Shown here: piece by piece, positions 1-64,000 of the stretch
How positions within the stretch are numbered: the stretch's first letter is position 1
How the letters are laid out: each line of letters begins with the position of its first letter
DNA from: Candidatus Binatia bacterium
Lineage (GTDB): Bacteria > Desulfobacterota > Binatia > HRBIN30
DNA length: 64,000 bases
NCBI GenBank assembly: GCA_038245295.1
Contig: JBBRSP010000019.1
Location: 1-64,000, forward strand
Direction of reading: 5' to 3'
Position numbers and translations under genes: made by a program
The notes under the pieces: generated by a model
What the model was told of the DNA's origin: nothing
The model's input: the letters and a program-made list of their open reading frames with translations, nothing else
Database searches by the model: none

Positions 1-10
1 CAAAACATAG

Positions 11-124
11 GCTCACCCTTCGACGGGCTCAGGGCGAGCGGACAAAATGTCTTTGAAAATCAACCAAGCACCCGCTCAGGCTGAGCCTGTCGAAGCCGGC
101 TCCGCAAGGTTTTGAGACAGCCTC
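11..124. repeat. Inverted-repeat element (CCCTTCGACnGGCTCAGG / CTGAGCCTGTCGAAG family) ending in an IS-like terminus GAGACAGCCTC
   Basis: ggctcacccttcgacgggctcagggcgagcgg (11-42) pairs with cccgctcaggctgagcctgtcgaagcc (71-97); related copy at 17987-18016. Confidence 0.65.
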
Positions 125-141
125 TGAAGCCTGCGCCTACC
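124..141. repeat. Truncated GTAG-family REP
   Basis: ctgaagcctgcgcctacc is the 3' part of the REP seen at 650-673; its left arm is replaced by the preceding element. Confidence 0.6.
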
Positions 142-185
142 GGGATCATCCGCGCTGTGGCATAGGAGTGTGTCGTGGAGGATCC

Positions 186-608
186 ATGACCAAAGAGAAC
201 AACCGCGGCCCGTTCCTGACGACGTTCGCCGTCTTGTTTGTGCTGCTGGCGATTTCGAATTGCACCAAGGCACTGCAGTACGCCAACAATCCGGCGATCG
301 GCGGCATCGTCATCTTCGGCGTGCGGTTTGAGGGCATCCTCACCAACGCCATCCTCGGCCCGCTGATGGGAGCCGTGATCGGCGCCTATGCGTATGGTCT
401 GTGGAAGCTGCGGCCGTGGGTGGCGCCATTCTCGATCGCGTATGCATTCTATGTACCCGTGAACCTGGTTCTCTTTTGGTACCGCCAAACCAACCCGGAG
501 GTGCCGCCGCTGTTGTTCATGCTCGGCTACCTGGCGCTATCGCTCAGCGGTTCGATCGGCACGGCTCTCTATCTTGCCTACCACCGCGAAAAGCTTGCGA
601 CGGTTTGA
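186..608 (+). CDS. Hypothetical integral membrane protein (~4 TM)
   Basis: GGAGG RBS before ATG 186; four hydrophobic stretches. Confidence 0.75.
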   Translation: MTKENNRGPFLTTFAVLFVLLAISNCTKALQYANNPAIGGIVIFGVRFEGILTNAILGPLMGAVIGAYAYGLWKLRPWVAPFSIAYAFYVPVNLVLFWYRQTNPEVPPLLFMLGYLALSLSGSIGTALYLAYHREKLATV

Positions 609-649
609 GGCGCACGGACCTGTGCCTATTGATTCGCATCGGAGCACGC

Positions 650-826
650 CGCAGGCTGAAGCCTGCGCCTACCGGTCTCAATTCCGCCTGCAAATTCCAT
701 GTGGTCGGCGCAGGCTTTTCCGGTGGTAGGCGCAGGCTTTAGCCTGCGAAGCCCGGTGGTAGGCGCAGGCTTTAGCCTGCGAAGCCCGGTGGTAGGCGCA
801 GGCTTTAGCCTGCGAACAGCTGAGCG
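650..826. repeat. GTAG-family REP cluster (inverted REP plus three 33-bp tandem REP units)
   Basis: cgcaggctgaagcctgcgcctacc at 650-673; ccggtggtaggcgcaggctttagcctgcgaagc x3 at ~720-816; hairpin CGCAGGC-N4-GCCTGCG with a GTAG foot. Confidence 0.85.
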
Positions 827-850
827 CAGCCTGACGGAGGATGTTACGCC

Positions 851-1732
851 ATGGCAACAGACAAGTCTTTGAAGAAGATCCGCTGCATTCAGCGCAGTCT
901 GGATCGCCACTGGGTGGGCGATGGTTTTCCTGTGCGGACATTATTCTCCTACCCGAGCCTTGGGCCGGTGATCAGTCCGTTTCTCTTGCTCGACTATGCT
1001 GGCCCGCGCGAGTTCCCGCCGACGCCGGAACGTCTCGGCGTTGGGGAACATCCACACCGCGGTTTCGAAACGGTGACAATCGTTTACGGGGGCGAGGTTG
1101 AGCACCGGGATTCATCCGGCGGCGGCGGCAGGATTGGACCAGGCGATGTGCAATGGATGACCGCCGCGGCGGGTGTTGTCCATGAAGAATTCCACGGCGG
1201 CAACTTCGCCCGCCACGGCGGCGTATTCGAGATGGTGCAGCTGTGGGTCAATTTGCCGGCGAAGGACAAGATGTCACCGCCGCGCTACCAGAACATTAGC
1301 GCCGCCGACATCCCCACCGTTGGACTTGCCGACGGGCACGGCAGCGTACGCGTCATCGCCGGCGAATACGGCGACGCCAAGGGCCCGGCCAAAACGTTCA
1401 CACCGATTCAAGTCTGGGACCTTCGTCTCGACAGTCACGAACACAACAGCTTCGCGGTGCCTGACGGTTATACAACCGCCCTGGTCGTGCTGCGCGGTTC
1501 GTTGCGCGTCAACGGCTCCGAAACGATGTCGGCTGCCGAGGTCGGTCTGTTCGATCGCAGCGGAGAGAAGATTGGTATCGATAGCGCCGAGGGCGCAACC
1601 GCACTGCTGCTCGCCGGTGAGCCGATCGACGAGCCGATTGTCGGGCAGGGACCTTTCGTCATGAATACGGCGGAGGAGATTCACCAGGCGATGCGCGACT
1701 ATCAGAGCGGCAAGATGGGGCGATTGTCTTGA
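851..1732 (+). CDS. Pirin family protein (YhhW-like bicupin)
   Basis: SPFLLLDY, HPHRGFETVT, EHRDS, VQWMTAAAGVVHEE, QLWVNLP, GPFVMNT motifs; GGAGG RBS. Confidence 0.95.
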   Translation: MATDKSLKKIRCIQRSLDRHWVGDGFPVRTLFSYPSLGPVISPFLLLDYAGPREFPPTPERLGVGEHPHRGFETVTIVYGGEVEHRDSSGGGGRIGPGDVQWMTAAAGVVHEEFHGGNFARHGGVFEMVQLWVNLPAKDKMSPPRYQNISAADIPTVGLADGHGSVRVIAGEYGDAKGPAKTFTPIQVWDLRLDSHEHNSFAVPDGYTTALVVLRGSLRVNGSETMSAAEVGLFDRSGEKIGIDSAEGATALLLAGEPIDEPIVGQGPFVMNTAEEIHQAMRDYQSGKMGRLS

Positions 1733-1772
1733 AGCGACCCGTTGCAGGCGCCGCCAAGCAGCGGGCTCGGCG

Positions 1773-4357
<2,585 letters not shown>

Positions 4358-4367
<10 letters not shown>

Positions 4368-4476
4368 AGCCTGCGCCTACCGGTTTCCAATTCACCGGCG
4401 TAGCAGGCCTACCGGTTTCCAATTCACCGGCGTAGCAGCGGGTAGGCGCAGGCTTCAGCCTGCGGTGAGCTGAGCG
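4358..4476. repeat. REPIN (REP doublet) with internal 32-bp tandem duplication; overlaps the ATPase stop codon
   Basis: REPs at 4358-4381 and 4441-4464 in inverted orientation; gcctaccggtttccaattcaccggcgtagcag twice (4375-4438). Confidence 0.85.
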
Positions 4477-4557
4477 CCGATTGATCTTCGCGCTCGACTG
4501 CGAAGTCGCGGTTGCGCGGCGGGAGCGATCAATGAAAGAGAATCCGTAGGAGGACCC

Positions 4558-4746
4558 ATGGAGATTCCTCGACTCGCAGCGACGGTCGATGCCCCAGTAT
4601 CTACCCACGGCGGCGGCGCCTACGCCCTCGGTTATGTCGACGACTTGCGTGATCCCCTCGACGTGCTCCTGGGGCGTCAAGACCAGACCGGTCTGGGAAA
4701 TATGACCGACGCCGCCAAGGCCCGCGCTCGAGGCACCCAGGGGTAA
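4558..4746 (+). CDS. Small hypothetical protein (possibly a gene fragment)
   Basis: AGGAGG RBS shortly upstream of ATG; no recognisable motif. Confidence 0.3.
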   Translation: MEIPRLAATVDAPVSTHGGGAYALGYVDDLRDPLDVLLGRQDQTGLGNMTDAAKARARGTQG

Positions 4747-4963
4747 GGTTAGGCGGCTAGCGGGACTGCGCATGCCGACCGTCCAAACCAGTCCAAGCCA
4801 AAGCTCAAAACCTCCGAATTCCTCAGCCTTATAAACGCCTGGCCACCTATCAGACGTTTTGCGTTTCACATCCGTGAGAAATGGGCGACATAAAGCGCTT
4901 ACATTTTCGCGCCGCTGACAACGGAGAGGTGGGCAGCCTGTGCAAAGGGTCCTCCGTCGCGAA

Positions 4964-4978
4964 CGGCACACGACTTGT
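4964..4978 (+). promoter_or_regulatory. Possible sigma54 -24/-12 promoter for the cytochrome operon
   Basis: cGGCAC-acgac-TTGT matches TGGCAC-N5-TTGC except at the first base and the -12 C; ~65 nt upstream of ATG 5044. Confidence 0.3.
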
Positions 4979-5043
4979 TGAAGAGATTTGGTGGTGAAAA
5001 AAGCATGCGAACCACCGGAAGACGCGAGTAAAGGAGCACTCCC

Positions 5044-8000
5044 ATGAAGCCACAGTGGTCAATTCATTCCGTTAAGGCCTGGTCCATGGCCGCACTGGCA
5101 ATGCTGGCAGTGTTCGTTGCAGCTCCAAACCGCGGCATGAGTGCAACTCAGTTTCTGAGTGACGGCGCCCAGCCGAACGGCATCACGGCGGGTTGGGATC
5201 TGCCAACCCAGGGTTCGTGTCTCAACTATCCGACCGCCACCAATCGCCCCGATTGTTTGGCGCTGCGCCTCAACCCGGCGCCGTTCGACAAGACCACCTG
5301 CCAGGCTTCTCCGACGCTGGGCACGTGGGCCACTTCGGGCGTTTGCAATGATCTCGTCAATACAACGGCGGGATCTTGTGTCAGCGTCTGCAGCAACCCG
5401 GCCTATCTCGACCGCGCAAGCTGCGAAGAGAATCACGCCTTGTGGATCGCCCGGATATGGAATGCCGCCAAGAGCATCTGCGCCATTGCCATGGAAGACG
5501 CCGACCGCAACGCGGTCATCTGCGCCAAGTCCCATGGCAACTGGATCACGGCTGGCTCTTGTGTGGGCACCTGGGTGTTTCCGGCAGCCAGCTCTTACAA
5601 TCCGCCGCTCTTGAACACGACTTCCAGCGTCGGAACGAGCGCCACGAGCACCGGCCCGAGCCCCGGCGATCAGTGTCTGCGTTGTCACAACAGCACGACG
5701 CAATACAACGGCGCGCGGGTGCGCGACGTCGAAGACACGCTGTACATGGGCCATCGCAACATGTCGCGTAAGGTCGTTCCCGGGAACGCCTGGGGTGGCC
5801 CGCCGCTGTCGTGCTCCAACCCGGGTGCCGGGAGCGAAGACGAGTGCGAAGCACTCAACGCCCATTGGTACCCGACTTCGCCGTATCTCACCGACGACCA
5901 GGCCAACCCGTTCAACTGGGCGACTGGTCAAATCACCATCGGTGGAGGCCCGGCGAACCTGTACTGGATCTTCGCCGACTGGCTCAGCCCGTTGCCGCGA
6001 TCCATCTATTCTGCAGGGTCCTCCGGAATGACCGGCAAGCCTTTGATGTCCTACTCGTGTTCACGCTGTCACACGACCGGTTGGACCTCCGACGCGGCCA
6101 TCAACGGCAGCAAGGAACCAGAGACGTCCTTCCCCGGCGTCACTTGGGACGGCACCACCCTCAACACAACCAGCAAGGTCAACCTGGCCGGCGGCGTGAG
6201 TGGCGACACCAACAAATACTCCTCGTGGGATCAGTTCGGCATCCAGTGCAGCCGTTGCCACGGCTCGGCGATCGACAACGCCTCCAACGGTGGCGTGCGA
6301 CCGTTCACAGCACCGGCCGGCATGTCGACGCACCACAGTAACCTGACATCGGCCGACACCCCGGCTGGCTGTTCACTCGCGACGTGCGCCGGCACCCGCT
6401 GCACGATCGCCAACTGCGCCAGCTCGGGCGGCACCTGGTACTACGGCTTCTGCACCGACTCACGTTTCCTCACCGGCGGTGTAACCGCGGCAGCAGCCAA
6501 GACGGCTTGCGAAACAGCCGGCGGCGCCAACATTGAGCCGGCCCCAGGAAGCGGCATGGGTGTGTGGATCACACCCTGCAGCGACAATAACTTCGGCGAT
6601 CAGGCCGGTTGCGTCGGCGCCGGTGGCACCTGGAATCTCGGCACGTCGTCGTGTTCGGTTGCCGGCCTCTGCAACAACATCGCCGGTGGCCCGTACACCG
6701 ACCAAGCCTCGTGCACGGGAGCATCGCTCGCCAATTGCCCCGGCGGCGTCGCCTGTCAGTGGGCCGCCACGTCGGACATCGTTTCTTGCATTGATGCCGA
6801 CGGACACTACACCGGCACCTATGCCAACCGCGGTCAGGTCATCACATCGCTGTGTATGCAGTGCCACCGTCAAGAGACCAGCGGCCAGCCGTATGCCGAC
6901 ACCGGCAACGGCATCGGTAGCGGCTCGACTTCGCACCCGGGCACCTATGTAAAGGTCGGCGCGTACCACAGCACCGTCACCTACCCGAGTCATCCGCATG
7001 GCAACATGTTCCTCAACAGCCCACATGGGAAGTTCACCGGCTCATCCAACCAGATTGCCACGGCCGCCTTCGGTAACGGCTACGGGAGCTTCTTCCAGTT
7101 CAAAGGTGAGGCGAGCGGTACCGGCAATGGTTGCACCGGATGCCACAACCCGCACCGCAGCACAGTCGAGGGTGCCGGTATCGAAGAACCTGTGAAGCCT
7201 TGTCAGGAATGTCACAGCGGCCAATTCGCGGTCGATCTCACCAAGATCAACCATCTGGCGACAGCCGGCACGCCGCTCGACCCGGCAACCGTCGGCACCG
7301 ACGAGTCGGCTCCCTGCATCACCTGCCACATGCCGAACGGCGAGCACATGTTCCGCATCAATCCGGACGAGAACTACTCGACCTTCCCGATGCCCGCAGC
7401 TCTGTCGTCGGTCGTCAACGCCAACACATCGCCCGATGGAACCTTCACGAACGCCGTGTGGGTCGATCTCGACGCCGCTTGCGGTCAGTGCCACGGTGGC
7501 GGCACGGCGCAGGCCACAACTACTCTGACGGCCCCGACCAGCACCGCAAGCAGCACTCTGACCGTCGCTTCGACGGTTGGCTTCCAGGTTGGGCAGCATG
7601 TCCGCGTCGCCGATGCCGGTAACTTCGTCTATGACGAGGTCGATTACTCGCGCGGCAACTTCGATTCGTACATCGCCTCGATTACGCCGCCAAACACCCT
7701 GGTCGTTGTCGGACCGCCGCCGATCAGTGTGGCTTCCGGCAAGACCGTCATCCAGAACCCGACCAAGAACGGCGCCGTCTACCGCACCAAGGCGACCCTC
7801 GCCAAGGTAGCCGAAGGCATGCACAGCAGCGCCAAGATTCCCGCCAACATCACGTTCACCATGGCGGTCAACGGCCTCAGCATCGTCGCCAACGCCCAGG
7901 TCACCTGCGGTGCAACTCCCTGTCCGCCGCTCACCTACGACTGGGATTGGGGTGATGGTACACCCAATGGCAGCGGCGACCCGGCCAATCACACCTATGC

Positions 8001-8640
8001 GACCGGCGGCTCCAAACACGTCACCTTGGTCGTCAAGCTCGACTCGATGAACGCCAACAACACCATCGTCGGATCGCTGAGCCGCAACGTGTCTCTTGCC
8101 GCGGCCAATGGCGCGCCAAGTGTCAGCGGAACCATGTGCAGCTTCGACGCCGACAAGTGGTTGGCTACTGTGAAGGACGCTTCGGTCGACACGGATGCCA
8201 ATGGCGTCGGTGTCGTGATCGCCGAATGGGGTGATGGCGCGGTGCGCGGCGTCGGTTCACAGGGGCAGACGTTCACACACACCTACATCCTACCCGGAAC
8301 CTACACACCGCAGTTGCGCGCCTTCGATACAGCCCTGAAGGCCAGCCCCTGGTTCGTCTGTCCGCCGGTCACCACCGCGTATTTCACCATCAGCGGCACG
8401 GTGAACCGTCACGACGGCACAACCCCGGTATCCGGCGCATCCGTGATCATTCGCAACAGCTCAGCGGTGGCGGTGAAGAGCACCTACACCGCGTCCAATG
8501 GACTCTTCTCGGTCGGCGGGCTCAAGCCCGGCGGCTACACCGTCGTCGTGGCGCGGCGCGGGTATACCTTCCCGAGCGTCGCAGCCATCACCGTCGGACC
8601 GAGCAGTAGTGGAACCGTAATCAACGCGACGACACCGTGA
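5044..8640 (+). CDS. Large secreted octaheme c-type cytochrome with Cys-rich repeats, two PKD-like domains and a C-terminal carboxypeptidase-regulatory-like domain
   Basis: Signal peptide; 8 CxxCH (CLRCH, CSRCH x2, CMQCH, CTGCH, CQECH, CITCH, CGQCH); WDWGDG and EWGDG PKD motifs; TISGTV...VSGASV...GLKPGGY tail; AAGGAG RBS. Confidence 0.9.
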   Translation: MKPQWSIHSVKAWSMAALAMLAVFVAAPNRGMSATQFLSDGAQPNGITAGWDLPTQGSCLNYPTATNRPDCLALRLNPAPFDKTTCQASPTLGTWATSGVCNDLVNTTAGSCVSVCSNPAYLDRASCEENHALWIARIWNAAKSICAIAMEDADRNAVICAKSHGNWITAGSCVGTWVFPAASSYNPPLLNTTSSVGTSATSTGPSPGDQCLRCHNSTTQYNGARVRDVEDTLYMGHRNMSRKVVPGNAWGGPPLSCSNPGAGSEDECEALNAHWYPTSPYLTDDQANPFNWATGQITIGGGPANLYWIFADWLSPLPRSIYSAGSSGMTGKPLMSYSCSRCHTTGWTSDAAINGSKEPETSFPGVTWDGTTLNTTSKVNLAGGVSGDTNKYSSWDQFGIQCSRCHGSAIDNASNGGVRPFTAPAGMSTHHSNLTSADTPAGCSLATCAGTRCTIANCASSGGTWYYGFCTDSRFLTGGVTAAAAKTACETAGGANIEPAPGSGMGVWITPCSDNNFGDQAGCVGAGGTWNLGTSSCSVAGLCNNIAGGPYTDQASCTGASLANCPGGVACQWAATSDIVSCIDADGHYTGTYANRGQVITSLCMQCHRQETSGQPYADTGNGIGSGSTSHPGTYVKVGAYHSTVTYPSHPHGNMFLNSPHGKFTGSSNQIATAAFGNGYGSFFQFKGEASGTGNGCTGCHNPHRSTVEGAGIEEPVKPCQECHSGQFAVDLTKINHLATAGTPLDPATVGTDESAPCITCHMPNGEHMFRINPDENYSTFPMPAALSSVVNANTSPDGTFTNAVWVDLDAACGQCHGGGTAQATTTLTAPTSTASSTLTVASTVGFQVGQHVRVADAGNFVYDEVDYSRGNFDSYIASITPPNTLVVVGPPPISVASGKTVIQNPTKNGAVYRTKATLAKVAEGMHSSAKIPANITFTMAVNGLSIVANAQVTCGATPCPPLTYDWDWGDGTPNGSGDPANHTYATGGSKHVTLVVKLDSMNANNTIVGSLSRNVSLAAANGAPSVSGTMCSFDADKWLATVKDASVDTDANGVGVVIAEWGDGAVRGVGSQGQTFTHTYILPGTYTPQLRAFDTALKASPWFVCPPVTTAYFTISGTVNRHDGTTPVSGASVIIRNSSAVAVKSTYTASNGLFSVGGLKPGGYTVVVARRGYTFPSVAAITVGPSSSGTVINATTP

Positions 8641-8692
8641 GGCAACGAACGATGACGCCCGTGAGGCTCTTAAAGAATTGTGGAGGAGAGCG

Positions 8693-9493
8693 ATGAAACC
8701 CTTAACTCGTGGCCTATTGTTGGCTGGACTCGTGGCGTCACTAGCCACCCGAGCACCTGCCTTCTCTGGAACGTATCTGCCTGACACTGGAATCACAGGA
8801 ACGGTCCACGACCTCGGCACGTCGCATGACGGCATGAACTACACGGCGAGTCCGGCGGACCCACTCAACCGGTCGTGCATCTTCTGCCATGCGCCGCACA
8901 ACACCTACCGCCTCAGCACGGCGGCGGGCGGCGCCGGCCCGCAGGCGCCGGCCGAGTTCGATTACCTGCCACTGTGGAACCACTCGCTGCAGGCCAACAC
9001 CGCCTACACAATGTACGAGAATGGTCCCGGTGCACCGCTGAACGGGCCGCAGGCGTCCCAGGCCATCTTGAACGGTCAGATGGCTCCCGGCAGCACCTCG
9101 CTTCTGTGCCTGAGCTGTCACGACGGTAGCGTCGCGGTGAACTCGTACGGCAACGGCGCCCAGCTGGCGCGTTCGGTGTCGACGGGCGTCAATAAGATCT
9201 CCACCTCGTACGTCATTGGTCAGGATCGCTACCTCGGCAACCATCACCCGATCGGCTTCAACTATGATATCGTCCAGGCGGGTGATCCGCAGATTCGCGA
9301 CGCCGACGCGGCGATGCTGACGCCGACGACCTTCGTCCGCGATCACCTCTACGGCGGCTCCTCCATGGAGTGCGGCACCTGCCACTCCGTGCACAACAAA
9401 GGCAATGCCGGTGAGACCCTGTTGTGGCGCAGTGATCAGAACAGTGAGTTGTGTCTGACCTGTCACGACAAGGGTACCTACACCGCTCCATGA
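8693..9493 (+). CDS. OmcE-like tetraheme c-type cytochrome (candidate nanowire subunit)
   Basis: Signal peptide; HDL...CIFCHAPHN...PLWN...SLLCLSCHDG...NHHPIGF...ECGTCHSVH...SELCLTCHDK, same motif order as Geobacter OmcE as I recall it; GGAGGAG RBS. Confidence 0.85.
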   Translation: MKPLTRGLLLAGLVASLATRAPAFSGTYLPDTGITGTVHDLGTSHDGMNYTASPADPLNRSCIFCHAPHNTYRLSTAAGGAGPQAPAEFDYLPLWNHSLQANTAYTMYENGPGAPLNGPQASQAILNGQMAPGSTSLLCLSCHDGSVAVNSYGNGAQLARSVSTGVNKISTSYVIGQDRYLGNHHPIGFNYDIVQAGDPQIRDADAAMLTPTTFVRDHLYGGSSMECGTCHSVHNKGNAGETLLWRSDQNSELCLTCHDKGTYTAP

Positions 9494-9504
9494 TAACAGC
9501 GTAG

Positions 9505-9680
9505 AACTTCTCCCCATCGCGCGGGGTGAAAGAGGGCCAGCTTCTTTCACCCCCCTGGTTGAAGTTTCTCATACGTGAGAGAGGGTTGGGTGAGGCGCCC
9601 CGTTCGCGACCTCCCCCAACCCTCTCGCACATTTGGCGGCAGGAATCCTTGTGCAACAAGGTTGGGGTGAGCTTTCCCCG
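9505..9680. repeat. Intergenic stem-loops (degenerate CCCTCTCCC/GGGAGAGGG-type repeat)
   Basis: ggggtgaaaga...tctttcacccc; gagagggttggg...cccaaccctctc; resembles the element at 42128-42267. Confidence 0.5.
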
Positions 9681-9705
9681 CGCACGGGAGCACCGGAGGA
9701 CCGCA

Positions 9706-10836
9706 GTGCCACAACACAAACGACTTTCTCTCATTCTCTGTGCCGCACTGGCGTTGGTCGCCAGCGGCTGCTCGACGACCGTGCGCCCAACACCCGTACC
9801 GGCGTTCTTCCCCCCACCGCCGGCAGCGCCGCGCATCCAGTTTCTGACCTCCTTCAGTGGGCTCAAGGACATCGACGAGCAGTCGGCGTTCAACCGCTTC
9901 GTGGTCGGCGAGAGACAGGACATCAAAGTCGATAAGCCGTACGGCATCGCGGTCTACGACGCCAAGATCTACGTCTGCGATACGAATTCGACCGTCGCCG
10001 TCTTCGATCTGCGCCGCAAGACGTTTGGACCGCTGAGCGGTGCTGTCGGCCAGGGCACCCTGCGACAGCCGGTGAACATCAGCATCGACGCCGACGGCAA
10101 CAAGTATGTCAGCGATCCGGGCCGGCGCCAGGTCGTCGTCTTCGATCGCACTGATCAGTACCTGCGCGCCTACGGCATGGAGGGTGACTGGCGGCCCGTG
10201 GATGCCGCGGTCCTGGAAGACCGACTCTACGTTGCCGATATCGATAAGGGTCTGATCCGTATCTTCGACAAACAGAGCGGTGAGTTGATCAAGTCGATCG
10301 GCGACCAGGGCGAACCGAGTCAGCGGCTCGATCGCCCGACCAACCTGGCCTTCGACCACGACGGCGATTTGTATGTCTCCGACGTCGGTCGCTTTCAGGT
10401 AGTGAAGTTCGACCGCGACGGTCATTTCAAATCAACAATTGGAAAGATTGGCGACAATCTCGGCCACTTCGCCCGCCCCAAGGGCATCGCCTTCGATCGC
10501 GACAATCGCCTGTTTGCCGTCGATGCGTCGTTCAACAACGTGCAGATCTTCAACCGCGACGGGCGGCTGCTGCTCTTCTTTGGCGAAACCGGCGACAAGC
10601 CGGGCAATCTGAGGCTGCCGGCGAAAGTTACGATCGATTACGACAGCCTCGAGTACTTTCGCGACTACCTGCAGCCGGGATTTGAGCCAGAATACTTGAT
10701 CTTCGTGACCAGCCAGTTCGGCGAGCGTCGCATCAATGTCTTCGCCTTCGGGAAGCAACAGGGCGTCCGCTACCCGACTGATGCGGAGCTGCGTCGTGAA
10801 ATCGAAGAGCGGGCAAAGAAGGAAGAGTCCCATTAG
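9706..10836 (+). CDS. NHL-repeat beta-propeller lipoprotein
   Basis: GGAGG then GTG 9706; lipobox VASGC; repeats such as KPYGIAV, QPVNISID, RPTNLAFD, RPKGIAFD. Confidence 0.9.
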   Translation: MPQHKRLSLILCAALALVASGCSTTVRPTPVPAFFPPPPAAPRIQFLTSFSGLKDIDEQSAFNRFVVGERQDIKVDKPYGIAVYDAKIYVCDTNSTVAVFDLRRKTFGPLSGAVGQGTLRQPVNISIDADGNKYVSDPGRRQVVVFDRTDQYLRAYGMEGDWRPVDAAVLEDRLYVADIDKGLIRIFDKQSGELIKSIGDQGEPSQRLDRPTNLAFDHDGDLYVSDVGRFQVVKFDRDGHFKSTIGKIGDNLGHFARPKGIAFDRDNRLFAVDASFNNVQIFNRDGRLLLFFGETGDKPGNLRLPAKVTIDYDSLEYFRDYLQPGFEPEYLIFVTSQFGERRINVFAFGKQQGVRYPTDAELRREIEERAKKEESH

Positions 10837-10873
10837 CGCCAGACCATGCCAGCGCCGCGCCGACGGATGATCC

Positions 10874-11425
10874 ATGTCGCATGAACGCTCCACGCATCGC
10901 ACTGCCGTGTTTGGCGTCGTCGCGCTGGCGCTGCTCCTGGGCGGCTGTGACGCATTCGAGCGTTATCGCGTTCTGAGCACGGTCTTCGACGGTGTGCCGC
11001 CCCCGCCGACGCCTTCCCTGGCCGTCGACGGCGGCACCGCTCCTTCCGGCCCCGTGCTGACACTCGAGCGCGGCCGATTCGGTGAACATGGGCCTTATGC
11101 CGCCAAGCTCTGCGACAGTTGCCATGCTTCCGCCTCGAGCAACACCTTCGTGGCGCCGCGCGATCAGCTGTGCATCCGCTGTCACGACATTCAGCAGGGC
11201 AAGAAGTATGTTCACGGCCCGCTGGCCTCGGGCGGCTGCCTGGCTTGTCACGATCCGCACAGCTCGAAGTATCGCTACTTGCTGGTATCGGCCTCCGATA
11301 CGTTTTGCCTACGCTGCCACAGTGCCGCCGACGTGGCGCGCAGTCCGGCCCACGCCAACACGGAAGTTCCGTGTACCTCGTGTCATGACCCACACATGTC
11401 GGACAGAAAGCATCTCCTGCGATGA
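10874..11425 (+). CDS. Pentaheme c-type cytochrome lipoprotein (paired-CxxCH type)
   Basis: Lipobox LLGGC; CDSCH, CIRCH, CLACH, CLRCH, CTSCH; HGP and DPH axial motifs. Confidence 0.9.
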   Translation: MSHERSTHRTAVFGVVALALLLGGCDAFERYRVLSTVFDGVPPPPTPSLAVDGGTAPSGPVLTLERGRFGEHGPYAAKLCDSCHASASSNTFVAPRDQLCIRCHDIQQGKKYVHGPLASGGCLACHDPHSSKYRYLLVSASDTFCLRCHSAADVARSPAHANTEVPCTSCHDPHMSDRKHLLR

Positions 11426-13488
11426 GGCAGGCCGCCGGCATACACGGCGCGGAGATTGCCCGGCACGCGACGTGGCCGTGGGGCATGTTGTTGCTGCTGC
11501 TCCTGCTGCCGTCGATTAGTCATGCCGACTGGCAGGAGTTCATCCCAAGACCATTCGAGAACGGCGCCTTCCTAGACGGCTACGCGTCGTTCGAACGCGA
11601 TCATTCGCAAAGCCATGGAAACCATACGCGCTGGGAGGACCTGTTCTTCCGCGAGAAGCTGACTCTGTTCTCGCAAGGCTACTCGTACCACCCGCGCTTT
11701 CTGCAATATCGCTTCTCCATCGCCGGCGCCCAGGGACAAGAGAGCTACACGTCCACCAGTCTCGGCTCACGCGGCTGGCACAACCAGTCGGGCCTCGAGT
11801 ACGACGCGACACTCTTCGTACTGCCCGAGCATGTCTACAACATGGAAGTCTACGCCCGTCGCTACGAACCACTGTTCAAGGAGCAAGCGGCGACGCAACA
11901 CGGCAACGTCGACAATCGCCGCGGCTTCGACTTCCGCTATCGTGATAAACCCTACTTCGCGCACGTCGGCTTCCTCGACAACTCCGTCGAGTCCGGCGGG
12001 CGCACGTCCAACATCGACCGCCTCAACGCCAACGGCGAGTACTTCAATCGTTTGGATAGCGGCAACGAGTTTTCGTTCACCGGCGGCGCCAATCCGGCGT
12101 GGTTCAACAATTCCCTCGGGCTCGACGGCAGCTCCGTCGAGTACCTCGCCGGCAACTACTTCAACCTCTCGAACATACCGTGGTGGGCTCCACCGGTGCG
12201 CCTGACCTCTACCGTCACCCAGAGCGAATACGAGCAGCACGGCACATCCGCCGGTGATCTGAAGAGTGATCAGTTCGTCTGGTACGAGTGGCTCACCGTC
12301 ACACTGCCGTGGAATGCTCGCAGCGATGCCTACTATCGGCATCAAGACAACGATCGGACCAGCGATGGTCGCAAGCAGACCTATGGCAGCGAAGATCTCA
12401 AGGTCGATCTGATCCATCGCCTGTATGAAAGCCTCGATTCGATCTTCACCTTCCAGAACAACCAGCGCACGTCCTCGGGCGGCAAGTCGGATTCGACCAC
12501 TGAGGCATTGACCTTCAGCTACACGAAGCGGATCCCCGACGGTCGTATTCTCGTCGGCGCCAACGGCAGCACCAACACCACCGACAATCGCGGCCAGGTC
12601 GACGTCGTAAACGAATCGTTCTCCAGCTCGGTGCCGATGCTTCAACCCTACGTGCTCGGCCAGCAGAACGTCGACCCGAACAGCATCATCGTGTACGTCA
12701 AGTCGCCGCTCGAGCCGTTCGAATTGGTGTTGCTCGAGCCGTCGCAGTACACGATCGAGCCCTTGCAGAATACCTACGGTGTACGCGTCAACAGCCTGCC
12801 GCCTGATTTCGCCGTCACCGGCACCTTTGAGTTTCTCGTGTCTTACTCCTACTCGGGTGAGTTCTCGCTGCGCACCAACACCCTCGGCACCAACGCCAGC
12901 GTCGAGCTTCTCAACGGCCTGGTCACTCCGTATGGAGCCTTCTCGGCTGTGCGCTCGGATGTTCTGAGCGGCACCTTCCCCGGCGTGCCGGTGGATGCAA
13001 ACACCTACACCGCCGGCACACTCCTGCGTTACGCCGGATTCCAGCTACGCGGCGAGTACCAGTACCTTCAGTGGGATGTCAGCCCGTACGAGTTGTGGAA
13101 GGCCGAACTGCAGTATGTTCAGAGCCTGACCGACACAACGAGCGTTTACGGCGCCGCCGCCTACACCAACCGGCACTACCCGCGAGGCCCGTCGATCTAT
13201 GAGCGCACGGCGTTCACCGAAGAAACCGAAACCGTCACCGGCAGCATCCAGCAGGAGTTGTTTTCGCGTGATCTGCGCATCTCTGTGGGTGGGTCCTATT
13301 CCGCCATCCAGGGTCTCGTGGATAGTGAAGGCTACTCGATCAACTCGACGCTGCTGTGGCATGTCGGCAAAGTCGATCTCACGGTCGGCGCCCGCGCCTA
13401 CGATACAACTTCGACGTCCGGCCCGACGACCAGCACCGAGCGGGATCACCAGTTCGTCTACCTCAACCTGCGGCGGCGGCTCTTCTGA
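11422..13488 (+). CDS. Outer-membrane beta-barrel protein (putative porin of a porin-cytochrome conduit)
   Basis: Signal peptide ending SHA; aromatic/polar alternating strands throughout; C-terminal Phe (YLNLRRRLF); ATGA-coupled to upstream cytochrome. Confidence 0.75.
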   Translation: MRQAAGIHGAEIARHATWPWGMLLLLLLLPSISHADWQEFIPRPFENGAFLDGYASFERDHSQSHGNHTRWEDLFFREKLTLFSQGYSYHPRFLQYRFSIAGAQGQESYTSTSLGSRGWHNQSGLEYDATLFVLPEHVYNMEVYARRYEPLFKEQAATQHGNVDNRRGFDFRYRDKPYFAHVGFLDNSVESGGRTSNIDRLNANGEYFNRLDSGNEFSFTGGANPAWFNNSLGLDGSSVEYLAGNYFNLSNIPWWAPPVRLTSTVTQSEYEQHGTSAGDLKSDQFVWYEWLTVTLPWNARSDAYYRHQDNDRTSDGRKQTYGSEDLKVDLIHRLYESLDSIFTFQNNQRTSSGGKSDSTTEALTFSYTKRIPDGRILVGANGSTNTTDNRGQVDVVNESFSSSVPMLQPYVLGQQNVDPNSIIVYVKSPLEPFELVLLEPSQYTIEPLQNTYGVRVNSLPPDFAVTGTFEFLVSYSYSGEFSLRTNTLGTNASVELLNGLVTPYGAFSAVRSDVLSGTFPGVPVDANTYTAGTLLRYAGFQLRGEYQYLQWDVSPYELWKAELQYVQSLTDTTSVYGAAAYTNRHYPRGPSIYERTAFTEETETVTGSIQQELFSRDLRISVGGSYSAIQGLVDSEGYSINSTLLWHVGKVDLTVGARAYDTTSTSGPTTSTERDHQFVYLNLRRRLF

Positions 13489-14675
13489 TGACCACACCAC
13501 GCGCACAGGGCCGCCGTCGCAGTCTAAAGCCTGCGCCTACCATCCTGGATCGGCAGGCTGAGTGGAGACCGGTAGGCGCAGGCTTCAGCCTGCGGTCAGC
13601 TGAGCGTCGCTTCGATCTTCGCAGCGGGCTGCAGCTTGCGGGGCGCCTCCTTCTTCTCCTCTTCGTCTGCTCGGCAAGCGCCTGCACCTCGACCTGGACC
13701 GTGCACTCGACCCTGTCGCCGGTTCCTCTGCAGTGGCCCTACGCGCCGCATCCGCCGAAGCTGAGCTTCGTGCAATCGTTCAACGGTTTTGCGCCCGTGA
13801 TGGACGGTCGCCGTGTGTTGCGCGCCGTCGTCTTCGGCAGCGACGCCGAGGAGCGCGACGCGTTCGTTCTGCCGGTCGCCGTCGCCGTTGGTGGTGACGG
13901 GCGCATCGCCGTCGCCGATCTCGGCCGCCATTGTGTGCACGTCTATCTGCCGGCGACGCAACAGTACTCGCGCCTCTGCGGCAGTGGCGCCACCACCATG
14001 GTGTCGCCGGTCGGGGTGGTCTTCGACGACCAACTGCGCCTTTACGTTGCCGACTCGAGCGGCAAGCTGTTTCGTTTCGCGGCCGATGGTACTCCCATGG
14101 ACGTCGTGGTGAGTGCCGGCAACGACGCGCTCCAGCGCCCAACCGGCCTCGCCTTCAGCCCGCGCGCTCAGTTGCTCTATGTCGTCGATACGCTGGCGCA
14201 TCGGGTCTTCGCCTTACGGCCCAGCGGCGAGCTCGCCTTCTCGTTTGGCGCACGCGGCGAAGCGCCGGGCGAGTTCAACTTTCCGACCCATATCTTCCGC
14301 GCCACGTCGGGAGATCTCTACGTCACCGACGCGCTCAATTTCCGCGTCGAGGTCTTCGACGAGCACGGTAAACCACGCGGCGCCTTTGGCCATCACGGCG
14401 ACGGCTCCGGTGATTTGGCGATGCCAAAGGGATTGGCGGCAGACGGCGGCGGCGTCATCTATGTGGCCGACGCGATCTTCGACAACGTTCAGTTATTCGA
14501 TGGCGACGGCAAGTTCCTCCTGACACTGGGACAGCGTGGCGTCGATCTCGGTGAGTTCTGGTTGCCGGCGGGGCTGTTCATCGACGCACAAGGTCAACTG
14601 TATGTTTGTGACACCTACAACCACCGTATTCAGGTGTTTCAGATCAGCGAGGGCTATGGCCATGCCGCGTCGTGA
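13488..14675 (+). CDS. NHL-repeat beta-propeller lipoprotein (second paralog)
   Basis: TGATG coupling to the barrel gene; lipobox SASAC; NHL repeats LPVAVAV, SPVGVVFD, RPTGLAF, FPTHIF, MPKGLAAD, LPAGLFID. Confidence 0.85.
   Translation: MTTPRAQGRRRSLKPAPTILDRQAEWRPVGAGFSLRSAERRFDLRSGLQLAGRLLLLLFVCSASACTSTWTVHSTLSPVPLQWPYAPHPPKLSFVQSFNGFAPVMDGRRVLRAVVFGSDAEERDAFVLPVAVAVGGDGRIAVADLGRHCVHVYLPATQQYSRLCGSGATTMVSPVGVVFDDQLRLYVADSSGKLFRFAADGTPMDVVVSAGNDALQRPTGLAFSPRAQLLYVVDTLAHRVFALRPSGELAFSFGARGEAPGEFNFPTHIFRATSGDLYVTDALNFRVEVFDEHGKPRGAFGHHGDGSGDLAMPKGLAADGGGVIYVADAIFDNVQLFDGDGKFLLTLGQRGVDLGEFWLPAGLFIDAQGQLYVCDTYNHRIQVFQISEGYGHAAS
13518..13606. repeat. REPIN within the 5' end of the NHL gene
   Basis: cgcagtctaaagcctgcgcctacc (13518-13541) and ggtaggcgcaggcttcagcctgcg (13571-13594) followed by gtcagctgagcg. 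Confidence 0.85.
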
Positions 14676-16509
14676 AACCTTCGCCTATTCTCTGCTGTGC
14701 GTGATCACGGCGCTCCTCTGTCTCGGTGGCACGCGCGCCGCAGCGCAGACGACGCATACCCCGAGCGACATGGTCCTGACCAAACACAACCTGTCGATCA
14801 GCGGTCGCGGCTCGATCCGCGCGCTGACGGAGACGCGCATCTGCGTGTTCTGCCACACGCCGCACAACGCCACGCCCCTGTCGCCGCTGTGGAACAAAGA
14901 ATTGGAGCCGCGGATCTACGCGGTCTACGCCAGTCCGACGCTGCGCTCGGGGCCGCTGCCACAACCATCCGGAGCGACCAAGCTGTGTCTGAGCTGTCAC
15001 GACGGCACGATCGCCCTCGGCGCCGTGATCAACCCGGCTGGTGGCATCACCATCGGCGGTGCGACGACGATCCCACCGGGCAGTCTGTCCAACTTCGGCC
15101 TCGACCTGTCGGGCCACCATCCGGTGTCCTTCCGCTACAGCACGGCTCTGCCGAACACCGAGCTGGTATCATCGCCGCCGCCGGAGTTGGTCTACGGGGC
15201 GAACGACGAAGTGCATTGCACGACGTGTCACGACCCGCACAACGACACCTATGGACGCTTCCTGTTGAAGGACAATCGCTTCTCGGCGCTGTGCATCACA
15301 TGCCACCAGATGAATGGCTGGAGCGGCTCGGCACACGCGACATCGACACAGTCGGTGGTCGGCATTCTACCGCGACCGCCGAAGACGTGGCCGAACTATA
15401 CGCAGCTGGGAGAATGGGGCTGCGAGACCTGTCATACGCCACACTTTGCGCCCACCGCCGAAGAGTTGCTCAACTTCACGACGTCGGCCGCCGAGCCGTT
15501 CTCCTGCACCGACGCGCGTTGCCACGGGGCGCAGTCACCACCATTCCACACGACCAGCGCGGCGCCATCACACGTGCTGGCGCGGACACAGACACGCGGC
15601 GCCACCGATATCGCGCGGCAGATGCGCAAGCTGTCGGCACATCACGAAGATCCAAGCGGCGCCGGGCACAGTGCCCGCGTTCCGGCGGCACAGTCGGGCG
15701 TGCGCAGCGTCGTTTGTGCGGACTGCCATAACCCACACGGTATCCGCAGCGAGAGTGCGGCGGCACCGTATGTGTCGGGTATGCTCGGTGGCGCCAGCGG
15801 CGTCGATCGCAATGGCGCGCCTGTCGAGTCGGCAACCTTCGAATACGAGGTCTGCTTCAAGTGCCACGGCGACAATGCGCCCGACTTTGCGTTCGTGCCG
15901 CGCGTCGTCAACGGTGCCAACCTGCGTCTGGCCTTTGACGCGAGCAATGCATCGTTCCACCCCGTCGTGTCGATGGGCAAGAACCCGAACGTCCCCAGCA
16001 TCCCGTCGGCGCTCGATCCGACGATGAGCCCGTTCGAACAGATCTACTGCACCGCCTGCCACGCCGACGACGAAGGATCATCACACGGGCCGCACGGCTC
16101 GGCGTACGCGCCGATCCTGAAGGAACGATATGAGACCGCCGACGGCACATCGGAGAGCTACGACAACTACGCACTGTGCTATCGCTGCCACGACCGCAAC
16201 AGCATTCTGCGCGATGTCAGCTTTCGCAAGAAGACGACGCACACGTCGCCCTCGGGCGGCGGCCATGCAGGACATCTGGCGGCCGGCGCGCCGTGCTCAG
16301 CCTGCCACGATGCCCATGGCGTCAACGACAGCGGCGTCGCGGCGATGGGGAACACGGGTTCACACACACATCTGATCAACTTCGATACACGCATCGTGCT
16401 GCCGAAGGCCGGCGCCACGGTCCCGATCTTCACCGACAACGGAGAGTTTGCTGGAAGCTGCAGCCTGGTCTGCCACGGAGTCGCCCATGACAACGCATCG
16501 TACCCCTGA
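14656..16509 (+). CDS. Multiheme cytochrome c (10 CxxCH + CX4CH + CX3CH) with N-terminal OmcE-like domain
   Basis: Signal peptide; TKHNLS...CVFCHTPHN...PLWN...CLSCHDG...DLSGHHPVSF...CTTCHDPH...ALCITCH, then 8 more heme motifs. Confidence 0.9.
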   Translation: MAMPRRETFAYSLLCVITALLCLGGTRAAAQTTHTPSDMVLTKHNLSISGRGSIRALTETRICVFCHTPHNATPLSPLWNKELEPRIYAVYASPTLRSGPLPQPSGATKLCLSCHDGTIALGAVINPAGGITIGGATTIPPGSLSNFGLDLSGHHPVSFRYSTALPNTELVSSPPPELVYGANDEVHCTTCHDPHNDTYGRFLLKDNRFSALCITCHQMNGWSGSAHATSTQSVVGILPRPPKTWPNYTQLGEWGCETCHTPHFAPTAEELLNFTTSAAEPFSCTDARCHGAQSPPFHTTSAAPSHVLARTQTRGATDIARQMRKLSAHHEDPSGAGHSARVPAAQSGVRSVVCADCHNPHGIRSESAAAPYVSGMLGGASGVDRNGAPVESATFEYEVCFKCHGDNAPDFAFVPRVVNGANLRLAFDASNASFHPVVSMGKNPNVPSIPSALDPTMSPFEQIYCTACHADDEGSSHGPHGSAYAPILKERYETADGTSESYDNYALCYRCHDRNSILRDVSFRKKTTHTSPSGGGHAGHLAAGAPCSACHDAHGVNDSGVAAMGNTGSHTHLINFDTRIVLPKAGATVPIFTDNGEFAGSCSLVCHGVAHDNASYP

Positions 16510-16516
16510 GACAGCA

Positions 16517-17827
16517 ATGGTCGCGATCAACACACACATGCCGTTCGAGAACCGACGCCGGTGGCTGCCGCTTGCCGTCGTGGCGCTAACGGTGATGGCA
16601 TGGCCGGCACTCGGATTCGCCGCCGACAGCTGCATCACGCAGGCCTGCCACGTCACCTTGCTCAAGCCCGAAAACAACCATGCCGTGGCTGACACCTGCG
16701 AGATCTGTCATGCGCCGGCGGAAGGCACACATCCGACCAAGGGCAAGAAGACGATCAAGTTGCTCAAGGACATGCCGGAGCTGTGTTACGGCTGCCACGA
16801 CGCCTTCGGGAAGAAGAAGTTCGTCCACTTCCCGGTGGAGAACACCGAGTGCACGACGTGCCACAATCCGCACGCCTCGGCCCAACCGAAGTTGCTCCTG
16901 CAACCGATGAAGGAACTGTGCCTGTCGTGCCATGAGGACCTCTTGAAGAACGTGACACATCCGCACGGGCCGGTGGCGACGGGCGCCTGCACCTCGTGTC
17001 ACGATCCGCACGAATCCAATCGCAAGAAGCTCGTGCTCAAGGACGACGAGGAGCTGTGCACGGGTTGCCATCTGGACATGAAGGAAACGCTGAAGAAGAG
17101 CACCGTGCATCCGGCGCTCGCGGCGGGTTGCACGGCGTGCCACCACCCGCACGGCACGAGTCATCCGAAGCTTCTGGACAAGGAAGGGCCGGCAGTCTGC
17201 TTTGAATGTCATTCCGACATCGAGAAGATCGTCACGACGTCGCCCGTGCAGCACGGCGCTCTCAAACAGAAGGGTTGCGTTTCGTGTCACTCGCCGCACG
17301 CCAGCGACAACAAGGCGATGTTACTGGCGACACCGAAGGACACTTGCCTGGCCTGTCACGACAAGGTGATCTCGAAGAAGATGAGTGTGCTGCACGGCAA
17401 GGACCATGATGGCGATTGCACGACATGCCACAATCCACACGGTAGCGAACGCGGCAAGCTGTTGGCCGGAGAATTCCCGACGACGCCCTACGTGGCGTAC
17501 ACCGACAGCGAGTTCGGCCTGTGCTTCAAATGTCACAAGCGCGAGTTGCTGCAATATCCGGAAACCTCATTCGCGACGGAATTCCGCGACGGTGATCGCA
17601 ACCTGCATTTCCTGCACGTCAACAACAAGGAGAAGGGACGCAGCTGCATCCTGTGTCACAGCCTGCACGGCAGCAACAATCCAAAGCTGATCGCCGATAG
17701 CGTGCCGTTCGGCCAGTGGAGCCTACCGCTCAAGTTCGCCAAGACCGAGACCGGTGGCAGCTGCGCCCCCGGGTGTCACAAGGCCCTGGAGTACGATCGC
17801 AAGAGCGCCAAGAACAAGAAGCACTGA
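16517..17827 (+). CDS. Periplasmic multiheme cytochrome c (13 CxxCH + CX4CH + CX3CH), paired-CxxCH repeats
   Basis: Signal peptide ending GFA; repeats H-x-P...CxxCHxPHxS...LL...LCxxCH; Lys-rich. Confidence 0.9.
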   Translation: MVAINTHMPFENRRRWLPLAVVALTVMAWPALGFAADSCITQACHVTLLKPENNHAVADTCEICHAPAEGTHPTKGKKTIKLLKDMPELCYGCHDAFGKKKFVHFPVENTECTTCHNPHASAQPKLLLQPMKELCLSCHEDLLKNVTHPHGPVATGACTSCHDPHESNRKKLVLKDDEELCTGCHLDMKETLKKSTVHPALAAGCTACHHPHGTSHPKLLDKEGPAVCFECHSDIEKIVTTSPVQHGALKQKGCVSCHSPHASDNKAMLLATPKDTCLACHDKVISKKMSVLHGKDHDGDCTTCHNPHGSERGKLLAGEFPTTPYVAYTDSEFGLCFKCHKRELLQYPETSFATEFRDGDRNLHFLHVNNKEKGRSCILCHSLHGSNNPKLIADSVPFGQWSLPLKFAKTETGGSCAPGCHKALEYDRKSAKNKKH

Positions 17828-17864
17828 AACAGCGTCCCCGTCATCCCGATCAAGGGTCAACCTC

Positions 17865-17987
17865 CGCTCAGCTCACCGCAGGCTGAAGCCTGCGCCTACC
17901 ACGGTGACTACGCTGGCGAATTGGAAACCGGTAGGCGCAGGCTTCAGCCTGCGGAGTCCTCCAACGCGAATTGCCTTACAAAGCCTC
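17865..17987. repeat. ~125-bp REPIN/MITE-like element
   Basis: cgctcagctcac-REP-spacer-REP-...gaattgccttacaaagcctc; near-identical inverted copy at 55927-56049. Confidence 0.85.
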
Positions 17988-18016
17988 CTGAGCTTGTCGA
18001 AGGACGAAGGGTGAGC
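17987..18016. repeat. CTGAGCTTGTCGAAG-family repeat half
   Basis: cctgagcttgtcgaaggacgaagggtgagc resembles the reverse complement of 12-34. Confidence 0.55.
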
Positions 18017-18030
18017 ATGAGTTTTGATTC

Positions 18031-18690
18031 TCACTTCTGCCGCACCGCCCGAACACCATACGGGATCGTCTTGAGAAAGCCGTTGGCGTAGCCGTAGTTG
18101 AAGTCGACCGCCCATGCCGTATCCGGCAAGTCGGCCAGTGTCGGTGTCGCCCAGGCATAGTCGATATTCGTGCAGCTGCACGTCTCGACGTGGCATCCCG
18201 ACGTGCAGTCGTGGTTGAAGGCGGGGTCGATGGCCGGTGCAAAACGTGTGGCGTCGACGAGAGTCTCCAACTCGGAGACGGTCGGCAGGCGCCAGTCACA
18301 GTGGCCCGTAAAACACGGCGACGTGTTTAAACCGGCAAGGAAAACCGTGAAGGCGGTACCATCCATATCATTCGCGTTGGCGCTCCACGTGTAGGTCGTC
18401 AACTGATCGTGGATACTGTTGTCGTCGCTTTTCTTCTCCCACTGCAGACCGCTCTGTGTGTCACTGATCGTACCGTTGCCGTTGTCGACGAAACGCGGCC
18501 CTGGCGCCGGGCAATCGGAGAGCGCGTGGTTCACCGAAACGATGATCTCATCGATCGTTACCTGGCCGTCGTGATTGAAATCACCCTCGCAGGAGGCTTG
18601 CGCGCCGGCGCGGCTGGCGAGGGCGACGATGGACGCCGCGGTAAGAGCGATGATGACGGAGAACACAGTGCGTCTGTGGTATGCGTGCAT
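18031..18690 (-). CDS. Secreted DUF1566 (Lcl C-terminal) domain protein with N-terminal dockerin-like motif
   Basis: AGGGG RBS; signal peptide ending AGA; CEGDFNHDGQVTIDEII; RFVDNGNGTISDTQSGLQWEK...DWRLPTVSELETL...VRAVR. Confidence 0.9.
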   Translation of the reverse strand: MHAYHRRTVFSVIIALTAASIVALASRAGAQASCEGDFNHDGQVTIDEIIVSVNHALSDCPAPGPRFVDNGNGTISDTQSGLQWEKKSDDNSIHDQLTTYTWSANANDMDGTAFTVFLAGLNTSPCFTGHCDWRLPTVSELETLVDATRFAPAIDPAFNHDCTSGCHVETCSCTNIDYAWATPTLADLPDTAWAVDFNYGYANGFLKTIPYGVRAVRQK

Positions 18691-18806
18691 GGCGTTTCCC
18701 CTACCACAAATCGGAGGTCGGATCGCGTCACTCCGTGATGCCGGCGGAGGAATCTGCTTGTGTGAGCGGATTCGCAAACTTGGGCCACCGCCCGTGAAAC
18801 GTCGCC

Positions 18807-18831
18807 TTGACAAGCGATAGCAGTGCTATCA
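18807..18831 (+). promoter_or_regulatory. TA-operon promoter/operator: TTGACA -35 plus GATAGCA-G-TGCTATC palindrome
   Basis: TTGACA 18807-18812; perfect 7-bp-arm palindrome 18816-18830 just upstream of the antitoxin ATG. Confidence 0.7.
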
Positions 18832-18843
18832 GTCTGCACCCCG

Positions 18844-19083
18844 ATGGCCCAGCTTGTCGTCCGCAACATCGAGGATACCGTGGTATCACGTCTGCAGCGG
18901 CGCGCCGCTCGTCGGGGTGTCTCCGCCGAGGAAGAACACCGGCGCATTTTGCGCGATGCCCTCCTGCCGGCACCCGGCAACGCGGCGCGGACCTTGAAGG
19001 ACTATCTCCTCGAGATGCCGGGTGGGGGAGACGACGCGGCTTTCGTCCGACCGCAAGCAAGGGCCCGGCGGGTCCGCCTGTGA
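18844..19083 (+). CDS. FitA-like ribbon-helix-helix antitoxin
   Basis: MAQLVVRNIEDTVVSRLQRRAARRGVSAEEEHRRIL; GTGA overlap with PIN toxin. Confidence 0.88.
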   Translation: MAQLVVRNIEDTVVSRLQRRAARRGVSAEEEHRRILRDALLPAPGNAARTLKDYLLEMPGGGDDAAFVRPQARARRVRL

Positions 19084-19502
19084 GCGGCTACCTGCTCGAT
19101 ACAAACGTCATCTCCGAGCTGCGCAAAGGGCAGCGTTGCAACTCGAACGTGCGGCGTTGGTTCGAGCAAGTCGACTCGGGAGACATCTACCTCAGCGTTC
19201 TCGTACTCGGCGAGATCCGTCGCGGCATCGAGCTCATCCGTAGGCGTGACGGGATTACGGCTCGCCAACTCGACCGCTGGTTGAAGGGACTCGAGCGGCG
19301 TTTCGAGGAACGCGTCCTTCCCGTCGCTGCCGCCGTGTGCGACCGCTGGGGCCGCCTCGGTCTGACGCAGCCCATTCCGCCCATCGATGCGCTGCTCGCG
19401 GCAACCGCCGCGCAGCACGGTCTCACTTTGGTTACGCGCAACACGAGTCATCTGCAGCGCGCCGAGGTTGAGCTGTTCAACCCGTTTGATCCACCTCGGT
19501 AA
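19080..19502 (+). CDS. vapC: PIN-domain toxin (VapC/FitB)
   Basis: YLLDTNVISE, LSVLVLGEI, IDALLAATA...LVTRN...NPF. Confidence 0.93.
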   Translation: MSGYLLDTNVISELRKGQRCNSNVRRWFEQVDSGDIYLSVLVLGEIRRGIELIRRRDGITARQLDRWLKGLERRFEERVLPVAAAVCDRWGRLGLTQPIPPIDALLAATAAQHGLTLVTRNTSHLQRAEVELFNPFDPPR

Positions 19503-19679
19503 TCCCCCGCCTACGCCATCAACTGCGCCGTCGCCTGCGTTGGAATCGCGTCAACGGGAGACAGCCCAGCACAACGCGGGCGGAGGCAGGGGCGCGGGCA
19601 CGGGCGGGGGTTGTGTGACTCGCGCATCCGTTGCCGACCTCCCATTGAAGCCAGCACGCACTGTTGGCATAGGCAGCAC

Positions 19680-20474
19680 GTGCGCCGCATCCAGTTCTTC
19701 GAGTTCCCCGACTTGCCGTGGTTCCCGCAACTCTTGCGTGATGCGGAGACGGCCTACCTGACGCGCGCCGTATCGTTGACTGGAGATGCGCGACGGTTTG
19801 CGCCCAAAGTAAAAGAGGTCCTGGCAAAGACCGGCTGCGATCGCATCGTCGACTTGTGCAGCGGTGCCGCCGGACCGGTGGTGCAAGTGGCTCAAGAGTT
19901 GGTGAGGGAGAGGCAGGTTGTGGGAGTGACGGTTACGGACCTGCGGCCGAACGTGCCGGCGTTGGCGTTGGCTGTGTCAAAGGGCGGAGGTGCGATCATC
20001 GCTGCGGCGCAGCCGGTCGACGCCACGGCAGTCCCCAACGAGTTGCGGGGGTTACGCACCGTGTTCAACGCCTTCCATCACTTCGATCCGGTGCTGGCAC
20101 AACGAGTTCTCGCCGACGCCGTGCGCGCCCGCCAACCGATCGCCATCTTCGAGTTGGTCGAGCGCAGTCCCGCCGCATTCCTGGGGATGTTGCTGGCGCC
20201 GATCCTGTCGTTGTTCCTCGTTCCGACCTTGCGGCCGTTCCGTTGGGCCTGGCTGCCGCTCACCTATCTATTGCCGGTCATCCCATTCTTGATCGCTTTC
20301 GATGGAATCGTTTCGTGCCTGCGTATCTACTCGCCCGCTGAGCTACGCCAGCTGGTCGAGAGTCTCGGGGCTACCGACTACACCTGGGACATCGGGCAGA
20401 TCCAGATGACCGGACCGATCAAGGGGACGTATCTGGTCGGCTATCCGATGCCGTTCAGTCCGACTCAGGCGTAG
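19680..20474 (+). CDS. Class I SAM-dependent methyltransferase-like protein
   Basis: IVDLCSGAAGP motif I, VTDL, VDAT, FNAFHHF; GTG start inferred. Confidence 0.8.
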   Translation: MRRIQFFEFPDLPWFPQLLRDAETAYLTRAVSLTGDARRFAPKVKEVLAKTGCDRIVDLCSGAAGPVVQVAQELVRERQVVGVTVTDLRPNVPALALAVSKGGGAIIAAAQPVDATAVPNELRGLRTVFNAFHHFDPVLAQRVLADAVRARQPIAIFELVERSPAAFLGMLLAPILSLFLVPTLRPFRWAWLPLTYLLPVIPFLIAFDGIVSCLRIYSPAELRQLVESLGATDYTWDIGQIQMTGPIKGTYLVGYPMPFSPTQA

Positions 20475-20543
20475 GCGGGGGCGAGGGGGGGGATTCCACA
20501 GCTTCTGATTGACTTCTCGTCTCCGCGGCGTAGGGTCGCGCGC

Positions 20544-21047
20544 GTGGCGAGCCAGCCGAGCATCGATGTTTTGCAGCTTTGTGCCGGGATGCCGGAGCGC
20601 ACGTTTGCGGCGGGCGAGGTGGTTCTGCGCGAAGGCGAACGCGCCGGGGTCCTCTATCTTCTGATCGACGGCGAAGTCGAAATTCTCAAAGCCGACGCGC
20701 AGATCAACGTCGTGTCCGACCCCGGAGCTTTCTTCGGCGAAATGTCGGTGCTGCTCGATGCGCCGCATGCCGCTACGGTGCGGGCGCTTCTGCCGACGCG
20801 TTTCTACGTCGTCGAAAACGCTGCCGAGTTTCTGAGCTCCGATCCCGCCGTTGGTCTGGCCGTGTCGCGCCTGCTGGCGCGCCGGCTGCATTCGGTTCTG
20901 AGCTACCTGGCGGACCTGAAGCAGCAGTTCGCGGAACAGGAAGACCACCTCGGCATGATCGACGAAGTTCTCGAAGCGCTGGTGCACCAGCAAGGCGCCG
21001 CCCAGGACCCCGGTTCGGATCGTGATCCGGACCCTACAGTCTACTGA
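20544..21047 (+). CDS. Stand-alone cyclic-nucleotide-binding domain protein
   Basis: FAAGEVVLREGE...LYLLIDGEVEI...PGAFFGEMSVL...ATVRA; no HTH. Confidence 0.85.
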   Translation: MASQPSIDVLQLCAGMPERTFAAGEVVLREGERAGVLYLLIDGEVEILKADAQINVVSDPGAFFGEMSVLLDAPHAATVRALLPTRFYVVENAAEFLSSDPAVGLAVSRLLARRLHSVLSYLADLKQQFAEQEDHLGMIDEVLEALVHQQGAAQDPGSDRDPDPTVY

Positions 21048-21054
21048 TCACACC

Positions 21055-21834
21055 TCAGCTCGGCCGCGGGTCGAGCGGCGGCTCGAGCAGCTCGGCCGGA
21101 GGGCGGGTGAGCACCTGATCCAACGGCACGCGCTCGTTGCCGGCCAATGAGAACCAACTGGCGCGCTGCTCGTCGGTATCCACGATGACATGCGTTGGAA
21201 TGGGCCCGATCTGCCGTCCGGCGTTGAACACCCATGTGTCACCCAGACGATCAACCCATGAACCGCCGCTGCGAAAGGGCGCCTGGTGAATGTGGCCGGT
21301 CAGCACGATGTCGGGCTGATAGAGCTCGATCCAGCGCACCAAGTCGGTGTCGCCGTAGAACTTCTGCCCCGTCCAGCTCAAGGGCGAGGGCTCCGGAGGA
21401 CCATGATACACCCAAACCCAGCGCCCGCGGCGGCGCTCCGCATCACGCGCTAGCTGCGCACCAACACCTTCGCGTGCCAGCGGACCGTCCCACCACGGGC
21501 AGATCGTAAACAGGGTATCGCCAAGCTCCAGGACATCACCGTCGGCGGCAATGCCGAGCTGACGCACGCGCGACATCCAGCGCGCCACCTTTTCATTGTC
21601 GGCGTTGCGGGCGTTGAGGTCGTGGTTGCCGGAGCTGACCAGGAGCCGCGTTTTCCGACTCACTCGCTGCAAATACTTCAGAACGACAACCACCTGCGCA
21701 TCGAGCGCCACCGTCGAGGAGATATCCAGATGATCACCCGCAATGACCACGGTGTCGAACTGCGATGCGACGCGCTCAACCCAATCCAGTTGCTTCAGAG
21801 TGTAGTGCAGATCGGAAACCAGCAGGCAGCGCAT
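21055..21834 (-). CDS. Calcineurin-like metallophosphoesterase
   Basis: SDLH, AGD, GNHD, YH, GHIH motifs. Confidence 0.88.
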   Translation of the reverse strand: MRCLLVSDLHYTLKQLDWVERVASQFDTVVIAGDHLDISSTVALDAQVVVVLKYLQRVSRKTRLLVSSGNHDLNARNADNEKVARWMSRVRQLGIAADGDVLELGDTLFTICPWWDGPLAREGVGAQLARDAERRRGRWVWVYHGPPEPSPLSWTGQKFYGDTDLVRWIELYQPDIVLTGHIHQAPFRSGGSWVDRLGDTWVFNAGRQIGPIPTHVIVDTDEQRASWFSLAGNERVPLDQVLTRPPAELLEPPLDPRPS

Positions 21835-22080
21835 TGCCGCCCTGTCCTACATTGTTGGTTAGATCGCGCAAGCGGTTAGCGGTCAGGCGGTTGGAGGTTA
21901 GGGCTGATGCGACCGCCCCCATCGCCGACCGCGGCGATGGGAAGTCGTCAAGTCCGCGTCTCGCAAGCGCGGGAACCTCGAGCGGCAATCGGCAACCCCT
22001 GTGGTGGCCGCGAGACTGGCTCGCCCTATGCGGTGCAATAGGTTGCATCCGATCATGACTCGGAACGCAGGAGGACAATC

Positions 22081-24762
22081 ATGAATACGCGATTGATCGG
22101 CCTCACGGTCGCACTCTTGGGATGGGCAGGTTCTGCCTCGGCGGGTACGATGTTTGGAGCCTTGAGCAACTTCGACGCCGTCAATGACACCGGCTCGCCT
22201 TGTAATGGCTTTGAAATCGAGCTCGACGACATTCATTCCCAGGACATTACCTACACCTTCGACTACCAGCGTTACGGCTTGCCGAAGATTACCGAGGATA
22301 CTTTCCTCGTCGCTGGTGTGCCTCACCCGAGAACGTTTGTCCGCTGGATGAGCTCGTACGATCAGGTGCTGCATGTGTTCACCCAAACTACTCCCGTTGC
22401 ACCGGCGGGATTCGCCAATACCGGCGGCCATCTGTGTTTCAAGAATATGCAGGTGAATGGCCAACCGTACGACACGGCCGGCTGCGAGCACTTCGGCGTG
22501 GGAACCCTGAAGAACGCGTCGAACACGGTGTATCGTTGGATGAAGGAAGACCCGACCACCCCGGGCAGCCTGATTGCCCAGGGCAGTCCTGTCACCATTC
22601 CGGCGCCTGTCTGGACGGTGAATCCGGTGGTGAACGCACCCCCGATCGTCGTCGCGGTCATCCCCGTTCCACCGCCACCGGCCGTCGTTCCGGTGCCCTA
22701 TCTCCCCGGTGCGGAGTTTGGTGTCGCCGTGTGGGCAAAGGTCTTTGAAACCGAATCGCCGAACAAGGCGGAGCTGCATCACCTTGTTTCCGACGACGAG
22801 GCCGTGCCGGGCAATCTCGGTCCGGTGCCGAACCCTAATGCGATAACCGAACTCGAGTGGCAGATCTTGCAGACCGATCAGATGAATCCCTCCGTCAACG
22901 AGTTGCAGTCATCGCGGCAGATGGGCAACGGCAATGAATCGGTGACGCGGCGCTACGAGTTCTACAAGTATGTTGGTCCGTACGCCATCAACAGCGTGGA
23001 CGGCCCGAACACCGGAACCAACGAAGCCGTGTGCCCGACGGTCGCTCCGGACGGCATCCACGGCGTAGGAATCAACACCGGCTATTACGACACCGATTGC
23101 GGCGCGGCGGTCATTGTCGGTGAATACATCGGCGCGCAGAATGCCGCCGCCGACGTCGCGACGCCGCTCTCGGCCAATGGAACAAACCTGATCGATGGGG
23201 AAGTGGGTGTGCGCTACCCGCACCGGCCGCTCATCTTCGGCGGCAGCGGTGGCCCCTATAGCATCTCCTTCTCCGGCGCCGGTACGCTGCCCGCCGCCGA
23301 TCCAGGCAATGAGTTCGATCTCAGTCCACTCACCGGTGTCCTGAACGGCGGTATTCCGAATGGAACCGGGACATCGACTTTTATCATTCATGCGACCGAC
23401 CTGGTGGAACCAGGCCAGGTGGCCGTCGATGCCACCTTCAACGTCACCGTTGTCGCCGCCGTAACCGTCGACGACATCGTGATTCCGAATGGTGTGAGCA
23501 ACGTGGCAACAATCGTCAATCTCACCGCTTCGGGGGGCGAAACTCCATTCAAGTGGACGGCCGCGCCCGCGACGGTTGGCCTCCAGGCCTCGGTGCTCGG
23601 GAACACGTTGTCGCTCACCGCAAATCAAGCTGGGGCGTTCGATGTGCAGGTGACCGTCGACGACAGCCTGGGCGGTACCAATCTGAAGACCTTGACCTTC
23701 AACGTTGGCGCGATAGCCGTGGCGACGCCAACGCCGACCGACACGCCGCTCGCGCCATTGGCAACACCGACACCAACCCCCACAGCGACCGTGACGCCAA
23801 CGGACACCCCGCCGCCCACGGCGACGCAAACCGCGCCCCCGACGGTTTCGCCAACTCCGTCGGCAACGCCGCCGATCCACGACTCTGTCGTCCTGCCCGT
23901 GCGACCGCGCAACATCACACTGCGAGCCGGCTCCGCCGAGATCAAAACGACGTTCAGTGTCAGGGTCCGCAATGCCGACGCCAAGACGGAGTCACCCAGC
24001 GACACGATCGACCTGAGCATCGATCGCGGCGACTGTCCGCTCGGCATGACGATCGGCGCTCCAGATTTCATTCCCCGGACGCCTGCCGTGGACGATAGTG
24101 TGGTTCTTGCGGGTGGTCGGTCGGCAACTGCCGTCGTGCGCCTCACCGTTCACGCCAATGACTTCGTCAATCACAACAGCAAGGCGCCACAGCGTTGTAC
24201 GCTACGGTTGCATGCCGAGACGCAGGTCCCGGGTAGTGTCGATCCAACGTTGAACAACGAAGTGCCGGTGGAGATCAATGTCATCGACAAACACAACGCC
24301 GAACTGGCAGGAGTACACGAGTCACTCATCAAGAGTCGCGCGCCGATCTCGATGACGCTGGCGCGCTCGAAGCCACTCACCACGAAGAATGTCGGTGTTT
24401 CCATCGTCAATGCCGACGTGTCGGACGCTGATCCTGGTGACCCGGTAACGTTGAGCGTCGACAGCCTTACCCAGCTCGACGGCAACCCGTGTCCGGGTGT
24501 GAGTGTGCTGTCGGTCGATGCCGACGGCTCCCACAGCGGCGCTCAGAGCAGCGTCACCGTCAAGGCCGGCAAGACAAAGGCGGGAACCATCCAGTTCCAA
24601 GTGGATTCATCGGTCAACACGCCCAACAGTGTGTCTCCCGCACGTTGCATTGCGGTGGTTCGCACCACGGGACCGAGCGATCCTGAAGCCGCGCCTGGGC
24701 TTGATGCCAGCAATAACACCTCACAGGTCGTAATCGATGTGATTGATAGTCACGACTTTTGA
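22081..24762 (+). CDS. Large secreted/surface protein: N-terminal unknown domain, Ig-like domains, PT linker, two C-terminal repeats
   Basis: GGAGG RBS; signal peptide ending ASA; GEVGVRY...GG..PY and ASGGETPFKW Ig-like motifs; TPTPT linker; duplicated H(D/E)S...NAD...CP...P.RC...NN...I.VID domain. Confidence 0.85.
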   Translation: MNTRLIGLTVALLGWAGSASAGTMFGALSNFDAVNDTGSPCNGFEIELDDIHSQDITYTFDYQRYGLPKITEDTFLVAGVPHPRTFVRWMSSYDQVLHVFTQTTPVAPAGFANTGGHLCFKNMQVNGQPYDTAGCEHFGVGTLKNASNTVYRWMKEDPTTPGSLIAQGSPVTIPAPVWTVNPVVNAPPIVVAVIPVPPPPAVVPVPYLPGAEFGVAVWAKVFETESPNKAELHHLVSDDEAVPGNLGPVPNPNAITELEWQILQTDQMNPSVNELQSSRQMGNGNESVTRRYEFYKYVGPYAINSVDGPNTGTNEAVCPTVAPDGIHGVGINTGYYDTDCGAAVIVGEYIGAQNAAADVATPLSANGTNLIDGEVGVRYPHRPLIFGGSGGPYSISFSGAGTLPAADPGNEFDLSPLTGVLNGGIPNGTGTSTFIIHATDLVEPGQVAVDATFNVTVVAAVTVDDIVIPNGVSNVATIVNLTASGGETPFKWTAAPATVGLQASVLGNTLSLTANQAGAFDVQVTVDDSLGGTNLKTLTFNVGAIAVATPTPTDTPLAPLATPTPTPTATVTPTDTPPPTATQTAPPTVSPTPSATPPIHDSVVLPVRPRNITLRAGSAEIKTTFSVRVRNADAKTESPSDTIDLSIDRGDCPLGMTIGAPDFIPRTPAVDDSVVLAGGRSATAVVRLTVHANDFVNHNSKAPQRCTLRLHAETQVPGSVDPTLNNEVPVEINVIDKHNAELAGVHESLIKSRAPISMTLARSKPLTTKNVGVSIVNADVSDADPGDPVTLSVDSLTQLDGNPCPGVSVLSVDADGSHSGAQSSVTVKAGKTKAGTIQFQVDSSVNTPNSVSPARCIAVVRTTGPSDPEAAPGLDASNNTSQVVIDVIDSHDF

Positions 24763-24787
24763 ACTGCGAACTGGTCGCCGGGATCAC

Positions 24788-25081
24788 CGTGATCCCGGCG
24801 AAGGAGACGGTCATAAAATCAAAGTGGAGCAACGTCATCGCGGTGAAAACCGGGATCTCCCAAAGTGCTGGAAGCCTCAAGAGCTGGCGAGATACCGGCT
24901 TTCGCCGGTATGACGGATAGGTCTGCTCGGTTTCAAATATGGTCTCCGAGCATCGACATACTCGAAAGCCGGAATCTCCCAAGCCTTCCTCAGTTTCCAA
25001 TCGAGGAGATACCGGCTTTCGTCGGTATGACGGAAGTGTTTGCGCAGTTTCAAAGATGAATCAGAGAAACTCGACAGGCTC
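24788..25081. repeat. CGTC-type REP/MITE-like composite (GTCATACCGGCGAAAGCCGGTATCTC family)
   Basis: Multiple gagataccggctttcgccggtatgac and gtcatcccggtgaaaaccgggatctc-like hairpins; homologous to 55104-55320 and 40961-41047; sits between convergent genes. Confidence 0.85.
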
Positions 25082-25175
25082 GATGGCCGGGGTCCAGTGA
25101 TGAAAACGTGGCCACGCGTTCGGGTTCCAGTGATGGAACAATCAGCCCGGCGAGAATGACCCGACGCCGAGTCGG

Positions 25176-26477
25176 TCAAAACGTATACTCGAGCTGCCCG
25201 GCGTAGATCGTGTCGGCGCGCACGCCGTCGCGGTTGAGCGGGAACTGGAAGCTTGTGCTGAACACGGCGTTGCCGAAGGGGTTTACTTTAAAGCCGATGG
25301 CGGACTGGTAGACGTCATCGTTCACGCTGTCGCGTTTGTCGTCGTGGAAGCCGATGAAGTCGGAGAACACGGTGAGCCAGCGTGTGGCGAGTGCATCCCC
25401 ACCGACGATCCATTGGCTCTGGCTGACGTCTTCGCTCGAGCGGAAAGCGTGGCCAAGGTTGAGGTGCGGCGAGAACCAACCGAACTGCTTCGAGACAATC
25501 AACCATGGTGTCAGCGTCGGGTCGTGGAAGCCGAGGAAGTTGTCGGCGTTGCCGGTCGGTAGCGTCACCACCGAACTGAACGCGAAGTTAGCGTACGACG
25601 CATCGTAGAGATGATACTTCAGGCGCAGCAGCAGATCGCCCGTGCCCCAAGCCGAATCCGAGAAGCTGTCGGTGGCGCACTGCAGGTTGCCGGGCGAACA
25701 CAGGCGCCCTGATGGGGCCGCCAGTGTGTTGTTCGGCGGCTGGGTGACGAAGGCCGCAACGCCGCCGTTGTTCTTTGAATTGATGATGGTGCTGACCGCC
25801 GTTCCACTCATCTGAGCACGGGCGACAGAGAGGGCTATGCTGGCGTCCATCCGATCGGTGAGGCCAAAGGCGGCCGTCAGATATAACACGTCGAGGCTCA
25901 GGGTCAGACGCAAGTCCGTCTGCAACACATCATCGGCAAACTTCTTGCGGATACTCGGCGGCAACAGATTGAGTTGGCTCGTCGACACCGCGGGTTGGGT
26001 GAACCGCAGATGGTGTAGCGAGTCACCTTCGAGGGTATCGAAGTCCGTGTGCGAATACGAAACGCTGATGGTCGCCGTGCGTTTGCCGAGTGTCGCCGCG
26101 CGTTCGGCAAACCCCGAACCGAGGCTTTGTGACACACGTTTGAACGTGTCGACCTCCGGATCCCAGCCAAAGCGAAAGGCACCGCTCGCCGAAGGCACCG
26201 GTGCCAACGCATGCGCCGTGCTCAGGGCGGCCGAGAGGGAGCGAAATTGATCGGCGAACTGCAGCGGAAAGGGACCATCGAAGCCGGGACGCACCGTCGT
26301 ATTCAAATGCCCGCCAAAGAGATTGGGAACGCGCTCGTCGAGAGAGATCGACCGCCCCGGACGCGGCGCCGCCAGAACCAAAACCGTCGCTGCCACGGCA
26401 ATCGATGCCCAGCAGCGTGGGGTGGTTCCGAGCCGGCCACGACGGAGCGTGCCGATTTGTGTCGCCGAGCTTCTCAT
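25176..26477 (-). CDS. Outer-membrane beta-barrel protein (transporter/SphA-like), module copy 1
   Basis: Signal peptide; SLGSGFAERAATLG, GTGDLLLRLKY, TLPTGN..NFLG, PHLNLG; C-terminal YAGQLEYTF beta-signal; ATGA overlap with caspase gene. Confidence 0.85.
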   Translation of the reverse strand: MRSSATQIGTLRRGRLGTTPRCWASIAVAATVLVLAAPRPGRSISLDERVPNLFGGHLNTTVRPGFDGPFPLQFADQFRSLSAALSTAHALAPVPSASGAFRFGWDPEVDTFKRVSQSLGSGFAERAATLGKRTATISVSYSHTDFDTLEGDSLHHLRFTQPAVSTSQLNLLPPSIRKKFADDVLQTDLRLTLSLDVLYLTAAFGLTDRMDASIALSVARAQMSGTAVSTIINSKNNGGVAAFVTQPPNNTLAAPSGRLCSPGNLQCATDSFSDSAWGTGDLLLRLKYHLYDASYANFAFSSVVTLPTGNADNFLGFHDPTLTPWLIVSKQFGWFSPHLNLGHAFRSSEDVSQSQWIVGGDALATRWLTVFSDFIGFHDDKRDSVNDDVYQSAIGFKVNPFGNAVFSTSFQFPLNRDGVRADTIYAGQLEYTF

Positions 26478-28369
26478 TTGGCGAATTTCCACCCCTGTCC
26501 TTCGCGCACCAGCAGTTTCGGCAAGCGCGCCTCGGTCTGCTGCGCCTTACCGCTTTCGCGATCGATGAAACGATCGCGCCGGGTGAACGACAAGGCGACA
26601 CCGCTGTCGCGCGCCTCAATCACGATGTTAGACAACTCGACGCGCAGGTCGGTCGCGGCTTCCCAGTAGTCGCGATGCGCTTGCCGCTGCTTGTCGGAGA
26701 ACGAACCATACAGCGCCGCGACACGCTCGATGCTCTTGGCCTCCTGGGCCAGGCGATACTCTTCCAGAAAGGCCCGCACGCTGGCGTCAATCTCCGACGC
26801 ACTGGTCGGCGTCTCTTCGGCAAACGCCGGTGCGACGACCAGCAACGACACCTTGTTCCATACGTCGTCGAGGAACGATTGCGGCGCCACCGGAGTCAGT
26901 GGTTGTGCAGCGCTCGGGCTCGGCGTTGGGCGCCCTTCATCGACCACACCCTCGGCCTCGAGGAGCAGGCGGTAGGCGTTGACGCTGGTGTTGCTAGGCT
27001 GTTCGATCGACTCACCCTCTTCCGCCGATACTTCTACCGGCAAACGACGCAACGTCTTGCGAACGAGCTTCTTTTGCAAGTCGAAAAACTCGCTCACTTT
27101 GCCTTCGACGCTATCAGAACCTTCCTGCACTCCGGATTCCGTATTGATGATCTGCGCGTCGATACGGATTGATTCGCCGACGACGTTGTAGGAACCGGTC
27201 AACAACCGGCCGATGCCGAGCTTCTGGGCGACATCGAGTTGGCCACGATCGGCACTACCGGCCCGGTCGATCAGATCGGGGGAAAAGACGCGCAGCTTGC
27301 GCACCTTGCTCAGCTCGGTGTTGAGCGCCACCCGCACCGCCTTGCCGACCCACTCGTGTTCCTTGTCCGGACGCAGGCTCTCGAACTCCATCACGCCAAT
27401 CGTATTGACGGCAACGTTCTTGCCGTTGCGCGGCGGCGGGATCACCGGCATCACCACTGTAGCCGCGGCGCTGCCCGACGGCGCCGCCAACATCAGATCG
27501 GTGCCTTCCACCTTGGAATACGGATGTTGCGCGTTGGCCGTCAGACGCGGCACTTCGCGTGCCACGAAGCCGAACAGCTCCGATACCGTGAGGATTCCAT
27601 CATGGTTGGCATCACCGCTGCCGCTCAGCCCTTCGAGTAACGATTGTGTGAACGCGCCGTGCTGTAGGGTTTCCGGTTCGTGCGCCACCTCGCCTGGCTT
27701 GGCAGCGGCAAGGAGGAAAAAACCATCCCCGGTGGACAATCGACTCCCGGGATCCTCGGCAACGACCAGGCCGGCCTTGCTGAAGCGCGCCGCGCCGGCG
27801 TGACAGGTATCGAGCATCAGGACGGCGGCGCGCACGTTGCGCCGGATCGAACGCACCATGTCGTCGAAATCCGACATGCGGAGGCCGGCGGTAACCAGAT
27901 TCTCGGCCGTTGCGTCGGCCGGCAGGAAGTAGAAGGTTCCGGCGGCGCGATCTTGCACGCCGTGGCCAGCCAGAAAAATCACCACGACATCATCGAGATT
28001 CGCTTGCGCCAGAATACGTCCGAGAGCACCGAGCACGCTCTCGCGGGTCACTTTCGTGTCCGTCAAAACTTCCGCCTTGACCTCTCCATAGAGCGGGCCG
28101 TTGGCTTGACGGCGCAACAACTCGGCGATCGCTGTGGCATCCGCGTCGGCAAAGCGAAGATTGAGCTCGCTTGCTTTGTACTTGCTGACGCCGACGGAGA
28201 GCACCCACAGCGTGGGATTTGCCGCGGCGCGCGCCGGCTGAACCACGGCGACCCGGGGCAAATGAAACGCCGGCGCCTGAAACCCACCTGGGTTGAAGAC
28301 GGACCACGCCGTCAGCAGGCCAACCGCAGCTCCTACACCCGTTATTGCCAATCGCGTCCCCGCCCTCAT
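26474..28369 (-). CDS. Exported caspase-family (peptidase C14) protease + FlgO/TolB-N-like domain + NTF2-like C-terminal domain, copy 1
   Basis: N-terminal hydrophobic segment; LWVLSVGVSKY...LRFADADA; FLAGHG and LDTCHAG His-Cys dyad; GDANHDGILTVSEL; IGVMEF...LTGSYNVVGESIRIDAQII; LEEYRLA...WKF. Confidence 0.9.
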   Translation of the reverse strand: MRAGTRLAITGVGAAVGLLTAWSVFNPGGFQAPAFHLPRVAVVQPARAAANPTLWVLSVGVSKYKASELNLRFADADATAIAELLRRQANGPLYGEVKAEVLTDTKVTRESVLGALGRILAQANLDDVVVIFLAGHGVQDRAAGTFYFLPADATAENLVTAGLRMSDFDDMVRSIRRNVRAAVLMLDTCHAGAARFSKAGLVVAEDPGSRLSTGDGFFLLAAAKPGEVAHEPETLQHGAFTQSLLEGLSGSGDANHDGILTVSELFGFVAREVPRLTANAQHPYSKVEGTDLMLAAPSGSAAATVVMPVIPPPRNGKNVAVNTIGVMEFESLRPDKEHEWVGKAVRVALNTELSKVRKLRVFSPDLIDRAGSADRGQLDVAQKLGIGRLLTGSYNVVGESIRIDAQIINTESGVQEGSDSVEGKVSEFFDLQKKLVRKTLRRLPVEVSAEEGESIEQPSNTSVNAYRLLLEAEGVVDEGRPTPSPSAAQPLTPVAPQSFLDDVWNKVSLLVVAPAFAEETPTSASEIDASVRAFLEEYRLAQEAKSIERVAALYGSFSDKQRQAHRDYWEAATDLRVELSNIVIEARDSGVALSFTRRDRFIDRESGKAQQTEARLPKLLVREGQGWKFAK

Positions 28370-28656
28370 ATGGTTGCTGCCGCCGGCGCATTGTTCCACG
28401 CCAGACAAGGCAGGCAACCGGATCTACCAACCCAGGGATGCATTGGAACCCCAAGATCTGGCAACGGCTCTTCCGTCTGCGTGGCTGCGGCTCCGCCACC
28501 CCGATTACCGCCCATCACGATCCACATTTTGCACTCCACGGCGTTTGGACTGCGAGCTTCTAGACCCAATACCCTTGTCGGTGCAATAAAATGGTTACAC
28601 AGGGCATCCCTTCCAGCGGAAGGTTGGATTGGAACGCCCAATGACAGGAGTATGGA

Positions 28657-29607
28657 TTGAGTCAAACGGCGCGCCTGGGCGGCGAACCGCGCGAAACACT
28701 GGAGCGGCTTCAACGCTGTCTGGCCGGCGACGCCGCTGCCATTGCCTGGTTCCAGGAAACCTTCGGGGAACTCATCTACGGCTATCCGGTCCGAGTCTAC
28801 CGCACAGCGGTCGACGAGGCCGGGGATTTTTACGTTTTCGCGTTCGACAACGGTCGTATTTTCAGACGCTTACGTACATTCGAGGGGCGGGCGCCGCTGC
28901 GTGCGTACCTGCTCGGGTTTGTGCTGGACGATCTGGTTCTCGAGTGGAAGCGTGGGCGTCACGAGGTGGAAACTATTTCCTTGGAGGATATCGGCGAAGT
29001 GGCACAGCCTGACTCAGCTCTGGCACTCTCGGACGACGACGGTGCGGAAGACGGCATGCGCTTCGGCGACCTGCTGGCAGGCCTTGAACCGTCCAAAGCC
29101 GTCGTGCTGAAACTCCTCTATATTGAAGATTGCGAGATGACCGCGCCGGATCTCGACCTCCTCGCCCGCAACTCAGACCGCAGCCTCGCCGAGGTCATTC
29201 AGGGAATCGACAATTTGCGCGCCGTCGTGCGCGAACGGGAGTCCGACTTGAAACGCGACGAGGATGCCCTCGACGCGGTCCAGGCCTGGATCCAATTGTA
29301 CGAACGGCGCGTCCAACGTATCTCGGCCGAGCTCGCCGACACCGGGCCGAAGCTGGCCCAGGCGCAAAGCCTGACGGCAGAGTTGCAAGAGTGCCAGCGC
29401 AAGCTGCACAAACGCCGCCAACAACGCGACAAGCTGCTGTTCCGCGCCCGTCGCAAGAAAACCACGGCGCCCTACAAAGAAGTAGCGGCGATCCTGAATA
29501 CGACGGTCGGCAACATAGGATCTCAGATCGCCCGTTTGCGGCGCGAGTTGGCCGATGCTCTCGGCGACAATGCGCGTCGCTGGCTTGGAGGGGACAACGA
29601 TGACTAA
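28657..29607 (+). CDS. Atypical ECF-like sigma-70 factor, copy 1
   Basis: AGGAG RBS, TTG start; LQRCLAGDAAA...FEGRAPLRAYL...LEWKR region 2; YKEVAAILNTTVGNIGSQIARLRREL region 4 HTH. Confidence 0.85.
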   Translation: MSQTARLGGEPRETLERLQRCLAGDAAAIAWFQETFGELIYGYPVRVYRTAVDEAGDFYVFAFDNGRIFRRLRTFEGRAPLRAYLLGFVLDDLVLEWKRGRHEVETISLEDIGEVAQPDSALALSDDDGAEDGMRFGDLLAGLEPSKAVVLKLLYIEDCEMTAPDLDLLARNSDRSLAEVIQGIDNLRAVVRERESDLKRDEDALDAVQAWIQLYERRVQRISAELADTGPKLAQAQSLTAELQECQRKLHKRRQQRDKLLFRARRKKTTAPYKEVAAILNTTVGNIGSQIARLRRELADALGDNARRWLGGDNDD

Positions 29608-30199
29608 CCAGCGCTCAACGAGGATCGATGCCTGCCCGAGTGATGAATCACTCACGGCCTATCTGACGGCTAGTCTCAGCCCGGACGAGAACCACGCCGT
29701 CGATTCGCATGCCCGTCAATGCGACGACTGCGCTCGGGTGCTGCAAACCGTCTCGGCGCGCCTGCGTTTAGCCGACGAAATTGCCATGCCGATCCCGTTC
29801 GACGTTCGCCAACGCGCCACGGTCGCGACGGCCGCGCCGGTGCGGGCGGCCGCATCGGCCGGCACATGGCGGGATCTGATCGGTTACGTGACTGCGCTTT
29901 TGCGGCCACCGGTGTTCCTGCCGTTGGCGGCAGCGGCGGCTCTGTTGTTGTTCATCGGTACGGAGACGCGCCAAAGTGAACCGGTGCGTTCGGTACCACC
30001 CATTGAGCAGCAGACGACGTTGCGGATCGCGGCGCGTGAGGTTTTGGTACGAGATCAACCGACGACCCGCGGTAGCGTCCTTGCCACCTTGAATCGCGGC
30101 GCCACCGTTACCTACCGCGGCGAGGACCGCGACTGGTTACGCGTAGCACTGGCGGACGGCAGCGAAGGATGGATCGAACGCGAGGCCCTCGATCGTTGA
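29600..30199 (+). CDS. Anti-sigma factor: zf-HC2 Zn finger - TM - SH3b, copy 1
   Basis: CP..E.L.AYL...HARQCDDC; TM FLPLAAAAALLLFIG; VLVRDQPT...VLATL..G...WLRV...EGWI; overlaps sigma stop. Confidence 0.88.
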   Translation: MTNQRSTRIDACPSDESLTAYLTASLSPDENHAVDSHARQCDDCARVLQTVSARLRLADEIAMPIPFDVRQRATVATAAPVRAAASAGTWRDLIGYVTALLRPPVFLPLAAAAALLLFIGTETRQSEPVRSVPPIEQQTTLRIAAREVLVRDQPTTRGSVLATLNRGATVTYRGEDRDWLRVALADGSEGWIEREALDR

Positions 30200-30269
30200 G
30201 TAACCGATCGAGGTACAACATCTTGCCTTGCTTTCCCTACACTTGCACGCCTATTCTCGGCGCGTCGCA

Positions 30270-31505
30270 ATGAATCGAATCCGTTTCGCACCGGTCCTGC
30301 TGGCCGGCTTCGTTGGGCTGCTCGTCGCACCGCGCGCCGAGGCCCTGGCGGCGCGCAGTTTGTACTACTGTCAGCGCACGGTCGTGCGTGAGACCAGCAA
30401 GTACCTGAACGACACCACAGTTGCCCTCGACATTTGCCTGACACGGCTGACACGCTTGCAGATCCTCTCCAGTGCGCCCGTCGACGATGCCCTGGCGATG
30501 TGTCTCAAATCCTTCCGCAAGCTCGAGAACAGCGATCCGAATAAGACGCCCAAAGGCCGCATGAGCGGCAACATCCTGAAGAAATGCGACCCGTCGTCGA
30601 GCAGTGTCGATCATACCCTCGCCGACGTTCTCGGCCCCGGTTCGGCAGAGGCCCAGCCACTGCAGGTCGCCCGCCTGGGCAGCTGGTGTCGTAACTTCGG
30701 CGGCGACGGCAGCATCGACAGCGTTCAGGAATGGATCGACTGCCTGGCGGCGTCGCACTACTGCACCGCCGCATCGTACACCGCCGCTCGTTACCCGCGT
30801 GTGTTGGAATGGTTCAGCGCCATGCGCCTGCTGCTCGAAGCCCTGCCGATTGTACCTAGTGATGCACTCGGCGCCTTGGATGCGGCGACGGCAGCCATGG
30901 ATGTGGCGGCAACGGAGGGAGTTGTCGATCCGCGCTGCGGACGCAACGACTTCCCCGCTACGGGACAGTTGTCGTCCCTGGTCGACGGGGATGACGGCAT
31001 GCTGCGCCAGGGTGCGCCGCTCGACTACCGGGACGAAGGCAACGGAACGATCGTCGATCTCAACACCGGTTTGGTCTGGGAGAAGAAAGTCAGTCTGGAC
31101 GGCGTTGCCAATTCGACCCTCGAACAGGATGGCGACAATCAGGTCACCTGGCTGGACGCCCTGCAACACGTGAGCGTTCTCAACGCCAACAACTTCGCCG
31201 GCCACAATGATTGGCGGTTGCCCAATGTCCGCGAGCTACGCAGCATCGTCGACTACGAGCGCCTGAACCCCGCCGTGAGCGACCCGTTTCATCTGGCTGA
31301 TAGCTGCACCGCTGCGTGCGGCGACCCGCTCGATGTCGGCTGTAGCTGCACCGCGGCTGGGGACTACTGGTCATCGACAAGTGTTTCCTCGACCAGCACA
31401 AACAGCACGCCGAGTGCCTGGTACGTCTCGTTTGCCAATGGCTCGTGGGCTCAGGAAGACAAAGCGACCCAACTCTACGTGCGTGCGGTGAGGACGGGAT
31501 GGTAA
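30270..31505 (+). CDS. Secreted DUF1566 (Lcl) protein with Cys-rich N-terminal domain
   Basis: Signal peptide ending AEA; PATGQ...DDG...YRDEGNGTIVDLNTGLVWEK...DWRLPNVRELRSI...YWSST...VRAVR. Confidence 0.88.
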   Translation: MNRIRFAPVLLAGFVGLLVAPRAEALAARSLYYCQRTVVRETSKYLNDTTVALDICLTRLTRLQILSSAPVDDALAMCLKSFRKLENSDPNKTPKGRMSGNILKKCDPSSSSVDHTLADVLGPGSAEAQPLQVARLGSWCRNFGGDGSIDSVQEWIDCLAASHYCTAASYTAARYPRVLEWFSAMRLLLEALPIVPSDALGALDAATAAMDVAATEGVVDPRCGRNDFPATGQLSSLVDGDDGMLRQGAPLDYRDEGNGTIVDLNTGLVWEKKVSLDGVANSTLEQDGDNQVTWLDALQHVSVLNANNFAGHNDWRLPNVRELRSIVDYERLNPAVSDPFHLADSCTAACGDPLDVGCSCTAAGDYWSSTSVSSTSTNSTPSAWYVSFANGSWAQEDKATQLYVRAVRTGW

Positions 31506-32737
31506 ACTTCACGACAATCCTCCGTCGCACCGTGGCACCCGGCCTAGTTGGCTTGGCGCTCCTGACCGCCCTCCCCTGGACGGCAACGGCGTCGCCACAG
31601 CGCACGCTCTATACCTGTCAGACGACCGTGGCGCGGCAATCCAAAAAGTATATCGCCGCCGTCGCCAAGGCGTTTGAGATCTGCCTGCTCAAAGCCTCGA
31701 AGCTGGCAATCAATAGCAACAACAGTGTGACCGGCGCCGCCGACACGTGCGCGCGCGCGCTGGCGGGCCTGGCAGGTACGGGCACGACCTTGCCGCCACG
31801 CGAGACGATGACCGAATCGATTCTCGACAAGTGTGATCCCAGCAGCCCCGGGGTCGAGCACACCCTGGGCGACCTGCTGGGCAGTGGCGCCGGCGTCTCC
31901 CAGCCGATATCAGCGGGTAATCTAGCGCGTTGGTGCACTGGTTTCGGCGGTGATGGCTCGCTTGATTCGGCGGCCGAATGGGTCGACTGCATCACGACGG
32001 CGCAAGAGTGCAATCTTTGGGGCAGCCTTGCCGGCCGTTACCCGCGCGCCCTCGAGTGGTTCGAACAGATTCTGCCGGTCATGCAAAACATTGCCCCGTT
32101 GCCGATCGACGCCATCGACACCCTTCTTGAGGCGGATCAAGCCCTCGAGGGTCCCGGGAACGACAACATCCCGAACCTACGATGTGGGCCCTCCAGCCTG
32201 CCGGCGTCCGGGCAACTGGTCTCGTTCGCCCCTGGTGACGACGGACAACGGCGCACCGGAATGCCTCTGGCCTATCTCGACAACCACAACGGCACGATCA
32301 CCGATCTGAACACCGGTCTGACGTGGGAGAAGAAGGTCGGTATGGACGGCATGCCGAATGGCAATGATCTCCACGACGCCGACAACGTTTATCCATGGAT
32401 CGAGGCGTTCAACTTCGTCGCCCTCCTCAACGCCAACAACTTCGCAGGCCGCAGTGATTGGCGCGTACCGAACATCAAGGAGCTCGAGACGCTGGTCGAC
32501 TACGGCGCCGGAATTCCGACTACGCGCCCGGAGTTCCACGGCGTCAATTGCGGGCCGCTGTGCACAGATCTTACGGATTCGAACTGCAGCTGCACCTCCT
32601 ACGCCTCGCTTTACTGGTCCTCCACCTCCACGGAGGGGCCGAAATACGGCAAGGAAGTTTCCTTCTACGACGGCTCGTCCCTCGGCTTCTTGAAGTCTGT
32701 CCCCTTCCACGTCCGCGCCGTCTACGGTGGCAAGTAG
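31499..32737 (+). CDS. Secreted DUF1566 (Lcl) protein, tandem paralog
   Basis: Shares LY.CQ.TV.R...KY, CDPSS..V.HTL.D.LG, WC..FGGDGS.DS..EW.DC, RYPR.LEWF and the Lcl motifs with 30270-31505. Confidence 0.88.
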   Translation: MVNFTTILRRTVAPGLVGLALLTALPWTATASPQRTLYTCQTTVARQSKKYIAAVAKAFEICLLKASKLAINSNNSVTGAADTCARALAGLAGTGTTLPPRETMTESILDKCDPSSPGVEHTLGDLLGSGAGVSQPISAGNLARWCTGFGGDGSLDSAAEWVDCITTAQECNLWGSLAGRYPRALEWFEQILPVMQNIAPLPIDAIDTLLEADQALEGPGNDNIPNLRCGPSSLPASGQLVSFAPGDDGQRRTGMPLAYLDNHNGTITDLNTGLTWEKKVGMDGMPNGNDLHDADNVYPWIEAFNFVALLNANNFAGRSDWRVPNIKELETLVDYGAGIPTTRPEFHGVNCGPLCTDLTDSNCSCTSYASLYWSSTSTEGPKYGKEVSFYDGSSLGFLKSVPFHVRAVYGGK

Positions 32738-32941
32738 TCCGTCTCTGCAGCAAAGTTCGGAAATTATCCGTCTCTGCTGGCGGAGGGCGCCCGAATGACA
32801 CTGCGAGCCGACATCTTGGATTTCGACGGCGAGGGTGTGCAGCGCCTCACCGACTCGGCGGAGTATATTCCCCTCGCGGACGCCGAGTTCCCGCGTACAG
32901 CCGAGGCCACGGGCCAAAAAGCTCCGCTGCCCGATTGATCC

Positions 32942-34207
32942 CTAGAACGTGTATTCCACTTGCCCGCCGTATGTCACATCGGCGCGCAATCCATCACGGT
33001 TGAGCGGAAACTGAAACGTGCCGCTGAAAACCAGATGGCCGAACGGGTTCACCTTGAACCCAACGGCGCTCTGAACCACGTTGTCGTTCACGCCATCGCG
33101 TTTGTCATCGTGGTAGCCAAGGAAGTCACCGGCCAGAGTGAGCCACTCGGTGGCCATGAAGTCTGCGCCGGTTGTCCACGTTGCCTGACTCACATCGGTG
33201 CCGCTGCGGAAGGCATAGCCAAGATTCAGATGTGGGGAAAAACGCCCGAAGCGATGCGAAGCGATCAGCCCCGGCGTGAATGTCGGGTCGTGGAAGCCGA
33301 GAAAGTCTTTGGCATTGCCGGTCGGCAATGTCAGCACGGCGGAAGCTGCTAGGTCGGCCCATTCCGTATCGAGGAAGTGCCACTTCGAACGCAGGTAAAT
33401 ATCGCCTGTGCCAACCGCTTCTTCGTCGAATCGATCGTGGACACAATGGAAGTCGTGCTCACAGGCACCCTGACCCGTCGTGACCAGGCCTGGCTGATCG
33501 TAAGTAAAATAAACCCCTTCATCGCGGTTTGGATCGAGAATCACCGCGTTCGCCGAGCCGTGGATGTGCGCCCGATTGATCGACAGGGATAGGCTCAGGT
33601 CAATGTTGTCGGTCACTCCGTAAGCGGCGGACAGAAACAACATATCGAGCGAGAACGCCAGGTCGATCTGCGTCTTCAACAAATTGTCGGAGGCCCTTCG
33701 GCGGTCCTGCGGCGGAAGCTTCGCCAGATACGCGCTGATCAGCGCCGGTTGCAGGTCGCTCAGTCCGCTCAGCTTATCCCCCTCCAGTGTGTTGAAATCG
33801 GTATGGGTAAATGCCGTGCTGATCGCCCAGGTGCGCGCCCCCAAGGTTTGTGCACGTTCGGCCACGTTCGGTCCCAAACTCTGCGAGCTGCGCACATAAC
33901 TATCGAGCTCGTCATCGAATTCGAAACGAAAGGCGCCGGTCGACGAGGGAATCGGCACCTGGGCCCGCGACGCAGCCAGGCCGGCCGACAGGCCGCTGAA
34001 CCGATCGGCAACCCGCGGCCGCTGCGCGTCCTTCGGGGCGGCAAAGGGTGAGATCGAAGTGCTCAGCACACCGCCGAAGAGCTCGGGAATGACCTGATCG
34101 AGCGGCTTGGCCGCGGCCGCGTTTGAGGCCAGGATCAACCAGCCAAAGATGAGCAACGGCACAAACGCGGACGGCGTCGAACGCCAGGGTTGTCGCGCTC
34201 CCCTCAT
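32942..34207 (-). CDS. Outer-membrane beta-barrel protein, module copy 2
   Basis: Paralog of 25176-26477 (shared HTDF.TLEGD, FLGFHDPT, HDDKRD.VND.V.QSA.GFKVNPFG, FQFPLNRDG.RAD); ends YGGQVEYTF. Confidence 0.85.
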   Translation of the reverse strand: MRGARQPWRSTPSAFVPLLIFGWLILASNAAAAKPLDQVIPELFGGVLSTSISPFAAPKDAQRPRVADRFSGLSAGLAASRAQVPIPSSTGAFRFEFDDELDSYVRSSQSLGPNVAERAQTLGARTWAISTAFTHTDFNTLEGDKLSGLSDLQPALISAYLAKLPPQDRRRASDNLLKTQIDLAFSLDMLFLSAAYGVTDNIDLSLSLSINRAHIHGSANAVILDPNRDEGVYFTYDQPGLVTTGQGACEHDFHCVHDRFDEEAVGTGDIYLRSKWHFLDTEWADLAASAVLTLPTGNAKDFLGFHDPTFTPGLIASHRFGRFSPHLNLGYAFRSGTDVSQATWTTGADFMATEWLTLAGDFLGYHDDKRDGVNDNVVQSAVGFKVNPFGHLVFSGTFQFPLNRDGLRADVTYGGQVEYTF

Positions 34208-34208
34208 C

Positions 34209-36032
34209 TCACGGCTTTCCGGCCATCCGCCAGGTATCACCAAGGCGCACGGCCAAACGAGTCAGACGCACTTCGAGCTCGACGGGTTTGCCGCTCTTCT
34301 CGTCGATGAATGAATCTCGGCGCGTGTAGGAAACGATGAAGTCGTCACCCTGAGGCGTCAGCTTCACGTCGGCGATCTCGACCTTGAGATTGCGGCTGCT
34401 CTCGAAATATTGCCGCAGCGTATCGCGGCGCCGCTGCGGGAACTCGACGTAGAGCGTCGCCAGTCGATCGAGGTCGCGCGCTTCCAGGGCCTCGCGGTAC
34501 GACTGCATCAAGGCGAGTACTTCGGCTTCGCGCGGCTCGCCGCTCGTTTGCGCTTCTGCCGTTCCGATGAACCAGCCTGACACAAGCGGCAGCCCGTTTT
34601 CCAACGCCGAGCGGCGGCGTGGTGCTGTGCGGGCACGCGGCGTTGCGGTTGGCTTGGCCGGCGGCGCATCAACGAGGTCTTCCGATTCCAACAGCAGACG
34701 GTACGCATTGACGTCGGATGTACTTTTCTTGCCGATCGACTGTCCTTCCTCGGGTGATGGATTGACGCGCAGCCGGCGCAACATGCTCAGCACCAGACGC
34801 TTTTGCAGGTCGAAGAAATCGTTCAGCTCGCCTTGCACACTGTCGGACCCCTCTTGCAGCCCACTTTCGGCGTAGATGATGCGGGCATCGATCCGAATCG
34901 CCGTTCCAACGACGCTGAACGATCCCGTAACCAGGCGATCGATCTGCAGCTGCTGCGCGGCGCTCAGTTGGTCGACGCCGCGAGTCTTGATCAGCCGATC
35001 GATCAGCTCTGGGGCATACACATTCAAGGCCCCTACCTTATTGAGTTCTGTGTTGAACGCCACCCGCAAAGCGCTGCCGACCCAGTCATGATCGGTATCG
35101 TTGCGCACATTGCTGAATTCCATGACGGCGATGGTGTTCGGCACGGCAGCAGCGGAGGAATCCGCCTTGGTCAGAGACGGCCGCGGCAGAACCGTCGCGC
35201 CCGGGCGTACCGACACCAGGCGCAAGTCCGTGCCCTCGACCTTGCTGTAGGGGTGCTGTGTATCCGAGGAGATCTCTGCAACCGCTCGCGTAACGTAGCC
35301 GAAGAGCTCACTCACCGAGACAATCCCGTCCCCGTCCGCATCGGCCTTGCCCTGGAGACCTTCGAGCAGGGCATAGGTAAACGCTCCATGCCGCAGCGAC
35401 GGATACTCCTTCGACTCTTCGCCGGGTTTGGTCGCAGCCAGCAGGAAGAACCCTTCACTCGCCGTCAAACGCGCCGCCGGATCGTCCATACTAACCAGAC
35501 CGGGAGCACCAACACGCAAGGCGCCCGAATGACAGGTATCCATCATCAACACGACGCCACGCACGCTCTGGCGCACGACGCGCAGCATTTCGTCGAAGTC
35601 CGACATGCGCACACCGGCGGTCACATGGTTCTCTTTGGTCGCCGTGGCCGGCAAGAAATAGTAGCTGCCGGTGCTGCGATCCTGCACACCGTGCCCGGCA
35701 ACGAAAATCACAACAATATCGTCGGGCCCCGCCTGTCCCAGGAACCGACTCATACTGTTGAGAATACTATCGCGGGTGACCTGCTCGTTGGTCAGCGTCA
35801 GCGTCTTCGTCTCGCGGTAAATGCCGTTGTCGCGTTGCGTGTCGAAGGCCGTCGAGATCGCTTTGGCGTCGGCGTCGGCGAATTGGAGATTCAGGGCGTT
35901 ATCCTGGTAGCGGCTGACGCCGATGGATAGCACCCACAGCACCGGTTTCTGAGCCGCGGCCGCAAAGGCATCGGGCCGGCCACCGATCACCCCGGTCATG
36001 GTGACAAGGAAAATGATGAGCTGTCCACACAT
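34209..36032 (-). CDS. Exported caspase-family protease + FlgO/TolB-N-like + NTF2-like domain, copy 2 (start uncertain)
   Basis: LWVLSIGVSRY, FVAGHG, MDTCHSG, ADADGDGIVSVSEL, HPYSKVEGTDL, SGLQEGSDSV; N-terminal hydrophobic segment. Confidence 0.88.
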   Translation of the reverse strand: MCGQLIIFLVTMTGVIGGRPDAFAAAAQKPVLWVLSIGVSRYQDNALNLQFADADAKAISTAFDTQRDNGIYRETKTLTLTNEQVTRDSILNSMSRFLGQAGPDDIVVIFVAGHGVQDRSTGSYYFLPATATKENHVTAGVRMSDFDEMLRVVRQSVRGVVLMMDTCHSGALRVGAPGLVSMDDPAARLTASEGFFLLAATKPGEESKEYPSLRHGAFTYALLEGLQGKADADGDGIVSVSELFGYVTRAVAEISSDTQHPYSKVEGTDLRLVSVRPGATVLPRPSLTKADSSAAAVPNTIAVMEFSNVRNDTDHDWVGSALRVAFNTELNKVGALNVYAPELIDRLIKTRGVDQLSAAQQLQIDRLVTGSFSVVGTAIRIDARIIYAESGLQEGSDSVQGELNDFFDLQKRLVLSMLRRLRVNPSPEEGQSIGKKSTSDVNAYRLLLESEDLVDAPPAKPTATPRARTAPRRRSALENGLPLVSGWFIGTAEAQTSGEPREAEVLALMQSYREALEARDLDRLATLYVEFPQRRRDTLRQYFESSRNLKVEIADVKLTPQGDDFIVSYTRRDSFIDEKSGKPVELEVRLTRLAVRLGDTWRMAGKP

Positions 36033-36347
36033 TGAGCGCCACCGGGCGACTGAGTACCCCACGATCACCCGGCAGATATTCCTGCATCGGCGCCGCGTTG
36101 CAACAGACAACCACGGACCAAAGGGAGCCAGATCTCGCGAAAATGTTTCCGCCGCGGAAAAAGATTCGTCACTGCGCAACAAACCGAAACTATCCGTCAC
36201 CAGTACCTTACGGAAGCACGAAGATGGATGTGCAGCAGGGTTTCGGGTTACAAGCCAACCTCAGGTGGATTGACCATCGGTACAACATGCGTGACGGCGC
36301 GACTACGCCGGTGCGACATTGGCCGGGGCATCGCCACAGGGGAGTAG

Positions 36348-37292
36348 ATGGCAGAAAGCACCACGGGGGCCCCGGCGGATCGGGAGTTGTTGCAACGTTG
36401 TCTGGCCAACGAGCCAGCCGCGGTGCAGCAGTTCCAGAACGAATACGGGGAACTCATTTACGGCTACCCGATGCGAGTCTACCGAATGCCGCGCGAAGCG
36501 GCCGGGGATTTTTATGTCTACGCCTTCGACGAGGGACGCGTTTTTCGCCGCGCGCGCACGTTCGAAGGACGAACGACATTGCGAGCCTACCTGCAGGGCT
36601 ACGTGCTCGACAATTTGATCCTCGAATGGAAACGCGGTGAACGGGAGGTCGAAACAGTGCCCTTGGATGCGCTCAACGAAATAGCCGATACGCGCTTTGC
36701 GCTCGAAGCCGACGATGAAATCGACACCGTCAGCGAAGGCGCCAACCTGAGCCAGGTGCTTGCCGAGATGGGCTCGGCAAAACTGGTTCTCTTCAAGCTG
36801 CTCTACGTCGAAGACTCCGATCTAACGGCCGATGACCTGCGCTATGTCCGCAAGGTTTCCGGCCGGCGTATCCCGGAGATTCTCGCCGAAGTCGAACGCC
36901 TGCGCACCATCGTGCGTGAACGCGAAGCCGGCATGAAACGCGTCGAAGACGCGGCCGAAGGCGTCCACGCCTGGATTCAACTGTACCAACGCCGCCTGCG
37001 CCGCATCAGCGAAGACCTTGCCGCCTTGCCGCCGGAATCAACCTCCTCCGCCGTCTTACGCGAGGAGCAAGGCGAGTTCGAACGTAAGCTCGTCTGGCGC
37101 GAGCGCCAACGCGCCGCGCTGGTGGATCGTGCCCAGCGCCGCAAGGTTACCGCGCCATATAAGGAAATCGCCGCCCTGCTCGGTACAACGGTCGGCAACA
37201 TTGCGTCGCAGATCTTGCGCTTGCGCCGCGACCTCGCCGCCCGTACCGGCATGCAATTCGAATCGATGAAGCCCGAGGGAGCCGATGAATAG
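36348..37292 (+). CDS. Atypical ECF-like sigma-70 factor, copy 2
   Basis: GGGGAG RBS; GELIYGYP.RVYR, AGDFYV.AFD, FEGR..LRAYL, AWIQLY.RR, TAPYKE.AA.L.TTVGNI.SQI shared with copy 1. Confidence 0.85.
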   Translation: MAESTTGAPADRELLQRCLANEPAAVQQFQNEYGELIYGYPMRVYRMPREAAGDFYVYAFDEGRVFRRARTFEGRTTLRAYLQGYVLDNLILEWKRGEREVETVPLDALNEIADTRFALEADDEIDTVSEGANLSQVLAEMGSAKLVLFKLLYVEDSDLTADDLRYVRKVSGRRIPEILAEVERLRTIVREREAGMKRVEDAAEGVHAWIQLYQRRLRRISEDLAALPPESTSSAVLREEQGEFERKLVWRERQRAALVDRAQRRKVTAPYKEIAALLGTTVGNIASQILRLRRDLAARTGMQFESMKPEGADE

Positions 37293-37911
37293 TGAACGCA
37301 GTCGGATTGATCCGCCGGCCGGAGCGTCTTGCCCCACCCCCGAGACGCTACTTGCTTACCTCGGCGACGAGGTAGCGAGCCCCGCGCGCGACTGGATCGA
37401 TGCGCACCTCGACGGTTGCCAGCCCTGTCTCGAGGTGACGTTGTCCGGTCACGCGCGCTTGCGCCTCGGCGCAATCCGCGAACCGGTGCCGACTGGACTC
37501 CCTCAGCCCACGGCAGCGGTCCCCCCACAAGACGCTGCCGGACCGGTAGGTGCCGTACCATTCCGCCGCCCCCAACGCCCAACGCGCGTGGTGCGGTATC
37601 TACCGGTTCCTCCTCCACGCTGGTTGATCGCCCCGTTGGCGCTCGCCGCCGGTGCGGTTTTGATGCTCGCTTCACCCAACTGGAACCCGAGCAGCGATGC
37701 TCCACTGACGCGTGGCATTGCTGATTCCTCGACCGTCAAGATTACAGCCCGCCAAGCCGATGTTCGTTCCGATCCCTCTCTCCATGCCACGGTGGTTGCA
37801 CAACTGGCCCGTGGAACGGTAGTGGAAGTCGCCGAGCAGGAACGAGAGTGGTTCCGTGTTCGCCTGGTCGGCGGCGGTGAGGGATGGGTCGAGCAAAGAG
37901 CGTGTCGATAG
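37285..37911 (+). CDS. Anti-sigma factor: zf-HC2 - TM - SH3b, copy 2
   Basis: CP..ETLLAYL...HLDGCQPC; TM WLIAPLALAAGAVLMLA; ADVRSDPS...WFRV...EGWV. Confidence 0.88.
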   Translation: MNSERSRIDPPAGASCPTPETLLAYLGDEVASPARDWIDAHLDGCQPCLEVTLSGHARLRLGAIREPVPTGLPQPTAAVPPQDAAGPVGAVPFRRPQRPTRVVRYLPVPPPRWLIAPLALAAGAVLMLASPNWNPSSDAPLTRGIADSSTVKITARQADVRSDPSLHATVVAQLARGTVVEVAEQEREWFRVRLVGGGEGWVEQRACR

Positions 37912-39422
37912 TTTCAGAGCACCATATCACCATAACCCGCTCAACAGGGCGCTCCCGTACCGGGAGCGTTCTGTTGCTGGCGTTGGCGCTCCTCTGCCCG
38001 ATTGTCGGACCGACAATGGCCGCGGCGGCCGAGCTGCCGGTGATCCGCTGCGGCGAGGGACGACGCGCGCATATCGATCATGACGGAACGGCGTCGTTTA
38101 CCGTCGAGGTTCCGGGTCGACCCGTCGTTGTCATCGATGCAATCGATCCCACCGGCGCCCTCGGTCTGCTGAATGTCGAAGGCGGCGGAGAGGAAAGCTG
38201 TACCGGAAAGATCAGCTTCAACTATTCCGAACCGACCGAGGTGACGGTTCGCGATTGCTTCAACGATGACAGCGGCGACTTCTACGTAAGTGCCAACGTC
38301 ATCTCCGAGGGGCCCGCCAACTGCGGGTCTCCCATGCCCTGTGGGTCGGTCCCTTCCGTGCGACCGGTGCGACAGAAGGGCAAGGTCGATTCCTATACCT
38401 TCTATGCGGCGTCCGGCACTCCCGTCACCGTTCATGCCCGCCCGCTGGCTAACTCCGGAGCCGGCATGCGCGTTCGGGTCTTCGATCCAACCGGCACTCC
38501 GGCTTCCGAGAGCGAGAGTTGCGGCGCCAACCTTACCTTCACGGCGTCGCGCACCGGCGTCTATACAGCCCTCGTTAGCTCCTGCGACAGCCGCAACGGC
38601 GGCTTCTTTGAACTGAGCGTCGAAGCCTCCTCCTGCCCCCGCGGTCCGGAAGTCACTCAATTCGCAATTGCCAAGGCCGACGGGACTCCGTTGACGGCAG
38701 ACGGTTACGACATGTCGGGCCGACCGGTATTCGAACGTGATACCGGCTCGGGGTTCCTGCTCTATCTCGAAGCCCGTCCAGGCTCGAACCGGCAAATGGT
38801 TGCGCCAATCGCGTATGAGTCGGATGCCGGCCTGCCCGATATCCAACTCCTGTTCTCGCGGCCGCTCGGGAATGGCAGTCCAATGGTGTGTGATGCGACA
38901 CGGCCAAACATAGGCGGTGTCCCGGCGACGCCGACTCTCCGCTTTGACGATCAAACTCCCGCGGTTGTCGACGCCATCAACGACTTCGGCTGTCGCTTCG
39001 ACGACGGCACCGGCGCCGCCCGTGGCGTCTCGTCGCAGGACGCCTGCACCTTCTTCCCGAATGGTGATTTTCACTTCGTCGATCCGAGCAGCTCGCTGCA
39101 GTTTTGCGCGCTGATGTCACAGCCCTGGAGCTTCCCGTCGGGCCGCACCATCGTCAAAGCTCGCGCCCGCGACATCGCTGGAAATGTTGGCCCCGAGCGC
39201 GAGATTGCCCTGCAGGTTGGCCCGGCCGTGCCAACGTGTAGCGGTGACTGCGACGGCGACGGCTTGGTGACGGTCGATGAGCTGATCATCGTCGTCCGCG
39301 TTGCCCTGGACCAACTCAGCCTCGATCAATGCCAGCTGACAGATACGAACGGCGACGGCGTCATCACCATCGATGAACTGATCGGCGCGGTGAACAACGC
39401 TCTGATCGGATGCGACAACTAG
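37884..39422 (+). CDS. Secreted protein with PPC-like beta domains and C-terminal dockerin-like pair (start uncertain)
   Basis: Hydrophobic signal; DSYTFYA..G..VTV...GVYTALV; CSGDCDGDGLVTVDEL...DTNGDGVITIDELIGAVNNALIGC. Confidence 0.8.
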   Translation: MGRAKSVSIVSEHHITITRSTGRSRTGSVLLLALALLCPIVGPTMAAAAELPVIRCGEGRRAHIDHDGTASFTVEVPGRPVVVIDAIDPTGALGLLNVEGGGEESCTGKISFNYSEPTEVTVRDCFNDDSGDFYVSANVISEGPANCGSPMPCGSVPSVRPVRQKGKVDSYTFYAASGTPVTVHARPLANSGAGMRVRVFDPTGTPASESESCGANLTFTASRTGVYTALVSSCDSRNGGFFELSVEASSCPRGPEVTQFAIAKADGTPLTADGYDMSGRPVFERDTGSGFLLYLEARPGSNRQMVAPIAYESDAGLPDIQLLFSRPLGNGSPMVCDATRPNIGGVPATPTLRFDDQTPAVVDAINDFGCRFDDGTGAARGVSSQDACTFFPNGDFHFVDPSSSLQFCALMSQPWSFPSGRTIVKARARDIAGNVGPEREIALQVGPAVPTCSGDCDGDGLVTVDELIIVVRVALDQLSLDQCQLTDTNGDGVITIDELIGAVNNALIGCDN

Positions 39423-39482
39423 ATTGTCCGCGCTAACTGCGGCTGGCACCACGCGACAAACATCGGTAGAGATCGCGCACCG

Positions 39483-40865
39483 ATGAACGATTCGAGTATT
39501 GAACCAACCCGAACCGAGCGCGATCGTTTGATTGCCGATGCCGTTGCCTATGCGCGGCAGTCCGCCTTCTACAAGGCTCATCTGGCTGGGGCCTATGTCA
39601 ACGGACGCGCCGACCTGGCGCGCTTGCCGCTGACCACCAAGGATCATCTGCGCCAGGCGAGTCCGTATGGCATGCTCGCCATCGAACCACACCGCGTCTG
39701 GCACTACCACGAATCCAGCGGCACCACCGGCGAGCCGATCGCCACCTGGGCCGGCCTGAAGGAAGTGCAGCGTATGGGCAGCATCATCCACGCGATGGTG
39801 CCCGAGTTGTCGCAACCGTCGACGCTCCTCAATCGCTTCCCGCTGTTTTCACCCGTGTCGTTCGTCTTCGAAGAAGCGATGCGGCAGGCCGAGATGTGTC
39901 ACATCGCCGCCGGCAACTTCAGCTGGGATGTGCCGTTCTCGCGCGTTCTCGAGTTCATCCACCGCCTCAAAGTAACGGCGCTATCGACCTTGCCGCTGGA
40001 GCCGATCCTGTTGCGCGAGTTGGCCGAGACCGAAGGGCGCTCGATGCGTGACTTCGACTCGCTCAAGGTCATCTTCTGCGGCGGCGCCATCTTGCCGGCG
40101 TCGATGCGCCGCCTCATCGAGCGCGACTGGAGCGCTCGCATTGTCGAGATCTACGGCTCGAATGAAACTCTGCTGCTGGGTGTCGGCTGCACCGCCGGAC
40201 GCACGCACCTGTGTGAGGAGTTGAACGAGTTTGAAGTCCTCGATCCGACGACGCATCAACCCGTCGCCAACGGCGAGGCCGGCATTCTCACCGTAACCAG
40301 CCTCGCCCACGAGGCCGCGCCGCTGGTGCGCTACTACACTGGTGACATCGTCCGTGTTTCGTCCGAGCCATGCCCGTGCGGCAATCCCACCGCGACGATG
40401 CAGTGCCTCGGACGGTACGGAGATCGCATCATCTACGGCGGTGCGTCGATAACGCCGTTGGAGCTTCTCGACGCCGCCTATGAGTTCGCCGAGCACCTCG
40501 GCACCCGCACGTTCTTCATCGTCTTGTTGCAGAAGAACGTACGCTTCCTCGTCGAAGTCGAGCACCCGACCCGTTTCCGCGGCAGCGAGGCGGAGCGGCG
40601 TTTCGTCGAACGCGCCATCGTGCCCATCGAAGTGGAGTATCTCGACAAGAACGACGTGATGGACCGCAGCGCCCTGTTTCGCTCGCCGAAGATCTACAAA
40701 CCGAGCCAGATCAGCGACTGGCGCGGCGGCGGCCGCAAGACGATTACCATCATGGAAGCCCTGCTGGAGTGGCCAACCTACGACAGGCGTACCATCTTCC
40801 ACATCGTCAAGCGCCAGATCCGCAACGGCCTGCGCCGGCGGCGGTTCATCAAGAGTGACCGTTAG
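39483..40865 (+). CDS. Phenylacetate-CoA ligase (PaaK)-like adenylate-forming enzyme
   Basis: SAFY...LPLTTKDHLR, SSGTTGEP P-loop, IYGSNE, PLVRYYTGD, C.CG...LGR. Confidence 0.85.
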   Translation: MNDSSIEPTRTERDRLIADAVAYARQSAFYKAHLAGAYVNGRADLARLPLTTKDHLRQASPYGMLAIEPHRVWHYHESSGTTGEPIATWAGLKEVQRMGSIIHAMVPELSQPSTLLNRFPLFSPVSFVFEEAMRQAEMCHIAAGNFSWDVPFSRVLEFIHRLKVTALSTLPLEPILLRELAETEGRSMRDFDSLKVIFCGGAILPASMRRLIERDWSARIVEIYGSNETLLLGVGCTAGRTHLCEELNEFEVLDPTTHQPVANGEAGILTVTSLAHEAAPLVRYYTGDIVRVSSEPCPCGNPTATMQCLGRYGDRIIYGGASITPLELLDAAYEFAEHLGTRTFFIVLLQKNVRFLVEVEHPTRFRGSEAERRFVERAIVPIEVEYLDKNDVMDRSALFRSPKIYKPSQISDWRGGGRKTITIMEALLEWPTYDRRTIFHIVKRQIRNGLRRRRFIKSDR

Positions 40866-40960
40866 CTCCGACCCTTCACCGTAGAGACGCAGCGTCACAG
40901 AGAAAGCCGCGATAGACACAGCCAGCTACCAGCCGGAACCAACTCAGGCCAACGGCTCTA

Positions 40961-41047
40961 CCTCCGTCATACCGGCGAAAGCCGGTATCTCGCCAGCTTT
41001 CGAGGCTTCCAGCAGGGCTAGTTCCCGGTTTTCACCGGGAGGACGTT
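40961..41047. repeat. CGTC-type REP doublet
   Basis: ccgtcataccggcgaaagccggtatctcgccagc...cccggttttcaccggga, inverted copy of part of 55104-55320. Confidence 0.8.
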
Positions 41048-41124
41048 CAGCACTTGCCGGTATGTGGACGGAGCAATGAACGGAAAAGTCGGCGCCCGCT
41101 GCGCCTCTGCGGTGGAGGTTCTGG

Positions 41125-42105
41125 TCAGCCGCGGCTCAACTGCGGAAACACCCGCGCCACCTTGCGCCGTAGGTAGTCGCCGTAGGTTCCCTCGAAGTCG
41201 TGGACACTCTCGCCATCCCAGCGCTGGTCGCGGTCGTCGCTGACGCTGCTGCCGAGCTCGATTCGCCCAATGCGATGGATGCGCGCATCGAAGTTGGGAT
41301 CGAAGAAGAACGGGAACGACAGTCGACCACGCCCCGAGGTGTTGCGCACGCGGTGCGGCGTCGAACGGTACACGCCGCCGGTCATGCGATCGAGCATATC
41401 GCCGATGTTGCAAACGAAGCTATCCGGGATCGGTGGTGCCTCGAGCCATCCCTGCTTCGACTTAACCTGCAGGCCACCGCAGTCGTCCTGCCTGAGGATG
41501 GTCAGCAACCCATAGTCGGTATGTTCGCCGACACTCCATACCTGCTCGGCGGCGGCGAGCGGCGGGTAATGGAAGATGCGAAATAGGATGAGTGGATCGG
41601 TCGTGTAGTGTGTCGCGAAGTAGTCAGCGTCGAGACCGAGGCTGAGGCCGATGCCACGCATCAGCGTGTGGCCCAATGTCGTCAGCTCGTCCATGTAGCG
41701 CAGGACCGTTGCTGCCAACTCAGCCGGACGCGATGGAAACAGGTTGGCACCGTGCAGCGGCGTGCCGGCGCGAACGTGCGCGTGCTCCGGTCCTAGCTCA
41801 CGGCCGAAGTAGAGGCCTTCCTTCTGATCCGGCACCCCCGAGGTCAGTTCGTCGCCGACCGGAAAAAACCCACGCCAGGCAAGGCCGCCGCGCGCCATGG
41901 CGATCTGCATCTTCTCGTCGTGTGGCAGGCTAAAGAATTCGCGACTGAGCGCATCGAGCCGGGCCACCAATGTCGCGTCGACGCCGTGACCAACGACATA
42001 GAAGAACCCCGTATCGCGGCAGGCGACGGCGATCTCCGCCGCTGTGCGCGAGGACGAAGCGTCGGAGCGCAAGGACGAAACGTCAATGACAGGAAGGATG
42101 CTCAT
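41125..42105 (-). CDS. 2-oxoglutarate/Fe(II) dioxygenase (isopenicillin N synthase family)
   Basis: LPVID...[37 protein letters not shown]. Confidence 0.93.
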
Positions 42106-42127
42106 CAGGCGCCTCTACGCGCGAACT

Positions 42128-42267
42128 CTCCCCTCACCCCGCTCGACTCTGGGACCGCAGGCGCGGGGTGAGGGTTAGGGTGAGGGGACTCGGATGCAAA
42201 CCGCCAGCGGGCCCTCACCCCGACCCTCTCCCACATGCCGCGAACTCGCTCGCGGTGGGAGAGGGAA
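42128..42267. repeat. CCCTCACCC/CCCTCTCCC...GGGAGAGGG REP-type repeat
   Basis: ccctcacccc...ggggtgagggttagggtgagggg...ccctcaccccgaccctctccca...tgggagaggga. Confidence 0.75.
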
Positions 42268-42310
42268 GTGTTGTCTTTCCATCTCCCACAGGAACAGAGA
42301 GGTCCGCGGA

Positions 42311-43483
42311 CTAAGCCGCAACGCGCGGCGGATTGTAGTTGTCGAACGTGGCGCCTTTGGCCTCGTGATCGGAAAGAATGGCCTCGAAGGGTCGCTGATC
42401 GATCACTTCGAACTGGCTGGTCTCGAGTGGAAAGTTGGCGCCCGCCGGTGTGTACGGCGTCACCGCGGCGGAGCCAGCCGAAATGACCCGGACGACCGGT
42501 GCCAGGCGTTGCTGCATCTCACGATTCTCGCGCGTCGTGATCACGGTCTTGGCGGTCGGCAGGGCCAGCGCCAGCAGCGATACTAGGCGCACGAATGACT
42601 CGTCATCGACATCGCGATGGCTGGCGCCGCCCGAGATACGTCGCAGGCGCGGCACGGAGAGATACACTTCCATACCAAGCTTCTGCAGATGACGGCTGTG
42701 CAAGACCAACGCCGTGAGCTCGTAGATGAGGGCGGGGTTCAGCCCGAGCAAAATTCCCGGGTGAGCGACGCGCATTCCAGCGCGGAAGGCGCGATCGAAG
42801 TTGACCAGGCGGCGCGCAAAATCGGCGCGTGGGTTGCCCGGCGTCTGCCCCATAAATTTGCGGTAGACCTCCGGCTCGTAGGTTTCCTGAAAGGTCGACA
42901 TCGTAAGCTTCGGCATGATGGCGCCGTCGTCGTCGCGGTCGACGCCGTCGAGCAACACGTCGAACTCGTCGTCGTCGATCGAGCCGACATTGATCAGGAC
43001 GTGTCCGAATTTGAGCTCCTGCGTCGCACGCACCGCCGCATTGACGTAACGCATCGCCCAGTCGCGGCGCTCGCGCCGGTACTCGCCGGTGAGCAACGCT
43101 ACGGCCAGCATGCCGCGCTGACTCAGGATGCGTAGCTGCGCGATCACACCGTCGACATCGGCCGTCTCGCGTTGCAACGCACGGTTGTCCGTGCGCATGC
43201 CGCACATCTTACACTCGGCATCGCAGGTATTGGTCATGTAGAGCGGCGAGAAGGTCTCCAGATTATGTGCCTCGGGCGCCCGCAGAGCCGCGGCGTGATC
43301 AAAAATCGCCGCCGTATCGATCGATGAGAACCACAGCCGGGCCATATCGGCCGCTGCCAGAGGTGACGTGAGTGTGACCGCGCTCAGCAATCCGGCAGCG
43401 TCGATGTGATCGACCTGACTGCGAGCGGCATCGATCTGTTGATGGAGAGCATCGCTATCGAGTTGAAAATCGTGATGCATCAT
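42311..43483 (-). CDS. Radical SAM aromatic amino-acid lyase, NosL/NocL-like (putative 3-methyl-2-indolic acid synthase)
   Basis: TFSPLYMTNTCDAECKMCGMR, LTGEY, NVGS, FQETY...FMG...P.ADF.RR, LSVPR, TTRE, VISAGS...PY, SQF.V.D.R, matching NosL as I recall it. Confidence 0.8.
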   Translation of the reverse strand: MMHHDFQLDSDALHQQIDAARSQVDHIDAAGLLSAVTLTSPLAAADMARLWFSSIDTAAIFDHAAALRAPEAHNLETFSPLYMTNTCDAECKMCGMRTDNRALQRETADVDGVIAQLRILSQRGMLAVALLTGEYRRERRDWAMRYVNAAVRATQELKFGHVLINVGSIDDDEFDVLLDGVDRDDDGAIMPKLTMSTFQETYEPEVYRKFMGQTPGNPRADFARRLVNFDRAFRAGMRVAHPGILLGLNPALIYELTALVLHSRHLQKLGMEVYLSVPRLRRISGGASHRDVDDESFVRLVSLLALALPTAKTVITTRENREMQQRLAPVVRVISAGSAAVTPYTPAGANFPLETSQFEVIDQRPFEAILSDHEAKGATFDNYNPPRVAA

Positions 43484-43899
43484 CGATCGGACCTATAGAG
43501 CAGCGCTCGGAGGTTGGTCAACCAACAGATTCCGCTAAGGGTTGGGCGTCGGGCGTGGTGGGTCGGGCGTTGCGGACAGTGAGGCGCACCGGAGCGATGG
43601 GCCACATGACGATCACCGACGGCGCCGGAGGAACAGTCGAGGTGGGCAGGGGTCAATCTCGGCCGCCGTCGACTTGCGAGAGTTGAGAGAGTTCTCACAA
43701 CGCTGTGCGCTTCGGTCGGGAACCAGCCCGATTCCGTTCTAGTCGGCATCAAGACCGAATTGCCGTGCAAAGCCCCGCCAACGGTCCCCGACCGTTAACC
43801 GCACAACCGCCTTCGGTGGGTCCGACCCCGGAGCCCCGCCAGCAACCGCATGTCAATTTCGTTTGTCGGGCTTCGCCTTTGAATGGTAGAGCCCCGCTG

Positions 43900-44859
43900 A
43901 TGGGGCAACGATCGCGGGTAAAAATTGGGGTCGCAGTCTTGTTGGCATGCAATCAGTTCGCTTGTGGAGCAGTGATCAGCGGCACAACGCAGCGAGTGAG
44001 AGTGTCTTCAGATCCGGACGCGGCGCAGATCGAAGCGGTGAGTCGGCGTGGATCACGTAGTGCAACTGCACCGGGATACGTGGATGTTAGCCGTCGTCGG
44101 CCAGGCCTTGGGGTCATTCGCGCCAGCAAGGAGGGCTACCACTCTGCGTGCCGCGTCATCGAATCAAAGCGCGACCCGGCGCTCATGACCCTCGATATCA
44201 TCCCCGCCGCGCTCCCTCTCCTGCTCGATCTTATGATTAAAACCTGGCCTCCCGGTGACTACCCGAAGAGTGTCGACTTGGCGCTCGAGCCCTTACCTCA
44301 GGGGTGGGTCGACGTGCTGCCATCGGCCACGGCCATCCTCGACGCGTTTGACATCGCTCAAGTCAACTTCTGCGACCCGTCCGCCGAGCTGAAAGGTTGG
44401 ATGCGCATTCGCAGTCAGTACGCGAATCGAGCCACAAGGATTATCGCTACTTCCGGTGATCTATCCCGGCCCTACGATGTCGTGGGCCGCGTCGACGTCA
44501 GCGCCGAAGGAACCAACTACTGGGTATTCAACTACTGGCGGTTCGGCTCGCTTGGCACATTCGACCTCCGCCACTACGAGTACAAAGAAGACCCGGCCGC
44601 AATGAATGAGATGTTGAAGTTCAGAGCCTTCGAGAAATTCGGCGATACGTTCGATGCCATCCTAAACGTTCACTACGAATCCATGCCTCACAACAGCGTC
44701 TCCGCGGGGGGCGTAGCGGTCCGCTTCACGGGCTCCGAGGCATCGGCGCACCAAGGGAATGAGGAGCGACTGAAGGAGATACGAAATCTGCTCGACAAGG
44801 GGCTAATTACGAATGAGCAGTATGAACAGAAGCGAGCAGATATTTTGAAAGGTCTATAG
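43900..44859 (+). CDS. Hypothetical exported/lipoprotein with PEGA-like N-terminus and C-terminal SHOCT
   Basis: ACGAVISGTTQRVRVSSDP...SKEGY; ERLKEIRNLLDKGLITNEQYEQKRADIL. Confidence 0.7.
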   Translation: MGQRSRVKIGVAVLLACNQFACGAVISGTTQRVRVSSDPDAAQIEAVSRRGSRSATAPGYVDVSRRRPGLGVIRASKEGYHSACRVIESKRDPALMTLDIIPAALPLLLDLMIKTWPPGDYPKSVDLALEPLPQGWVDVLPSATAILDAFDIAQVNFCDPSAELKGWMRIRSQYANRATRIIATSGDLSRPYDVVGRVDVSAEGTNYWVFNYWRFGSLGTFDLRHYEYKEDPAAMNEMLKFRAFEKFGDTFDAILNVHYESMPHNSVSAGGVAVRFTGSEASAHQGNEERLKEIRNLLDKGLITNEQYEQKRADILKGL

Positions 44860-45767
44860 TGGACGCTGGGTCGCGCCCGACGCCGAACGCCGCGACAACG
44901 CTGCTGCAAGACGGCGGTCTTGATCCGGAGGCCGTCGACTGGGCGCATGTGAGTCTTCCGCCCGCGTGGCCGGATCGGCTGAACCTCCGCCAGGCGCGTG
45001 ATCTGGCCTACTACGTGGCCCGCCTGTTTGGCCGCCGCCGTCCGGTTGAGCTACCGACACAGTTAAGACTGCGTCGCGAACTGCCGGCCTACCTGCTGCA
45101 GGAGTTCCACCACCTGCCGAACGGCAATTATTCTCTGCGCCTTAGCGATATCTATGTGACCTGGTTCGATCGCTCGATGCTCGGAACGATGAAACGGGGT
45201 CGCGGTCGCATCGTCGACGCGTTGGCCGGCTGTTTCAGCGTGCTTGATCTCGGTTGCGGTGGGGCCCAGCTCGGGCAGATGCTGCGTCAACGGGGCGTAG
45301 CAGAGGTCTGGGGTATGGATGCGTCGCCGTATCTCTTGCATCAGGCGGCCCGCCGTGTTGCCGGTGTGAAGCTCGTACAAGGCCTGGCGGAGGACAGCGG
45401 ATTCCCCGCTGAGCGCTTCGATGGCATCGGCGCCTGCTTCTTGTTTCATGAACTGACGCCGCACGCTGCCGACGACGTCTTGCGCGAGGCCTGGCGCATT
45501 CTGAAGCCTAGTGGGCTGCTGGCGGTAACCGAGCCTTGTCCCGATCAGCTGCACGAACGGAATCTGTGGCGACTCTGGCGTCAGGCTGGCTTGGCTGGTT
45601 TTTACTTTGCGACGCTTGCCCGCTTCGTCCACGAACCCATGCTCGACGCCTGGTATGCAGTCGATCTACGTGCGTGGCTCGACCGCGCCGGCTTCGATCT
45701 GTTGAGCGACGAGTCTTGTTTACCGTTTCGAACGTTTGTGGCGCGCAAGCGCGGTGGCACCGCCTGA
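44859..45767 (+). CDS. Class I SAM-dependent methyltransferase
   Basis: VLDLGCGGAQ, GMDAS, QGLAE...FD, FLFHE, RILKPSG. Confidence 0.88.
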   Translation: MDAGSRPTPNAATTLLQDGGLDPEAVDWAHVSLPPAWPDRLNLRQARDLAYYVARLFGRRRPVELPTQLRLRRELPAYLLQEFHHLPNGNYSLRLSDIYVTWFDRSMLGTMKRGRGRIVDALAGCFSVLDLGCGGAQLGQMLRQRGVAEVWGMDASPYLLHQAARRVAGVKLVQGLAEDSGFPAERFDGIGACFLFHELTPHAADDVLREAWRILKPSGLLAVTEPCPDQLHERNLWRLWRQAGLAGFYFATLARFVHEPMLDAWYAVDLRAWLDRAGFDLLSDESCLPFRTFVARKRGGTA

Positions 45768-45799
45768 GTATGGGTGTCGACGAACCGGCCCACCCTCGA

Positions 45800-47050
45800 T
45801 CAGCGGACCGCGATCTCGGCGTGGTCGTGTCCGATGGTACCCCACTTCACCATGAAATCGACGAGCCCGACGCTGTAACGACTGCGGGTCGCTTCACCCG
45901 TGAAGACACGCGGAAGGTGGCGTCCGATATGGCGGTTGAGAATCCACCAGGCCCGCTCTTGGGACTTCAGCTGGCCAACCTGAAACAACGTGAACAGGCT
46001 GCCGTCGTAGTAGTAGTCCACTAGGCGTTGCCACACTTTGAGGTTGTAGGCGACATGTGTCTCGAAGCGTTTCATTGCTCGGGTGCTGCCATCGAGAAGA
46101 GCTTGCGAGAGTTCGAGCGCGCCTTCCATGCCGATCAGCAGCCCGCTCGAGAAGACCGGGTCGATGAAGCCGAACGCATCGCCCACGGTGGCCCAGTTTT
46201 CGCCGAATCCGCGCAGCGAGCGCATCTGGTAGTTGCTGTACTTGACGACGGGTGTGACCCGCTCGGCGCCGTGGCTCCAACGCGCCAGCATCGGTTCCTC
46301 GCGCAGCGTTCCAGCGAACTGGTCCTCGATCGACGCTCCAAAACGCGCCAGGTGGGCGGCGTTGACCACGAGTCCGATCGACACGCGGCCCGGAAGCGGG
46401 ATGCGCCAGCACCAGCCTCGCGTCAGGCGATCGGTGTGTACGTTGCCGTCAACGACAAGCGGAACGCCCGTCATGTGGGCGTGCAGCGCCGCGTCCTTAC
46501 GGGGGCCCTCAACGAACGGCAGCTCGAGGAGGTTGGCGATCGTACGGCTGCGCCCGGTGGCGTCGACAATCCAATCGGGTTGCTCGCGGATGGTCCCGCC
46601 GGCCATCTCCAGTGTTTTCGCGGTGAGGCGTAGCCGATCGGTGCCGTCGACGCGCTCCAGGCCGGCGGTGGCCTCGATCACCGCGGTGCCGGCGTCCCTT
46701 GCGGCCTGAAGGATTACGGCGTCGAAGAGGTCACGTGGCGTATTGTAGGAGTAGTTGACCTCGGCACCGATAACCTGGTCGAAGCGAAACGTAATGGTGC
46801 TCTCGTTCGTCAACACGAAGGTGGCTCCAGGCTTGTGGGTACTGAAAGCCTTCACCTCCTCCTCGATGCCGAGGCGGCGCAGGAATGGGATGATGGCCGG
46901 GACCAATGATTCGCCGACGATGATGGGAGGTCGCTTTGGCTTGTGGAAAAGGATCACACGAACCCCGGCACGCGACAGGTAGGTCGCCAGGCTGGCACCC
47001 ACCGGGCCGCCGCCGAGGATGGCGACGGTGCGCACTCTTTGATCCCCCAT
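45800..47050 (-). CDS. Flavin-dependent halogenase-family enzyme
   Basis: GGGPVG FAD motif, VGESL, HKPGA (candidate catalytic Lys), DATG, WCWRIP (WxWxIP), GDAFGFIDPVFSSG. Confidence 0.85.
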   Translation of the reverse strand: MGDQRVRTVAILGGGPVGASLATYLSRAGVRVILFHKPKRPPIIVGESLVPAIIPFLRRLGIEEEVKAFSTHKPGATFVLTNESTITFRFDQVIGAEVNYSYNTPRDLFDAVILQAARDAGTAVIEATAGLERVDGTDRLRLTAKTLEMAGGTIREQPDWIVDATGRSRTIANLLELPFVEGPRKDAALHAHMTGVPLVVDGNVHTDRLTRGWCWRIPLPGRVSIGLVVNAAHLARFGASIEDQFAGTLREEPMLARWSHGAERVTPVVKYSNYQMRSLRGFGENWATVGDAFGFIDPVFSSGLLIGMEGALELSQALLDGSTRAMKRFETHVAYNLKVWQRLVDYYYDGSLFTLFQVGQLKSQERAWWILNRHIGRHLPRVFTGEATRSRYSVGLVDFMVKWGTIGHDHAEIAVR

Positions 47051-47183
47051 GCTCCGACCCTACAATCAGCCGGATGACGACGCAACGGCGTGAGTAGTTC
47101 GGCCTGGCAAACGATTTGACAGGTTTGCCCTCCTTGGGTGAAGAATGGCCCGTGGCGGCTATGGCAGGATCGAACGAGCGGGT

Positions 47184-47438
47184 ATGGTGACCAAAGAAGA
47201 ACTGGAAGAGCGCATCTTGGCGATCGTCCGCGAGGACATCCTGAAGGTCGACGAGAGCTTCACGCCGCAGGCGAACCTCATCGAGGCGGGCCTCGACTCA
47301 CTGGCGCTGACACAGTTGATGCTGGCGATCGAGGAGAGTACCGGGCTGTGGGTCGACGAGAGTTTGCTCACGGAAGAGACCGTAGCCAACGTCATCACCT
47401 TGACCGCGCTCGTGTATGCCGAACTACAGCAACACTGA
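47184..47438 (+). CDS. Acyl/aryl carrier protein
   Basis: Acidic ~84 aa; LIEAGLDSLAL phosphopantetheine Ser motif. Confidence 0.9.
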   Translation: MVTKEELEERILAIVREDILKVDESFTPQANLIEAGLDSLALTQLMLAIEESTGLWVDESLLTEETVANVITLTALVYAELQQH

Positions 47439-48804
47439 CGTCGTGCCGTTGACCGGTGCCGATTGCTTCTTGAGAGCCATCGATTCCGAGGCGCGGCGCA
47501 GCGGACAGGCCGGTCATCTTTCCCAACTCGTGCTCAGACTCGGCCCCGCCTTCGATGTCGACAGGTTCCGGCGTCTCATCGAGGAAGTTTCGCGCGCCAA
47601 TCCCATCGTGCGCTCACCCATCCGCCGCCAGGCGGTTGTCGGACCTCCCGTCTACCGCCTCGACCGCGCCGTGCCGCCACCGGGCGTAAGTATCAACCTG
47701 CATTCCTTGGCCGCCGTCGTCGCAGCGAACGATTCGGAGGCACCGGCGCTTGGCGCCATCCCTGATTTATTCTGCCGCCGCCTCAACGATCGACTCGATG
47801 CGACACACGGGAGACTACTCTGTTTCGACCTTGTGCCGCGAGGCGGTGTGCATCCCGGGACTGATCTCGCCATGACTTGGCAGCATATGCTCTTCGACGG
47901 CTCCGGCAGCGAGCTTTTCGTCGAGCACCTCGCGGCGTGTTCGTCCGACCCGTCGCGCGGTCGCGAGTTGCCGATCAACCGCGCCGCCGGCGGCAAGTCA
48001 TCGTCTGCCGTGGCAGAGTTGGCCGCGACCGCCGGTGAGCGCGGACAGATGGCCCAGGCCTGGAACACCTACATGCACGGCGTTGCCGCCAAGCGTCCTA
48101 CCTCACTGGCCGGCCCCTTGCGCCAGGCGCAACAAGACCTGCGCTACGACCAGGTACGTCTCGAAGGCAGCGACGCCGTGAACGCCATCGACCGAGCCAA
48201 AAAGATGGCTGGTTTCCTGACACCGATGTTGTTCTTTCTCGCCGTATCATTGCGCGCGCACCAGGCGGTTGCCGACCTTCGTGGTCGTTCGTCGACGAGC
48301 TGGATCGTGCCGCTACCCGTCGACCTGCGACCGAAGGGAGGACAGGGCGAAGTCTTTCGCACGCATGTGTCGCTGCTGTGGTTTCAGGTCACAACCGACG
48401 AGACTCGCGACTTGGCTGGGTTGATCGAGGTGCTGAAGGTACAGCGCCTCTCGGCCATTCGCGCCAAGCTCGTCGAAGCCGGCGTGGCGGCGTTGGACTT
48501 CGCTCGGTACGCGCCGGCGCGGCTCTATTCACACATGGCCCGTCGCACTTTCGGCGGCGAGCTCGGATCGTTCTTCTTCGCGTACACCGGAGAGTTCGCG
48601 CCGGCCGCCGAATCGCTGTGCGGCGCGACGATCCTCGACGCCTTCCACGCGCCGTCGGTGCCGGCATCGCCCGGCAGCGCTCTGGTGTTCAGCCGGCGCG
48701 GCGGCGGCCTCAGCGCGGTGCACGTCTATCAGCGCGACAGCGTTGATCCTGCCGATCTCGGCGTACTACGCGAGCAGCTGCGGCGCGATCTGGGTGTCCA
48801 ATGA
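47416..48804 (+). CDS. Condensation-domain/CoA-dependent acyltransferase-fold protein
   Basis: WQHMLFDGSG (HxxxDG), PVDLR motif; overlaps the ACP gene. Confidence 0.75.
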   Translation: MPNYSNTDVVPLTGADCFLRAIDSEARRSGQAGHLSQLVLRLGPAFDVDRFRRLIEEVSRANPIVRSPIRRQAVVGPPVYRLDRAVPPPGVSINLHSLAAVVAANDSEAPALGAIPDLFCRRLNDRLDATHGRLLCFDLVPRGGVHPGTDLAMTWQHMLFDGSGSELFVEHLAACSSDPSRGRELPINRAAGGKSSSAVAELAATAGERGQMAQAWNTYMHGVAAKRPTSLAGPLRQAQQDLRYDQVRLEGSDAVNAIDRAKKMAGFLTPMLFFLAVSLRAHQAVADLRGRSSTSWIVPLPVDLRPKGGQGEVFRTHVSLLWFQVTTDETRDLAGLIEVLKVQRLSAIRAKLVEAGVAALDFARYAPARLYSHMARRTFGGELGSFFFAYTGEFAPAAESLCGATILDAFHAPSVPASPGSALVFSRRGGGLSAVHVYQRDSVDPADLGVLREQLRRDLGVQ

Positions 48805-50117
48805 CGATCGTTCGATCGCCGCCGCCGCACGACTACGCCGTTGCCGTGATCGGCGGCGGTCCGGCGGGCATCGCCGCCGCGCTGGCCGCGGCGAGCTGCG
48901 GCGCCAACGTGCTCCTTATTGAGCGCGACGCGAGGCTCGGTGGCAACGTTTCCCAGGCTCTGGTGCACACGATTTGCGGACTCTATCTCGCGTCGGCGAA
49001 TCGCGACGCCGTCTTCGCGCATCAAGGCCTGCCGCGCTTCTTCGCCGAAACGCTGATGGCCGATTGTAGTGCAGGCGAAGTCGGCTGGGCGGGCGATGCC
49101 AGCTTCCTGCCGATCGATCCGCAGGAATTCGGCAATCTGGCCGAGCATCTCTGCGGCAGGAGCGTCTCCATCGACCGCTGGATGGACGCAAGCCTGACGG
49201 GACTGGCGCTGGCTCACGGCGACGGCGGGATGTGCGGCATTGATGTGGAACGAAGCGGCGGCCTCGAGGCACACGCATCTGCCTGGGCGGTTGTCGATGC
49301 TACCGGGGACGCAACCGCCGCTGCACTCGCCGGCGTTCAGACCGAATACGCACTGCCCGACGAGCTCCAGCACGCGTCGTACATCTTCCGCATTGACGGC
49401 GTCGACGGCGCCGCATTGGACCACCTGGAGAGAGCTCGTACGAGCCTCGCCGTGGCACGTGCCGCCCGGACCGGCAAAGTCGCGACGACGGCTGCCTCGA
49501 TTGTCGTGCGCGCCGTGAGTGGCGAATCGGTGTTCGTGACGCTGAATCTACCGAAACCTACCGGCCGCCCTTTCGATCCTCTCGACGCCGTCGCGTTCGG
49601 ACACCTGCAAGACACCGCCGCTCGCGATGCGCGTCAGGTCCTGGCGTTTCTCCTCGCCGAGCGCGGTCCCTTTCGGAACGCTCGACCGGGCGCGTGGCCG
49701 GCGCGCGTCGGAATCCGCGAAACCCGCCGCGTCATCGGCCTCGAGCGCCTTGAGGTTGCCGACGTGCTCGAAGGCAAACGCCGCGACGACGAGGTCTGCA
49801 TTTCGACGTGGCCGGTAGAGCTCTGGCACAGTCACGAACGCGTGGTGTTTCGCCACACCGCCGGACCGTCGTCGATTCCGCTGGGGTGTCTGGTTGCCGA
49901 TCACCCCGGCCGCCGCCTTGCGATGGCAGGACGTTGCGTTTCGGCGAGCCACGAAGCCCTTGGCGCGATCCGGGTGATCGGAACATCGATGGCGATGGGT
50001 GAAGCGGCCGGCGTTGCCTGTGCGCTCGCGGCAACGTTTCGCAAAGACCTGTCCTCGATCGATGCTGCCGAGATACGCCACGCCATCGCCTCGGGCGCAA
50101 CGAGAGCAAACCTGTGA
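48801..50117 (+). CDS. FAD-dependent oxidoreductase (FAD_oxidored family)
   Basis: VIGGGPAGIAAALAAA, LGG, VDATGD, IRETRR, AGRCVSASHEA...RV...MAMGEAAG. Confidence 0.88.
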   Translation: MTIVRSPPPHDYAVAVIGGGPAGIAAALAAASCGANVLLIERDARLGGNVSQALVHTICGLYLASANRDAVFAHQGLPRFFAETLMADCSAGEVGWAGDASFLPIDPQEFGNLAEHLCGRSVSIDRWMDASLTGLALAHGDGGMCGIDVERSGGLEAHASAWAVVDATGDATAAALAGVQTEYALPDELQHASYIFRIDGVDGAALDHLERARTSLAVARAARTGKVATTAASIVVRAVSGESVFVTLNLPKPTGRPFDPLDAVAFGHLQDTAARDARQVLAFLLAERGPFRNARPGAWPARVGIRETRRVIGLERLEVADVLEGKRRDDEVCISTWPVELWHSHERVVFRHTAGPSSIPLGCLVADHPGRRLAMAGRCVSASHEALGAIRVIGTSMAMGEAAGVACALAATFRKDLSSIDAAEIRHAIASGATRANL

Positions 50118-51565
50118 CGAAGCTTGCCGAGGGCAAGTTCCCTCCCCAACGGCAAGTGAACGTCTTCGACTGCATCGCCGAGCAGGCGCGGTTGAGGCCG
50201 GACCATCCTGCCGTGACCCAGGACGGGGCACGAGCGCGCACTGTGACCTACGGCGAGCTTGTCAGGAACGCACGACGCAGGGCCGAGGAGATGCAGCCCT
50301 CAGGCATTGCCCGGTCTTGGCGTGTCGGAATGATCTATCCGCAGGGCGTCGACTTTATCGAGACAGCGCTGGCGCTCCTGTCGCTGCGTGCGTGCATGGT
50401 GCCGATCGCCGATGATCACCCGGCGGCGACCATTGCTGAGATCGTGCGCCGCGCCCATCTGCACGCGTTACTCGACGGAAAGCGGGGCGTGGTGGAGGTG
50501 TTGCCCGCAACGCCGCTCGCTCCCGAGGTGGAAGAAGCCTTCGCCGCCACCGGCCCGGCCTATCTGCGCTTTACATCGGGTACGACGAGCGAGCGAAAGG
50601 GGGTGCTGATCGGTCATGCGCGCATCCTCGAACGACTCGAGGCTGCCAACCGCGGCCTCGCCATCGGGCCGCAGGACCGGGTGTTGTGGCTGCTGCCGAT
50701 GGCGCACCATTTCGTCGTATCGATCCTGTTGTACCTGCGTTACGGCGCAACCATCCTGCTGCCGTCGACTGGGCTGGCGCCGTCTATTCTCGATCTTGCC
50801 GGACGCGAGCGGGCGACGGTGCTGTACGCGTCGCCGCATCACATGAAGCTGCTGGCCAAGGAAGCATCGACAGTGCGCATGGACACGTTGCGCTTGGTGA
50901 TCTCGACGGCGGAGGGGCTCCGTGCGGATGTCGCCGACGCGTTCGCGCAACGCTTCGGCATCGCGATCGTGCAGGCCCTCGGCATCATGGAAGTTGGCCT
51001 GCCCGTGATGAACACGGTCAGTGCCACAACGAAACCCGTCGCGCTCGGCCGGGCGCAACCGGCGTACGAAGTATGGCTGCGCGACGACGACGGCCGTCCG
51101 GCGGCTGGTCACAGCCCGGAGACCAGTGGCGAGATCTGTATCCGGGGGCCCGGGATGCTCGACGCGTATCTCGATCCGTGGACGCCGTGGTCGGATATCG
51201 TCGAGCCGGATGGCTTTCGTACGGGTGACCATGGGTGGTTCGACGGCGACGGCGATCTCCACCTCGCCGGAAGGCGGGCGGCGCGCATCAACATGTCTGG
51301 CATGAAGTTCTTCTGCGAGGAGGTCGAGGCGGTGCTCGATACACACCCCGCCATCCAGAGGAGTCGGGTGTCAGCCAAGCAGCATCCCCACCTCGGCGAG
51401 CTTCCGGTGGCCGAGATCGTTCTCGTCCCCGGTGCGGCGCCCCCTGTGCCGAGGCAACTCACGTCGTTCTGTCGCGAACGTCTGGCCAGTTACATGGTTC
51501 CGCGAAGTTTCGAAGTGGTGACGGAGCTGCCGACGACGCTGACTGGGAAGCTCGCGCGGCGATGA
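50114..51565 (+). CDS. AMP-dependent acyl-CoA/acyl-ACP ligase
   Basis: FTSGTTSERKG, GEICIRGP, FRTGD, GR...INMSG.K...EEVE, LP.T.TGKL. Confidence 0.9.
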   Translation: MTKLAEGKFPPQRQVNVFDCIAEQARLRPDHPAVTQDGARARTVTYGELVRNARRRAEEMQPSGIARSWRVGMIYPQGVDFIETALALLSLRACMVPIADDHPAATIAEIVRRAHLHALLDGKRGVVEVLPATPLAPEVEEAFAATGPAYLRFTSGTTSERKGVLIGHARILERLEAANRGLAIGPQDRVLWLLPMAHHFVVSILLYLRYGATILLPSTGLAPSILDLAGRERATVLYASPHHMKLLAKEASTVRMDTLRLVISTAEGLRADVADAFAQRFGIAIVQALGIMEVGLPVMNTVSATTKPVALGRAQPAYEVWLRDDDGRPAAGHSPETSGEICIRGPGMLDAYLDPWTPWSDIVEPDGFRTGDHGWFDGDGDLHLAGRRAARINMSGMKFFCEEVEAVLDTHPAIQRSRVSAKQHPHLGELPVAEIVLVPGAAPPVPRQLTSFCRERLASYMVPRSFEVVTELPTTLTGKLARR

Positions 51566-51732
51566 CTCGAGGCGCGCGGCTTGTGGCTGCGCCCTACCCA
51601 AACGCCCTACCGTCCCTCGATTCCGAGCCGACCCGTCCATTCAACCGGCGATCCGCCCGTTGGGGCGGAATCCGATTGAATGAGGCGCGGGCGGCGTGAT
51701 ACGCGCCCCTACACCAGGGAGACTCTGAGATC

Positions 51733-53709
51733 ATGAGTAATTTTCGATCGTTCGCGTTATGCGTCGGCGTGTTGGCCGGCTTTGTCGCCGGCCCGGCAAG
51801 GGCTGCCGACTGCTCCGCCGGTAGCTTCAACAGCACCTATGACCTGATCCAGAAGGCGGTCTTCGAGAATCGCGGCTGTACCAACAGTGTTTGCCATGGT
51901 GAGGCGGCGACGGGCGGGCTCGATCTGCGCGCCGACGTCTCGTACAACAACCTCGTCGATGTCGAGTCGGCCACCATTCCGGGCTGGAAACGCGTGCTGG
52001 TTGGCCAGACCGCGGCAAGCTTGTTCTACGTAAACCTGGCAGCCAAGACGAACCCTGCCCAGTGGACGGCGCCGTTGCGCGCCATGCCGCTTGATCCGGT
52101 GCCGGCCCTCACCCAGAACGAGCTCGACGCGATCCGCCTCTGGATCGAACGCGGCGCGCCGCGCGACGGCGTCGTCCCGGGGACGGACAGGCTACTCGAC
52201 GCCTGCCTACCGCCACCCGAGCCGATCGAAATCAAGCCACTGCCGCCACCGGCACCCGGCACCGGCGTACAGATCAAGATGCCGCGCCTGGTGCTGCGGC
52301 CGCACAGTGAGCAGGAAGTCTGCTTCGCCACCTACTACGACGTGACCGATCAGGTGCCGGCCGAGCTGCGCCGCGCCGACGGTACGTTCCGTTACAAGTA
52401 TCACGAGACGCGTCAGGACCCGCTCAGCCATCACATGGTGCCGGTGCTCTATGACGGCGGCACACCGATCACGAGTCCCGTGTGGGGCAACTGGACCTGT
52501 CACGGTGGGAACATCGAAGGCCAGGCGTGTGACCCGCTCAATCTCACCTCGTGTGGCTCGGGCATCTGCACGTCGCAGGTCTCGCCCAGCATCGCCTGCA
52601 TTGGTTACGGACCCGGCGACGGCGGCATCGGCCTATCGACGGCGGGCATCTCGATCACGCAACAGACGGCCGAGGAGTTCAAGTTTGCTCCAGGCGTCTA
52701 CGATTCCCTGCCCACCAAGGGCGTGATCATGTGGAGCTCGCATGCCTTCAACTTGACGGACCAGCCCGGCAAGCTCGAGGCCTGGCTCAATTTCGAGTTC
52801 GCCGGTCTCGACGAACAAATCGACCCCGCCGTGCAGATCTTCGACGCGTCGGCGGTCTTCAAGGCCAACGCCCCGGCCTTTGGGACGGATGAGCCGTGCA
52901 ACATCAGCACCTTCCCGCCCAATACACACCTGTTCGAGCTCACGTCGCACACCCACAAGCGCGGCAAGCGCTGGCGCACGTTCCGCGGCGCCTTCCGCTG
53001 CCAGGGCGGACCGATAAAGGACCAGGCGTGCTCGCCGATCGGCTACGACTTCGTCAGCCCGGATGTCTGCCAGGGATCGCCCTGCACCGGTACGACACAA
53101 CCCAAGTCGGGTGACTGTGACCTCAGCGGCGACGTCTCTGTTGATGAGATCGTGCGCGGTGTCACGATCGCCCTCGGCAGCGGCGACATCGAGAGCTGCC
53201 ACCAGATGGACGTCAACGAAGACTCGGAAGTGTCCGTCGACGAGCTCGTCACCAGTGTGGGCGCCGCTCTCAATGGCGTGCCCGCACCCGTCGCCCGCGA
53301 TGGCATGGCGAGCCTGATGTACGTCAGCCTCATCTACAATGATCCGCTCGTCCTCCACAGGAATGACCATCCCATGGTCTTGCAGGGTGGAGCTGACGAT
53401 CGATCGTTTACCTTCTGCTCACTCTACGACAACGGCTACACGCATCCGGCCGAGGTGAAAACCAAATCGGGTTCACCGAAGCCACCAATCGCTTTCCCGG
53501 GCGTTGGTGGTCCGTGTGACGAGGCAACCAACTGCACGGCCGGCAAGGTCGGCAATGCGTGTAAGGGCAGAGGACAGCTGGCCCGCAACGCCTCCTGCGA
53601 CAGCGTCACCGGCATGGGAGACGGAAAATGTGATGCCTGCCCGCTGCACGGTGGCGTGACGACCGAAGATGAGATGTTCATCCTCCTCGGGCGATACTAC
53701 GTGCCGTAA
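51733..53709 (+). CDS. Secreted copper type II monooxygenase-like protein with N-terminal heme-c-like domain and dockerin-like insert
   Basis: Signal peptide ending ARA; CTNSVCH...GLDL...AMP...WIERGA; SHHM, SHAFN, SHTHKRG, TEDEMF; GDCDLSGDVSVDEI and DVNEDSEVSVDEL. Confidence 0.75.
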   Translation: MSNFRSFALCVGVLAGFVAGPARAADCSAGSFNSTYDLIQKAVFENRGCTNSVCHGEAATGGLDLRADVSYNNLVDVESATIPGWKRVLVGQTAASLFYVNLAAKTNPAQWTAPLRAMPLDPVPALTQNELDAIRLWIERGAPRDGVVPGTDRLLDACLPPPEPIEIKPLPPPAPGTGVQIKMPRLVLRPHSEQEVCFATYYDVTDQVPAELRRADGTFRYKYHETRQDPLSHHMVPVLYDGGTPITSPVWGNWTCHGGNIEGQACDPLNLTSCGSGICTSQVSPSIACIGYGPGDGGIGLSTAGISITQQTAEEFKFAPGVYDSLPTKGVIMWSSHAFNLTDQPGKLEAWLNFEFAGLDEQIDPAVQIFDASAVFKANAPAFGTDEPCNISTFPPNTHLFELTSHTHKRGKRWRTFRGAFRCQGGPIKDQACSPIGYDFVSPDVCQGSPCTGTTQPKSGDCDLSGDVSVDEIVRGVTIALGSGDIESCHQMDVNEDSEVSVDELVTSVGAALNGVPAPVARDGMASLMYVSLIYNDPLVLHRNDHPMVLQGGADDRSFTFCSLYDNGYTHPAEVKTKSGSPKPPIAFPGVGGPCDEATNCTAGKVGNACKGRGQLARNASCDSVTGMGDGKCDACPLHGGVTTEDEMFILLGRYYVP

Positions 53710-53713
53710 GAGC

Positions 53714-53764
53714 ATTTGGCCATTTTCCATTTGGCCATCTTGTCATCTTGCCAAATGGCCAAAT
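53714..53764. repeat. Short ATTTGGCC-type tandem/inverted repeat
   Basis: atttggccattttccatttggccatcttgtcatcttgccaaatggccaaat; degenerate copy near 55052-55078. Confidence 0.55.
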
Positions 53765-53804
53765 CCCCTTCCGTGACTCCTGGAGTTGGCTTAGGCTCGC
53801 TGCC

Positions 53805-55049
53805 ATGGCCTTCGACCTGAAGACGATCGACATCATCAGCAACGCTCACTACGCCGCCAACGGTTACCCGCATCCGGAGTGGGCGTTCTTGCGCAAACAC
53901 GATCCGGTGCATCGCTTCGAGCGTCCCGGCATCCGGCCGTTCTGGGCGATCACCAAGTATGAGGATGTCGTCAAGATCTCGAAGCAGCCCAAGCTGTTCC
54001 AAAACGCGCCGCGCTTGGCGGTGTTTCCGGGCCTCGAGCCAGAGGTACCGGATGGCACCGATCCGCCGGCGCGTCATCTGCTCAACATGGATCCACCGGA
54101 GCATGGTCAGTATCGCAAGTTGTGCAGCCATCGCTTCACGCCACGCGCCGTCCAACCACTGCGCGCTTCGGTGGAAGAAATCTGCAAGGAGGTGCTCGAC
54201 AAGTTTGCCGACGGCGGTGGCATGACTACGGGCGACTTCGTCAGCGGCGTCTCCGCCAAGATTCCGCTGGCCGTGCTTGCCGATCTATTGGGGGTGCCGC
54301 GCTCCGATTGGGAGCTGATGTTTCAGTGGACGAACGAAACGATCGGCGCCAACGATCCCGAGTATCAGCAGGGCACCAGCGCCGAGGAAACCATCGATCG
54401 CGCCCGCCTGGCTCTGTTTGGATACTTCGTCGACATGGTCGAGAAGCGGCGCGCCAATCCGACCGACGACATCGTGAGTGTCATCGGCAACTCGAAGTTG
54501 AACGGCGCCGACGTTCCACCCTTCGAGCTGCTGTCGTATTTCTTCGTACTCGTCGTCGCCGGCAATGAAACGACGCGCAACGCTACGAGCGGTGGTTTGC
54601 TGGCCCTGATCGAGAATCCCTCCGAGTTGAAAAAGCTACGCGACGACCCGTCGTTGATTCCCTCGGCGGTCGAAGAGATCGTGCGCTGGACATCGCCGGT
54701 GATCCAATTCTGTCGCACGCCGGTGCAGGACTTCGAGTTACGCGGCAAACACATCAAGGCGGGGGAGAACATGACTCTGTTCTACCCATCGGCGAATCGC
54801 GACGAAGACATCTTCGAGGACCCGTTCACCTTCCGCGTCGATCGCAACCCCAATCCGCATCTCGCCTTCGGCGTCGGTGAACACTTTTGTCTCGGCGCCA
54901 ATCTGGCGCGCCTCGAGCTCGAAGTGATCTTCCAGCAACTGATCGCGCGACTCGACCACGTCGAGCTCGCCGGCCCGGTGTCGCGTCTGCATTCCAGTTT
55001 TGTCGGTGGCATCAAGAATGTCCCGCTGCGCTACCAGATGCGGGCGTAA
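53805..55049 (+). CDS. Cytochrome P450 (CYP124/125/142-like)
   Basis: MDPPEH, AGNETT I-helix, EEIVR, SANRDE..F, HLAFGVGEHFCLG. Confidence 0.95.
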   Translation: MAFDLKTIDIISNAHYAANGYPHPEWAFLRKHDPVHRFERPGIRPFWAITKYEDVVKISKQPKLFQNAPRLAVFPGLEPEVPDGTDPPARHLLNMDPPEHGQYRKLCSHRFTPRAVQPLRASVEEICKEVLDKFADGGGMTTGDFVSGVSAKIPLAVLADLLGVPRSDWELMFQWTNETIGANDPEYQQGTSAEETIDRARLALFGYFVDMVEKRRANPTDDIVSVIGNSKLNGADVPPFELLSYFFVLVVAGNETTRNATSGGLLALIENPSELKKLRDDPSLIPSAVEEIVRWTSPVIQFCRTPVQDFELRGKHIKAGENMTLFYPSANRDEDIFEDPFTFRVDRNPNPHLAFGVGEHFCLGANLARLELEVIFQQLIARLDHVELAGPVSRLHSSFVGGIKNVPLRYQMRA

Positions 55050-55103
55050 GACATTTGGCTACCTGGTCAGTTTGCCATCGGGCGTAATGCGGGTTTCTCG
55101 ACG

Positions 55104-55320
55104 TGGTCATACCGGCGAGGGAGATTATCGATAAACGGAAATGAAGCAACGTCATCCCGGCGGAAGAGACTGTCGTAAAACCAAAGTGGAGCAACGTCAT
55201 CCCGGTGAAAACCGGGATCTCCCCCTGGAAGCCTCGAAAGCTGGCGAGATACCGGCTTTCGCCGGTATGACGGAGGTGTGTGCGCGGTTTCAACCGATGA
55301 ATCAGAGAATCAACAGTCTC
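55104..55320. repeat. CGTC-type REP/MITE-like composite
   Basis: Colinear with 24788-25081 (aaagtggagcaacgtcat, gagataccggctttcgccggtatgacgga, gatgaatcagagaa tail). Confidence 0.85.
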
Positions 55321-55822
55321 GAAGGCCAGTATCCAGTGCCGGGAGCCACGCCTATGACGCCCAGCACTGCTGACAGATTATCCGACCCAGGTTGAGTTTT
55401 CCGCCGCCGCACCCCATCCACGACGCGCCAGGAAGCCCCAGGACGGGCTCTCGCAGGTCGGGATGGCTCCACCTACGTACACAAACTCAACGTTTTCGGG
55501 TGATTTCACCCTCGGGCCGTTGAAAAATAAGGGGTTTCTTCCCGACCATGGCCGCGATCCAGGGTCAATCCGAGCCTGGCCGGCCGCCCTTGGCAGAACG
55601 CATTGAAGAGTGATGGGCGCGGAGGAGATCCGGGACGGATCTCCTCCGTGGTGGGATTGGAGACGCACCGCGCGGTTGGGCGACCGCGGCAGTACCTGTC
55701 TCCTGGGTTCGCCGACTAACTTACCCGCAACAGGTTACGGGGACGTGACCCGCGGATGACGTCCCGCACACCGGCGCCGACGTTGCCTCACAGGCCCAAC
55801 GAGTTCGACAACGCGAAAGGGC

Positions 55823-55927
55823 CTACCGCTCCCATGGGTTCAAGATGGGGGCTCCCGTGTGCTGAAAATCGGTGACGTTTCTGGTCACGACTGTGAAGCC
55901 ATGATGGATTGCGGTCGCAGCGATGAG
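55823..55927 (-). pseudogene. vapC: 3' remnant of a vapC PIN-toxin gene
   Basis: Manual translation LIAATAIHHGFTVVTRNVTDFQHTGAPILNPWER*; 5' part absent, abuts the REPIN. Confidence 0.85.
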
Positions 55928-56049
55928 GGGCTTTGCACGGCAATTCGCGTTGGAGGACACCGCAGGCTGAAGCCTGCGCCTACCGGTTTACAATCCGCCA
56001 GCGTATTCAGCGTGGTAGGCGCAGGCTTCAGCCTGCGGTGAGCTGAGCG
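55927..56049. repeat. ~125-bp REPIN/MITE-like element
   Basis: Reverse complement closely matches 17865-17987 including the non-REP flanks. Confidence 0.85.
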
Positions 56050-56094
56050 CTGGTTGATCGCCGAATTTACGTGCAAAGCAGGCTCGGGCGCGTC

Positions 56095-57237
56095 TCATGG
56101 TTCTTGGTTGGAAAAGATCACCGTACCACTGGCCGCGAACATGCCGCCGACACCGTGGCTCACCGAGATCTTGGCGCCCGGCACCTGCGCCGGAGCGATG
56201 CCGCGCATCTGCCGCACACTCTCTTGCAGCGCGTACATGCCGTACATTCCCGAGTGCATGTAGGAGAGACCGCCGCCGTTGGTATTGAGCGGCAGCATGC
56301 CGCCCGGCGCCGTATTACGCTCGGCAATGAAATCGGCCGCCTCGCCCGGCTTGCAGAAACCCAATGCTTCAAGCGCATACATCGGCAGATGCGCGAAGGC
56401 GTCATAGGCCATCATGTGATCGACGTCGGCGTGTTTGATGCCGGCGTCGGCGAAGGCTTTTGCCCCCGACATGCGATACGCACGCGACGAGTTGAAGTCG
56501 TCCATCTGGCTGATCATCGGTGTCTCGACACTTTCGCCGGTGCCGAGGACATAGACCGGCTTCTGCGGAAAATCCTTGGCGCGTTCGGCCGACGTCAGGA
56601 TCAACGCCCCGCCGCCGTCGGTGACGAGGCAACACATCAACAGACGAAACGGATAGGCGATCATGCGCGAGTTCATCACGTCATCGATCGTAATCGGCTC
56701 GCGGTAGGTGGCGCGCGGGTTCTTCGCCGCCCATTCGCGTTGCACCACGGCGACCTGTGCCAGCTTTTCCTGGGCGATGCCGTAGGTCTTCAAATACCGC
56801 AGCACCGGAATGGTGAAGATCGACGGCGGGCCGGCGATGCCGAACGGCGATTCGAACTGCCCCTGCAAGCTGGCGCTCGGACGACTGAAGCCACCGACTC
56901 CGACGCGCGAACGGCCGCTCTCGCCGTGGGTGATCAACACGGTCTTGCACAGCCCTTCGTTGATCGCCGCGGCGGCATGGCGCACGTGTAACATGAACGA
57001 ACAGCCGCCAACCGCGGTGCCGTCGGCCCACGTCGGCTTGATCCCGAGATAATGGGCAATCGCGACGGGTGATTCACCGGCCGTGGCGACGCCGTCGATA
57101 TCCGATGGCTTGAGGCCGCAATCGGCCATGGCATTCAATGCCGCATCGGCGTGCAGCATGATCTGCGACACATCCGGGATCACACCGAGCTTGGTGGTCT
57201 CGGCCGCTCCTACAACAGCAACGGTATTCGGCTTCAT
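56095..57237 (-). CDS. SCP2/Ltp2-type thiolase-like protein
   Basis: GGCS, CCLVTDGGGA, YDAF, LEALGFC, NTNGGGLSYMH. Confidence 0.9.
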   Translation of the reverse strand: MKPNTVAVVGAAETTKLGVIPDVSQIMLHADAALNAMADCGLKPSDIDGVATAGESPVAIAHYLGIKPTWADGTAVGGCSFMLHVRHAAAAINEGLCKTVLITHGESGRSRVGVGGFSRPSASLQGQFESPFGIAGPPSIFTIPVLRYLKTYGIAQEKLAQVAVVQREWAAKNPRATYREPITIDDVMNSRMIAYPFRLLMCCLVTDGGGALILTSAERAKDFPQKPVYVLGTGESVETPMISQMDDFNSSRAYRMSGAKAFADAGIKHADVDHMMAYDAFAHLPMYALEALGFCKPGEAADFIAERNTAPGGMLPLNTNGGGLSYMHSGMYGMYALQESVRQMRGIAPAQVPGAKISVSHGVGGMFAASGTVIFSNQEP

Positions 57238-57647
57238 GACTTGGCACCCGCGGGTCGGAAGAAAGGCAAGGTGATGCTGTCGTCTTGCTTCTCGAACACC
57301 ACCTCAAGGGGCATATCGAGTAGCAACGCCTCCGGCGTTTGCGCGCAACCGACGATGTTCGTCATCATCCGTGGTCCCTCTTCAAGCTCGACCACGGCAA
57401 TCGCGTACGGCGGCGTAAAGCCTGGTACCGGGCGCGCGTGAATCACGTAACTGTAGAGCGATGCCCGCCCGCTCGCCTGGAATATCGTCGTGTCGCGCGA
57501 CCCACACTGCGGGCAGAAGGGCCGCGGCGGGAAGTAGGCGTCGTCGCAATGGGTGCAACGCTGCAGTCGCAGCTCATTCTGTCGCGTGCCTTCCCAGAAG
57601 TGCGCCGTTTCGGGCGTCGGTGTTGGTAGTGCTCTTCCTGAACTCAT
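57234..57647 (-). CDS. DUF35 Zn-ribbon/OB-fold protein (thiolase partner)
   Basis: FWEG...LQRCTHC...FPPR.FCPQC; PYAIAVVELEEGPRMMTNI. Confidence 0.92.
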   Translation of the reverse strand: MSSGRALPTPTPETAHFWEGTRQNELRLQRCTHCDDAYFPPRPFCPQCGSRDTTIFQASGRASLYSYVIHARPVPGFTPPYAIAVVELEEGPRMMTNIVGCAQTPEALLLDMPLEVVFEKQDDSITLPFFRPAGAKS

Positions 57648-57853
57648 GCTCGGCCTTTCTTTGCCGCGCGGTGGCGCGGGCGAATCGCGAGAGGGTTCCA
57701 TAGCGCCGCTCCTCCCGCAACGTACCCGCCGCGCATACAGGCGGTTTGATTGGTCGTCCGTATTGGGCGGAGGACGAGGGCTGCCGCGCTCGGCGAGGGA
57801 TAGCCAGGCGTTGGTCGGCGCCAGCGGTTCGCCGGGCGGTTCGCAAACCGCCC

Positions 57854-59281
57854 CTACAACGCGCGCCGGTCCGCGAGCTTTTGCAAATTGTCTTCGTGCT
57901 TTTCGCGGGTGATGCTGTAGGTCGACAAGAAAGACAACGTACCGACGTAGAGCACGAAAATCGCCGGCACGTAGACGAGTGCCAGGTTGCGGACGATCTC
58001 AGGCGGCACCTCACCCGGTTTGGCGCCGGACGGAAACCCGATGAAGCTCAGCAAGACGGTCGAGGCAAAGATGCCGAAGCCTGACACCGCCTTCTGCATG
58101 AACGCGTTGGCAGCGAAGAAGACGCCCTCCGATCGCCGCCCGGTGGTGAGCTCGCTGTCCTCGACGACATCGGCCATCATCGACGACACCAGGATGCTCG
58201 ACAGGATGATCAGCGTGACCACCACGGTATTCGCGACGAGCAGGATCGGCATCAACCACGGCGAGCCATTCGCCGGGAAGAGATCGACGAGACGCAGCAG
58301 CATGGCCAGCGGCGCGATGACGCCGGCCGAGACGGCAGTCCGCATCGCCGCCGGACGTTTACCTCCGTAGCGGACCGACACACTCGGGACCAAAGCCAAC
58401 GCCGCCGCCGCCGAAGCAAAGTTCGCCAACACCAGCACCGAAATCTCGTTCGACGTCAGTTCCCAGAAAAACGCGTTGAAGTAGACGTTCAACGCCGCCG
58501 TAAGACCACCGGCCAACGACGAGAAGAACGACGCACCGAAGAGCGCCAGGAAGGGACGGTTCGAAACCGTCTCACGCAGCTCGCGCAACGCCCCGAACAG
58601 ACCGAGCGAGCGCTTCGGCGGCGGTTTGCGCAGGTGCGGAATATGCGAGTGGGTGCCGGCCGCCGAGATCAAGATGGCGATAGCCATGACCACGGCCGAA
58701 GCCAGACCATAGTGGCGATAGCCGGTCTGGTTGAGGACGCCGACCGGATACTCGGCGTTGGGCTGCAGGAAGATCGCGAAGGCCAACGCGGCCATCGTCA
58801 GCCCACCCCACCAACCGAAGAAGAAGCGGAAGCCGAGTATCGAGGTGCGCTCTTCGTACCCGTCGCTGAGCTCGGCGGCCAACGACACGCTGGGGATTTC
58901 GTAGAAGGAGATGAAAAAGCGCACCAGGATGGCAACGACGATGAAGTAGGTGAGCAACTGTGGTTGCGACAATCCTGCCGGCGGCGACCACAGCAGGTAA
59001 TACGACACGGCTACCGGAATCGCCGAGGCGTACATGAACGGATGGCGACGGCCCCAGCGCGAATGCAGATGGTCAGACAGGTGACCGACAACCGGATCCC
59101 AGATGGCGTCGGCGATGAGAGCGATCATGATCCCAAAGCCGACCCAGCGCTCGGGCAGCCCGAGGACCTGATTGTAGTACAGCAACAGCAGGAAGCCGAA
59201 GCCGTTGTCCTTCACACCGAAGGCGACCGACCCGAAGCCGTAGAACAGCTTGGTTCGTAAACTGACGCTGTGACTCGTCAC
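57854..59281 (-). CDS. MFS transporter (GPH/MFS_2 family)
   Basis: KLFYGFG, DAIWDPVVGHLSD...SRWGRRHPF, ~12 TM, MMADVVE...GRRSEG. Confidence 0.92.
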   Translation of the reverse strand: MTSHSVSLRTKLFYGFGSVAFGVKDNGFGFLLLLYYNQVLGLPERWVGFGIMIALIADAIWDPVVGHLSDHLHSRWGRRHPFMYASAIPVAVSYYLLWSPPAGLSQPQLLTYFIVVAILVRFFISFYEIPSVSLAAELSDGYEERTSILGFRFFFGWWGGLTMAALAFAIFLQPNAEYPVGVLNQTGYRHYGLASAVVMAIAILISAAGTHSHIPHLRKPPPKRSLGLFGALRELRETVSNRPFLALFGASFFSSLAGGLTAALNVYFNAFFWELTSNEISVLVLANFASAAAALALVPSVSVRYGGKRPAAMRTAVSAGVIAPLAMLLRLVDLFPANGSPWLMPILLVANTVVVTLIILSSILVSSMMADVVEDSELTTGRRSEGVFFAANAFMQKAVSGFGIFASTVLLSFIGFPSGAKPGEVPPEIVRNLALVYVPAIFVLYVGTLSFLSTYSITREKHEDNLQKLADRRAL

Positions 59282-59511
59282 GCAGCGATTAGTCCTGCCG
59301 ACGCCTGGCCGCGCGTGTTAGGGCGATCCACCGCTTCGATGTTTTCGTCGAGAGCGGCCCATGGCTCGAGGGTCATCGGCCAAGTCCACTCCGCGGTTGC
59401 GGCACTGCGCGGCATACGTCGGAACTAGCACGCGGTCACAACAGGAAGAAAGGCCGATGCTCGCTGCCGGGCGGCAACGCTTCTGCCGCCTCACGGGACG
59501 GCAGAGGGGGG

Positions 59512-60339
59512 TTACTCGTCGAACTCTTCGAGCTCCTCGAGCTCGGGGGTCATGAGCGCTTCCTGTACGGCATCGGCAATATCTTCGTCGGGATCGTCGA
59601 CGAGCTCGGCGAGAACCTCGATGGCTTGCTGCGGCCGGATGCTGCCAACCGCTGCGATGGCGGCGAGCAACAACGGCTTGCTGACGGATCTGGTGCGGAC
59701 CATGTTCACGACGTCAGACCAAGCGGCATCAAGACTCCAGGCACCGGTCGCACCGATGGCCTCGCAAAGAATCTCTTCGTCGTCGCTGCCGAGAGCCTCG
59801 AGGATTTGTTTGTCGAAGCCGGGCAGGAACTGCATGCAGAAGACGGCCGTGAGTTTCCATTCCGCGTCGCCGCTCGCGTAGGCGGCACGCGTCGCACCCT
59901 TGTGCCAGTCATCGGGTGCTCGGACCGCCGCTTCGAGAGCTCGGCGCCGCACGAGTTTTGGCGCGTTGGGATCGGCGTGGACCTGGCGCAGCGTCATACA
60001 GATGCGGTCGAACATTTCTTCCGAGACACGTGTCTCTTCGTCGCCGAACCCATCCAGGTCGCCTTCCTCGAGGGTCGGTCCGAGAGAGATCGCCGCCATC
60101 CCACGCAACTCGGCCGGTTCGTCGTTGCTGCGGACGATCGACAGCAACGCATCCAGCAACGCCGGTGTCTTCTCGGGCAACTCGCCGGCAAGCTCCGCCG
60201 CCAGTATGCGGTCGGCAGGATTCGCCTCCGGGTTGCGCAAGAACTCCAAGAACGTATCGTTGGCATCCGCAGGCCACTCCCACGGTGGCAGTTCCATCAA
60301 GAGGGCAAGATCGGGGTTCGTATTCTCTGTGGTGCTCAT
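59512..60339 (-). CDS. HEAT-repeat hypothetical protein
   Basis: Acidic alpha-helical repeats (LRGMAAISLG, VRRRALEA, DPDEDIADAVQEAL). Confidence 0.7.
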   Translation of the reverse strand: MSTTENTNPDLALLMELPPWEWPADANDTFLEFLRNPEANPADRILAAELAGELPEKTPALLDALLSIVRSNDEPAELRGMAAISLGPTLEEGDLDGFGDEETRVSEEMFDRICMTLRQVHADPNAPKLVRRRALEAAVRAPDDWHKGATRAAYASGDAEWKLTAVFCMQFLPGFDKQILEALGSDDEEILCEAIGATGAWSLDAAWSDVVNMVRTRSVSKPLLLAAIAAVGSIRPQQAIEVLAELVDDPDEDIADAVQEALMTPELEELEEFDE

Positions 60340-60436
60340 GATCACGGCTATGCGCCACGCCGGCCGTCCTGGCAAGACACGTTTCCGTTTCTGGTCAGCG
60401 GTGAATTGCTCTGCTAGTTCAGCGTCGATGTTTCTC

Positions 60437-61015
60437 ATGCGGCGACCCTCACTGGTTAAGCTACTCGCGTTGAGCCTTTTTCTTGTCGCTCGGACGGCCG
60501 CGGCAACCACGGTCGTGCAGCGCGACTTCAGCGACCTGGTGGCGCGCGCCGAGCAAGTCGTCATTGGCACCGTCACCAAGATCGTCCAGGACACTGACAA
60601 CAACGGGGCACCGCGCACCCTGGTGACATTTGAAGATTTGTCGATCCTGAAGGGCTCGGTGGGTAGCTCGCTGACCCTCGACTTCTACGGTGGCCGCGAC
60701 GGTGAGCATGTGACCGCGATTTCCGACATGCCGATCTTTCACGAAGGGGAGCGCGCCGTGTTGTTCGTTGCTGACAACGGTAAAGCGATCTGCCCGCTGG
60801 TCGGCGTTTGGCAAGGCCGGTTCCGTGTTCGTTTTGATGCGCGGCGCGGCACCGAAGTCGTCGACTCGAACGATGGGCGCGCCGTGGTGGGTCGCCAAAA
60901 ACGAGCCTTGGTACTGGCGCCGGCGGGTGCCGCTTCAGACACGACATCGGCGCTCACCCTCGATCAGTTTCGCGGCATGGTCGCCGACGAGCTGGCCCGT
61001 CCGGGAGCGGAGTAG
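60437..61015 (+). CDS. Secreted hypothetical protein (TIMP/NTR-like partner of the downstream protease)
   Basis: Signal peptide ending AAA; DLVARAEQVVIGTV...LKG...GG...P.F..GERAVLF...G.WQG.F. Confidence 0.75.
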   Translation: MRRPSLVKLLALSLFLVARTAAATTVVQRDFSDLVARAEQVVIGTVTKIVQDTDNNGAPRTLVTFEDLSILKGSVGSSLTLDFYGGRDGEHVTAISDMPIFHEGERAVLFVADNGKAICPLVGVWQGRFRVRFDARRGTEVVDSNDGRAVVGRQKRALVLAPAGAASDTTSALTLDQFRGMVADELARPGAE

Positions 61016-61018
61016 ACC

Positions 61019-61840
61019 ATGCGCCACCGATTCCTCGCCTCGATTCTTGTCGCAATGCTGCTCATTCTGCTGGTCAGCGTGAGCCGCGCGGCTGCCTACG
61101 TGTGCATCGGTTCGAACGGCAAGTGTGTGCACTGGGCGTCACACGCCGCCACCCTGCGCTCCCTCCTGGGCACGCCGCAAACGGCGCTGATCAACGGCAC
61201 GACGACATGGGACCAGAACTCGGCGCTCGCCGCTTCCGACTGGAACGCCGTGCAGGCCAACTTCAAGTTTAGCGTCGAAATTGGCGGGCAGTTCAACAAC
61301 CCCTGTGGCGCCCGCGGCAACGGCCATGTGTGCACCAACACCGGTCCTACCGGCGACAATCCGGTCTTCTTTGCCGACGACTTCTGTGGCCGCGCGTTCG
61401 GCGACGTCATCGAGCTCACCAACAACTGTTACAACCCCGGCTCGGCCGAGCTGTTCAACGCACCGGTCTTCGTCAACCGCACCGTACAATGGAATGCCTA
61501 TGATGGGCCGATCCGCTTCAGCTCGCCGGGGGTTCCGATCTACGACATCCGCCGCGTGCTTCTCCACGAATTCGGCCACGCTCTTGGGCTCGACCATCCG
61601 GACGACGCCAACCAAACGGTAGCGGCGATCATGAACAGCCGCGTCAGCAACCTCGACCGTCTTCAAGACGACGACCGCGGCGGTATCGTAGCGATCTACG
61701 CGCAAGCAGCCCCGGCACCGAGCAGTGGCAATTGCGCCATCCTGCCGGCGCAGGCAGCGGCCGGAGCCTGGCCACTGTTGGTGTTTGCCGCCGGCCTGTT
61801 CATCCAAAGGCGGCGATCATCACGCTGCCGAGCGCAATGA
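61019..61840 (+). CDS. Matrixin (M10) metalloprotease with C-terminal membrane anchor
   Basis: HEFGHALGLDH, AIMN Met-turn, LQDDD..G...IY; SSGNC + TM + RRR tail. Confidence 0.9.
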   Translation: MRHRFLASILVAMLLILLVSVSRAAAYVCIGSNGKCVHWASHAATLRSLLGTPQTALINGTTTWDQNSALAASDWNAVQANFKFSVEIGGQFNNPCGARGNGHVCTNTGPTGDNPVFFADDFCGRAFGDVIELTNNCYNPGSAELFNAPVFVNRTVQWNAYDGPIRFSSPGVPIYDIRRVLLHEFGHALGLDHPDDANQTVAAIMNSRVSNLDRLQDDDRGGIVAIYAQAAPAPSSGNCAILPAQAAAGAWPLLVFAAGLFIQRRRSSRCRAQ

Positions 61841-62660
61841 CGCTGGCGCCGGCGAGTCGAAATCGCAGATCACCTTCACCCAGGAAGAAGTACCCGAGCA
61901 ACACGCCGAAGACGATGCTGCATTGGCGCAAGCCGAGGACGTAGCTCGCCGGTGAGGTCTGCAGCGCCCACAAGACCAAGAGATACGACGACGGGCCGAC
62001 CAGGCCGGTGAACAGCATCGACTTGCCCGCGCGCCCAAGCTCGGCACGGACACGACCCGGCAGCCCGCGCCCGATCGACAAGGCGATCAGCGACGATTCA
62101 CCCATCAACAAGAGATACATGTAGATCAGCGGCGGCACGTGGCGCACACCCTGTTTGTCGACAATGGTGAATACGGCGATGAACACCGCCGTGATCAGCG
62201 CGTAGCGAGTGACACGCGCCCGCATCACGGTGCGCAAGCCGTGCAGACGGATCGCCGGCAGTTGTAGAAGCATAGCGCCGAGGCCGGCGAGAAATGTGCC
62301 CGCCACGCCGCCGACGCTGAGAACGCCGCGTGTCGTCAACAAGTCCCAGAAAGTGACGAGAACCGGCGCCGTGCGGCTCAACGGATAGGCGATCGACAGG
62401 TCGCCGGCGTCATAGGCTTTCAGCAGGAACAACGCGTAGAACGCGTGTGCCACCGAGGTGAGCACAACCCAAAGCCAGCCGATCGGTGTGATCCCGGAGG
62501 CCGGCCAGTTCCACACCACAAGCGGCGCGTAACACACCGACGTGACTAGCCACTGTCCGAGGAAGAAGGCGCGCCGATCGCCGCTGCCCTTGTTGAGGAA
62601 ATTCCACAACGCGTGGAGCAAGGCCGAGAGCAGCACGAGGGCGAGGGCCGACGAGGTCAT
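61800..62660 (-). CDS. EamA/DMT family transporter
   Basis: LVLLSALLHALWN..K, AY..GDLS.AYPLSR, DKQGV; ~10 TM. Confidence 0.9.
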   Translation of the reverse strand: MTSSALALVLLSALLHALWNFLNKGSGDRRAFFLGQWLVTSVCYAPLVVWNWPASGITPIGWLWVVLTSVAHAFYALFLLKAYDAGDLSIAYPLSRTAPVLVTFWDLLTTRGVLSVGGVAGTFLAGLGAMLLQLPAIRLHGLRTVMRARVTRYALITAVFIAVFTIVDKQGVRHVPPLIYMYLLLMGESSLIALSIGRGLPGRVRAELGRAGKSMLFTGLVGPSSYLLVLWALQTSPASYVLGLRQCSIVFGVLLGYFFLGEGDLRFRLAGASVIALGSVMIAAFG

Positions 62661-62735
62661 GCGTCGGCCTATGCAATCGCCGCCCCGGTTGCAACCAGCA
62701 GTGGTTCCAACGACCTCGATGGCGCCCGGCCAGTT

Positions 62736-62869
62736 CTTGCCGTTGCCGTTACTCTTGCCGTTGCCCGTGCCCTTGCCCGTTCTATTCTTGTGGCGCGCGA
62801 CCTGACTTTGGGCACGGGCACGGACCGGGCAAGGGCACTGGCAACGGCAAGGGCAAGGGCAAGGGCAAG
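62736..62869. repeat. Inverted hexamer tandem array (CCCTTG/CCGTTG vs CAAGGG/CAACGG)
   Basis: cttgccgttgccgtt...gcccttgcccgt and ggcacgggcacgg...ggcaagggcaagggcaag between divergent genes. Confidence 0.65.
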
Positions 62870-62917
62870 TTTAGGAAGTGGTCGACACATACTGCAACTG
62901 ATGAAAGGATGCTCGTC

Positions 62918-63310
62918 ATGCTGCGCGTTACCCGCTTGGATCACTTCGTCCTACGCGTGCGCGATCTCGAGCGCTCGCTGGAATTCTATGGCAACATTCT
63001 CGGTCTACCGATCGAGTTCCTCGATGACTACCGCGCCGGCCGACGTCCCTTCGTATCGGCGCGGGTTGGCGATCAACTGATCGACCTCGTTCCCGACCCC
63101 ACCTACGACGGCACCGGCGGCGGCATGTTGCACTTCTGCGTTGAGATTGACGGCAGTCTGGCGGCCGTGCTGCCGCAGCTCAAAGAGCGTGGCGTCGATG
63201 TGATCGAAGAGCAGCCGATGGCACGTATGGGAGCACGCGGTGTCGGCCTGGCGTCGTACGTGCGCGATCCCGACGGGTATGTCGTCGAATTGAAGGAGCC
63301 GGTCCGATGA
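62918..63310 (+). CDS. VOC/glyoxalase family protein
   Basis: LDHFVLRVRDLERSLEFY..ILG, HFC, YVRDPDGYVVEL. Confidence 0.93.
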   Translation: MLRVTRLDHFVLRVRDLERSLEFYGNILGLPIEFLDDYRAGRRPFVSARVGDQLIDLVPDPTYDGTGGGMLHFCVEIDGSLAAVLPQLKERGVDVIEEQPMARMGARGVGLASYVRDPDGYVVELKEPVR

Positions 63311-64000
63311 AACGCTTCCTCATCGTCTCGTTGGTACTCGCCTCCTGTGTCGGTATCACCAACGCCGCCGAGGTGAACTGGGACTCGATCGAGAGCGAAG
63401 CGGCGCAGATGCTGAGCGACTATATCCATATCGATACGACGAATCCGCCGGGCAACGAGCTTGCGGCGGCGAACTTCCTGGCCGAGCGTTTTCGCGCCGA
63501 AGGCATCGGCGCGGAGGTTTTCGAGTCGGCGCCGGGTCGCGGCTCCGTTGTGGCACGCGTGAAGGGCACCGGCGGTGGCCGCGCCGTCGCGCTGCTCAAT
63601 CACCTCGATGTCGTGCCTGCCAATGCATCGGAATGGGACACGCCGCCGTTCGAAGGTGTGCGCCGCGGCGCCCACATCTACGGACGGGGCGCCCTCGACT
63701 GCAAAGGCGTCGGAGTAATCGAAGCGATGACGTTGATTCAGCTCAAGCGCGCCGGCATCCCGCTCAAGCGTGATGTTGTCTTCCTCGGTACCGCCGATGA
63801 AGAGGCGGGCGGCAAGGTGGGTGCCGGTTCGTTGGTCGCAAACCAATTCGACCGCATTCGCGACGTCGAGTTTGTGCTCAACGAGGGTGGTCACATTCAC
63901 CTGCAAGGCAACGGCTCGCGTGTCTATGAGGTGGCGGTCTCCGAAAAGACGCCTTGCTGGCTGCGGCTGACCGCCGAAGGGCACCCCGGGCACGGATCGG
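63307..64000 (+). CDS. Secreted M20/M25/M40 metallopeptidase (runs off the window)
   Basis: Manual translation MKRFLIVSLVLASC...IDTTNPPGNE...NHLDVVPA...PPF...YGRGALDCKG...ADEEAGG...NEGG; ATGA overlap. Confidence 0.92.
   Translation, partial: MKRFLIVSLVLASCVGITNAAEVNWDSIESEAAQMLSDYIHIDTTNPPGNELAAANFLAERFRAEGIGAEVFESAPGRGSVVARVKGTGGGRAVALLNHLDVVPANASEWDTPPFEGVRRGAHIYGRGALDCKGVGVIEAMTLIQLKRAGIPLKRDVVFLGTADEEAGGKVGAGSLVANQFDRIRDVEFVLNEGGHIHLQGNGSRVYEVAVSEKTPCWLRLTAEGHPGHGS

Follow-up and report, generated by a model that had tools for sequence, protein, structure and literature searches.

A duplicated barrel, caspase, sigma and anti-sigma module in Candidatus Binatia: a candidate periplasmic protease circuit for exported-protein genes

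Introduction

The window, i.e., the 64,000 nucleotides of contig JBBRSP010000019.1 analysed here, comes from an uncultured sediment bacterium of an order of Candidatus Binatia and carries, twice, genes for a predicted outer-membrane barrel, an exported caspase-like protease, a sigma factor and an anti-sigma factor. What would such a protease do beside a sigma factor and its inhibitor? Bacterial C14 caspase homologs are common, but for few of them is a natural substrate or a non-defence role known.

The reading favoured here (probability about 0.6), argued from sequence, is that a dedicated periplasmic caspase makes the site-1 cut in the anti-sigma and thereby frees the sigma for exported-protein genes. 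The steps would be: (i) at rest the cytoplasmic ZAS domain of the anti-sigma holds the long-insert ECF sigma, as suggested by family and gene coupling; (ii) an outside signal, passing through the barrel and the periplasmic TolB-like/NTF2 part, may switch on the paracaspase (the weakest step); (iii) the protease would cut after an invariant Arg that lies some 10-20 residues beyond the membrane, shedding the SH3b cap; (iv) by analogy, an RseP-type site-2 protease and then cytoplasmic proteases would release the sigma; (v) the sigma would transcribe from promoters with a computed motif, presumed to be its own, those of its own operon and often of the protease-barrel operon; (vi) it would also transcribe scattered exported dockerin-like, FG-GAP or hydrolase genes, for which the enrichment is computed and the assignment to the sigma presumed.

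The module offers a named candidate substrate with a putative cut site at a single residue, together with a predicted promoter and candidate targets, and its two paralogs in one genome allow cognate and non-cognate pairs to be compared. If the proposal is true, clan-CD cysteine proteases join the site-1 proteases of envelope signalling, and one principle would cover the HetF circuit, DdvA and those myxobacterial ECF-metacaspase operons that still lack an explanation. The module also suggests that an uncultured lineage regulates a programme of secreted proteins, and that there may be a new family of outer-membrane receptors.

Organization and age of the two copies

All eight open reading frames of the two divergent sets are intact and in the same order (Table 1), as the original prediction had stated, and the whole genome contains just these two copies. 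The four genes are all present; the unit is nevertheless larger, and a fifth gene belongs to it. The tight coupling that had been described is found in an ATGA overlap of the caspase 1 stop with the barrel 1 start, and in the overlap of each sigma gene with its own anti-sigma gene.

Table 1. Features of the two copies and their surroundings (positions in the window).
Feature	Position	Strand	Remarks
Predicted outer-membrane beta-barrel, copy 1	25176..26477	-	Phenol_MetA_deg/PF13557-like, signal peptide, ends QLEYTF; likely ATG 26477, overlapping caspase stop; ORF extends to 26492
Caspase-like protease, copy 1	26474..28369	-	ATG 28369; dyad H136/C189
Weaker motif copy	28435..28464	-	Faces copy 1 caspase-barrel operon; score 13.5
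Predicted sigma-dependent promoter	28581..28610	+	TGCAATAAA-N13-GCATC; score 27.4, top site of the genome
Sigma factor, copy 1	28657..29607	+	Family-model matches
Anti-sigma, copy 1	29600..30199	+	ZAS zinc site, single TM helix, linker, SH3b
Codon of invariant linker Arg, anti-sigma 1	29987..29989	+	PVR|SV, candidate cut site
D1, exported Lcl_C (DUF1566-type) protein	30270..31505	+	Pfam
D2, exported Lcl_C protein	31499..32737	+	42% identical to D1
Motif just past D2	32745..32774	+	Points into barrel 2 3' end; score 17.8
Predicted outer-membrane beta-barrel, copy 2	32942..34207	-	Likely ATG 34207; ORF to 34243
Caspase-like protease, copy 2	34209..36032	-	607 aa from ATG 36032; ORF to 36200
Variant motif upstream of sigma 2	36174..36203	+	GCAACAAA-N13-TCACC; score 14.8
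ECF-like sigma factor, copy 2	36348..37292	+	Helical hairpin insert at residues ~175-264
Anti-sigma, copy 2	37285..37911	+	ZAS, TM, linker, SH3b
Codon of invariant Arg143, anti-sigma 2	37711..37713	+	LTR|GI, candidate cut site
Fifth gene	37884..39422	+	Exported; PPC-like, repeated domain of no known family, C-terminal dockerin/EF-hand-like

Identity between the paralogs is 51% for the barrel, 49% for the caspase, 50% for the sigma and 35% for the anti-sigma. Identity at four-fold sites is 0.32-0.47, against 0.28-0.36 expected from composition, i.e., at or near background; the duplication is therefore old, and the conservation of the proteins (about 50% identity) reflects selection. The two copies are old paralogs whose cargo differs and whose promoter -10 boxes are slightly different. 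Both are spanned, with flat depth, by a 16,032-nt contig of sequencing run X1, and the window may derive from this run; in a second sample (X2) depth is present in 30/30 bins.

The gene-neighbourhood check that had been suggested for co-occurrence finds the set widespread in the order, with a C14 protease, a TM-SH3b anti-sigma and a sigma at 33 loci. The barrel and NTF2 are also seen at 33 of 38 C14 loci.

The protease

The identification as a C14 protease stands (Pfam Peptidase_C14 above cut-off in both copies, E 4.5e-19 and 4.7e-16), with the expected His-Cys dyad (GHG and DTCH(A/S)G) in both; the description was incomplete, two further domains being present. Copy 1 comprises an N-terminal anchor, a paracaspase-like C14 domain, a TolB_N/FlgO-like domain, a Pro-rich linker ending in AxA and an NTF2-like domain. 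Copy 2 has the dyad H114/C167, pocket residues D55/D165/E209 and the same TolB-like and NTF2-like domains. The His, the Cys and the three acidic residues are invariant in 120/120 homologs; the acidic residues are presumably the counterparts of the Arg-binding pocket of MALT1 and metacaspases and fit a pocket for a basic residue. The top Foldseek match of the protease model is MALT1 (E 1.9e-11), and metacaspase 4, GSU0716 and MALT1 are tied at Z 21-22. The protease is MALT1-like and probably active, with a predicted specificity for Arg/Lys.

Topology is based on simple hydropathy. Of 119 homologs, 104 have an N-terminal hydrophobic segment and only 1 has a TM helix further on. These anchors are moderately hydrophobic (15/119 under 1.5) and an internal segment resembles the end of a signal peptide, so it might be argued that the C14 domain is cytoplasmic behind an N-out anchor, that the amphipathic AxA segment exports NTF2 only, and that the targets are cytoplasmic. 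Such a topology is very improbable, given (i) a basic residue ahead of the anchor in 87/104 homologs; (ii) a lipobox-like start in one homolog and a signal-peptide-like start in copy 2; (iii) fusion proteins that place the TolB-like domain outside a clear TM helix; (iv) the location of the invariant Arg of the anti-sigma outside the membrane. The C14 protease is therefore inferred to sit in the periplasm, on the membrane side where the candidate cut site of the anti-sigma lies. It must be said that the mature protease has one cysteine in 116/120 homologs, exposed to the oxidising periplasm, which counts against the proposal.

The anti-sigma factor and the candidate cut site

The predicted Zn-finger-TM-SH3b architecture is recovered in both anti-sigmas: zf-HC2 (below cut-off), one hydrophobic helix and SH3_3. 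These proteins of about 200 aa, with SH3b at the C-terminus, show the features of ZAS class I, i.e., Cys...HxxxCxxC, one TM helix and a gene at +1. Across 37 anti-sigmas H41, C45 and C48 are invariant, C16 is nearly so, and the TM helix is found in 37/37. Arg143 is among only 7 invariant columns of this alignment, within an otherwise variable linker. An alignment-free test recovers the Arg motif in 37/37 sequences, against a shuffled mean of 13.9 (maximum 24). This periplasmic-linker Arg is probably the site-1 cut position, as far as conservation can tell; it could alternatively be structural, or the target of another protease.

In sister lineages (35 loci), sigmas of this family are accompanied by a CHAT protease whose N-terminal catalytic domain is cytoplasmic, and the anti-sigma has no TM helix. 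Their soluble anti-sigmas keep the invariant Arg in 44/44 cases, in an AYR|S-like context. No crossed pair of protease type and anti-sigma type is found among the 68 loci; this pairing counts as one evolutionary switch, since the C14-type sigmas all fall in a single clade and the loci are related to each other and incompletely dereplicated. For the second cut, the genome has three genes for M50 site-2 proteases.

Sigma factor, promoter motif and exported cargo

The sigma-4 HTH is matched in both sigmas as had been seen, although weakly (PF08281, E 2-4e-4), and TIGR02937 gives 42.9 and 35.5 bits for a cut-off of 42.9. The top sequence and fold matches are ECFs, though weak, and the proteins class as ECF (group 4): Pfam finds no sigma-3 region, and a helical insert of about 135 aa is there instead.

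The motif TGCAAYAAA-N13-GCAYC lies upstream of the sigma gene and of many exported-protein genes. It resembles the TGCAACA/CGTC promoters listed for ECF30 in the available part of the ECF classification. The exact pattern has 65 matches in 36/52 genomes, against 4 for a reversed control, and was recovered in 6/9 loci left out of training. Enrichment in this genome is modest (19 vs 10 sites at score >=17; 4 vs 0 at >=20), and the second exact match of the motif here is not followed by a clear gene. Dockerin-like or fifth-gene domains follow 13/40 non-sigma sites, against 10/1500 random positions and 46/2899 genes, both backgrounds being taken from this genome and not from the genomes carrying the sites. 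These counts agree with the downstream secreted cargo that had been foreseen. The fifth gene, for an exported dockerin-like protein, is present in 30/33 loci; at copy 1, D1 is a candidate cargo standing in for it.

These data bear also on another explanation, in which the protease is itself an output of the regulon, maturing or turning over cargo, while another site-1 protease cuts the anti-sigma or the latter senses a ligand through SH3b. The motif indeed faces the protease-barrel operon in 16/29 regions (at least one being the reverse reading of a forward site; none at copy 2), the predicted regulon consists of exported multi-domain proteins with linkers, and at three loci (L035, L048, L060) the sigma and its TM anti-sigma stand without a neighbouring protease in the sequence covered. 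Yet positive feedback on the protease operon fits a trigger role too, and this explanation, rather unlikely in our opinion, does not account for an anti-sigma that lacks its TM helix precisely in those loci that have a cytoplasmic protease, nor for an Arg invariant in both forms.

The barrel and the input unit

The outer-membrane barrel of the original prediction (about 430 aa) is a weaker identification than had been claimed, the direct Pfam match reaching only E 0.012; it is backed by Atlas neighbours (0.98-0.99) and by PF13557, above cut-off in 4/8 relatives. No solved structure related by sequence was found. The barrel and protease profiles match the identical 46/52 genomes of the order, the same 6 having neither. 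The TolB-like/NTF2 unit also follows a TM helix in fusions to cyclase, kinase, TIR and CHAT domains, and the barrel adjoins it across unrelated output domains in 11/12 fetched regions, 9 of which were picked knowing that a barrel was nearby (of the 3 picked blind, 2 had it). This association suggests that the two work as a pair, ahead of the output. It is possible, if doubtful, that barrel and TolB-like/NTF2 form an undescribed family of TonB-independent cell-surface receptors with interchangeable outputs: cyclase-like, Ser/Thr kinase, TIR, cytoplasmic CHAT and periplasmic paracaspase.

Conversely, the protease may cut the anti-sigma while the barrel, instead of receiving the signal, is a co-regulated channel or anchor for ligands or exported products, activation coming, e.g., from NTF2 loss at AxA, calcium or dimerisation. 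The Pfam family closest to the barrel is one of putative channels; 33/37 CHAT-type loci have no barrel; and a signal-peptidase-like motif precedes NTF2 in 103/120 homologs (shuffled mean 25.7). The fidelity of the barrel to TolB-like/NTF2 whatever the output makes this rather unlikely, all the more as both CHAT loci with a barrel are NTF2 loci.

Comparison with known systems

Is the module a regulator of anti-phage defence, like DdvA/DdvS or the CRISPR-linked caspase circuits? Caspase-sigma links are known at defence loci, PADLOC returns a generic caspase match (E 3e-12) and one relative of the input unit has a TIR domain. The CRISPR independence that had been proposed is however supported: no cas, SAVED/CARF or Cas7-11 gene is detected by Pfam in 20 genes (19.6 to 45.8 kb), nor by PADLOC in 12 genes, and no other defence family either, caspase matches aside. 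Moreover, inheritance is near-universal in the order (46/52 genomes) and the motif sites lie ahead of exported-protein genes, so that a defence role is hardly to be expected.

The novelty initially claimed was overstated, because CRISPR-independent circuits of clan-CD protease, anti-sigma and ECF are published: HetF/PatU3/HetZ, DdvA and the myxobacterial operons. From its sequence features the module would work like HetF/PatU3/sigma-HetZ and DdvA/DdvS while being a member of neither. According to the excerpts available, HetF of Anabaena PCC 7120 cuts PatU3, an inhibitor of the ECF sigma HetZ, after Arg117 (R117/S118); the available text of the HetZ paper does not mention HetF (PMC9457339, PMC13342950). 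Common to both systems, on these excerpts, are a membrane clan-CD protease, the inhibitor of an insertion-bearing ECF cut (here, putatively) after Arg, and no CRISPR. The CHAT/soluble relatives are built like HetF, with cytoplasmic CHAT, TM helix and outside domain, and their AYR|S resembles NYR117|S of PatU3. The window differs by its exported C14, TM-SH3b anti-sigma, barrel and exported-protein regulon. HetF membership was rejected: the protease is a C14 with an N-terminal anchor and not a cytoplasmic CHAT followed by a TM helix and a periplasmic TPR, and the one model used, NF037964 (HetZ_related), gave nothing at E<=1 genome-wide.

DdvA of Myxococcus xanthus has a periplasmic CHAT domain, and DdvA/DdvS shares with the window a ZAS anti-sigma with one TM helix, the caspase-like domain being the proposed linker cutter before RseP; as far as the excerpts go, it differs by a fused TPR-CHAT, proposed autoproteolysis and a CBASS/CRISPR regulon, the window protease being a separate C14 (PMC11506125). 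The protease model gives Z 13.0 to DdvA, against 21-22 to para- and metacaspases. DdvA/DdvS membership is excluded by an anti-sigma of about 200 aa ending in SH3b, with no TPR-CHAT fusion, and by neighbours and motif targets that are exported proteins.

The ECF-metacaspase operons listed for Myxococcus in 2012 unite an ECF sigma, a hypothetical protein and a C14 metacaspase, without CRISPR, the hypothetical protein having a single TM helix in 2/4 M. xanthus operons; the available text gives gene order only and no mechanism, with lipoprotein/PKD neighbours and no barrel listed (PMC3501461). In Csx29/Csx30/CASP-sigma (PMC10028731) and SAVED-CHAT/PCaspase (10.1101/2023.06.23.546230) the target of a caspase-like protease is likewise a sigma factor or its inhibitor, but, from the excerpts, these systems operate in the cytoplasm in response to CRISPR target RNA or cyclic oligoadenylate, and PCaspase has a broad specificity and cuts the sigma itself. 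A text search of the ECF-group supplement, as available (Casas-Pastor 2021), gave 0 for caspase and 0 for C14, with CHAT domains, in the part seen, only under ECF54. The latter resembles the soluble relatives (carboxypeptidase-regulatory-like domain at +1, CHAT-TPR gene nearby) but is actinobacterial, with a subtilase, and the part seen of its description has no C14, TM-SH3b anti-sigma or barrel (PMC7826278).

The comparison with FecARI fails as membership: module scans and barrel neighbours reveal no TonB-dependent receptor or FecR domain, and the scans no PDZ or RsgI domain. FecA/FecR/FecI, DegS/RseA/RseP and sigma-I/RsgI respond to a signal from outside by cutting a TM anti-sigma in two steps; unlike in these systems, the site-1 enzyme proposed here is a clan-CD cysteine protease. 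RsgI systems govern exported proteins that carry dockerins, and the NTF2-like domain of the protease matches the NTF2 domain of RsgI9 at Z 13.8, a score tied with many NTF2 folds.

Conservation and types of loci

The module, i.e., an outer-membrane barrel and an exported C14 protease on the minus strand facing an ECF sigma factor and a TM-SH3b anti-sigma on the plus strand, usually accompanied by a fifth gene whose product is exported, is a real, conserved variant of protease-gated ECF signalling. In the class, 69 of 301 genomes match the sigma profile when weak generic matches are counted. Of the 52 genomes of the order, 46 have matches to both the barrel and the protease profile and the other six to neither; in some genomes the protease match concerns the TolB-like/NTF2 part only. 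It must be noticed that one unpublished genome (G177) is included in these two tallies and in that of the promoter pattern, its loci L008 and L105 being kept outside the alignments and locus counts.

The classification covered 135 sigma loci; three were removed because they were incomplete or duplicated, and the set still contains related or nearly duplicate loci. They comprise: (i) 33 loci with a C14 protease and a TM-SH3b anti-sigma, which together with the joint presence of barrel and protease in the order bear out the co-occurrence across genomes expected by the original prediction; (ii) 35 loci with a CHAT protease and a soluble anti-sigma; (iii) loci with no protease in view, 3 with a TM and 19 with a soluble anti-sigma; (iv) 45 loci with too little visible for classification. 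No crossed protease/anti-sigma pair was found among the 68 loci of types (i) and (ii). The C14-type sigmas form a single clade in a quick tree, and the change of protease and anti-sigma topology is therefore a single switch; the co-variation of topology between the two versions is thus suggestive, not statistical.

Tandem double copies of the module occur in other genomes too (L034, L202), and one genome has at least three.

Coordinates of the features in the window and in loci of other genomes (L numbers)
Region	Positions	Strand	Feature
Window	22081-24762	+	Exported protein, 893 aa
Window	24866-24917		REP-like 52-nt inverted repeat
Window	25176-30199		Module, copy 1
Window	32745-32774	+	Promoter motif directly after D2 (exported Lcl_C protein), antisense into barrel 2
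Window	32942-37911		Module, copy 2
Window	37884-39422		Fifth gene of copy 2
Window	40963-41014		REP-like 52-nt inverted repeat
L031	2721-3350		Extra stand-alone signal-peptide NTF2 gene between protease and barrel
L054	5363-6043	-	Extra stand-alone signal-peptide NTF2 gene between protease and barrel
L064 (CHAT-type)	12082-12930		Separate exported CsgG-like + SH3b protein
L082 (CHAT-type)	4240-5022		Separate exported CsgG-like + SH3b protein
L218	709-3280		Broken sigma of the family, then unrelated exported C14-PEGA protease

The sigma family comprises 109 clusters at E<=1e-30. Members are named in Nitrospira, Syntrophaceae, Planctomycetota and Spirochaetota, the range beyond the class consisting of a few named records. 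The sigma model has no match in PDB at E<=0.001, weak ECF matches ranking first. The barrel is PF13557-like, the direct match being weak and the indirect evidence better; a sequence search of its profile against solved structures gave 0 matches.

Architecture of the protease

From its N terminus onwards, the protease carries a hydrophobic segment, the C14 domain and a TolB_N/FlgO-like domain; a disordered, Pro-rich linker then leads to an NTF2-like domain. Its structure model (mean pLDDT 82.8) has the paracaspase MALT1 as top Foldseek match; in fold comparison, metacaspase 4, GSU0716 and MALT1 are level at Z 21-22. The TolB-like label comes from a FlgO match (E 0.003) and from database labels, a wide fold search having barely covered this domain. 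Many proteins, RsgI9 included, match the fold of the NTF2 domain equally well.

In the alignment of the best 120 of 295 homologs, among them copy 2 of the window, His114, Cys167, Asp55, Asp165 and Glu209 (numbering of protease 2) are invariant (120/120). The three acidic residues presumably correspond to the Arg-binding pocket of MALT1 and metacaspases, the sequence alignment of the C14 domain with these proteins being too weak for a residue-by-residue mapping of the pocket. The hydrophobic segment is found in 104 of 119 homologs, with a basic residue ahead of it in 87, and a later TM-like stretch in only 1 of 119. Ahead of the NTF2 domain, 103/120 homologs have a signal-peptidase-like motif, vs. 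25.7 in shuffles. Complex prediction for protease 2 (without its anchor) and the periplasmic part of anti-sigma 2 scored 0.00 vs. a mark of 0.32, which counts neither for nor against an interaction.

The C14 domain of protease 2 contains an EF-hand-like acidic loop (ADADGDGIVS, about residues 230-240) that matches calmodulin weakly and may bind calcium.

An invariant Arg in the anti-sigmas

The 37 TM anti-sigmas have only seven invariant columns: four in the zinc domain, two SH3b tryptophans and Arg143 (numbering of anti-sigma 2), which lies in the variable periplasmic linker. Without alignment, R[ASGD][VILASP] is present in the linker of 37/37 sequences vs. 13.9 on average and at most 24 in shuffled ones; since this pattern was defined on the same 37 sequences, the test gauges position and context, not prediction.

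The sister families have a protease with an N-terminal CHAT domain and no signal, followed by either an AAA/TPR region or a TM helix with outside domains, and their anti-sigma is devoid of TM helix. The soluble anti-sigmas also have one invariant Arg (44/44), typically in the context AYR|S. The C14 version thus combines a periplasmic protease with a periplasmic Arg and the CHAT version a cytoplasmic protease with the Arg of a soluble anti-sigma, so that protease and Arg site share a compartment in both. Three distant genomes with the sigma/soluble anti-sigma pair encode one related CHAT protein elsewhere.

The CsgG-like and SH3b domain types, found in one protein in two CHAT-type loci (L082, L064), belong to two different proteins in the window, the protease and the anti-sigma.

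The barrel and the TolB-like/NTF2 unit

The TM/TolB-like/linker/NTF2 arrangement also exists without C14, fused to a cytoplasmic domain that is cyclase-like (6), Ser/Thr kinase (3), TIR (1) or CHAT (1), or to none (1). These TM fusions place the TolB-like/NTF2 unit outside the inner membrane, which puts the neighbouring C14 domain there as well. A barrel gene adjoins the fusion gene in 11 of the 12 regions (L222-L233), of which 9 were chosen knowing that a barrel was nearby and 3 blind, 2 of the latter having a barrel. Only 2 CHAT-type sigma loci have a barrel, and both are among the 4 with NTF2. The barrel tracks TolB-like/NTF2 across fusions and CHAT loci and therefore belongs to this periplasmic unit rather than to the sigma factor.

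The fusion regions are often beside dockerin-like genes, and L231 also contains ECF, zf-HC2 and FHA genes.

Fifth gene, promoter motif and candidate regulon

The product of the fifth gene is exported and combines PPC-like and dockerin-like domains. This gene follows the anti-sigma in 30 of the 33 C14-type loci, the remaining 3 ending at contig edges; next to copy 1, two exported Lcl_C genes (D1 and D2) occupy its place. Dockerin-like exported proteins are very greatly expanded in the window's genome: the C-terminal domain of the fifth gene matches >100 places, and a strict dockerin-like motif is present in 53 ORFs.

TGCAAYAAA-N13-GCAYC, similar to the listed ECF30 promoters, is found upstream of sigma in 29/29 training divergent regions, 16 of which also have it on the opposite strand. 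Upstream of sigma it recurs in 6/9 held-out C14-type loci. As a further independent check, the exact pattern was counted over 52 genomes: it occurs 65 times, in 36 of them, and its reversed control 4 times. Of these 65 sites, 45 had sufficient DNA downstream for the regulon survey; five of the 45 precede sigma. Among the other 40: (i) 13 are ahead of dockerin-like/fifth-gene domains, the background, taken from the window's genome and not from those of the sites, being 10/1500 random positions and 46/2899 genes; (ii) 21 are ahead of a signal-like start (123/1500 random positions and 749/2899 genes in the window's genome). Among the putative targets are FG-GAP proteins, a GH9 hydrolase and a vanadium haloperoxidase-like protein; many of the remaining sites resemble random matches.

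The signal is modest in the window's genome (19 vs. 10 sites at score >=17 and 4 vs. 0 at >=20), with one clear target on contig C2 and one exact match without a clear gene behind it. The -10 box of copy 2 is a variant common to 3/4 relatives of its subgroup, and this copy has no reverse site.

The motif located after D2 may be a relic predating the placement of copy 2 there. In L086, two motifs directly follow the fifth gene and face the downstream genes. In the CHAT-type loci L064, L069, L071-L073, L075 and L076, the best match falls within the coding sequence of sigma, about 280 nt from its 3' end, and points towards the anti-sigma/CHAT genes. This is an internal promoter or else a coincidence of coding sequence.

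Proposed mechanism and comparison with known systems

Gene content, conservation, folds, invariant residues and the promoter motif with its enrichment are established computationally. In the proposed chain, the barrel and the TolB-like/NTF2 unit would activate the protease, which would cleave the anti-sigma after the invariant Arg; one of the three M50 proteases encoded in the genome would make the second cut, and the sigma factor, presumably bound by the ZAS domain, would once freed transcribe from the motif promoters. We give the whole chain a probability of about 0.6, cleavage at Arg taken alone being somewhat more likely. Were counted against the chain: the single evolutionary switch, the three loci without adjacent protease, the lone catalytic cysteine of a periplasm-facing protease (116/120), and topology calls made on hydropathy alone. 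The module offers an unusually complete set of testable predictions.

In its working, the module would resemble regulated intramembrane proteolysis, its nearest parallels being HetF/PatU3/sigma-HetZ and DdvA/DdvS. HetF cleaves PatU3 at T-N-Y-R117|S118 (PMC9457339), and PatU3 in turn is an inhibitor of the insertion-bearing ECF sigma-HetZ (PMC13342950). By its defining features, however, the module belongs neither to this system nor to DdvA/DdvS (PMC11506125). It is not a CRISPR caspase circuit (PMC10028731 and 10.1101/2023.06.23.546230), in agreement with the CRISPR independence initially proposed; on the contrary, the likeness to FecARI does not hold, as the module is not TonB-dependent signalling.

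The gene set had been put forward as a candidate undescribed system. No description of it was found in the literature covered, i.e., mainly openly accessible papers and part of the ECF supplement, and the C14 variant is apparently undescribed. Nevertheless, novelty is narrower than first thought: ECF-metacaspase operons were already noted in 2012, for M. xanthus (four loci) and for other genera; in two of the M. xanthus operons, the sigma and protease genes are separated by a gene for a single-TM protein (PMC3501461). ECF54 groups ECFs paired with CHAT genes (PMC7826278).

The two copies of the window

All eight ORFs of the two copies are intact and lie where the original prediction placed them. 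The paralogs are 49-51% identical (35% for the anti-sigma). Identity at four-fold degenerate sites is 0.32-0.47 vs. 0.28-0.36 expected, i.e., close to background, while codon positions 1 and 2 are conserved. These near-saturated sites and conserved positions indicate an old duplication retained under selection, as had been suggested for the whole unit. Sigma 1 and sigma 2 are in separate subgroups and are not sisters (quick tree, SH-aLRT support only); near-saturation and non-sister sigmas rule out a recent tandem duplication. No third copy was found in the genome (96.6% complete).

An assembly artefact is ruled out by a single 16-kb contig from sequencing run X1, possibly the source of the window, that covers both copies at flat depth. 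A second sample has depth in 30/30 bins; run X3, with a small share of the words only, was excluded from every claim.

The exported protein of 893 aa has a weak PKD match, and its C-terminal domain is repeated many times genome-wide. The two REP-like repeats (96%) bound the entire 16-kb block; these stretches have a very high copy number in the sequencing runs and are probably ordinary REP elements.

What the first reader, a model, noticed from the sequence alone, without database searches (positions are those of the whole stretch)
42311..43483. NosL-like radical-SAM tryptophan lyase outside any visible thiopeptide cluster
Seen: PLYMTNTCDAECKMCGMR, LTGEY, NVGS, TMSTFQETY, P.ADF.RR, LSVPR, TTRE, ISAGS..V.PY, SQF.V.D.R. 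Known (recalled, not searched): Streptomyces NosL has PLYTTNYCDSECKMCSMR, LTGEY, NIGS, TMCVFQESY, PKADFDRR, LSVPR, TTRE, ISPGSPDVAPY, SQFLVADLR and converts L-Trp to 3-methyl-2-indolic acid for nosiheptide. The substrate-pocket residues appear retained, with a Cys-to-Ser change in TM(C/S)xFQE. No YcaO, LanB or precursor peptide is visible in the window. Inference: methylindolic acid or a related product is used in a different pathway in a diderm bacterium.
Basis: partly seen in the sequence, partly recalled or inferred. Interest (0 to 1): 0.8.

Follow-up and report, generated by a model that had tools for sequence, protein, structure and literature searches.

The report
NosL sister enzyme in lipid pathway
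An uncultured bacterium, probably of the Binatia group, carries an intact relative of the antibiotic enzyme NosL, and across related genomes this gene is almost always found with an acid-activating ligase gene; the pair likely turns tryptophan into an indole acid that would be built into an undescribed membrane lipid or pigment rather than an antibiotic.

Summary
The ORF (42311-43483, minus strand, 390 aa) and every motif listed are real. It sits on the NosL side of the family. It keeps NosL Y90, R323 and S340 and lacks all published tyrosine-lyase markers (ThiH R306, the beta-8 insertion, E158). Its model is closest to NosL (Z 50 against 40 for ThiH). It is not a strict NosL (TIGR04158 246 bits, cut-off 400). 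It belongs to a large Binatia-type sister clade found in 58 of 251 class genomes. No YcaO or SagB was found in its genome.

It is not an orphan. A PaaK-type aryl-acid ligase 1.4 kb away (39483-40865) co-occurs with it in 55 of 58 genomes. In relatives, both lie in clusters with ketosynthase/chain-length-factor pairs, ACP, deacetylase and membrane acyl-handling genes; here those genes are scattered over other contigs.

Best reading (0.5, inferred): Trp is converted to 3-methyl-2-indolic acid, activated by the ligase and attached to an aryl-polyene-like envelope lipid. A role in thiamine synthesis is unlikely, and the Cys-to-Ser change is a common variant. Nothing was assayed. The scan found this family before on three other genomes.

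The parts
42311..43483 (-). NosL-sister radical SAM enzyme, 390 aa; CxxxCxxC at residues 87-94; Y82, R318 and S335 correspond to NosL Y90, R323 and S340
39483..40865 (+). PaaK-type aryl-acid AMP/CoA ligase, 460 aa, convergent on the radical SAM gene; the inferred partner
   Evidence: Pfam AMP-binding; NCBIfam BagE/FevW, PaaK and FlxY, all below cut-off; nearest structures ClxA, NatL2, AjiA1; present in 55 of 58 NosL-like carriers
41125..42105 (-). 2-oxoglutarate/Fe(II) oxygenase lying between the two core genes; probably a lineage-specific insertion, not part of the conserved module
   Evidence: Pfam DIOX_N and 2OG-FeII_Oxy; no tblastn hit in any other locus fetched; G206 has the pair adjacent; G238 has two other small ORFs in the same gap
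42160..42270 (.). Dispersed intergenic repeat between the oxygenase and the radical SAM gene (bounds approximate)
   Evidence: 72 blastn HSPs in the genome, self hit included
44859..45767 (+). Class I methyltransferase; neighbour, homologous to the methyltransferases beside the NosL-like gene in family f13 and in the genome's own KS cluster
   Evidence: 71% to the C2 copy, about 50% to f13 copies
45800..47050 (-). FAD-dependent halogenase/reductase-like protein; member of a second, separately distributed cassette
   Evidence: Pfam Trp_halogenase, CmlS-like below cut-off; 56% to the G107 copy
47145..47438 (+). Acyl carrier protein of the second cassette
   Evidence: Pfam PP-binding; 49% to the G107 copy
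47416..48804 (+). Protein with an HxxxDG motif, a condensation/acyltransferase-like protein (motif meaning recalled); second cassette, does not track the NosL-like gene
   Evidence: no Pfam or NCBIfam hit; 36 of 251 genomes, 9 of them NosL-like carriers; among close hits 2 of 26
48801..50117 (+). FAD-dependent oxidoreductase of the second cassette
   Evidence: Pfam FAD_oxidored
50114..51565 (+). AMP-dependent acyl ligase of the second cassette
   Evidence: Pfam AMP-binding and AMP-binding_C; 55% to the G107 copy

Best explanation
The gene encodes a radical SAM enzyme of a sister branch of NosL that likely converts L-tryptophan to 3-methyl-2-indolic acid, which the co-inherited PaaK-type ligase at 39483-40865 would activate and pass to an aryl-polyene-like envelope lipid predicted to be made by the genome's type II ketosynthase genes. 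Shown: intact gene, CxxxCxxC, NosL fold and branch, NosL-type marker residues, co-occurrence and co-location with the ligase, and residence in KS/chain-length-factor lipid clusters in relatives. Inferred from NosL chemistry (PMC9046217): hydrogen abstraction at the amino group, C-alpha-C cleavage and carboxyl migration to indole C2. Inferred from context: adenylation of the acid by the ligase and its transfer to the lipid. I slightly favour the acid as an added acyl cap (about 0.3) over the polyene starter unit (about 0.2); both are counted in the confidence.
For: Marker residues. Amara 2022 (PMC9046217) names R306 and a one-residue beta-8 insertion as the likely primary markers for tyrosine, and E158 (in HydG, a Glu at 128) as the carboxyl contact that NosL lacks. 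In 120 of 120 listed homologues the R306 position is Gln, the spacings are NosL's 17/9, the E158 position is Asn and the 128 position is Leu. All 6 ThiH and 10 HydG rows had Arg and spacings 18/10.
Fold and tree. Model pLDDT 87.9; NosL Z 50.3, rmsd 2.2 over 373 residues; ThiH Z 39.7. The NosL-like side is separated from ThiH/HydG with support 1.0 and 99.
Partner. Same 251 genomes: NosL-like 58, ligase orthologue 58, both 55. Within the 7 carrier families (107 genomes): 55 both, 3 and 3 single, 46 neither. Of the 55, 27 have the genes within 300 bp and 15 have them on different contigs; 38 of 64 metagenome loci have them adjacent. A ligase implies an acid product. Its nearest structures activate aromatic acids (ClxA with 3-amino-4-hydroxybenzoate, NatL2 with salicylate).
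Controls. The cluster ammonia-lyase is in only 27 of 58 carriers, and 4 genomes that have it lack both core genes. The neighbouring HxxxDG gene does not track the pair.
Lipid link. Neighbours in relatives are KS/CLF pairs, ACP, FabG, FabA/Z, LolA, an MMPL-type exporter, a deacetylase, acyltransferases and an LPG-synthase TM protein. 53 of 58 carriers have the LPG-synthase TM orthologue. This genome holds the core set at C2:111-130 kb, C2:285-287 kb, C5 and C9.
For the cap. 21 genomes have the LPG-TM gene without the NosL-like gene, and G096 has an ACP/HxxxDG/ligase cassette where relatives have ligase-NosL-LPG-TM.
Against: There is no activity data of any kind. The protein is below the TIGR04158 cut-off (246 against 400) and only about 37-39% identical to thiopeptide NosL. 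Several beta-strand positions differ from S. actuosus NosL in nearly all 120 homologues: S79 for Val, L163 for Tyr, Y274 for Asp, A336 for Pro. H241 is found only in this protein. Whether these positions line the Trp pocket was not tested, because no coordinates were available. Amara 2022 states that the origin of C-alpha-C versus C-alpha-C-beta selectivity could not be pinpointed, so the markers indicate and do not prove. In this genome the pair is not linked to the KS genes. In family f5 the pair also lies away from the KS cluster. The KS query found only 37 of 58 carriers at E 1e-105, although G009, G072 and G198 show KS genes near the pair and fell below that threshold. Related genomes are not independent, so the co-occurrence counts are not a statistical test.
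Confidence: 0.5

Rival explanations
1. Same NosL-type carboxyl migration and the same ligase partner, but on a different aromatic amino acid: a modified tryptophan, or phenylalanine giving 2-methylbenzoic acid.
For: The clade is the sister of all other NosL-like proteins sampled and has fixed barrel changes (S79, L163, Y274, A336). The f12-type members have Thr at the S340 position. Halogenase-like, methyltransferase and B12-radical-SAM genes lie in the same clusters.
Against: S340 is kept as Ser in 120 of 120 homologues; its S340A change lets NosL accept N1-methyl-Trp (PMC9850924, PMC4916742). Y274 is also present in NosL-like proteins of another lineage, one of which passes the TIGR04158 cut-off. 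NosL itself accepts few ring-substituted analogues.
Confidence: 0.2
2. The enzyme and ligase make a free small molecule (an indole-acyl amide, ester or CoA-derived metabolite), independent of the ketosynthase lipid, and only share its neighbourhood; in this genome possibly with the adjacent oxygenase or ACP cassette.
For: The pair lies apart from the KS genes here and in f5. The ligase's nearest structures come from benzoxazole pathways (their direct amide/ester formation is recalled). Other NosL-like proteins pair with PaaK-like ligases in clusters with no KS genes seen.
Against: Linkage to KS, LPG-TM or deacetylase genes is seen in 6 of the 7 carrier families, f5 being the exception. 53 of 58 carriers have the LPG-TM orthologue, which is rare elsewhere in the class. 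The oxygenase is not in any other fetched locus, and the ACP cassette does not track the pair.
Confidence: 0.15
3. It is a stand-in for ThiH: it cleaves C-alpha-C-beta (of Trp or Tyr) and hands dehydroglycine to ThiG for thiamine synthesis.
For: The genome has thiS-thiG-thiE, no ThiO over cut-off (best 88.5 against 250.8) and no other ThiH/HydG-type match. NosL partitions partly to C-alpha-C-beta cleavage. Many database names for the homologues read 2-iminoacetate synthase.
Against: ThiG is in 244 of 251 class genomes but this gene is in only 58, and the others showed no ThiH-type match with this query, so the gap is class-wide and not filled by this gene. No thiamine-pathway family appeared among the recurrent neighbours annotated. 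E158, R306 and the beta-8 insertion are all absent. A paired acid ligase would have no purpose.
Confidence: 0.07
4. It is a displaced or residual NosL of a nosiheptide-type thiopeptide cluster located elsewhere in the genome.
For: NosL is its closest characterised relative, and the genome is in 129 contigs.
Against: No YcaO or SagB was found in a 96.6% complete genome and the controls rang. It falls outside the thiopeptide NosL clade (support 100). True thiopeptide loci L097, L099 and L100 look entirely different.
Confidence: 0.02

Closest known systems
NosL/NocL, 3-methyl-2-indolic acid synthase of nosiheptide/nocathiacin biosynthesis (TIGR04158; PDB 4R33, 6HTK)
   Same: Fold (Z 50.3, rmsd 2.2 over 373), CxxxCxxC, Y90/R323/S340 equivalents, loop lengths around beta-8, absence of the tyrosine markers, and pairing with an adenylating enzyme.
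   Different: About 38% identity, below the family cut-off, a separate sister clade. No YcaO or SagB in the genome. The partner is a PaaK-type ligase, not the NosI-type enzyme seen in L097. The context in relatives is a KS/CLF lipid cluster. Several fixed barrel substitutions.
ThiH (TIGR02351; PDB 7PD1) and HydG (TIGR03955), radical SAM tyrosine lyases
   Same: Same superfamily branch and barrel fold (Z 39.7 and 39.5); shared TRE, SxGS and QF motifs.
   Different: 147 and 92 bits against cut-offs of 380 and 312. Lacks R306, the beta-8 insertion and E158/E128. No HydG C-terminal extension. Not linked to thiG.
Flexirubin/aryl polyene initiation, FlxA plus FlxY (Chitinophaga pinensis, PMC3992019)
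   Same: An amino-acid-derived aromatic acid is activated by a ligase in a cluster with several KS genes, reductase, dehydratase, deacetylase, acyltransferase, LolA and exporter. The same gene kinds surround the pair in relatives.
   Different: The acid source here would be a radical SAM lyase, not a tyrosine ammonia-lyase. The ligase scores 101 against the FlxY cut-off of 520. The cluster ammonia-lyases carry the SH motif (its reading as histidine-type is recalled). DarAB was not searched.
Benzoxazole-pathway aryl-acid ligases ClxA (9S45), NatL2 (6SIW), AjiA1 (6WUQ)
   Same: Nearest solved relatives of the partner ligase by sequence and fold.
   Different: Only 27-28% identity; their substrates are amino/hydroxybenzoates; the substrate of this ligase is untested.
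Anammox putative ladderane FAS II cluster (KS/CLF-like heterodimer; bioRxiv 10.64898/2026.05.19.726425; TIGR04072)
   Same: FabF-like KS paired with an inactive copy, ACP, FabZ and radical SAM genes. A relative's cluster has a B12 radical SAM over the TIGR04072 cut-off.
   Different: This genome has no TIGR04072 member over cut-off. No NosL-like gene is mentioned in the passages of that preprint that I read.

Membership tests
NosL/NocL (TIGR04158) | Score over the curated cut-off (400 bits) | tested here: not met
   246.4 bits; other clade members 251-252
NosL/NocL (TIGR04158) | Radical SAM CxxxCxxC and full TIM barrel | tested here: met
   C87/C91/C94 in 120 of 120; model and fold match
NosL/NocL (TIGR04158) | Y90, R323, S340 substrate contacts | tested here: met
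   Y82, R318, S335 in 120 of 120
NosL/NocL (TIGR04158) | Absence of the tyrosine markers (R306, beta-8 insertion) and of an acidic carboxyl contact | tested here: met
   Q324, spacings 17/9, N165, L131 in 120 of 120
NosL/NocL (TIGR04158) | Falls inside the clade of thiopeptide-cluster NosL proteins | tested here: not met
   Separate clade (96), sister to all other NosL-like rows (99); thiopeptide/RiPP NosL clade 100 (quick tree)
NosL/NocL (TIGR04158) | Lies in a nosiheptide-type cluster with YcaO, SagB-type dehydrogenase and NosI/J/K | tested here: not met
   No YcaO or SagB in the genome, controls rang; LanB search uninformative
NosL/NocL (TIGR04158) | Converts L-Trp to 3-methyl-2-indolic acid | not testable with these tools
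   Needs an enzyme assay
ThiH (TIGR02351) | Score over cut-off (380 bits) | tested here: not met
   147.4 bits
ThiH (TIGR02351) | R306, beta-8 insertion with S321, and E158 | tested here: not met
   Gln, no insertion, Asn; all three present in 6 of 6 ThiH rows
ThiH (TIGR02351) | Linked to or co-distributed with thiG | tested here: not met
   thiG is on C46; thiG in 244 of 251 against 58 of 251
HydG (TIGR03955) | Score over cut-off, C-terminal extension, R306 | tested here: not met
   91.7 against 312 bits; 390 aa against a 470-position model; Gln at R306
Aryl polyene/flexirubin-type lipid cluster | KS and chain-length-factor pairs, ACP, FabG, dehydratase, LolA, exporter, deacetylase, acyltransferase | tested here: met
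   All present in this genome but on other contigs; contiguous with the pair in G206, G018, G068, G139
Aryl polyene/flexirubin-type lipid cluster | Flexirubin-specific models over cut-off (FlxY, FlxB, LolA2) | tested here: not met
   101/520, 241/340, 70/125 bits
Aryl polyene/flexirubin-type lipid cluster | Dialkylresorcinol genes darAB (flexirubin) | not tested
   No search was run
Aryl polyene/flexirubin-type lipid cluster | Produces a conjugated aryl polyene lipid | not testable with these tools
   Needs chemistry; no culture or product data are available here

The most novel reading that the evidence does not exclude
Binatia use the deepest sampled branch of NosL-like enzymes, with a dedicated ligase, to prime or cap a highly reducing type II polyketide with 3-methyl-2-indolic acid. 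This would make a widespread, undescribed class of indolyl-polyene envelope lipids, and would mean that methylindolic acid is mainly a lipid building block, with the nosiheptide use a minor derived case.
Probability: 0.35. Interest if true: 0.8.

Novelty: new variant of a known kind. Interest (0 to 1): 0.6.

Why it matters
NosL chemistry (carboxyl-radical migration on tryptophan) has been characterised for thiopeptide antibiotics. This protein stands for a much larger, conserved clade (775 homologues listed as matches; 58 of 251 class genomes) that appears to feed a cell-envelope lipid pathway in an uncultured lineage. It predicts a new lipid or pigment chemotype and a possible biomarker for these bacteria. 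The clade branches between the tyrosine lyases and NosL, so it offers natural variants for the open question of what selects C-alpha-C over C-alpha-C-beta cleavage. Two genes expressed in E. coli are enough for the first test.

Tried and rejected
Thiamine stand-in: rejected on distribution and markers.
Hidden thiopeptide cluster: YcaO and SagB not found; the LanB search gave no ring in any control and is not used.
Ligase as partner of the cluster ammonia-lyase: rejected, because 28 genomes have NosL-like plus ligase without that lyase at E 1e-100 and 4 have the lyase without either.
The adjacent 2OG oxygenase, SHOCT protein and ACP/HxxxDG cassette as partners: they do not recur with the gene.
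Cys-to-Ser at 196 as a functional switch: both residues are common, and a protein over the TIGR04158 cut-off has Ala there.
Pfam gave no hit for the protein at E 0.001, which is uninformative.
The promoter scan found 0 sites and 1 terminator-like site, no more than shuffles.
The careful IQ-TREE run did not finish, so the quick tree is quoted.
The KS co-occurrence threshold undercounts family f12.
No complex prediction was run, since no binding is claimed.
Literature searches found no description of this clade: 'Binatota'+'aryl polyene' 0 papers; 'Binatia'+'NosL' 0; one search gave 1 listing (ThioFinder); one search gave 4 listings, none on this by title or abstract start; none of the 20 papers listed held the indole-acid term. 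The library lacks most subscription journals, so absence from print is not shown.

Full report
Observation. NCBIfam ranks TIGR04158 first (246 bits, cut-off 400), then ThiH (147/380) and HydG (92/312), so it passes no family cut-off. It is single-copy and has genome-average GC (0.622 against 0.627). Named homologues include Candidatus Binatia, so I call it probably Binatia.

Which branch. A model built on 25 homologues has pLDDT 87.9. It matches NosL at TM 0.89 and Z 50.3, rmsd 2.2 over 373 residues, against Z 39.7 for ThiH and 39.5 for HydG. Amara et al. [quoted passage not shown] They name E158 (in HydG, a Glu at position 128) as the one clear difference near C-alpha. Mapped through the alignments, all 120 listed homologues have Gln at the R306 position, NosL's spacings (17 and 9), Asn at E158 and Leu at 128. 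All 6 ThiH and 10 HydG rows had Arg and spacings 18 and 10. NosL Y90, R323 and S340 (PMC9850924 and PMC4916742, passages; C95 numbering from PMC13598754, passages) are Y82, R318 and S335, invariant in 120 of 120. Against a simple identity with NosL, S79, L163, Y274 and A336 differ from S. actuosus NosL across the clade, and H241 is unique to this protein. I could not test whether they line the pocket.

Trees. A FastTree of 64 rows and an IQ-TREE quick tree of 70 rows (10 rows dropped, 16 locus proteins added; the careful search did not finish; 20 rows flagged for composition) both place the Binatia-type clade (0.976; 96) as sister to all other NosL-like rows (0.973; 99). Both separate the two from ThiH/HydG (1.0; 99). 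Thiopeptide/RiPP-cluster NosL proteins form a small clade (100) inside the other group. The basal position is provisional.

No thiopeptide. YcaO and SagB were not found in the 96.6% complete genome and the controls rang. The LanB search had no ringing control. True nosiheptide-type loci fetched from metagenomes (L097, L099, L100) show the expected neighbours and look nothing like this one.

Not an orphan. The gene was found in 58 of 251 genomes of the class. In 20 class genomes plus two other loci, the commonest neighbour was a PaaK-type ligase, whose orthologue lies in the window at 39483-40865, convergent on the radical SAM gene. Over the same 251 genomes the ligase orthologue (E below 1e-100; four weaker hits set aside) is in 58, and 55 genomes have both. 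Within the seven carrier families (107 genomes) the split is 55 both, 3 and 3 single, 46 neither. Of the 55, 27 have the genes within 300 bp, 12 within 50 kb, 1 further apart and 15 on different contigs; 38 of 64 Binatia-type metagenome loci have them adjacent. Trees of the two genes from 18 genomes share their deep groups. Kin are not independent, so these are descriptive counts. Controls behave differently. ThiG is in 244 of 251. The cluster ammonia-lyase (E below 1e-100) is in 31 genomes, 27 of them carriers, and 4 lyase genomes lack both core genes. The window's HxxxDG gene is in 36 genomes, only 9 of them carriers. The ligase's nearest structures are ClxA, NatL2 and AjiA1, which bind aromatic acids. 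A dedicated acid ligase is the best contextual argument that the radical SAM product is an aromatic acid, as in NosL, and not a cresol/skatole plus dehydroglycine pair.

The wider pathway. In relatives the pair sits among two KS plus chain-length-factor pairs (catalytic Cys/His motifs in one partner only), ACP, FabG, FabA/Z, LolA, an MMPL-type exporter, a polysaccharide deacetylase, acyltransferases, an LPG-synthase TM protein, halogenase-like FAD enzymes and B12 radical SAM proteins. This resembles the flexirubin cluster, where FlxA and the ligase FlxY start the polyene (PMC3992019, passages), and the KS/CLF-like pair of the anammox cluster (bioRxiv 10.64898/2026.05.19.726425, passages; its supplements are closed). 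This genome has the core set, but scattered: C2:111-130 kb, C2:285-287 kb, C5:62-63 kb, C5:133-136 kb and C9:58-63 kb; two B12 radical SAM genes seen in relatives' clusters have no close match here. The LPG-TM orthologue is in 74 of 251 genomes, including 53 of 58 carriers; 21 genomes have it without the NosL-like gene. The KS query found 52 genomes, 37 of them carriers, at a threshold that undercounts f12. The pair is therefore an optional cassette nested in a broader lipid system. In G096 an ACP/HxxxDG/AMP-ligase cassette occupies the place where relatives have ligase-NosL-LPG-TM. The window carries both cassettes side by side, as f13 genomes do. The 2OG oxygenase between the two core genes was found in no other fetched locus and looks like an insertion; G238 has other small genes in the same gap.

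Mechanism. Shown: gene, fold, branch, markers, partner and context. Inferred: the 5'-deoxyadenosyl radical abstracts the amino hydrogen of Trp, the C-alpha-C bond breaks, and the carboxyl moves to indole C2; the ligase adenylates the acid; the acyl group enters the lipid. A cap is favoured by the optional and swappable nature of the cassette, by other candidate primers beside the KS genes in f9, f12 and f13, and by the ligase-NosL-LPG-TM gene order in f12. My first reading was the starter unit; the scan's note e1-5015691 and the G096 result moved me towards the cap. A starter is favoured by the FlxY precedent and by G206, where the ligase is the last gene of the KS run and no other ligase or ammonia-lyase was seen in the 55 kb fetched. 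Confidence in the whole chain is 0.5. The rivals are another aromatic substrate (0.2), a free small molecule (0.15), a ThiH stand-in (0.07) and a thiopeptide remnant (0.02).

Novelty. It works like NosL by every marker I could test, but it is not a member of the strict family: cut-off, clade and context are not met. My searches found no paper on this clade (listings only; the library is incomplete). The scan itself noted the family three times on other genomes; those notes are unchecked AI notes and are not counted as support. Recalled and from no call: the meaning of the HxxxDG and SH motifs, the roles of NosI/J/K, and the direct amide/ester chemistry of the benzoxazole ligases. Verdict: a new variant of a known kind, interest 0.6.

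Noticed in passing
L088-L093 and L102 (for example L092:6371-15826): A second non-thiopeptide NosL-like system in metagenomes: HemN/NosN-like radical SAM, NosL-like protein (L092 passes TIGR04158 at 410 bits), dihydroorotate-dehydrogenase-like, creatininase and PaaK-like ligase genes. No YcaO was seen among the L092 genes scanned; it may make an unknown indole metabolite.
   Followed up: partly
L087:1992-17050 (NC_012654.1) and six other plasmids: Clostridium botulinum plasmids carry a NosL-like gene annotated ThiH, in a run with PaaK-like ligase, HemN-like, methyltransferase, creatininase, dihydroorotate dehydrogenase, nucleoside deoxyribosyltransferase, MATE and metK genes. It has NosL-type markers, so the ThiH name looks wrong.
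   Followed up: partly
G000:C46:21366-22100 (L065): thiS-thiG-thiE with no ThiO over cut-off and no ThiH match in this genome; ThiG is in 244 of 251 class genomes while no ThiH-type match appeared with this query. The dehydroglycine source of the class is unexplained; ThiO was searched only in this genome.
   Followed up: partly
window 45800-51565: Halogenase-like, ACP, HxxxDG protein, FAD oxidoreductase and AMP ligase form a cassette with its own distribution (36 of 251 genomes for the HxxxDG gene; close copies in f7, f3 and f13), probably another acyl-donor module for the same lipid system.
   Followed up: partly
window 5044-17827: A run of multihaem cytochrome c genes (doubled CXXCH, MtrC-like domains) with NHL propeller and PKD-domain proteins, suggestive of extracellular electron transfer.
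   Followed up: no
window 26474-30199 and 34209-37911: Two similar modules of a caspase-domain protein divergent from an ECF-type sigma factor and an SH3-domain protein.
   Followed up: no
G000:C9:58468-61011 (L063:4469-7012) and homologues in four relatives: A protein of about 850-895 aa with a C-terminal Omp85-like barrel hit sits next to a KS gene of the lipid cluster; function unknown.
   Followed up: no
L078:2318-3925, L038:13472-14989, G000:C37:42093-43574: The ammonia-lyases in these lipid clusters carry the SH motif, recalled as histidine-type, which would point to urocanate as another possible acyl unit.
   Followed up: partly
L002: A genome labelled Myxococcota carries the f12-type ligase, NosL-like and LPG-TM gene order and groups with f12 in both gene trees.
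   Followed up: partly
window 56095-57701: Thiolase-like gene with a ChsH2-type OB-fold partner; a common pair.
   Followed up: no
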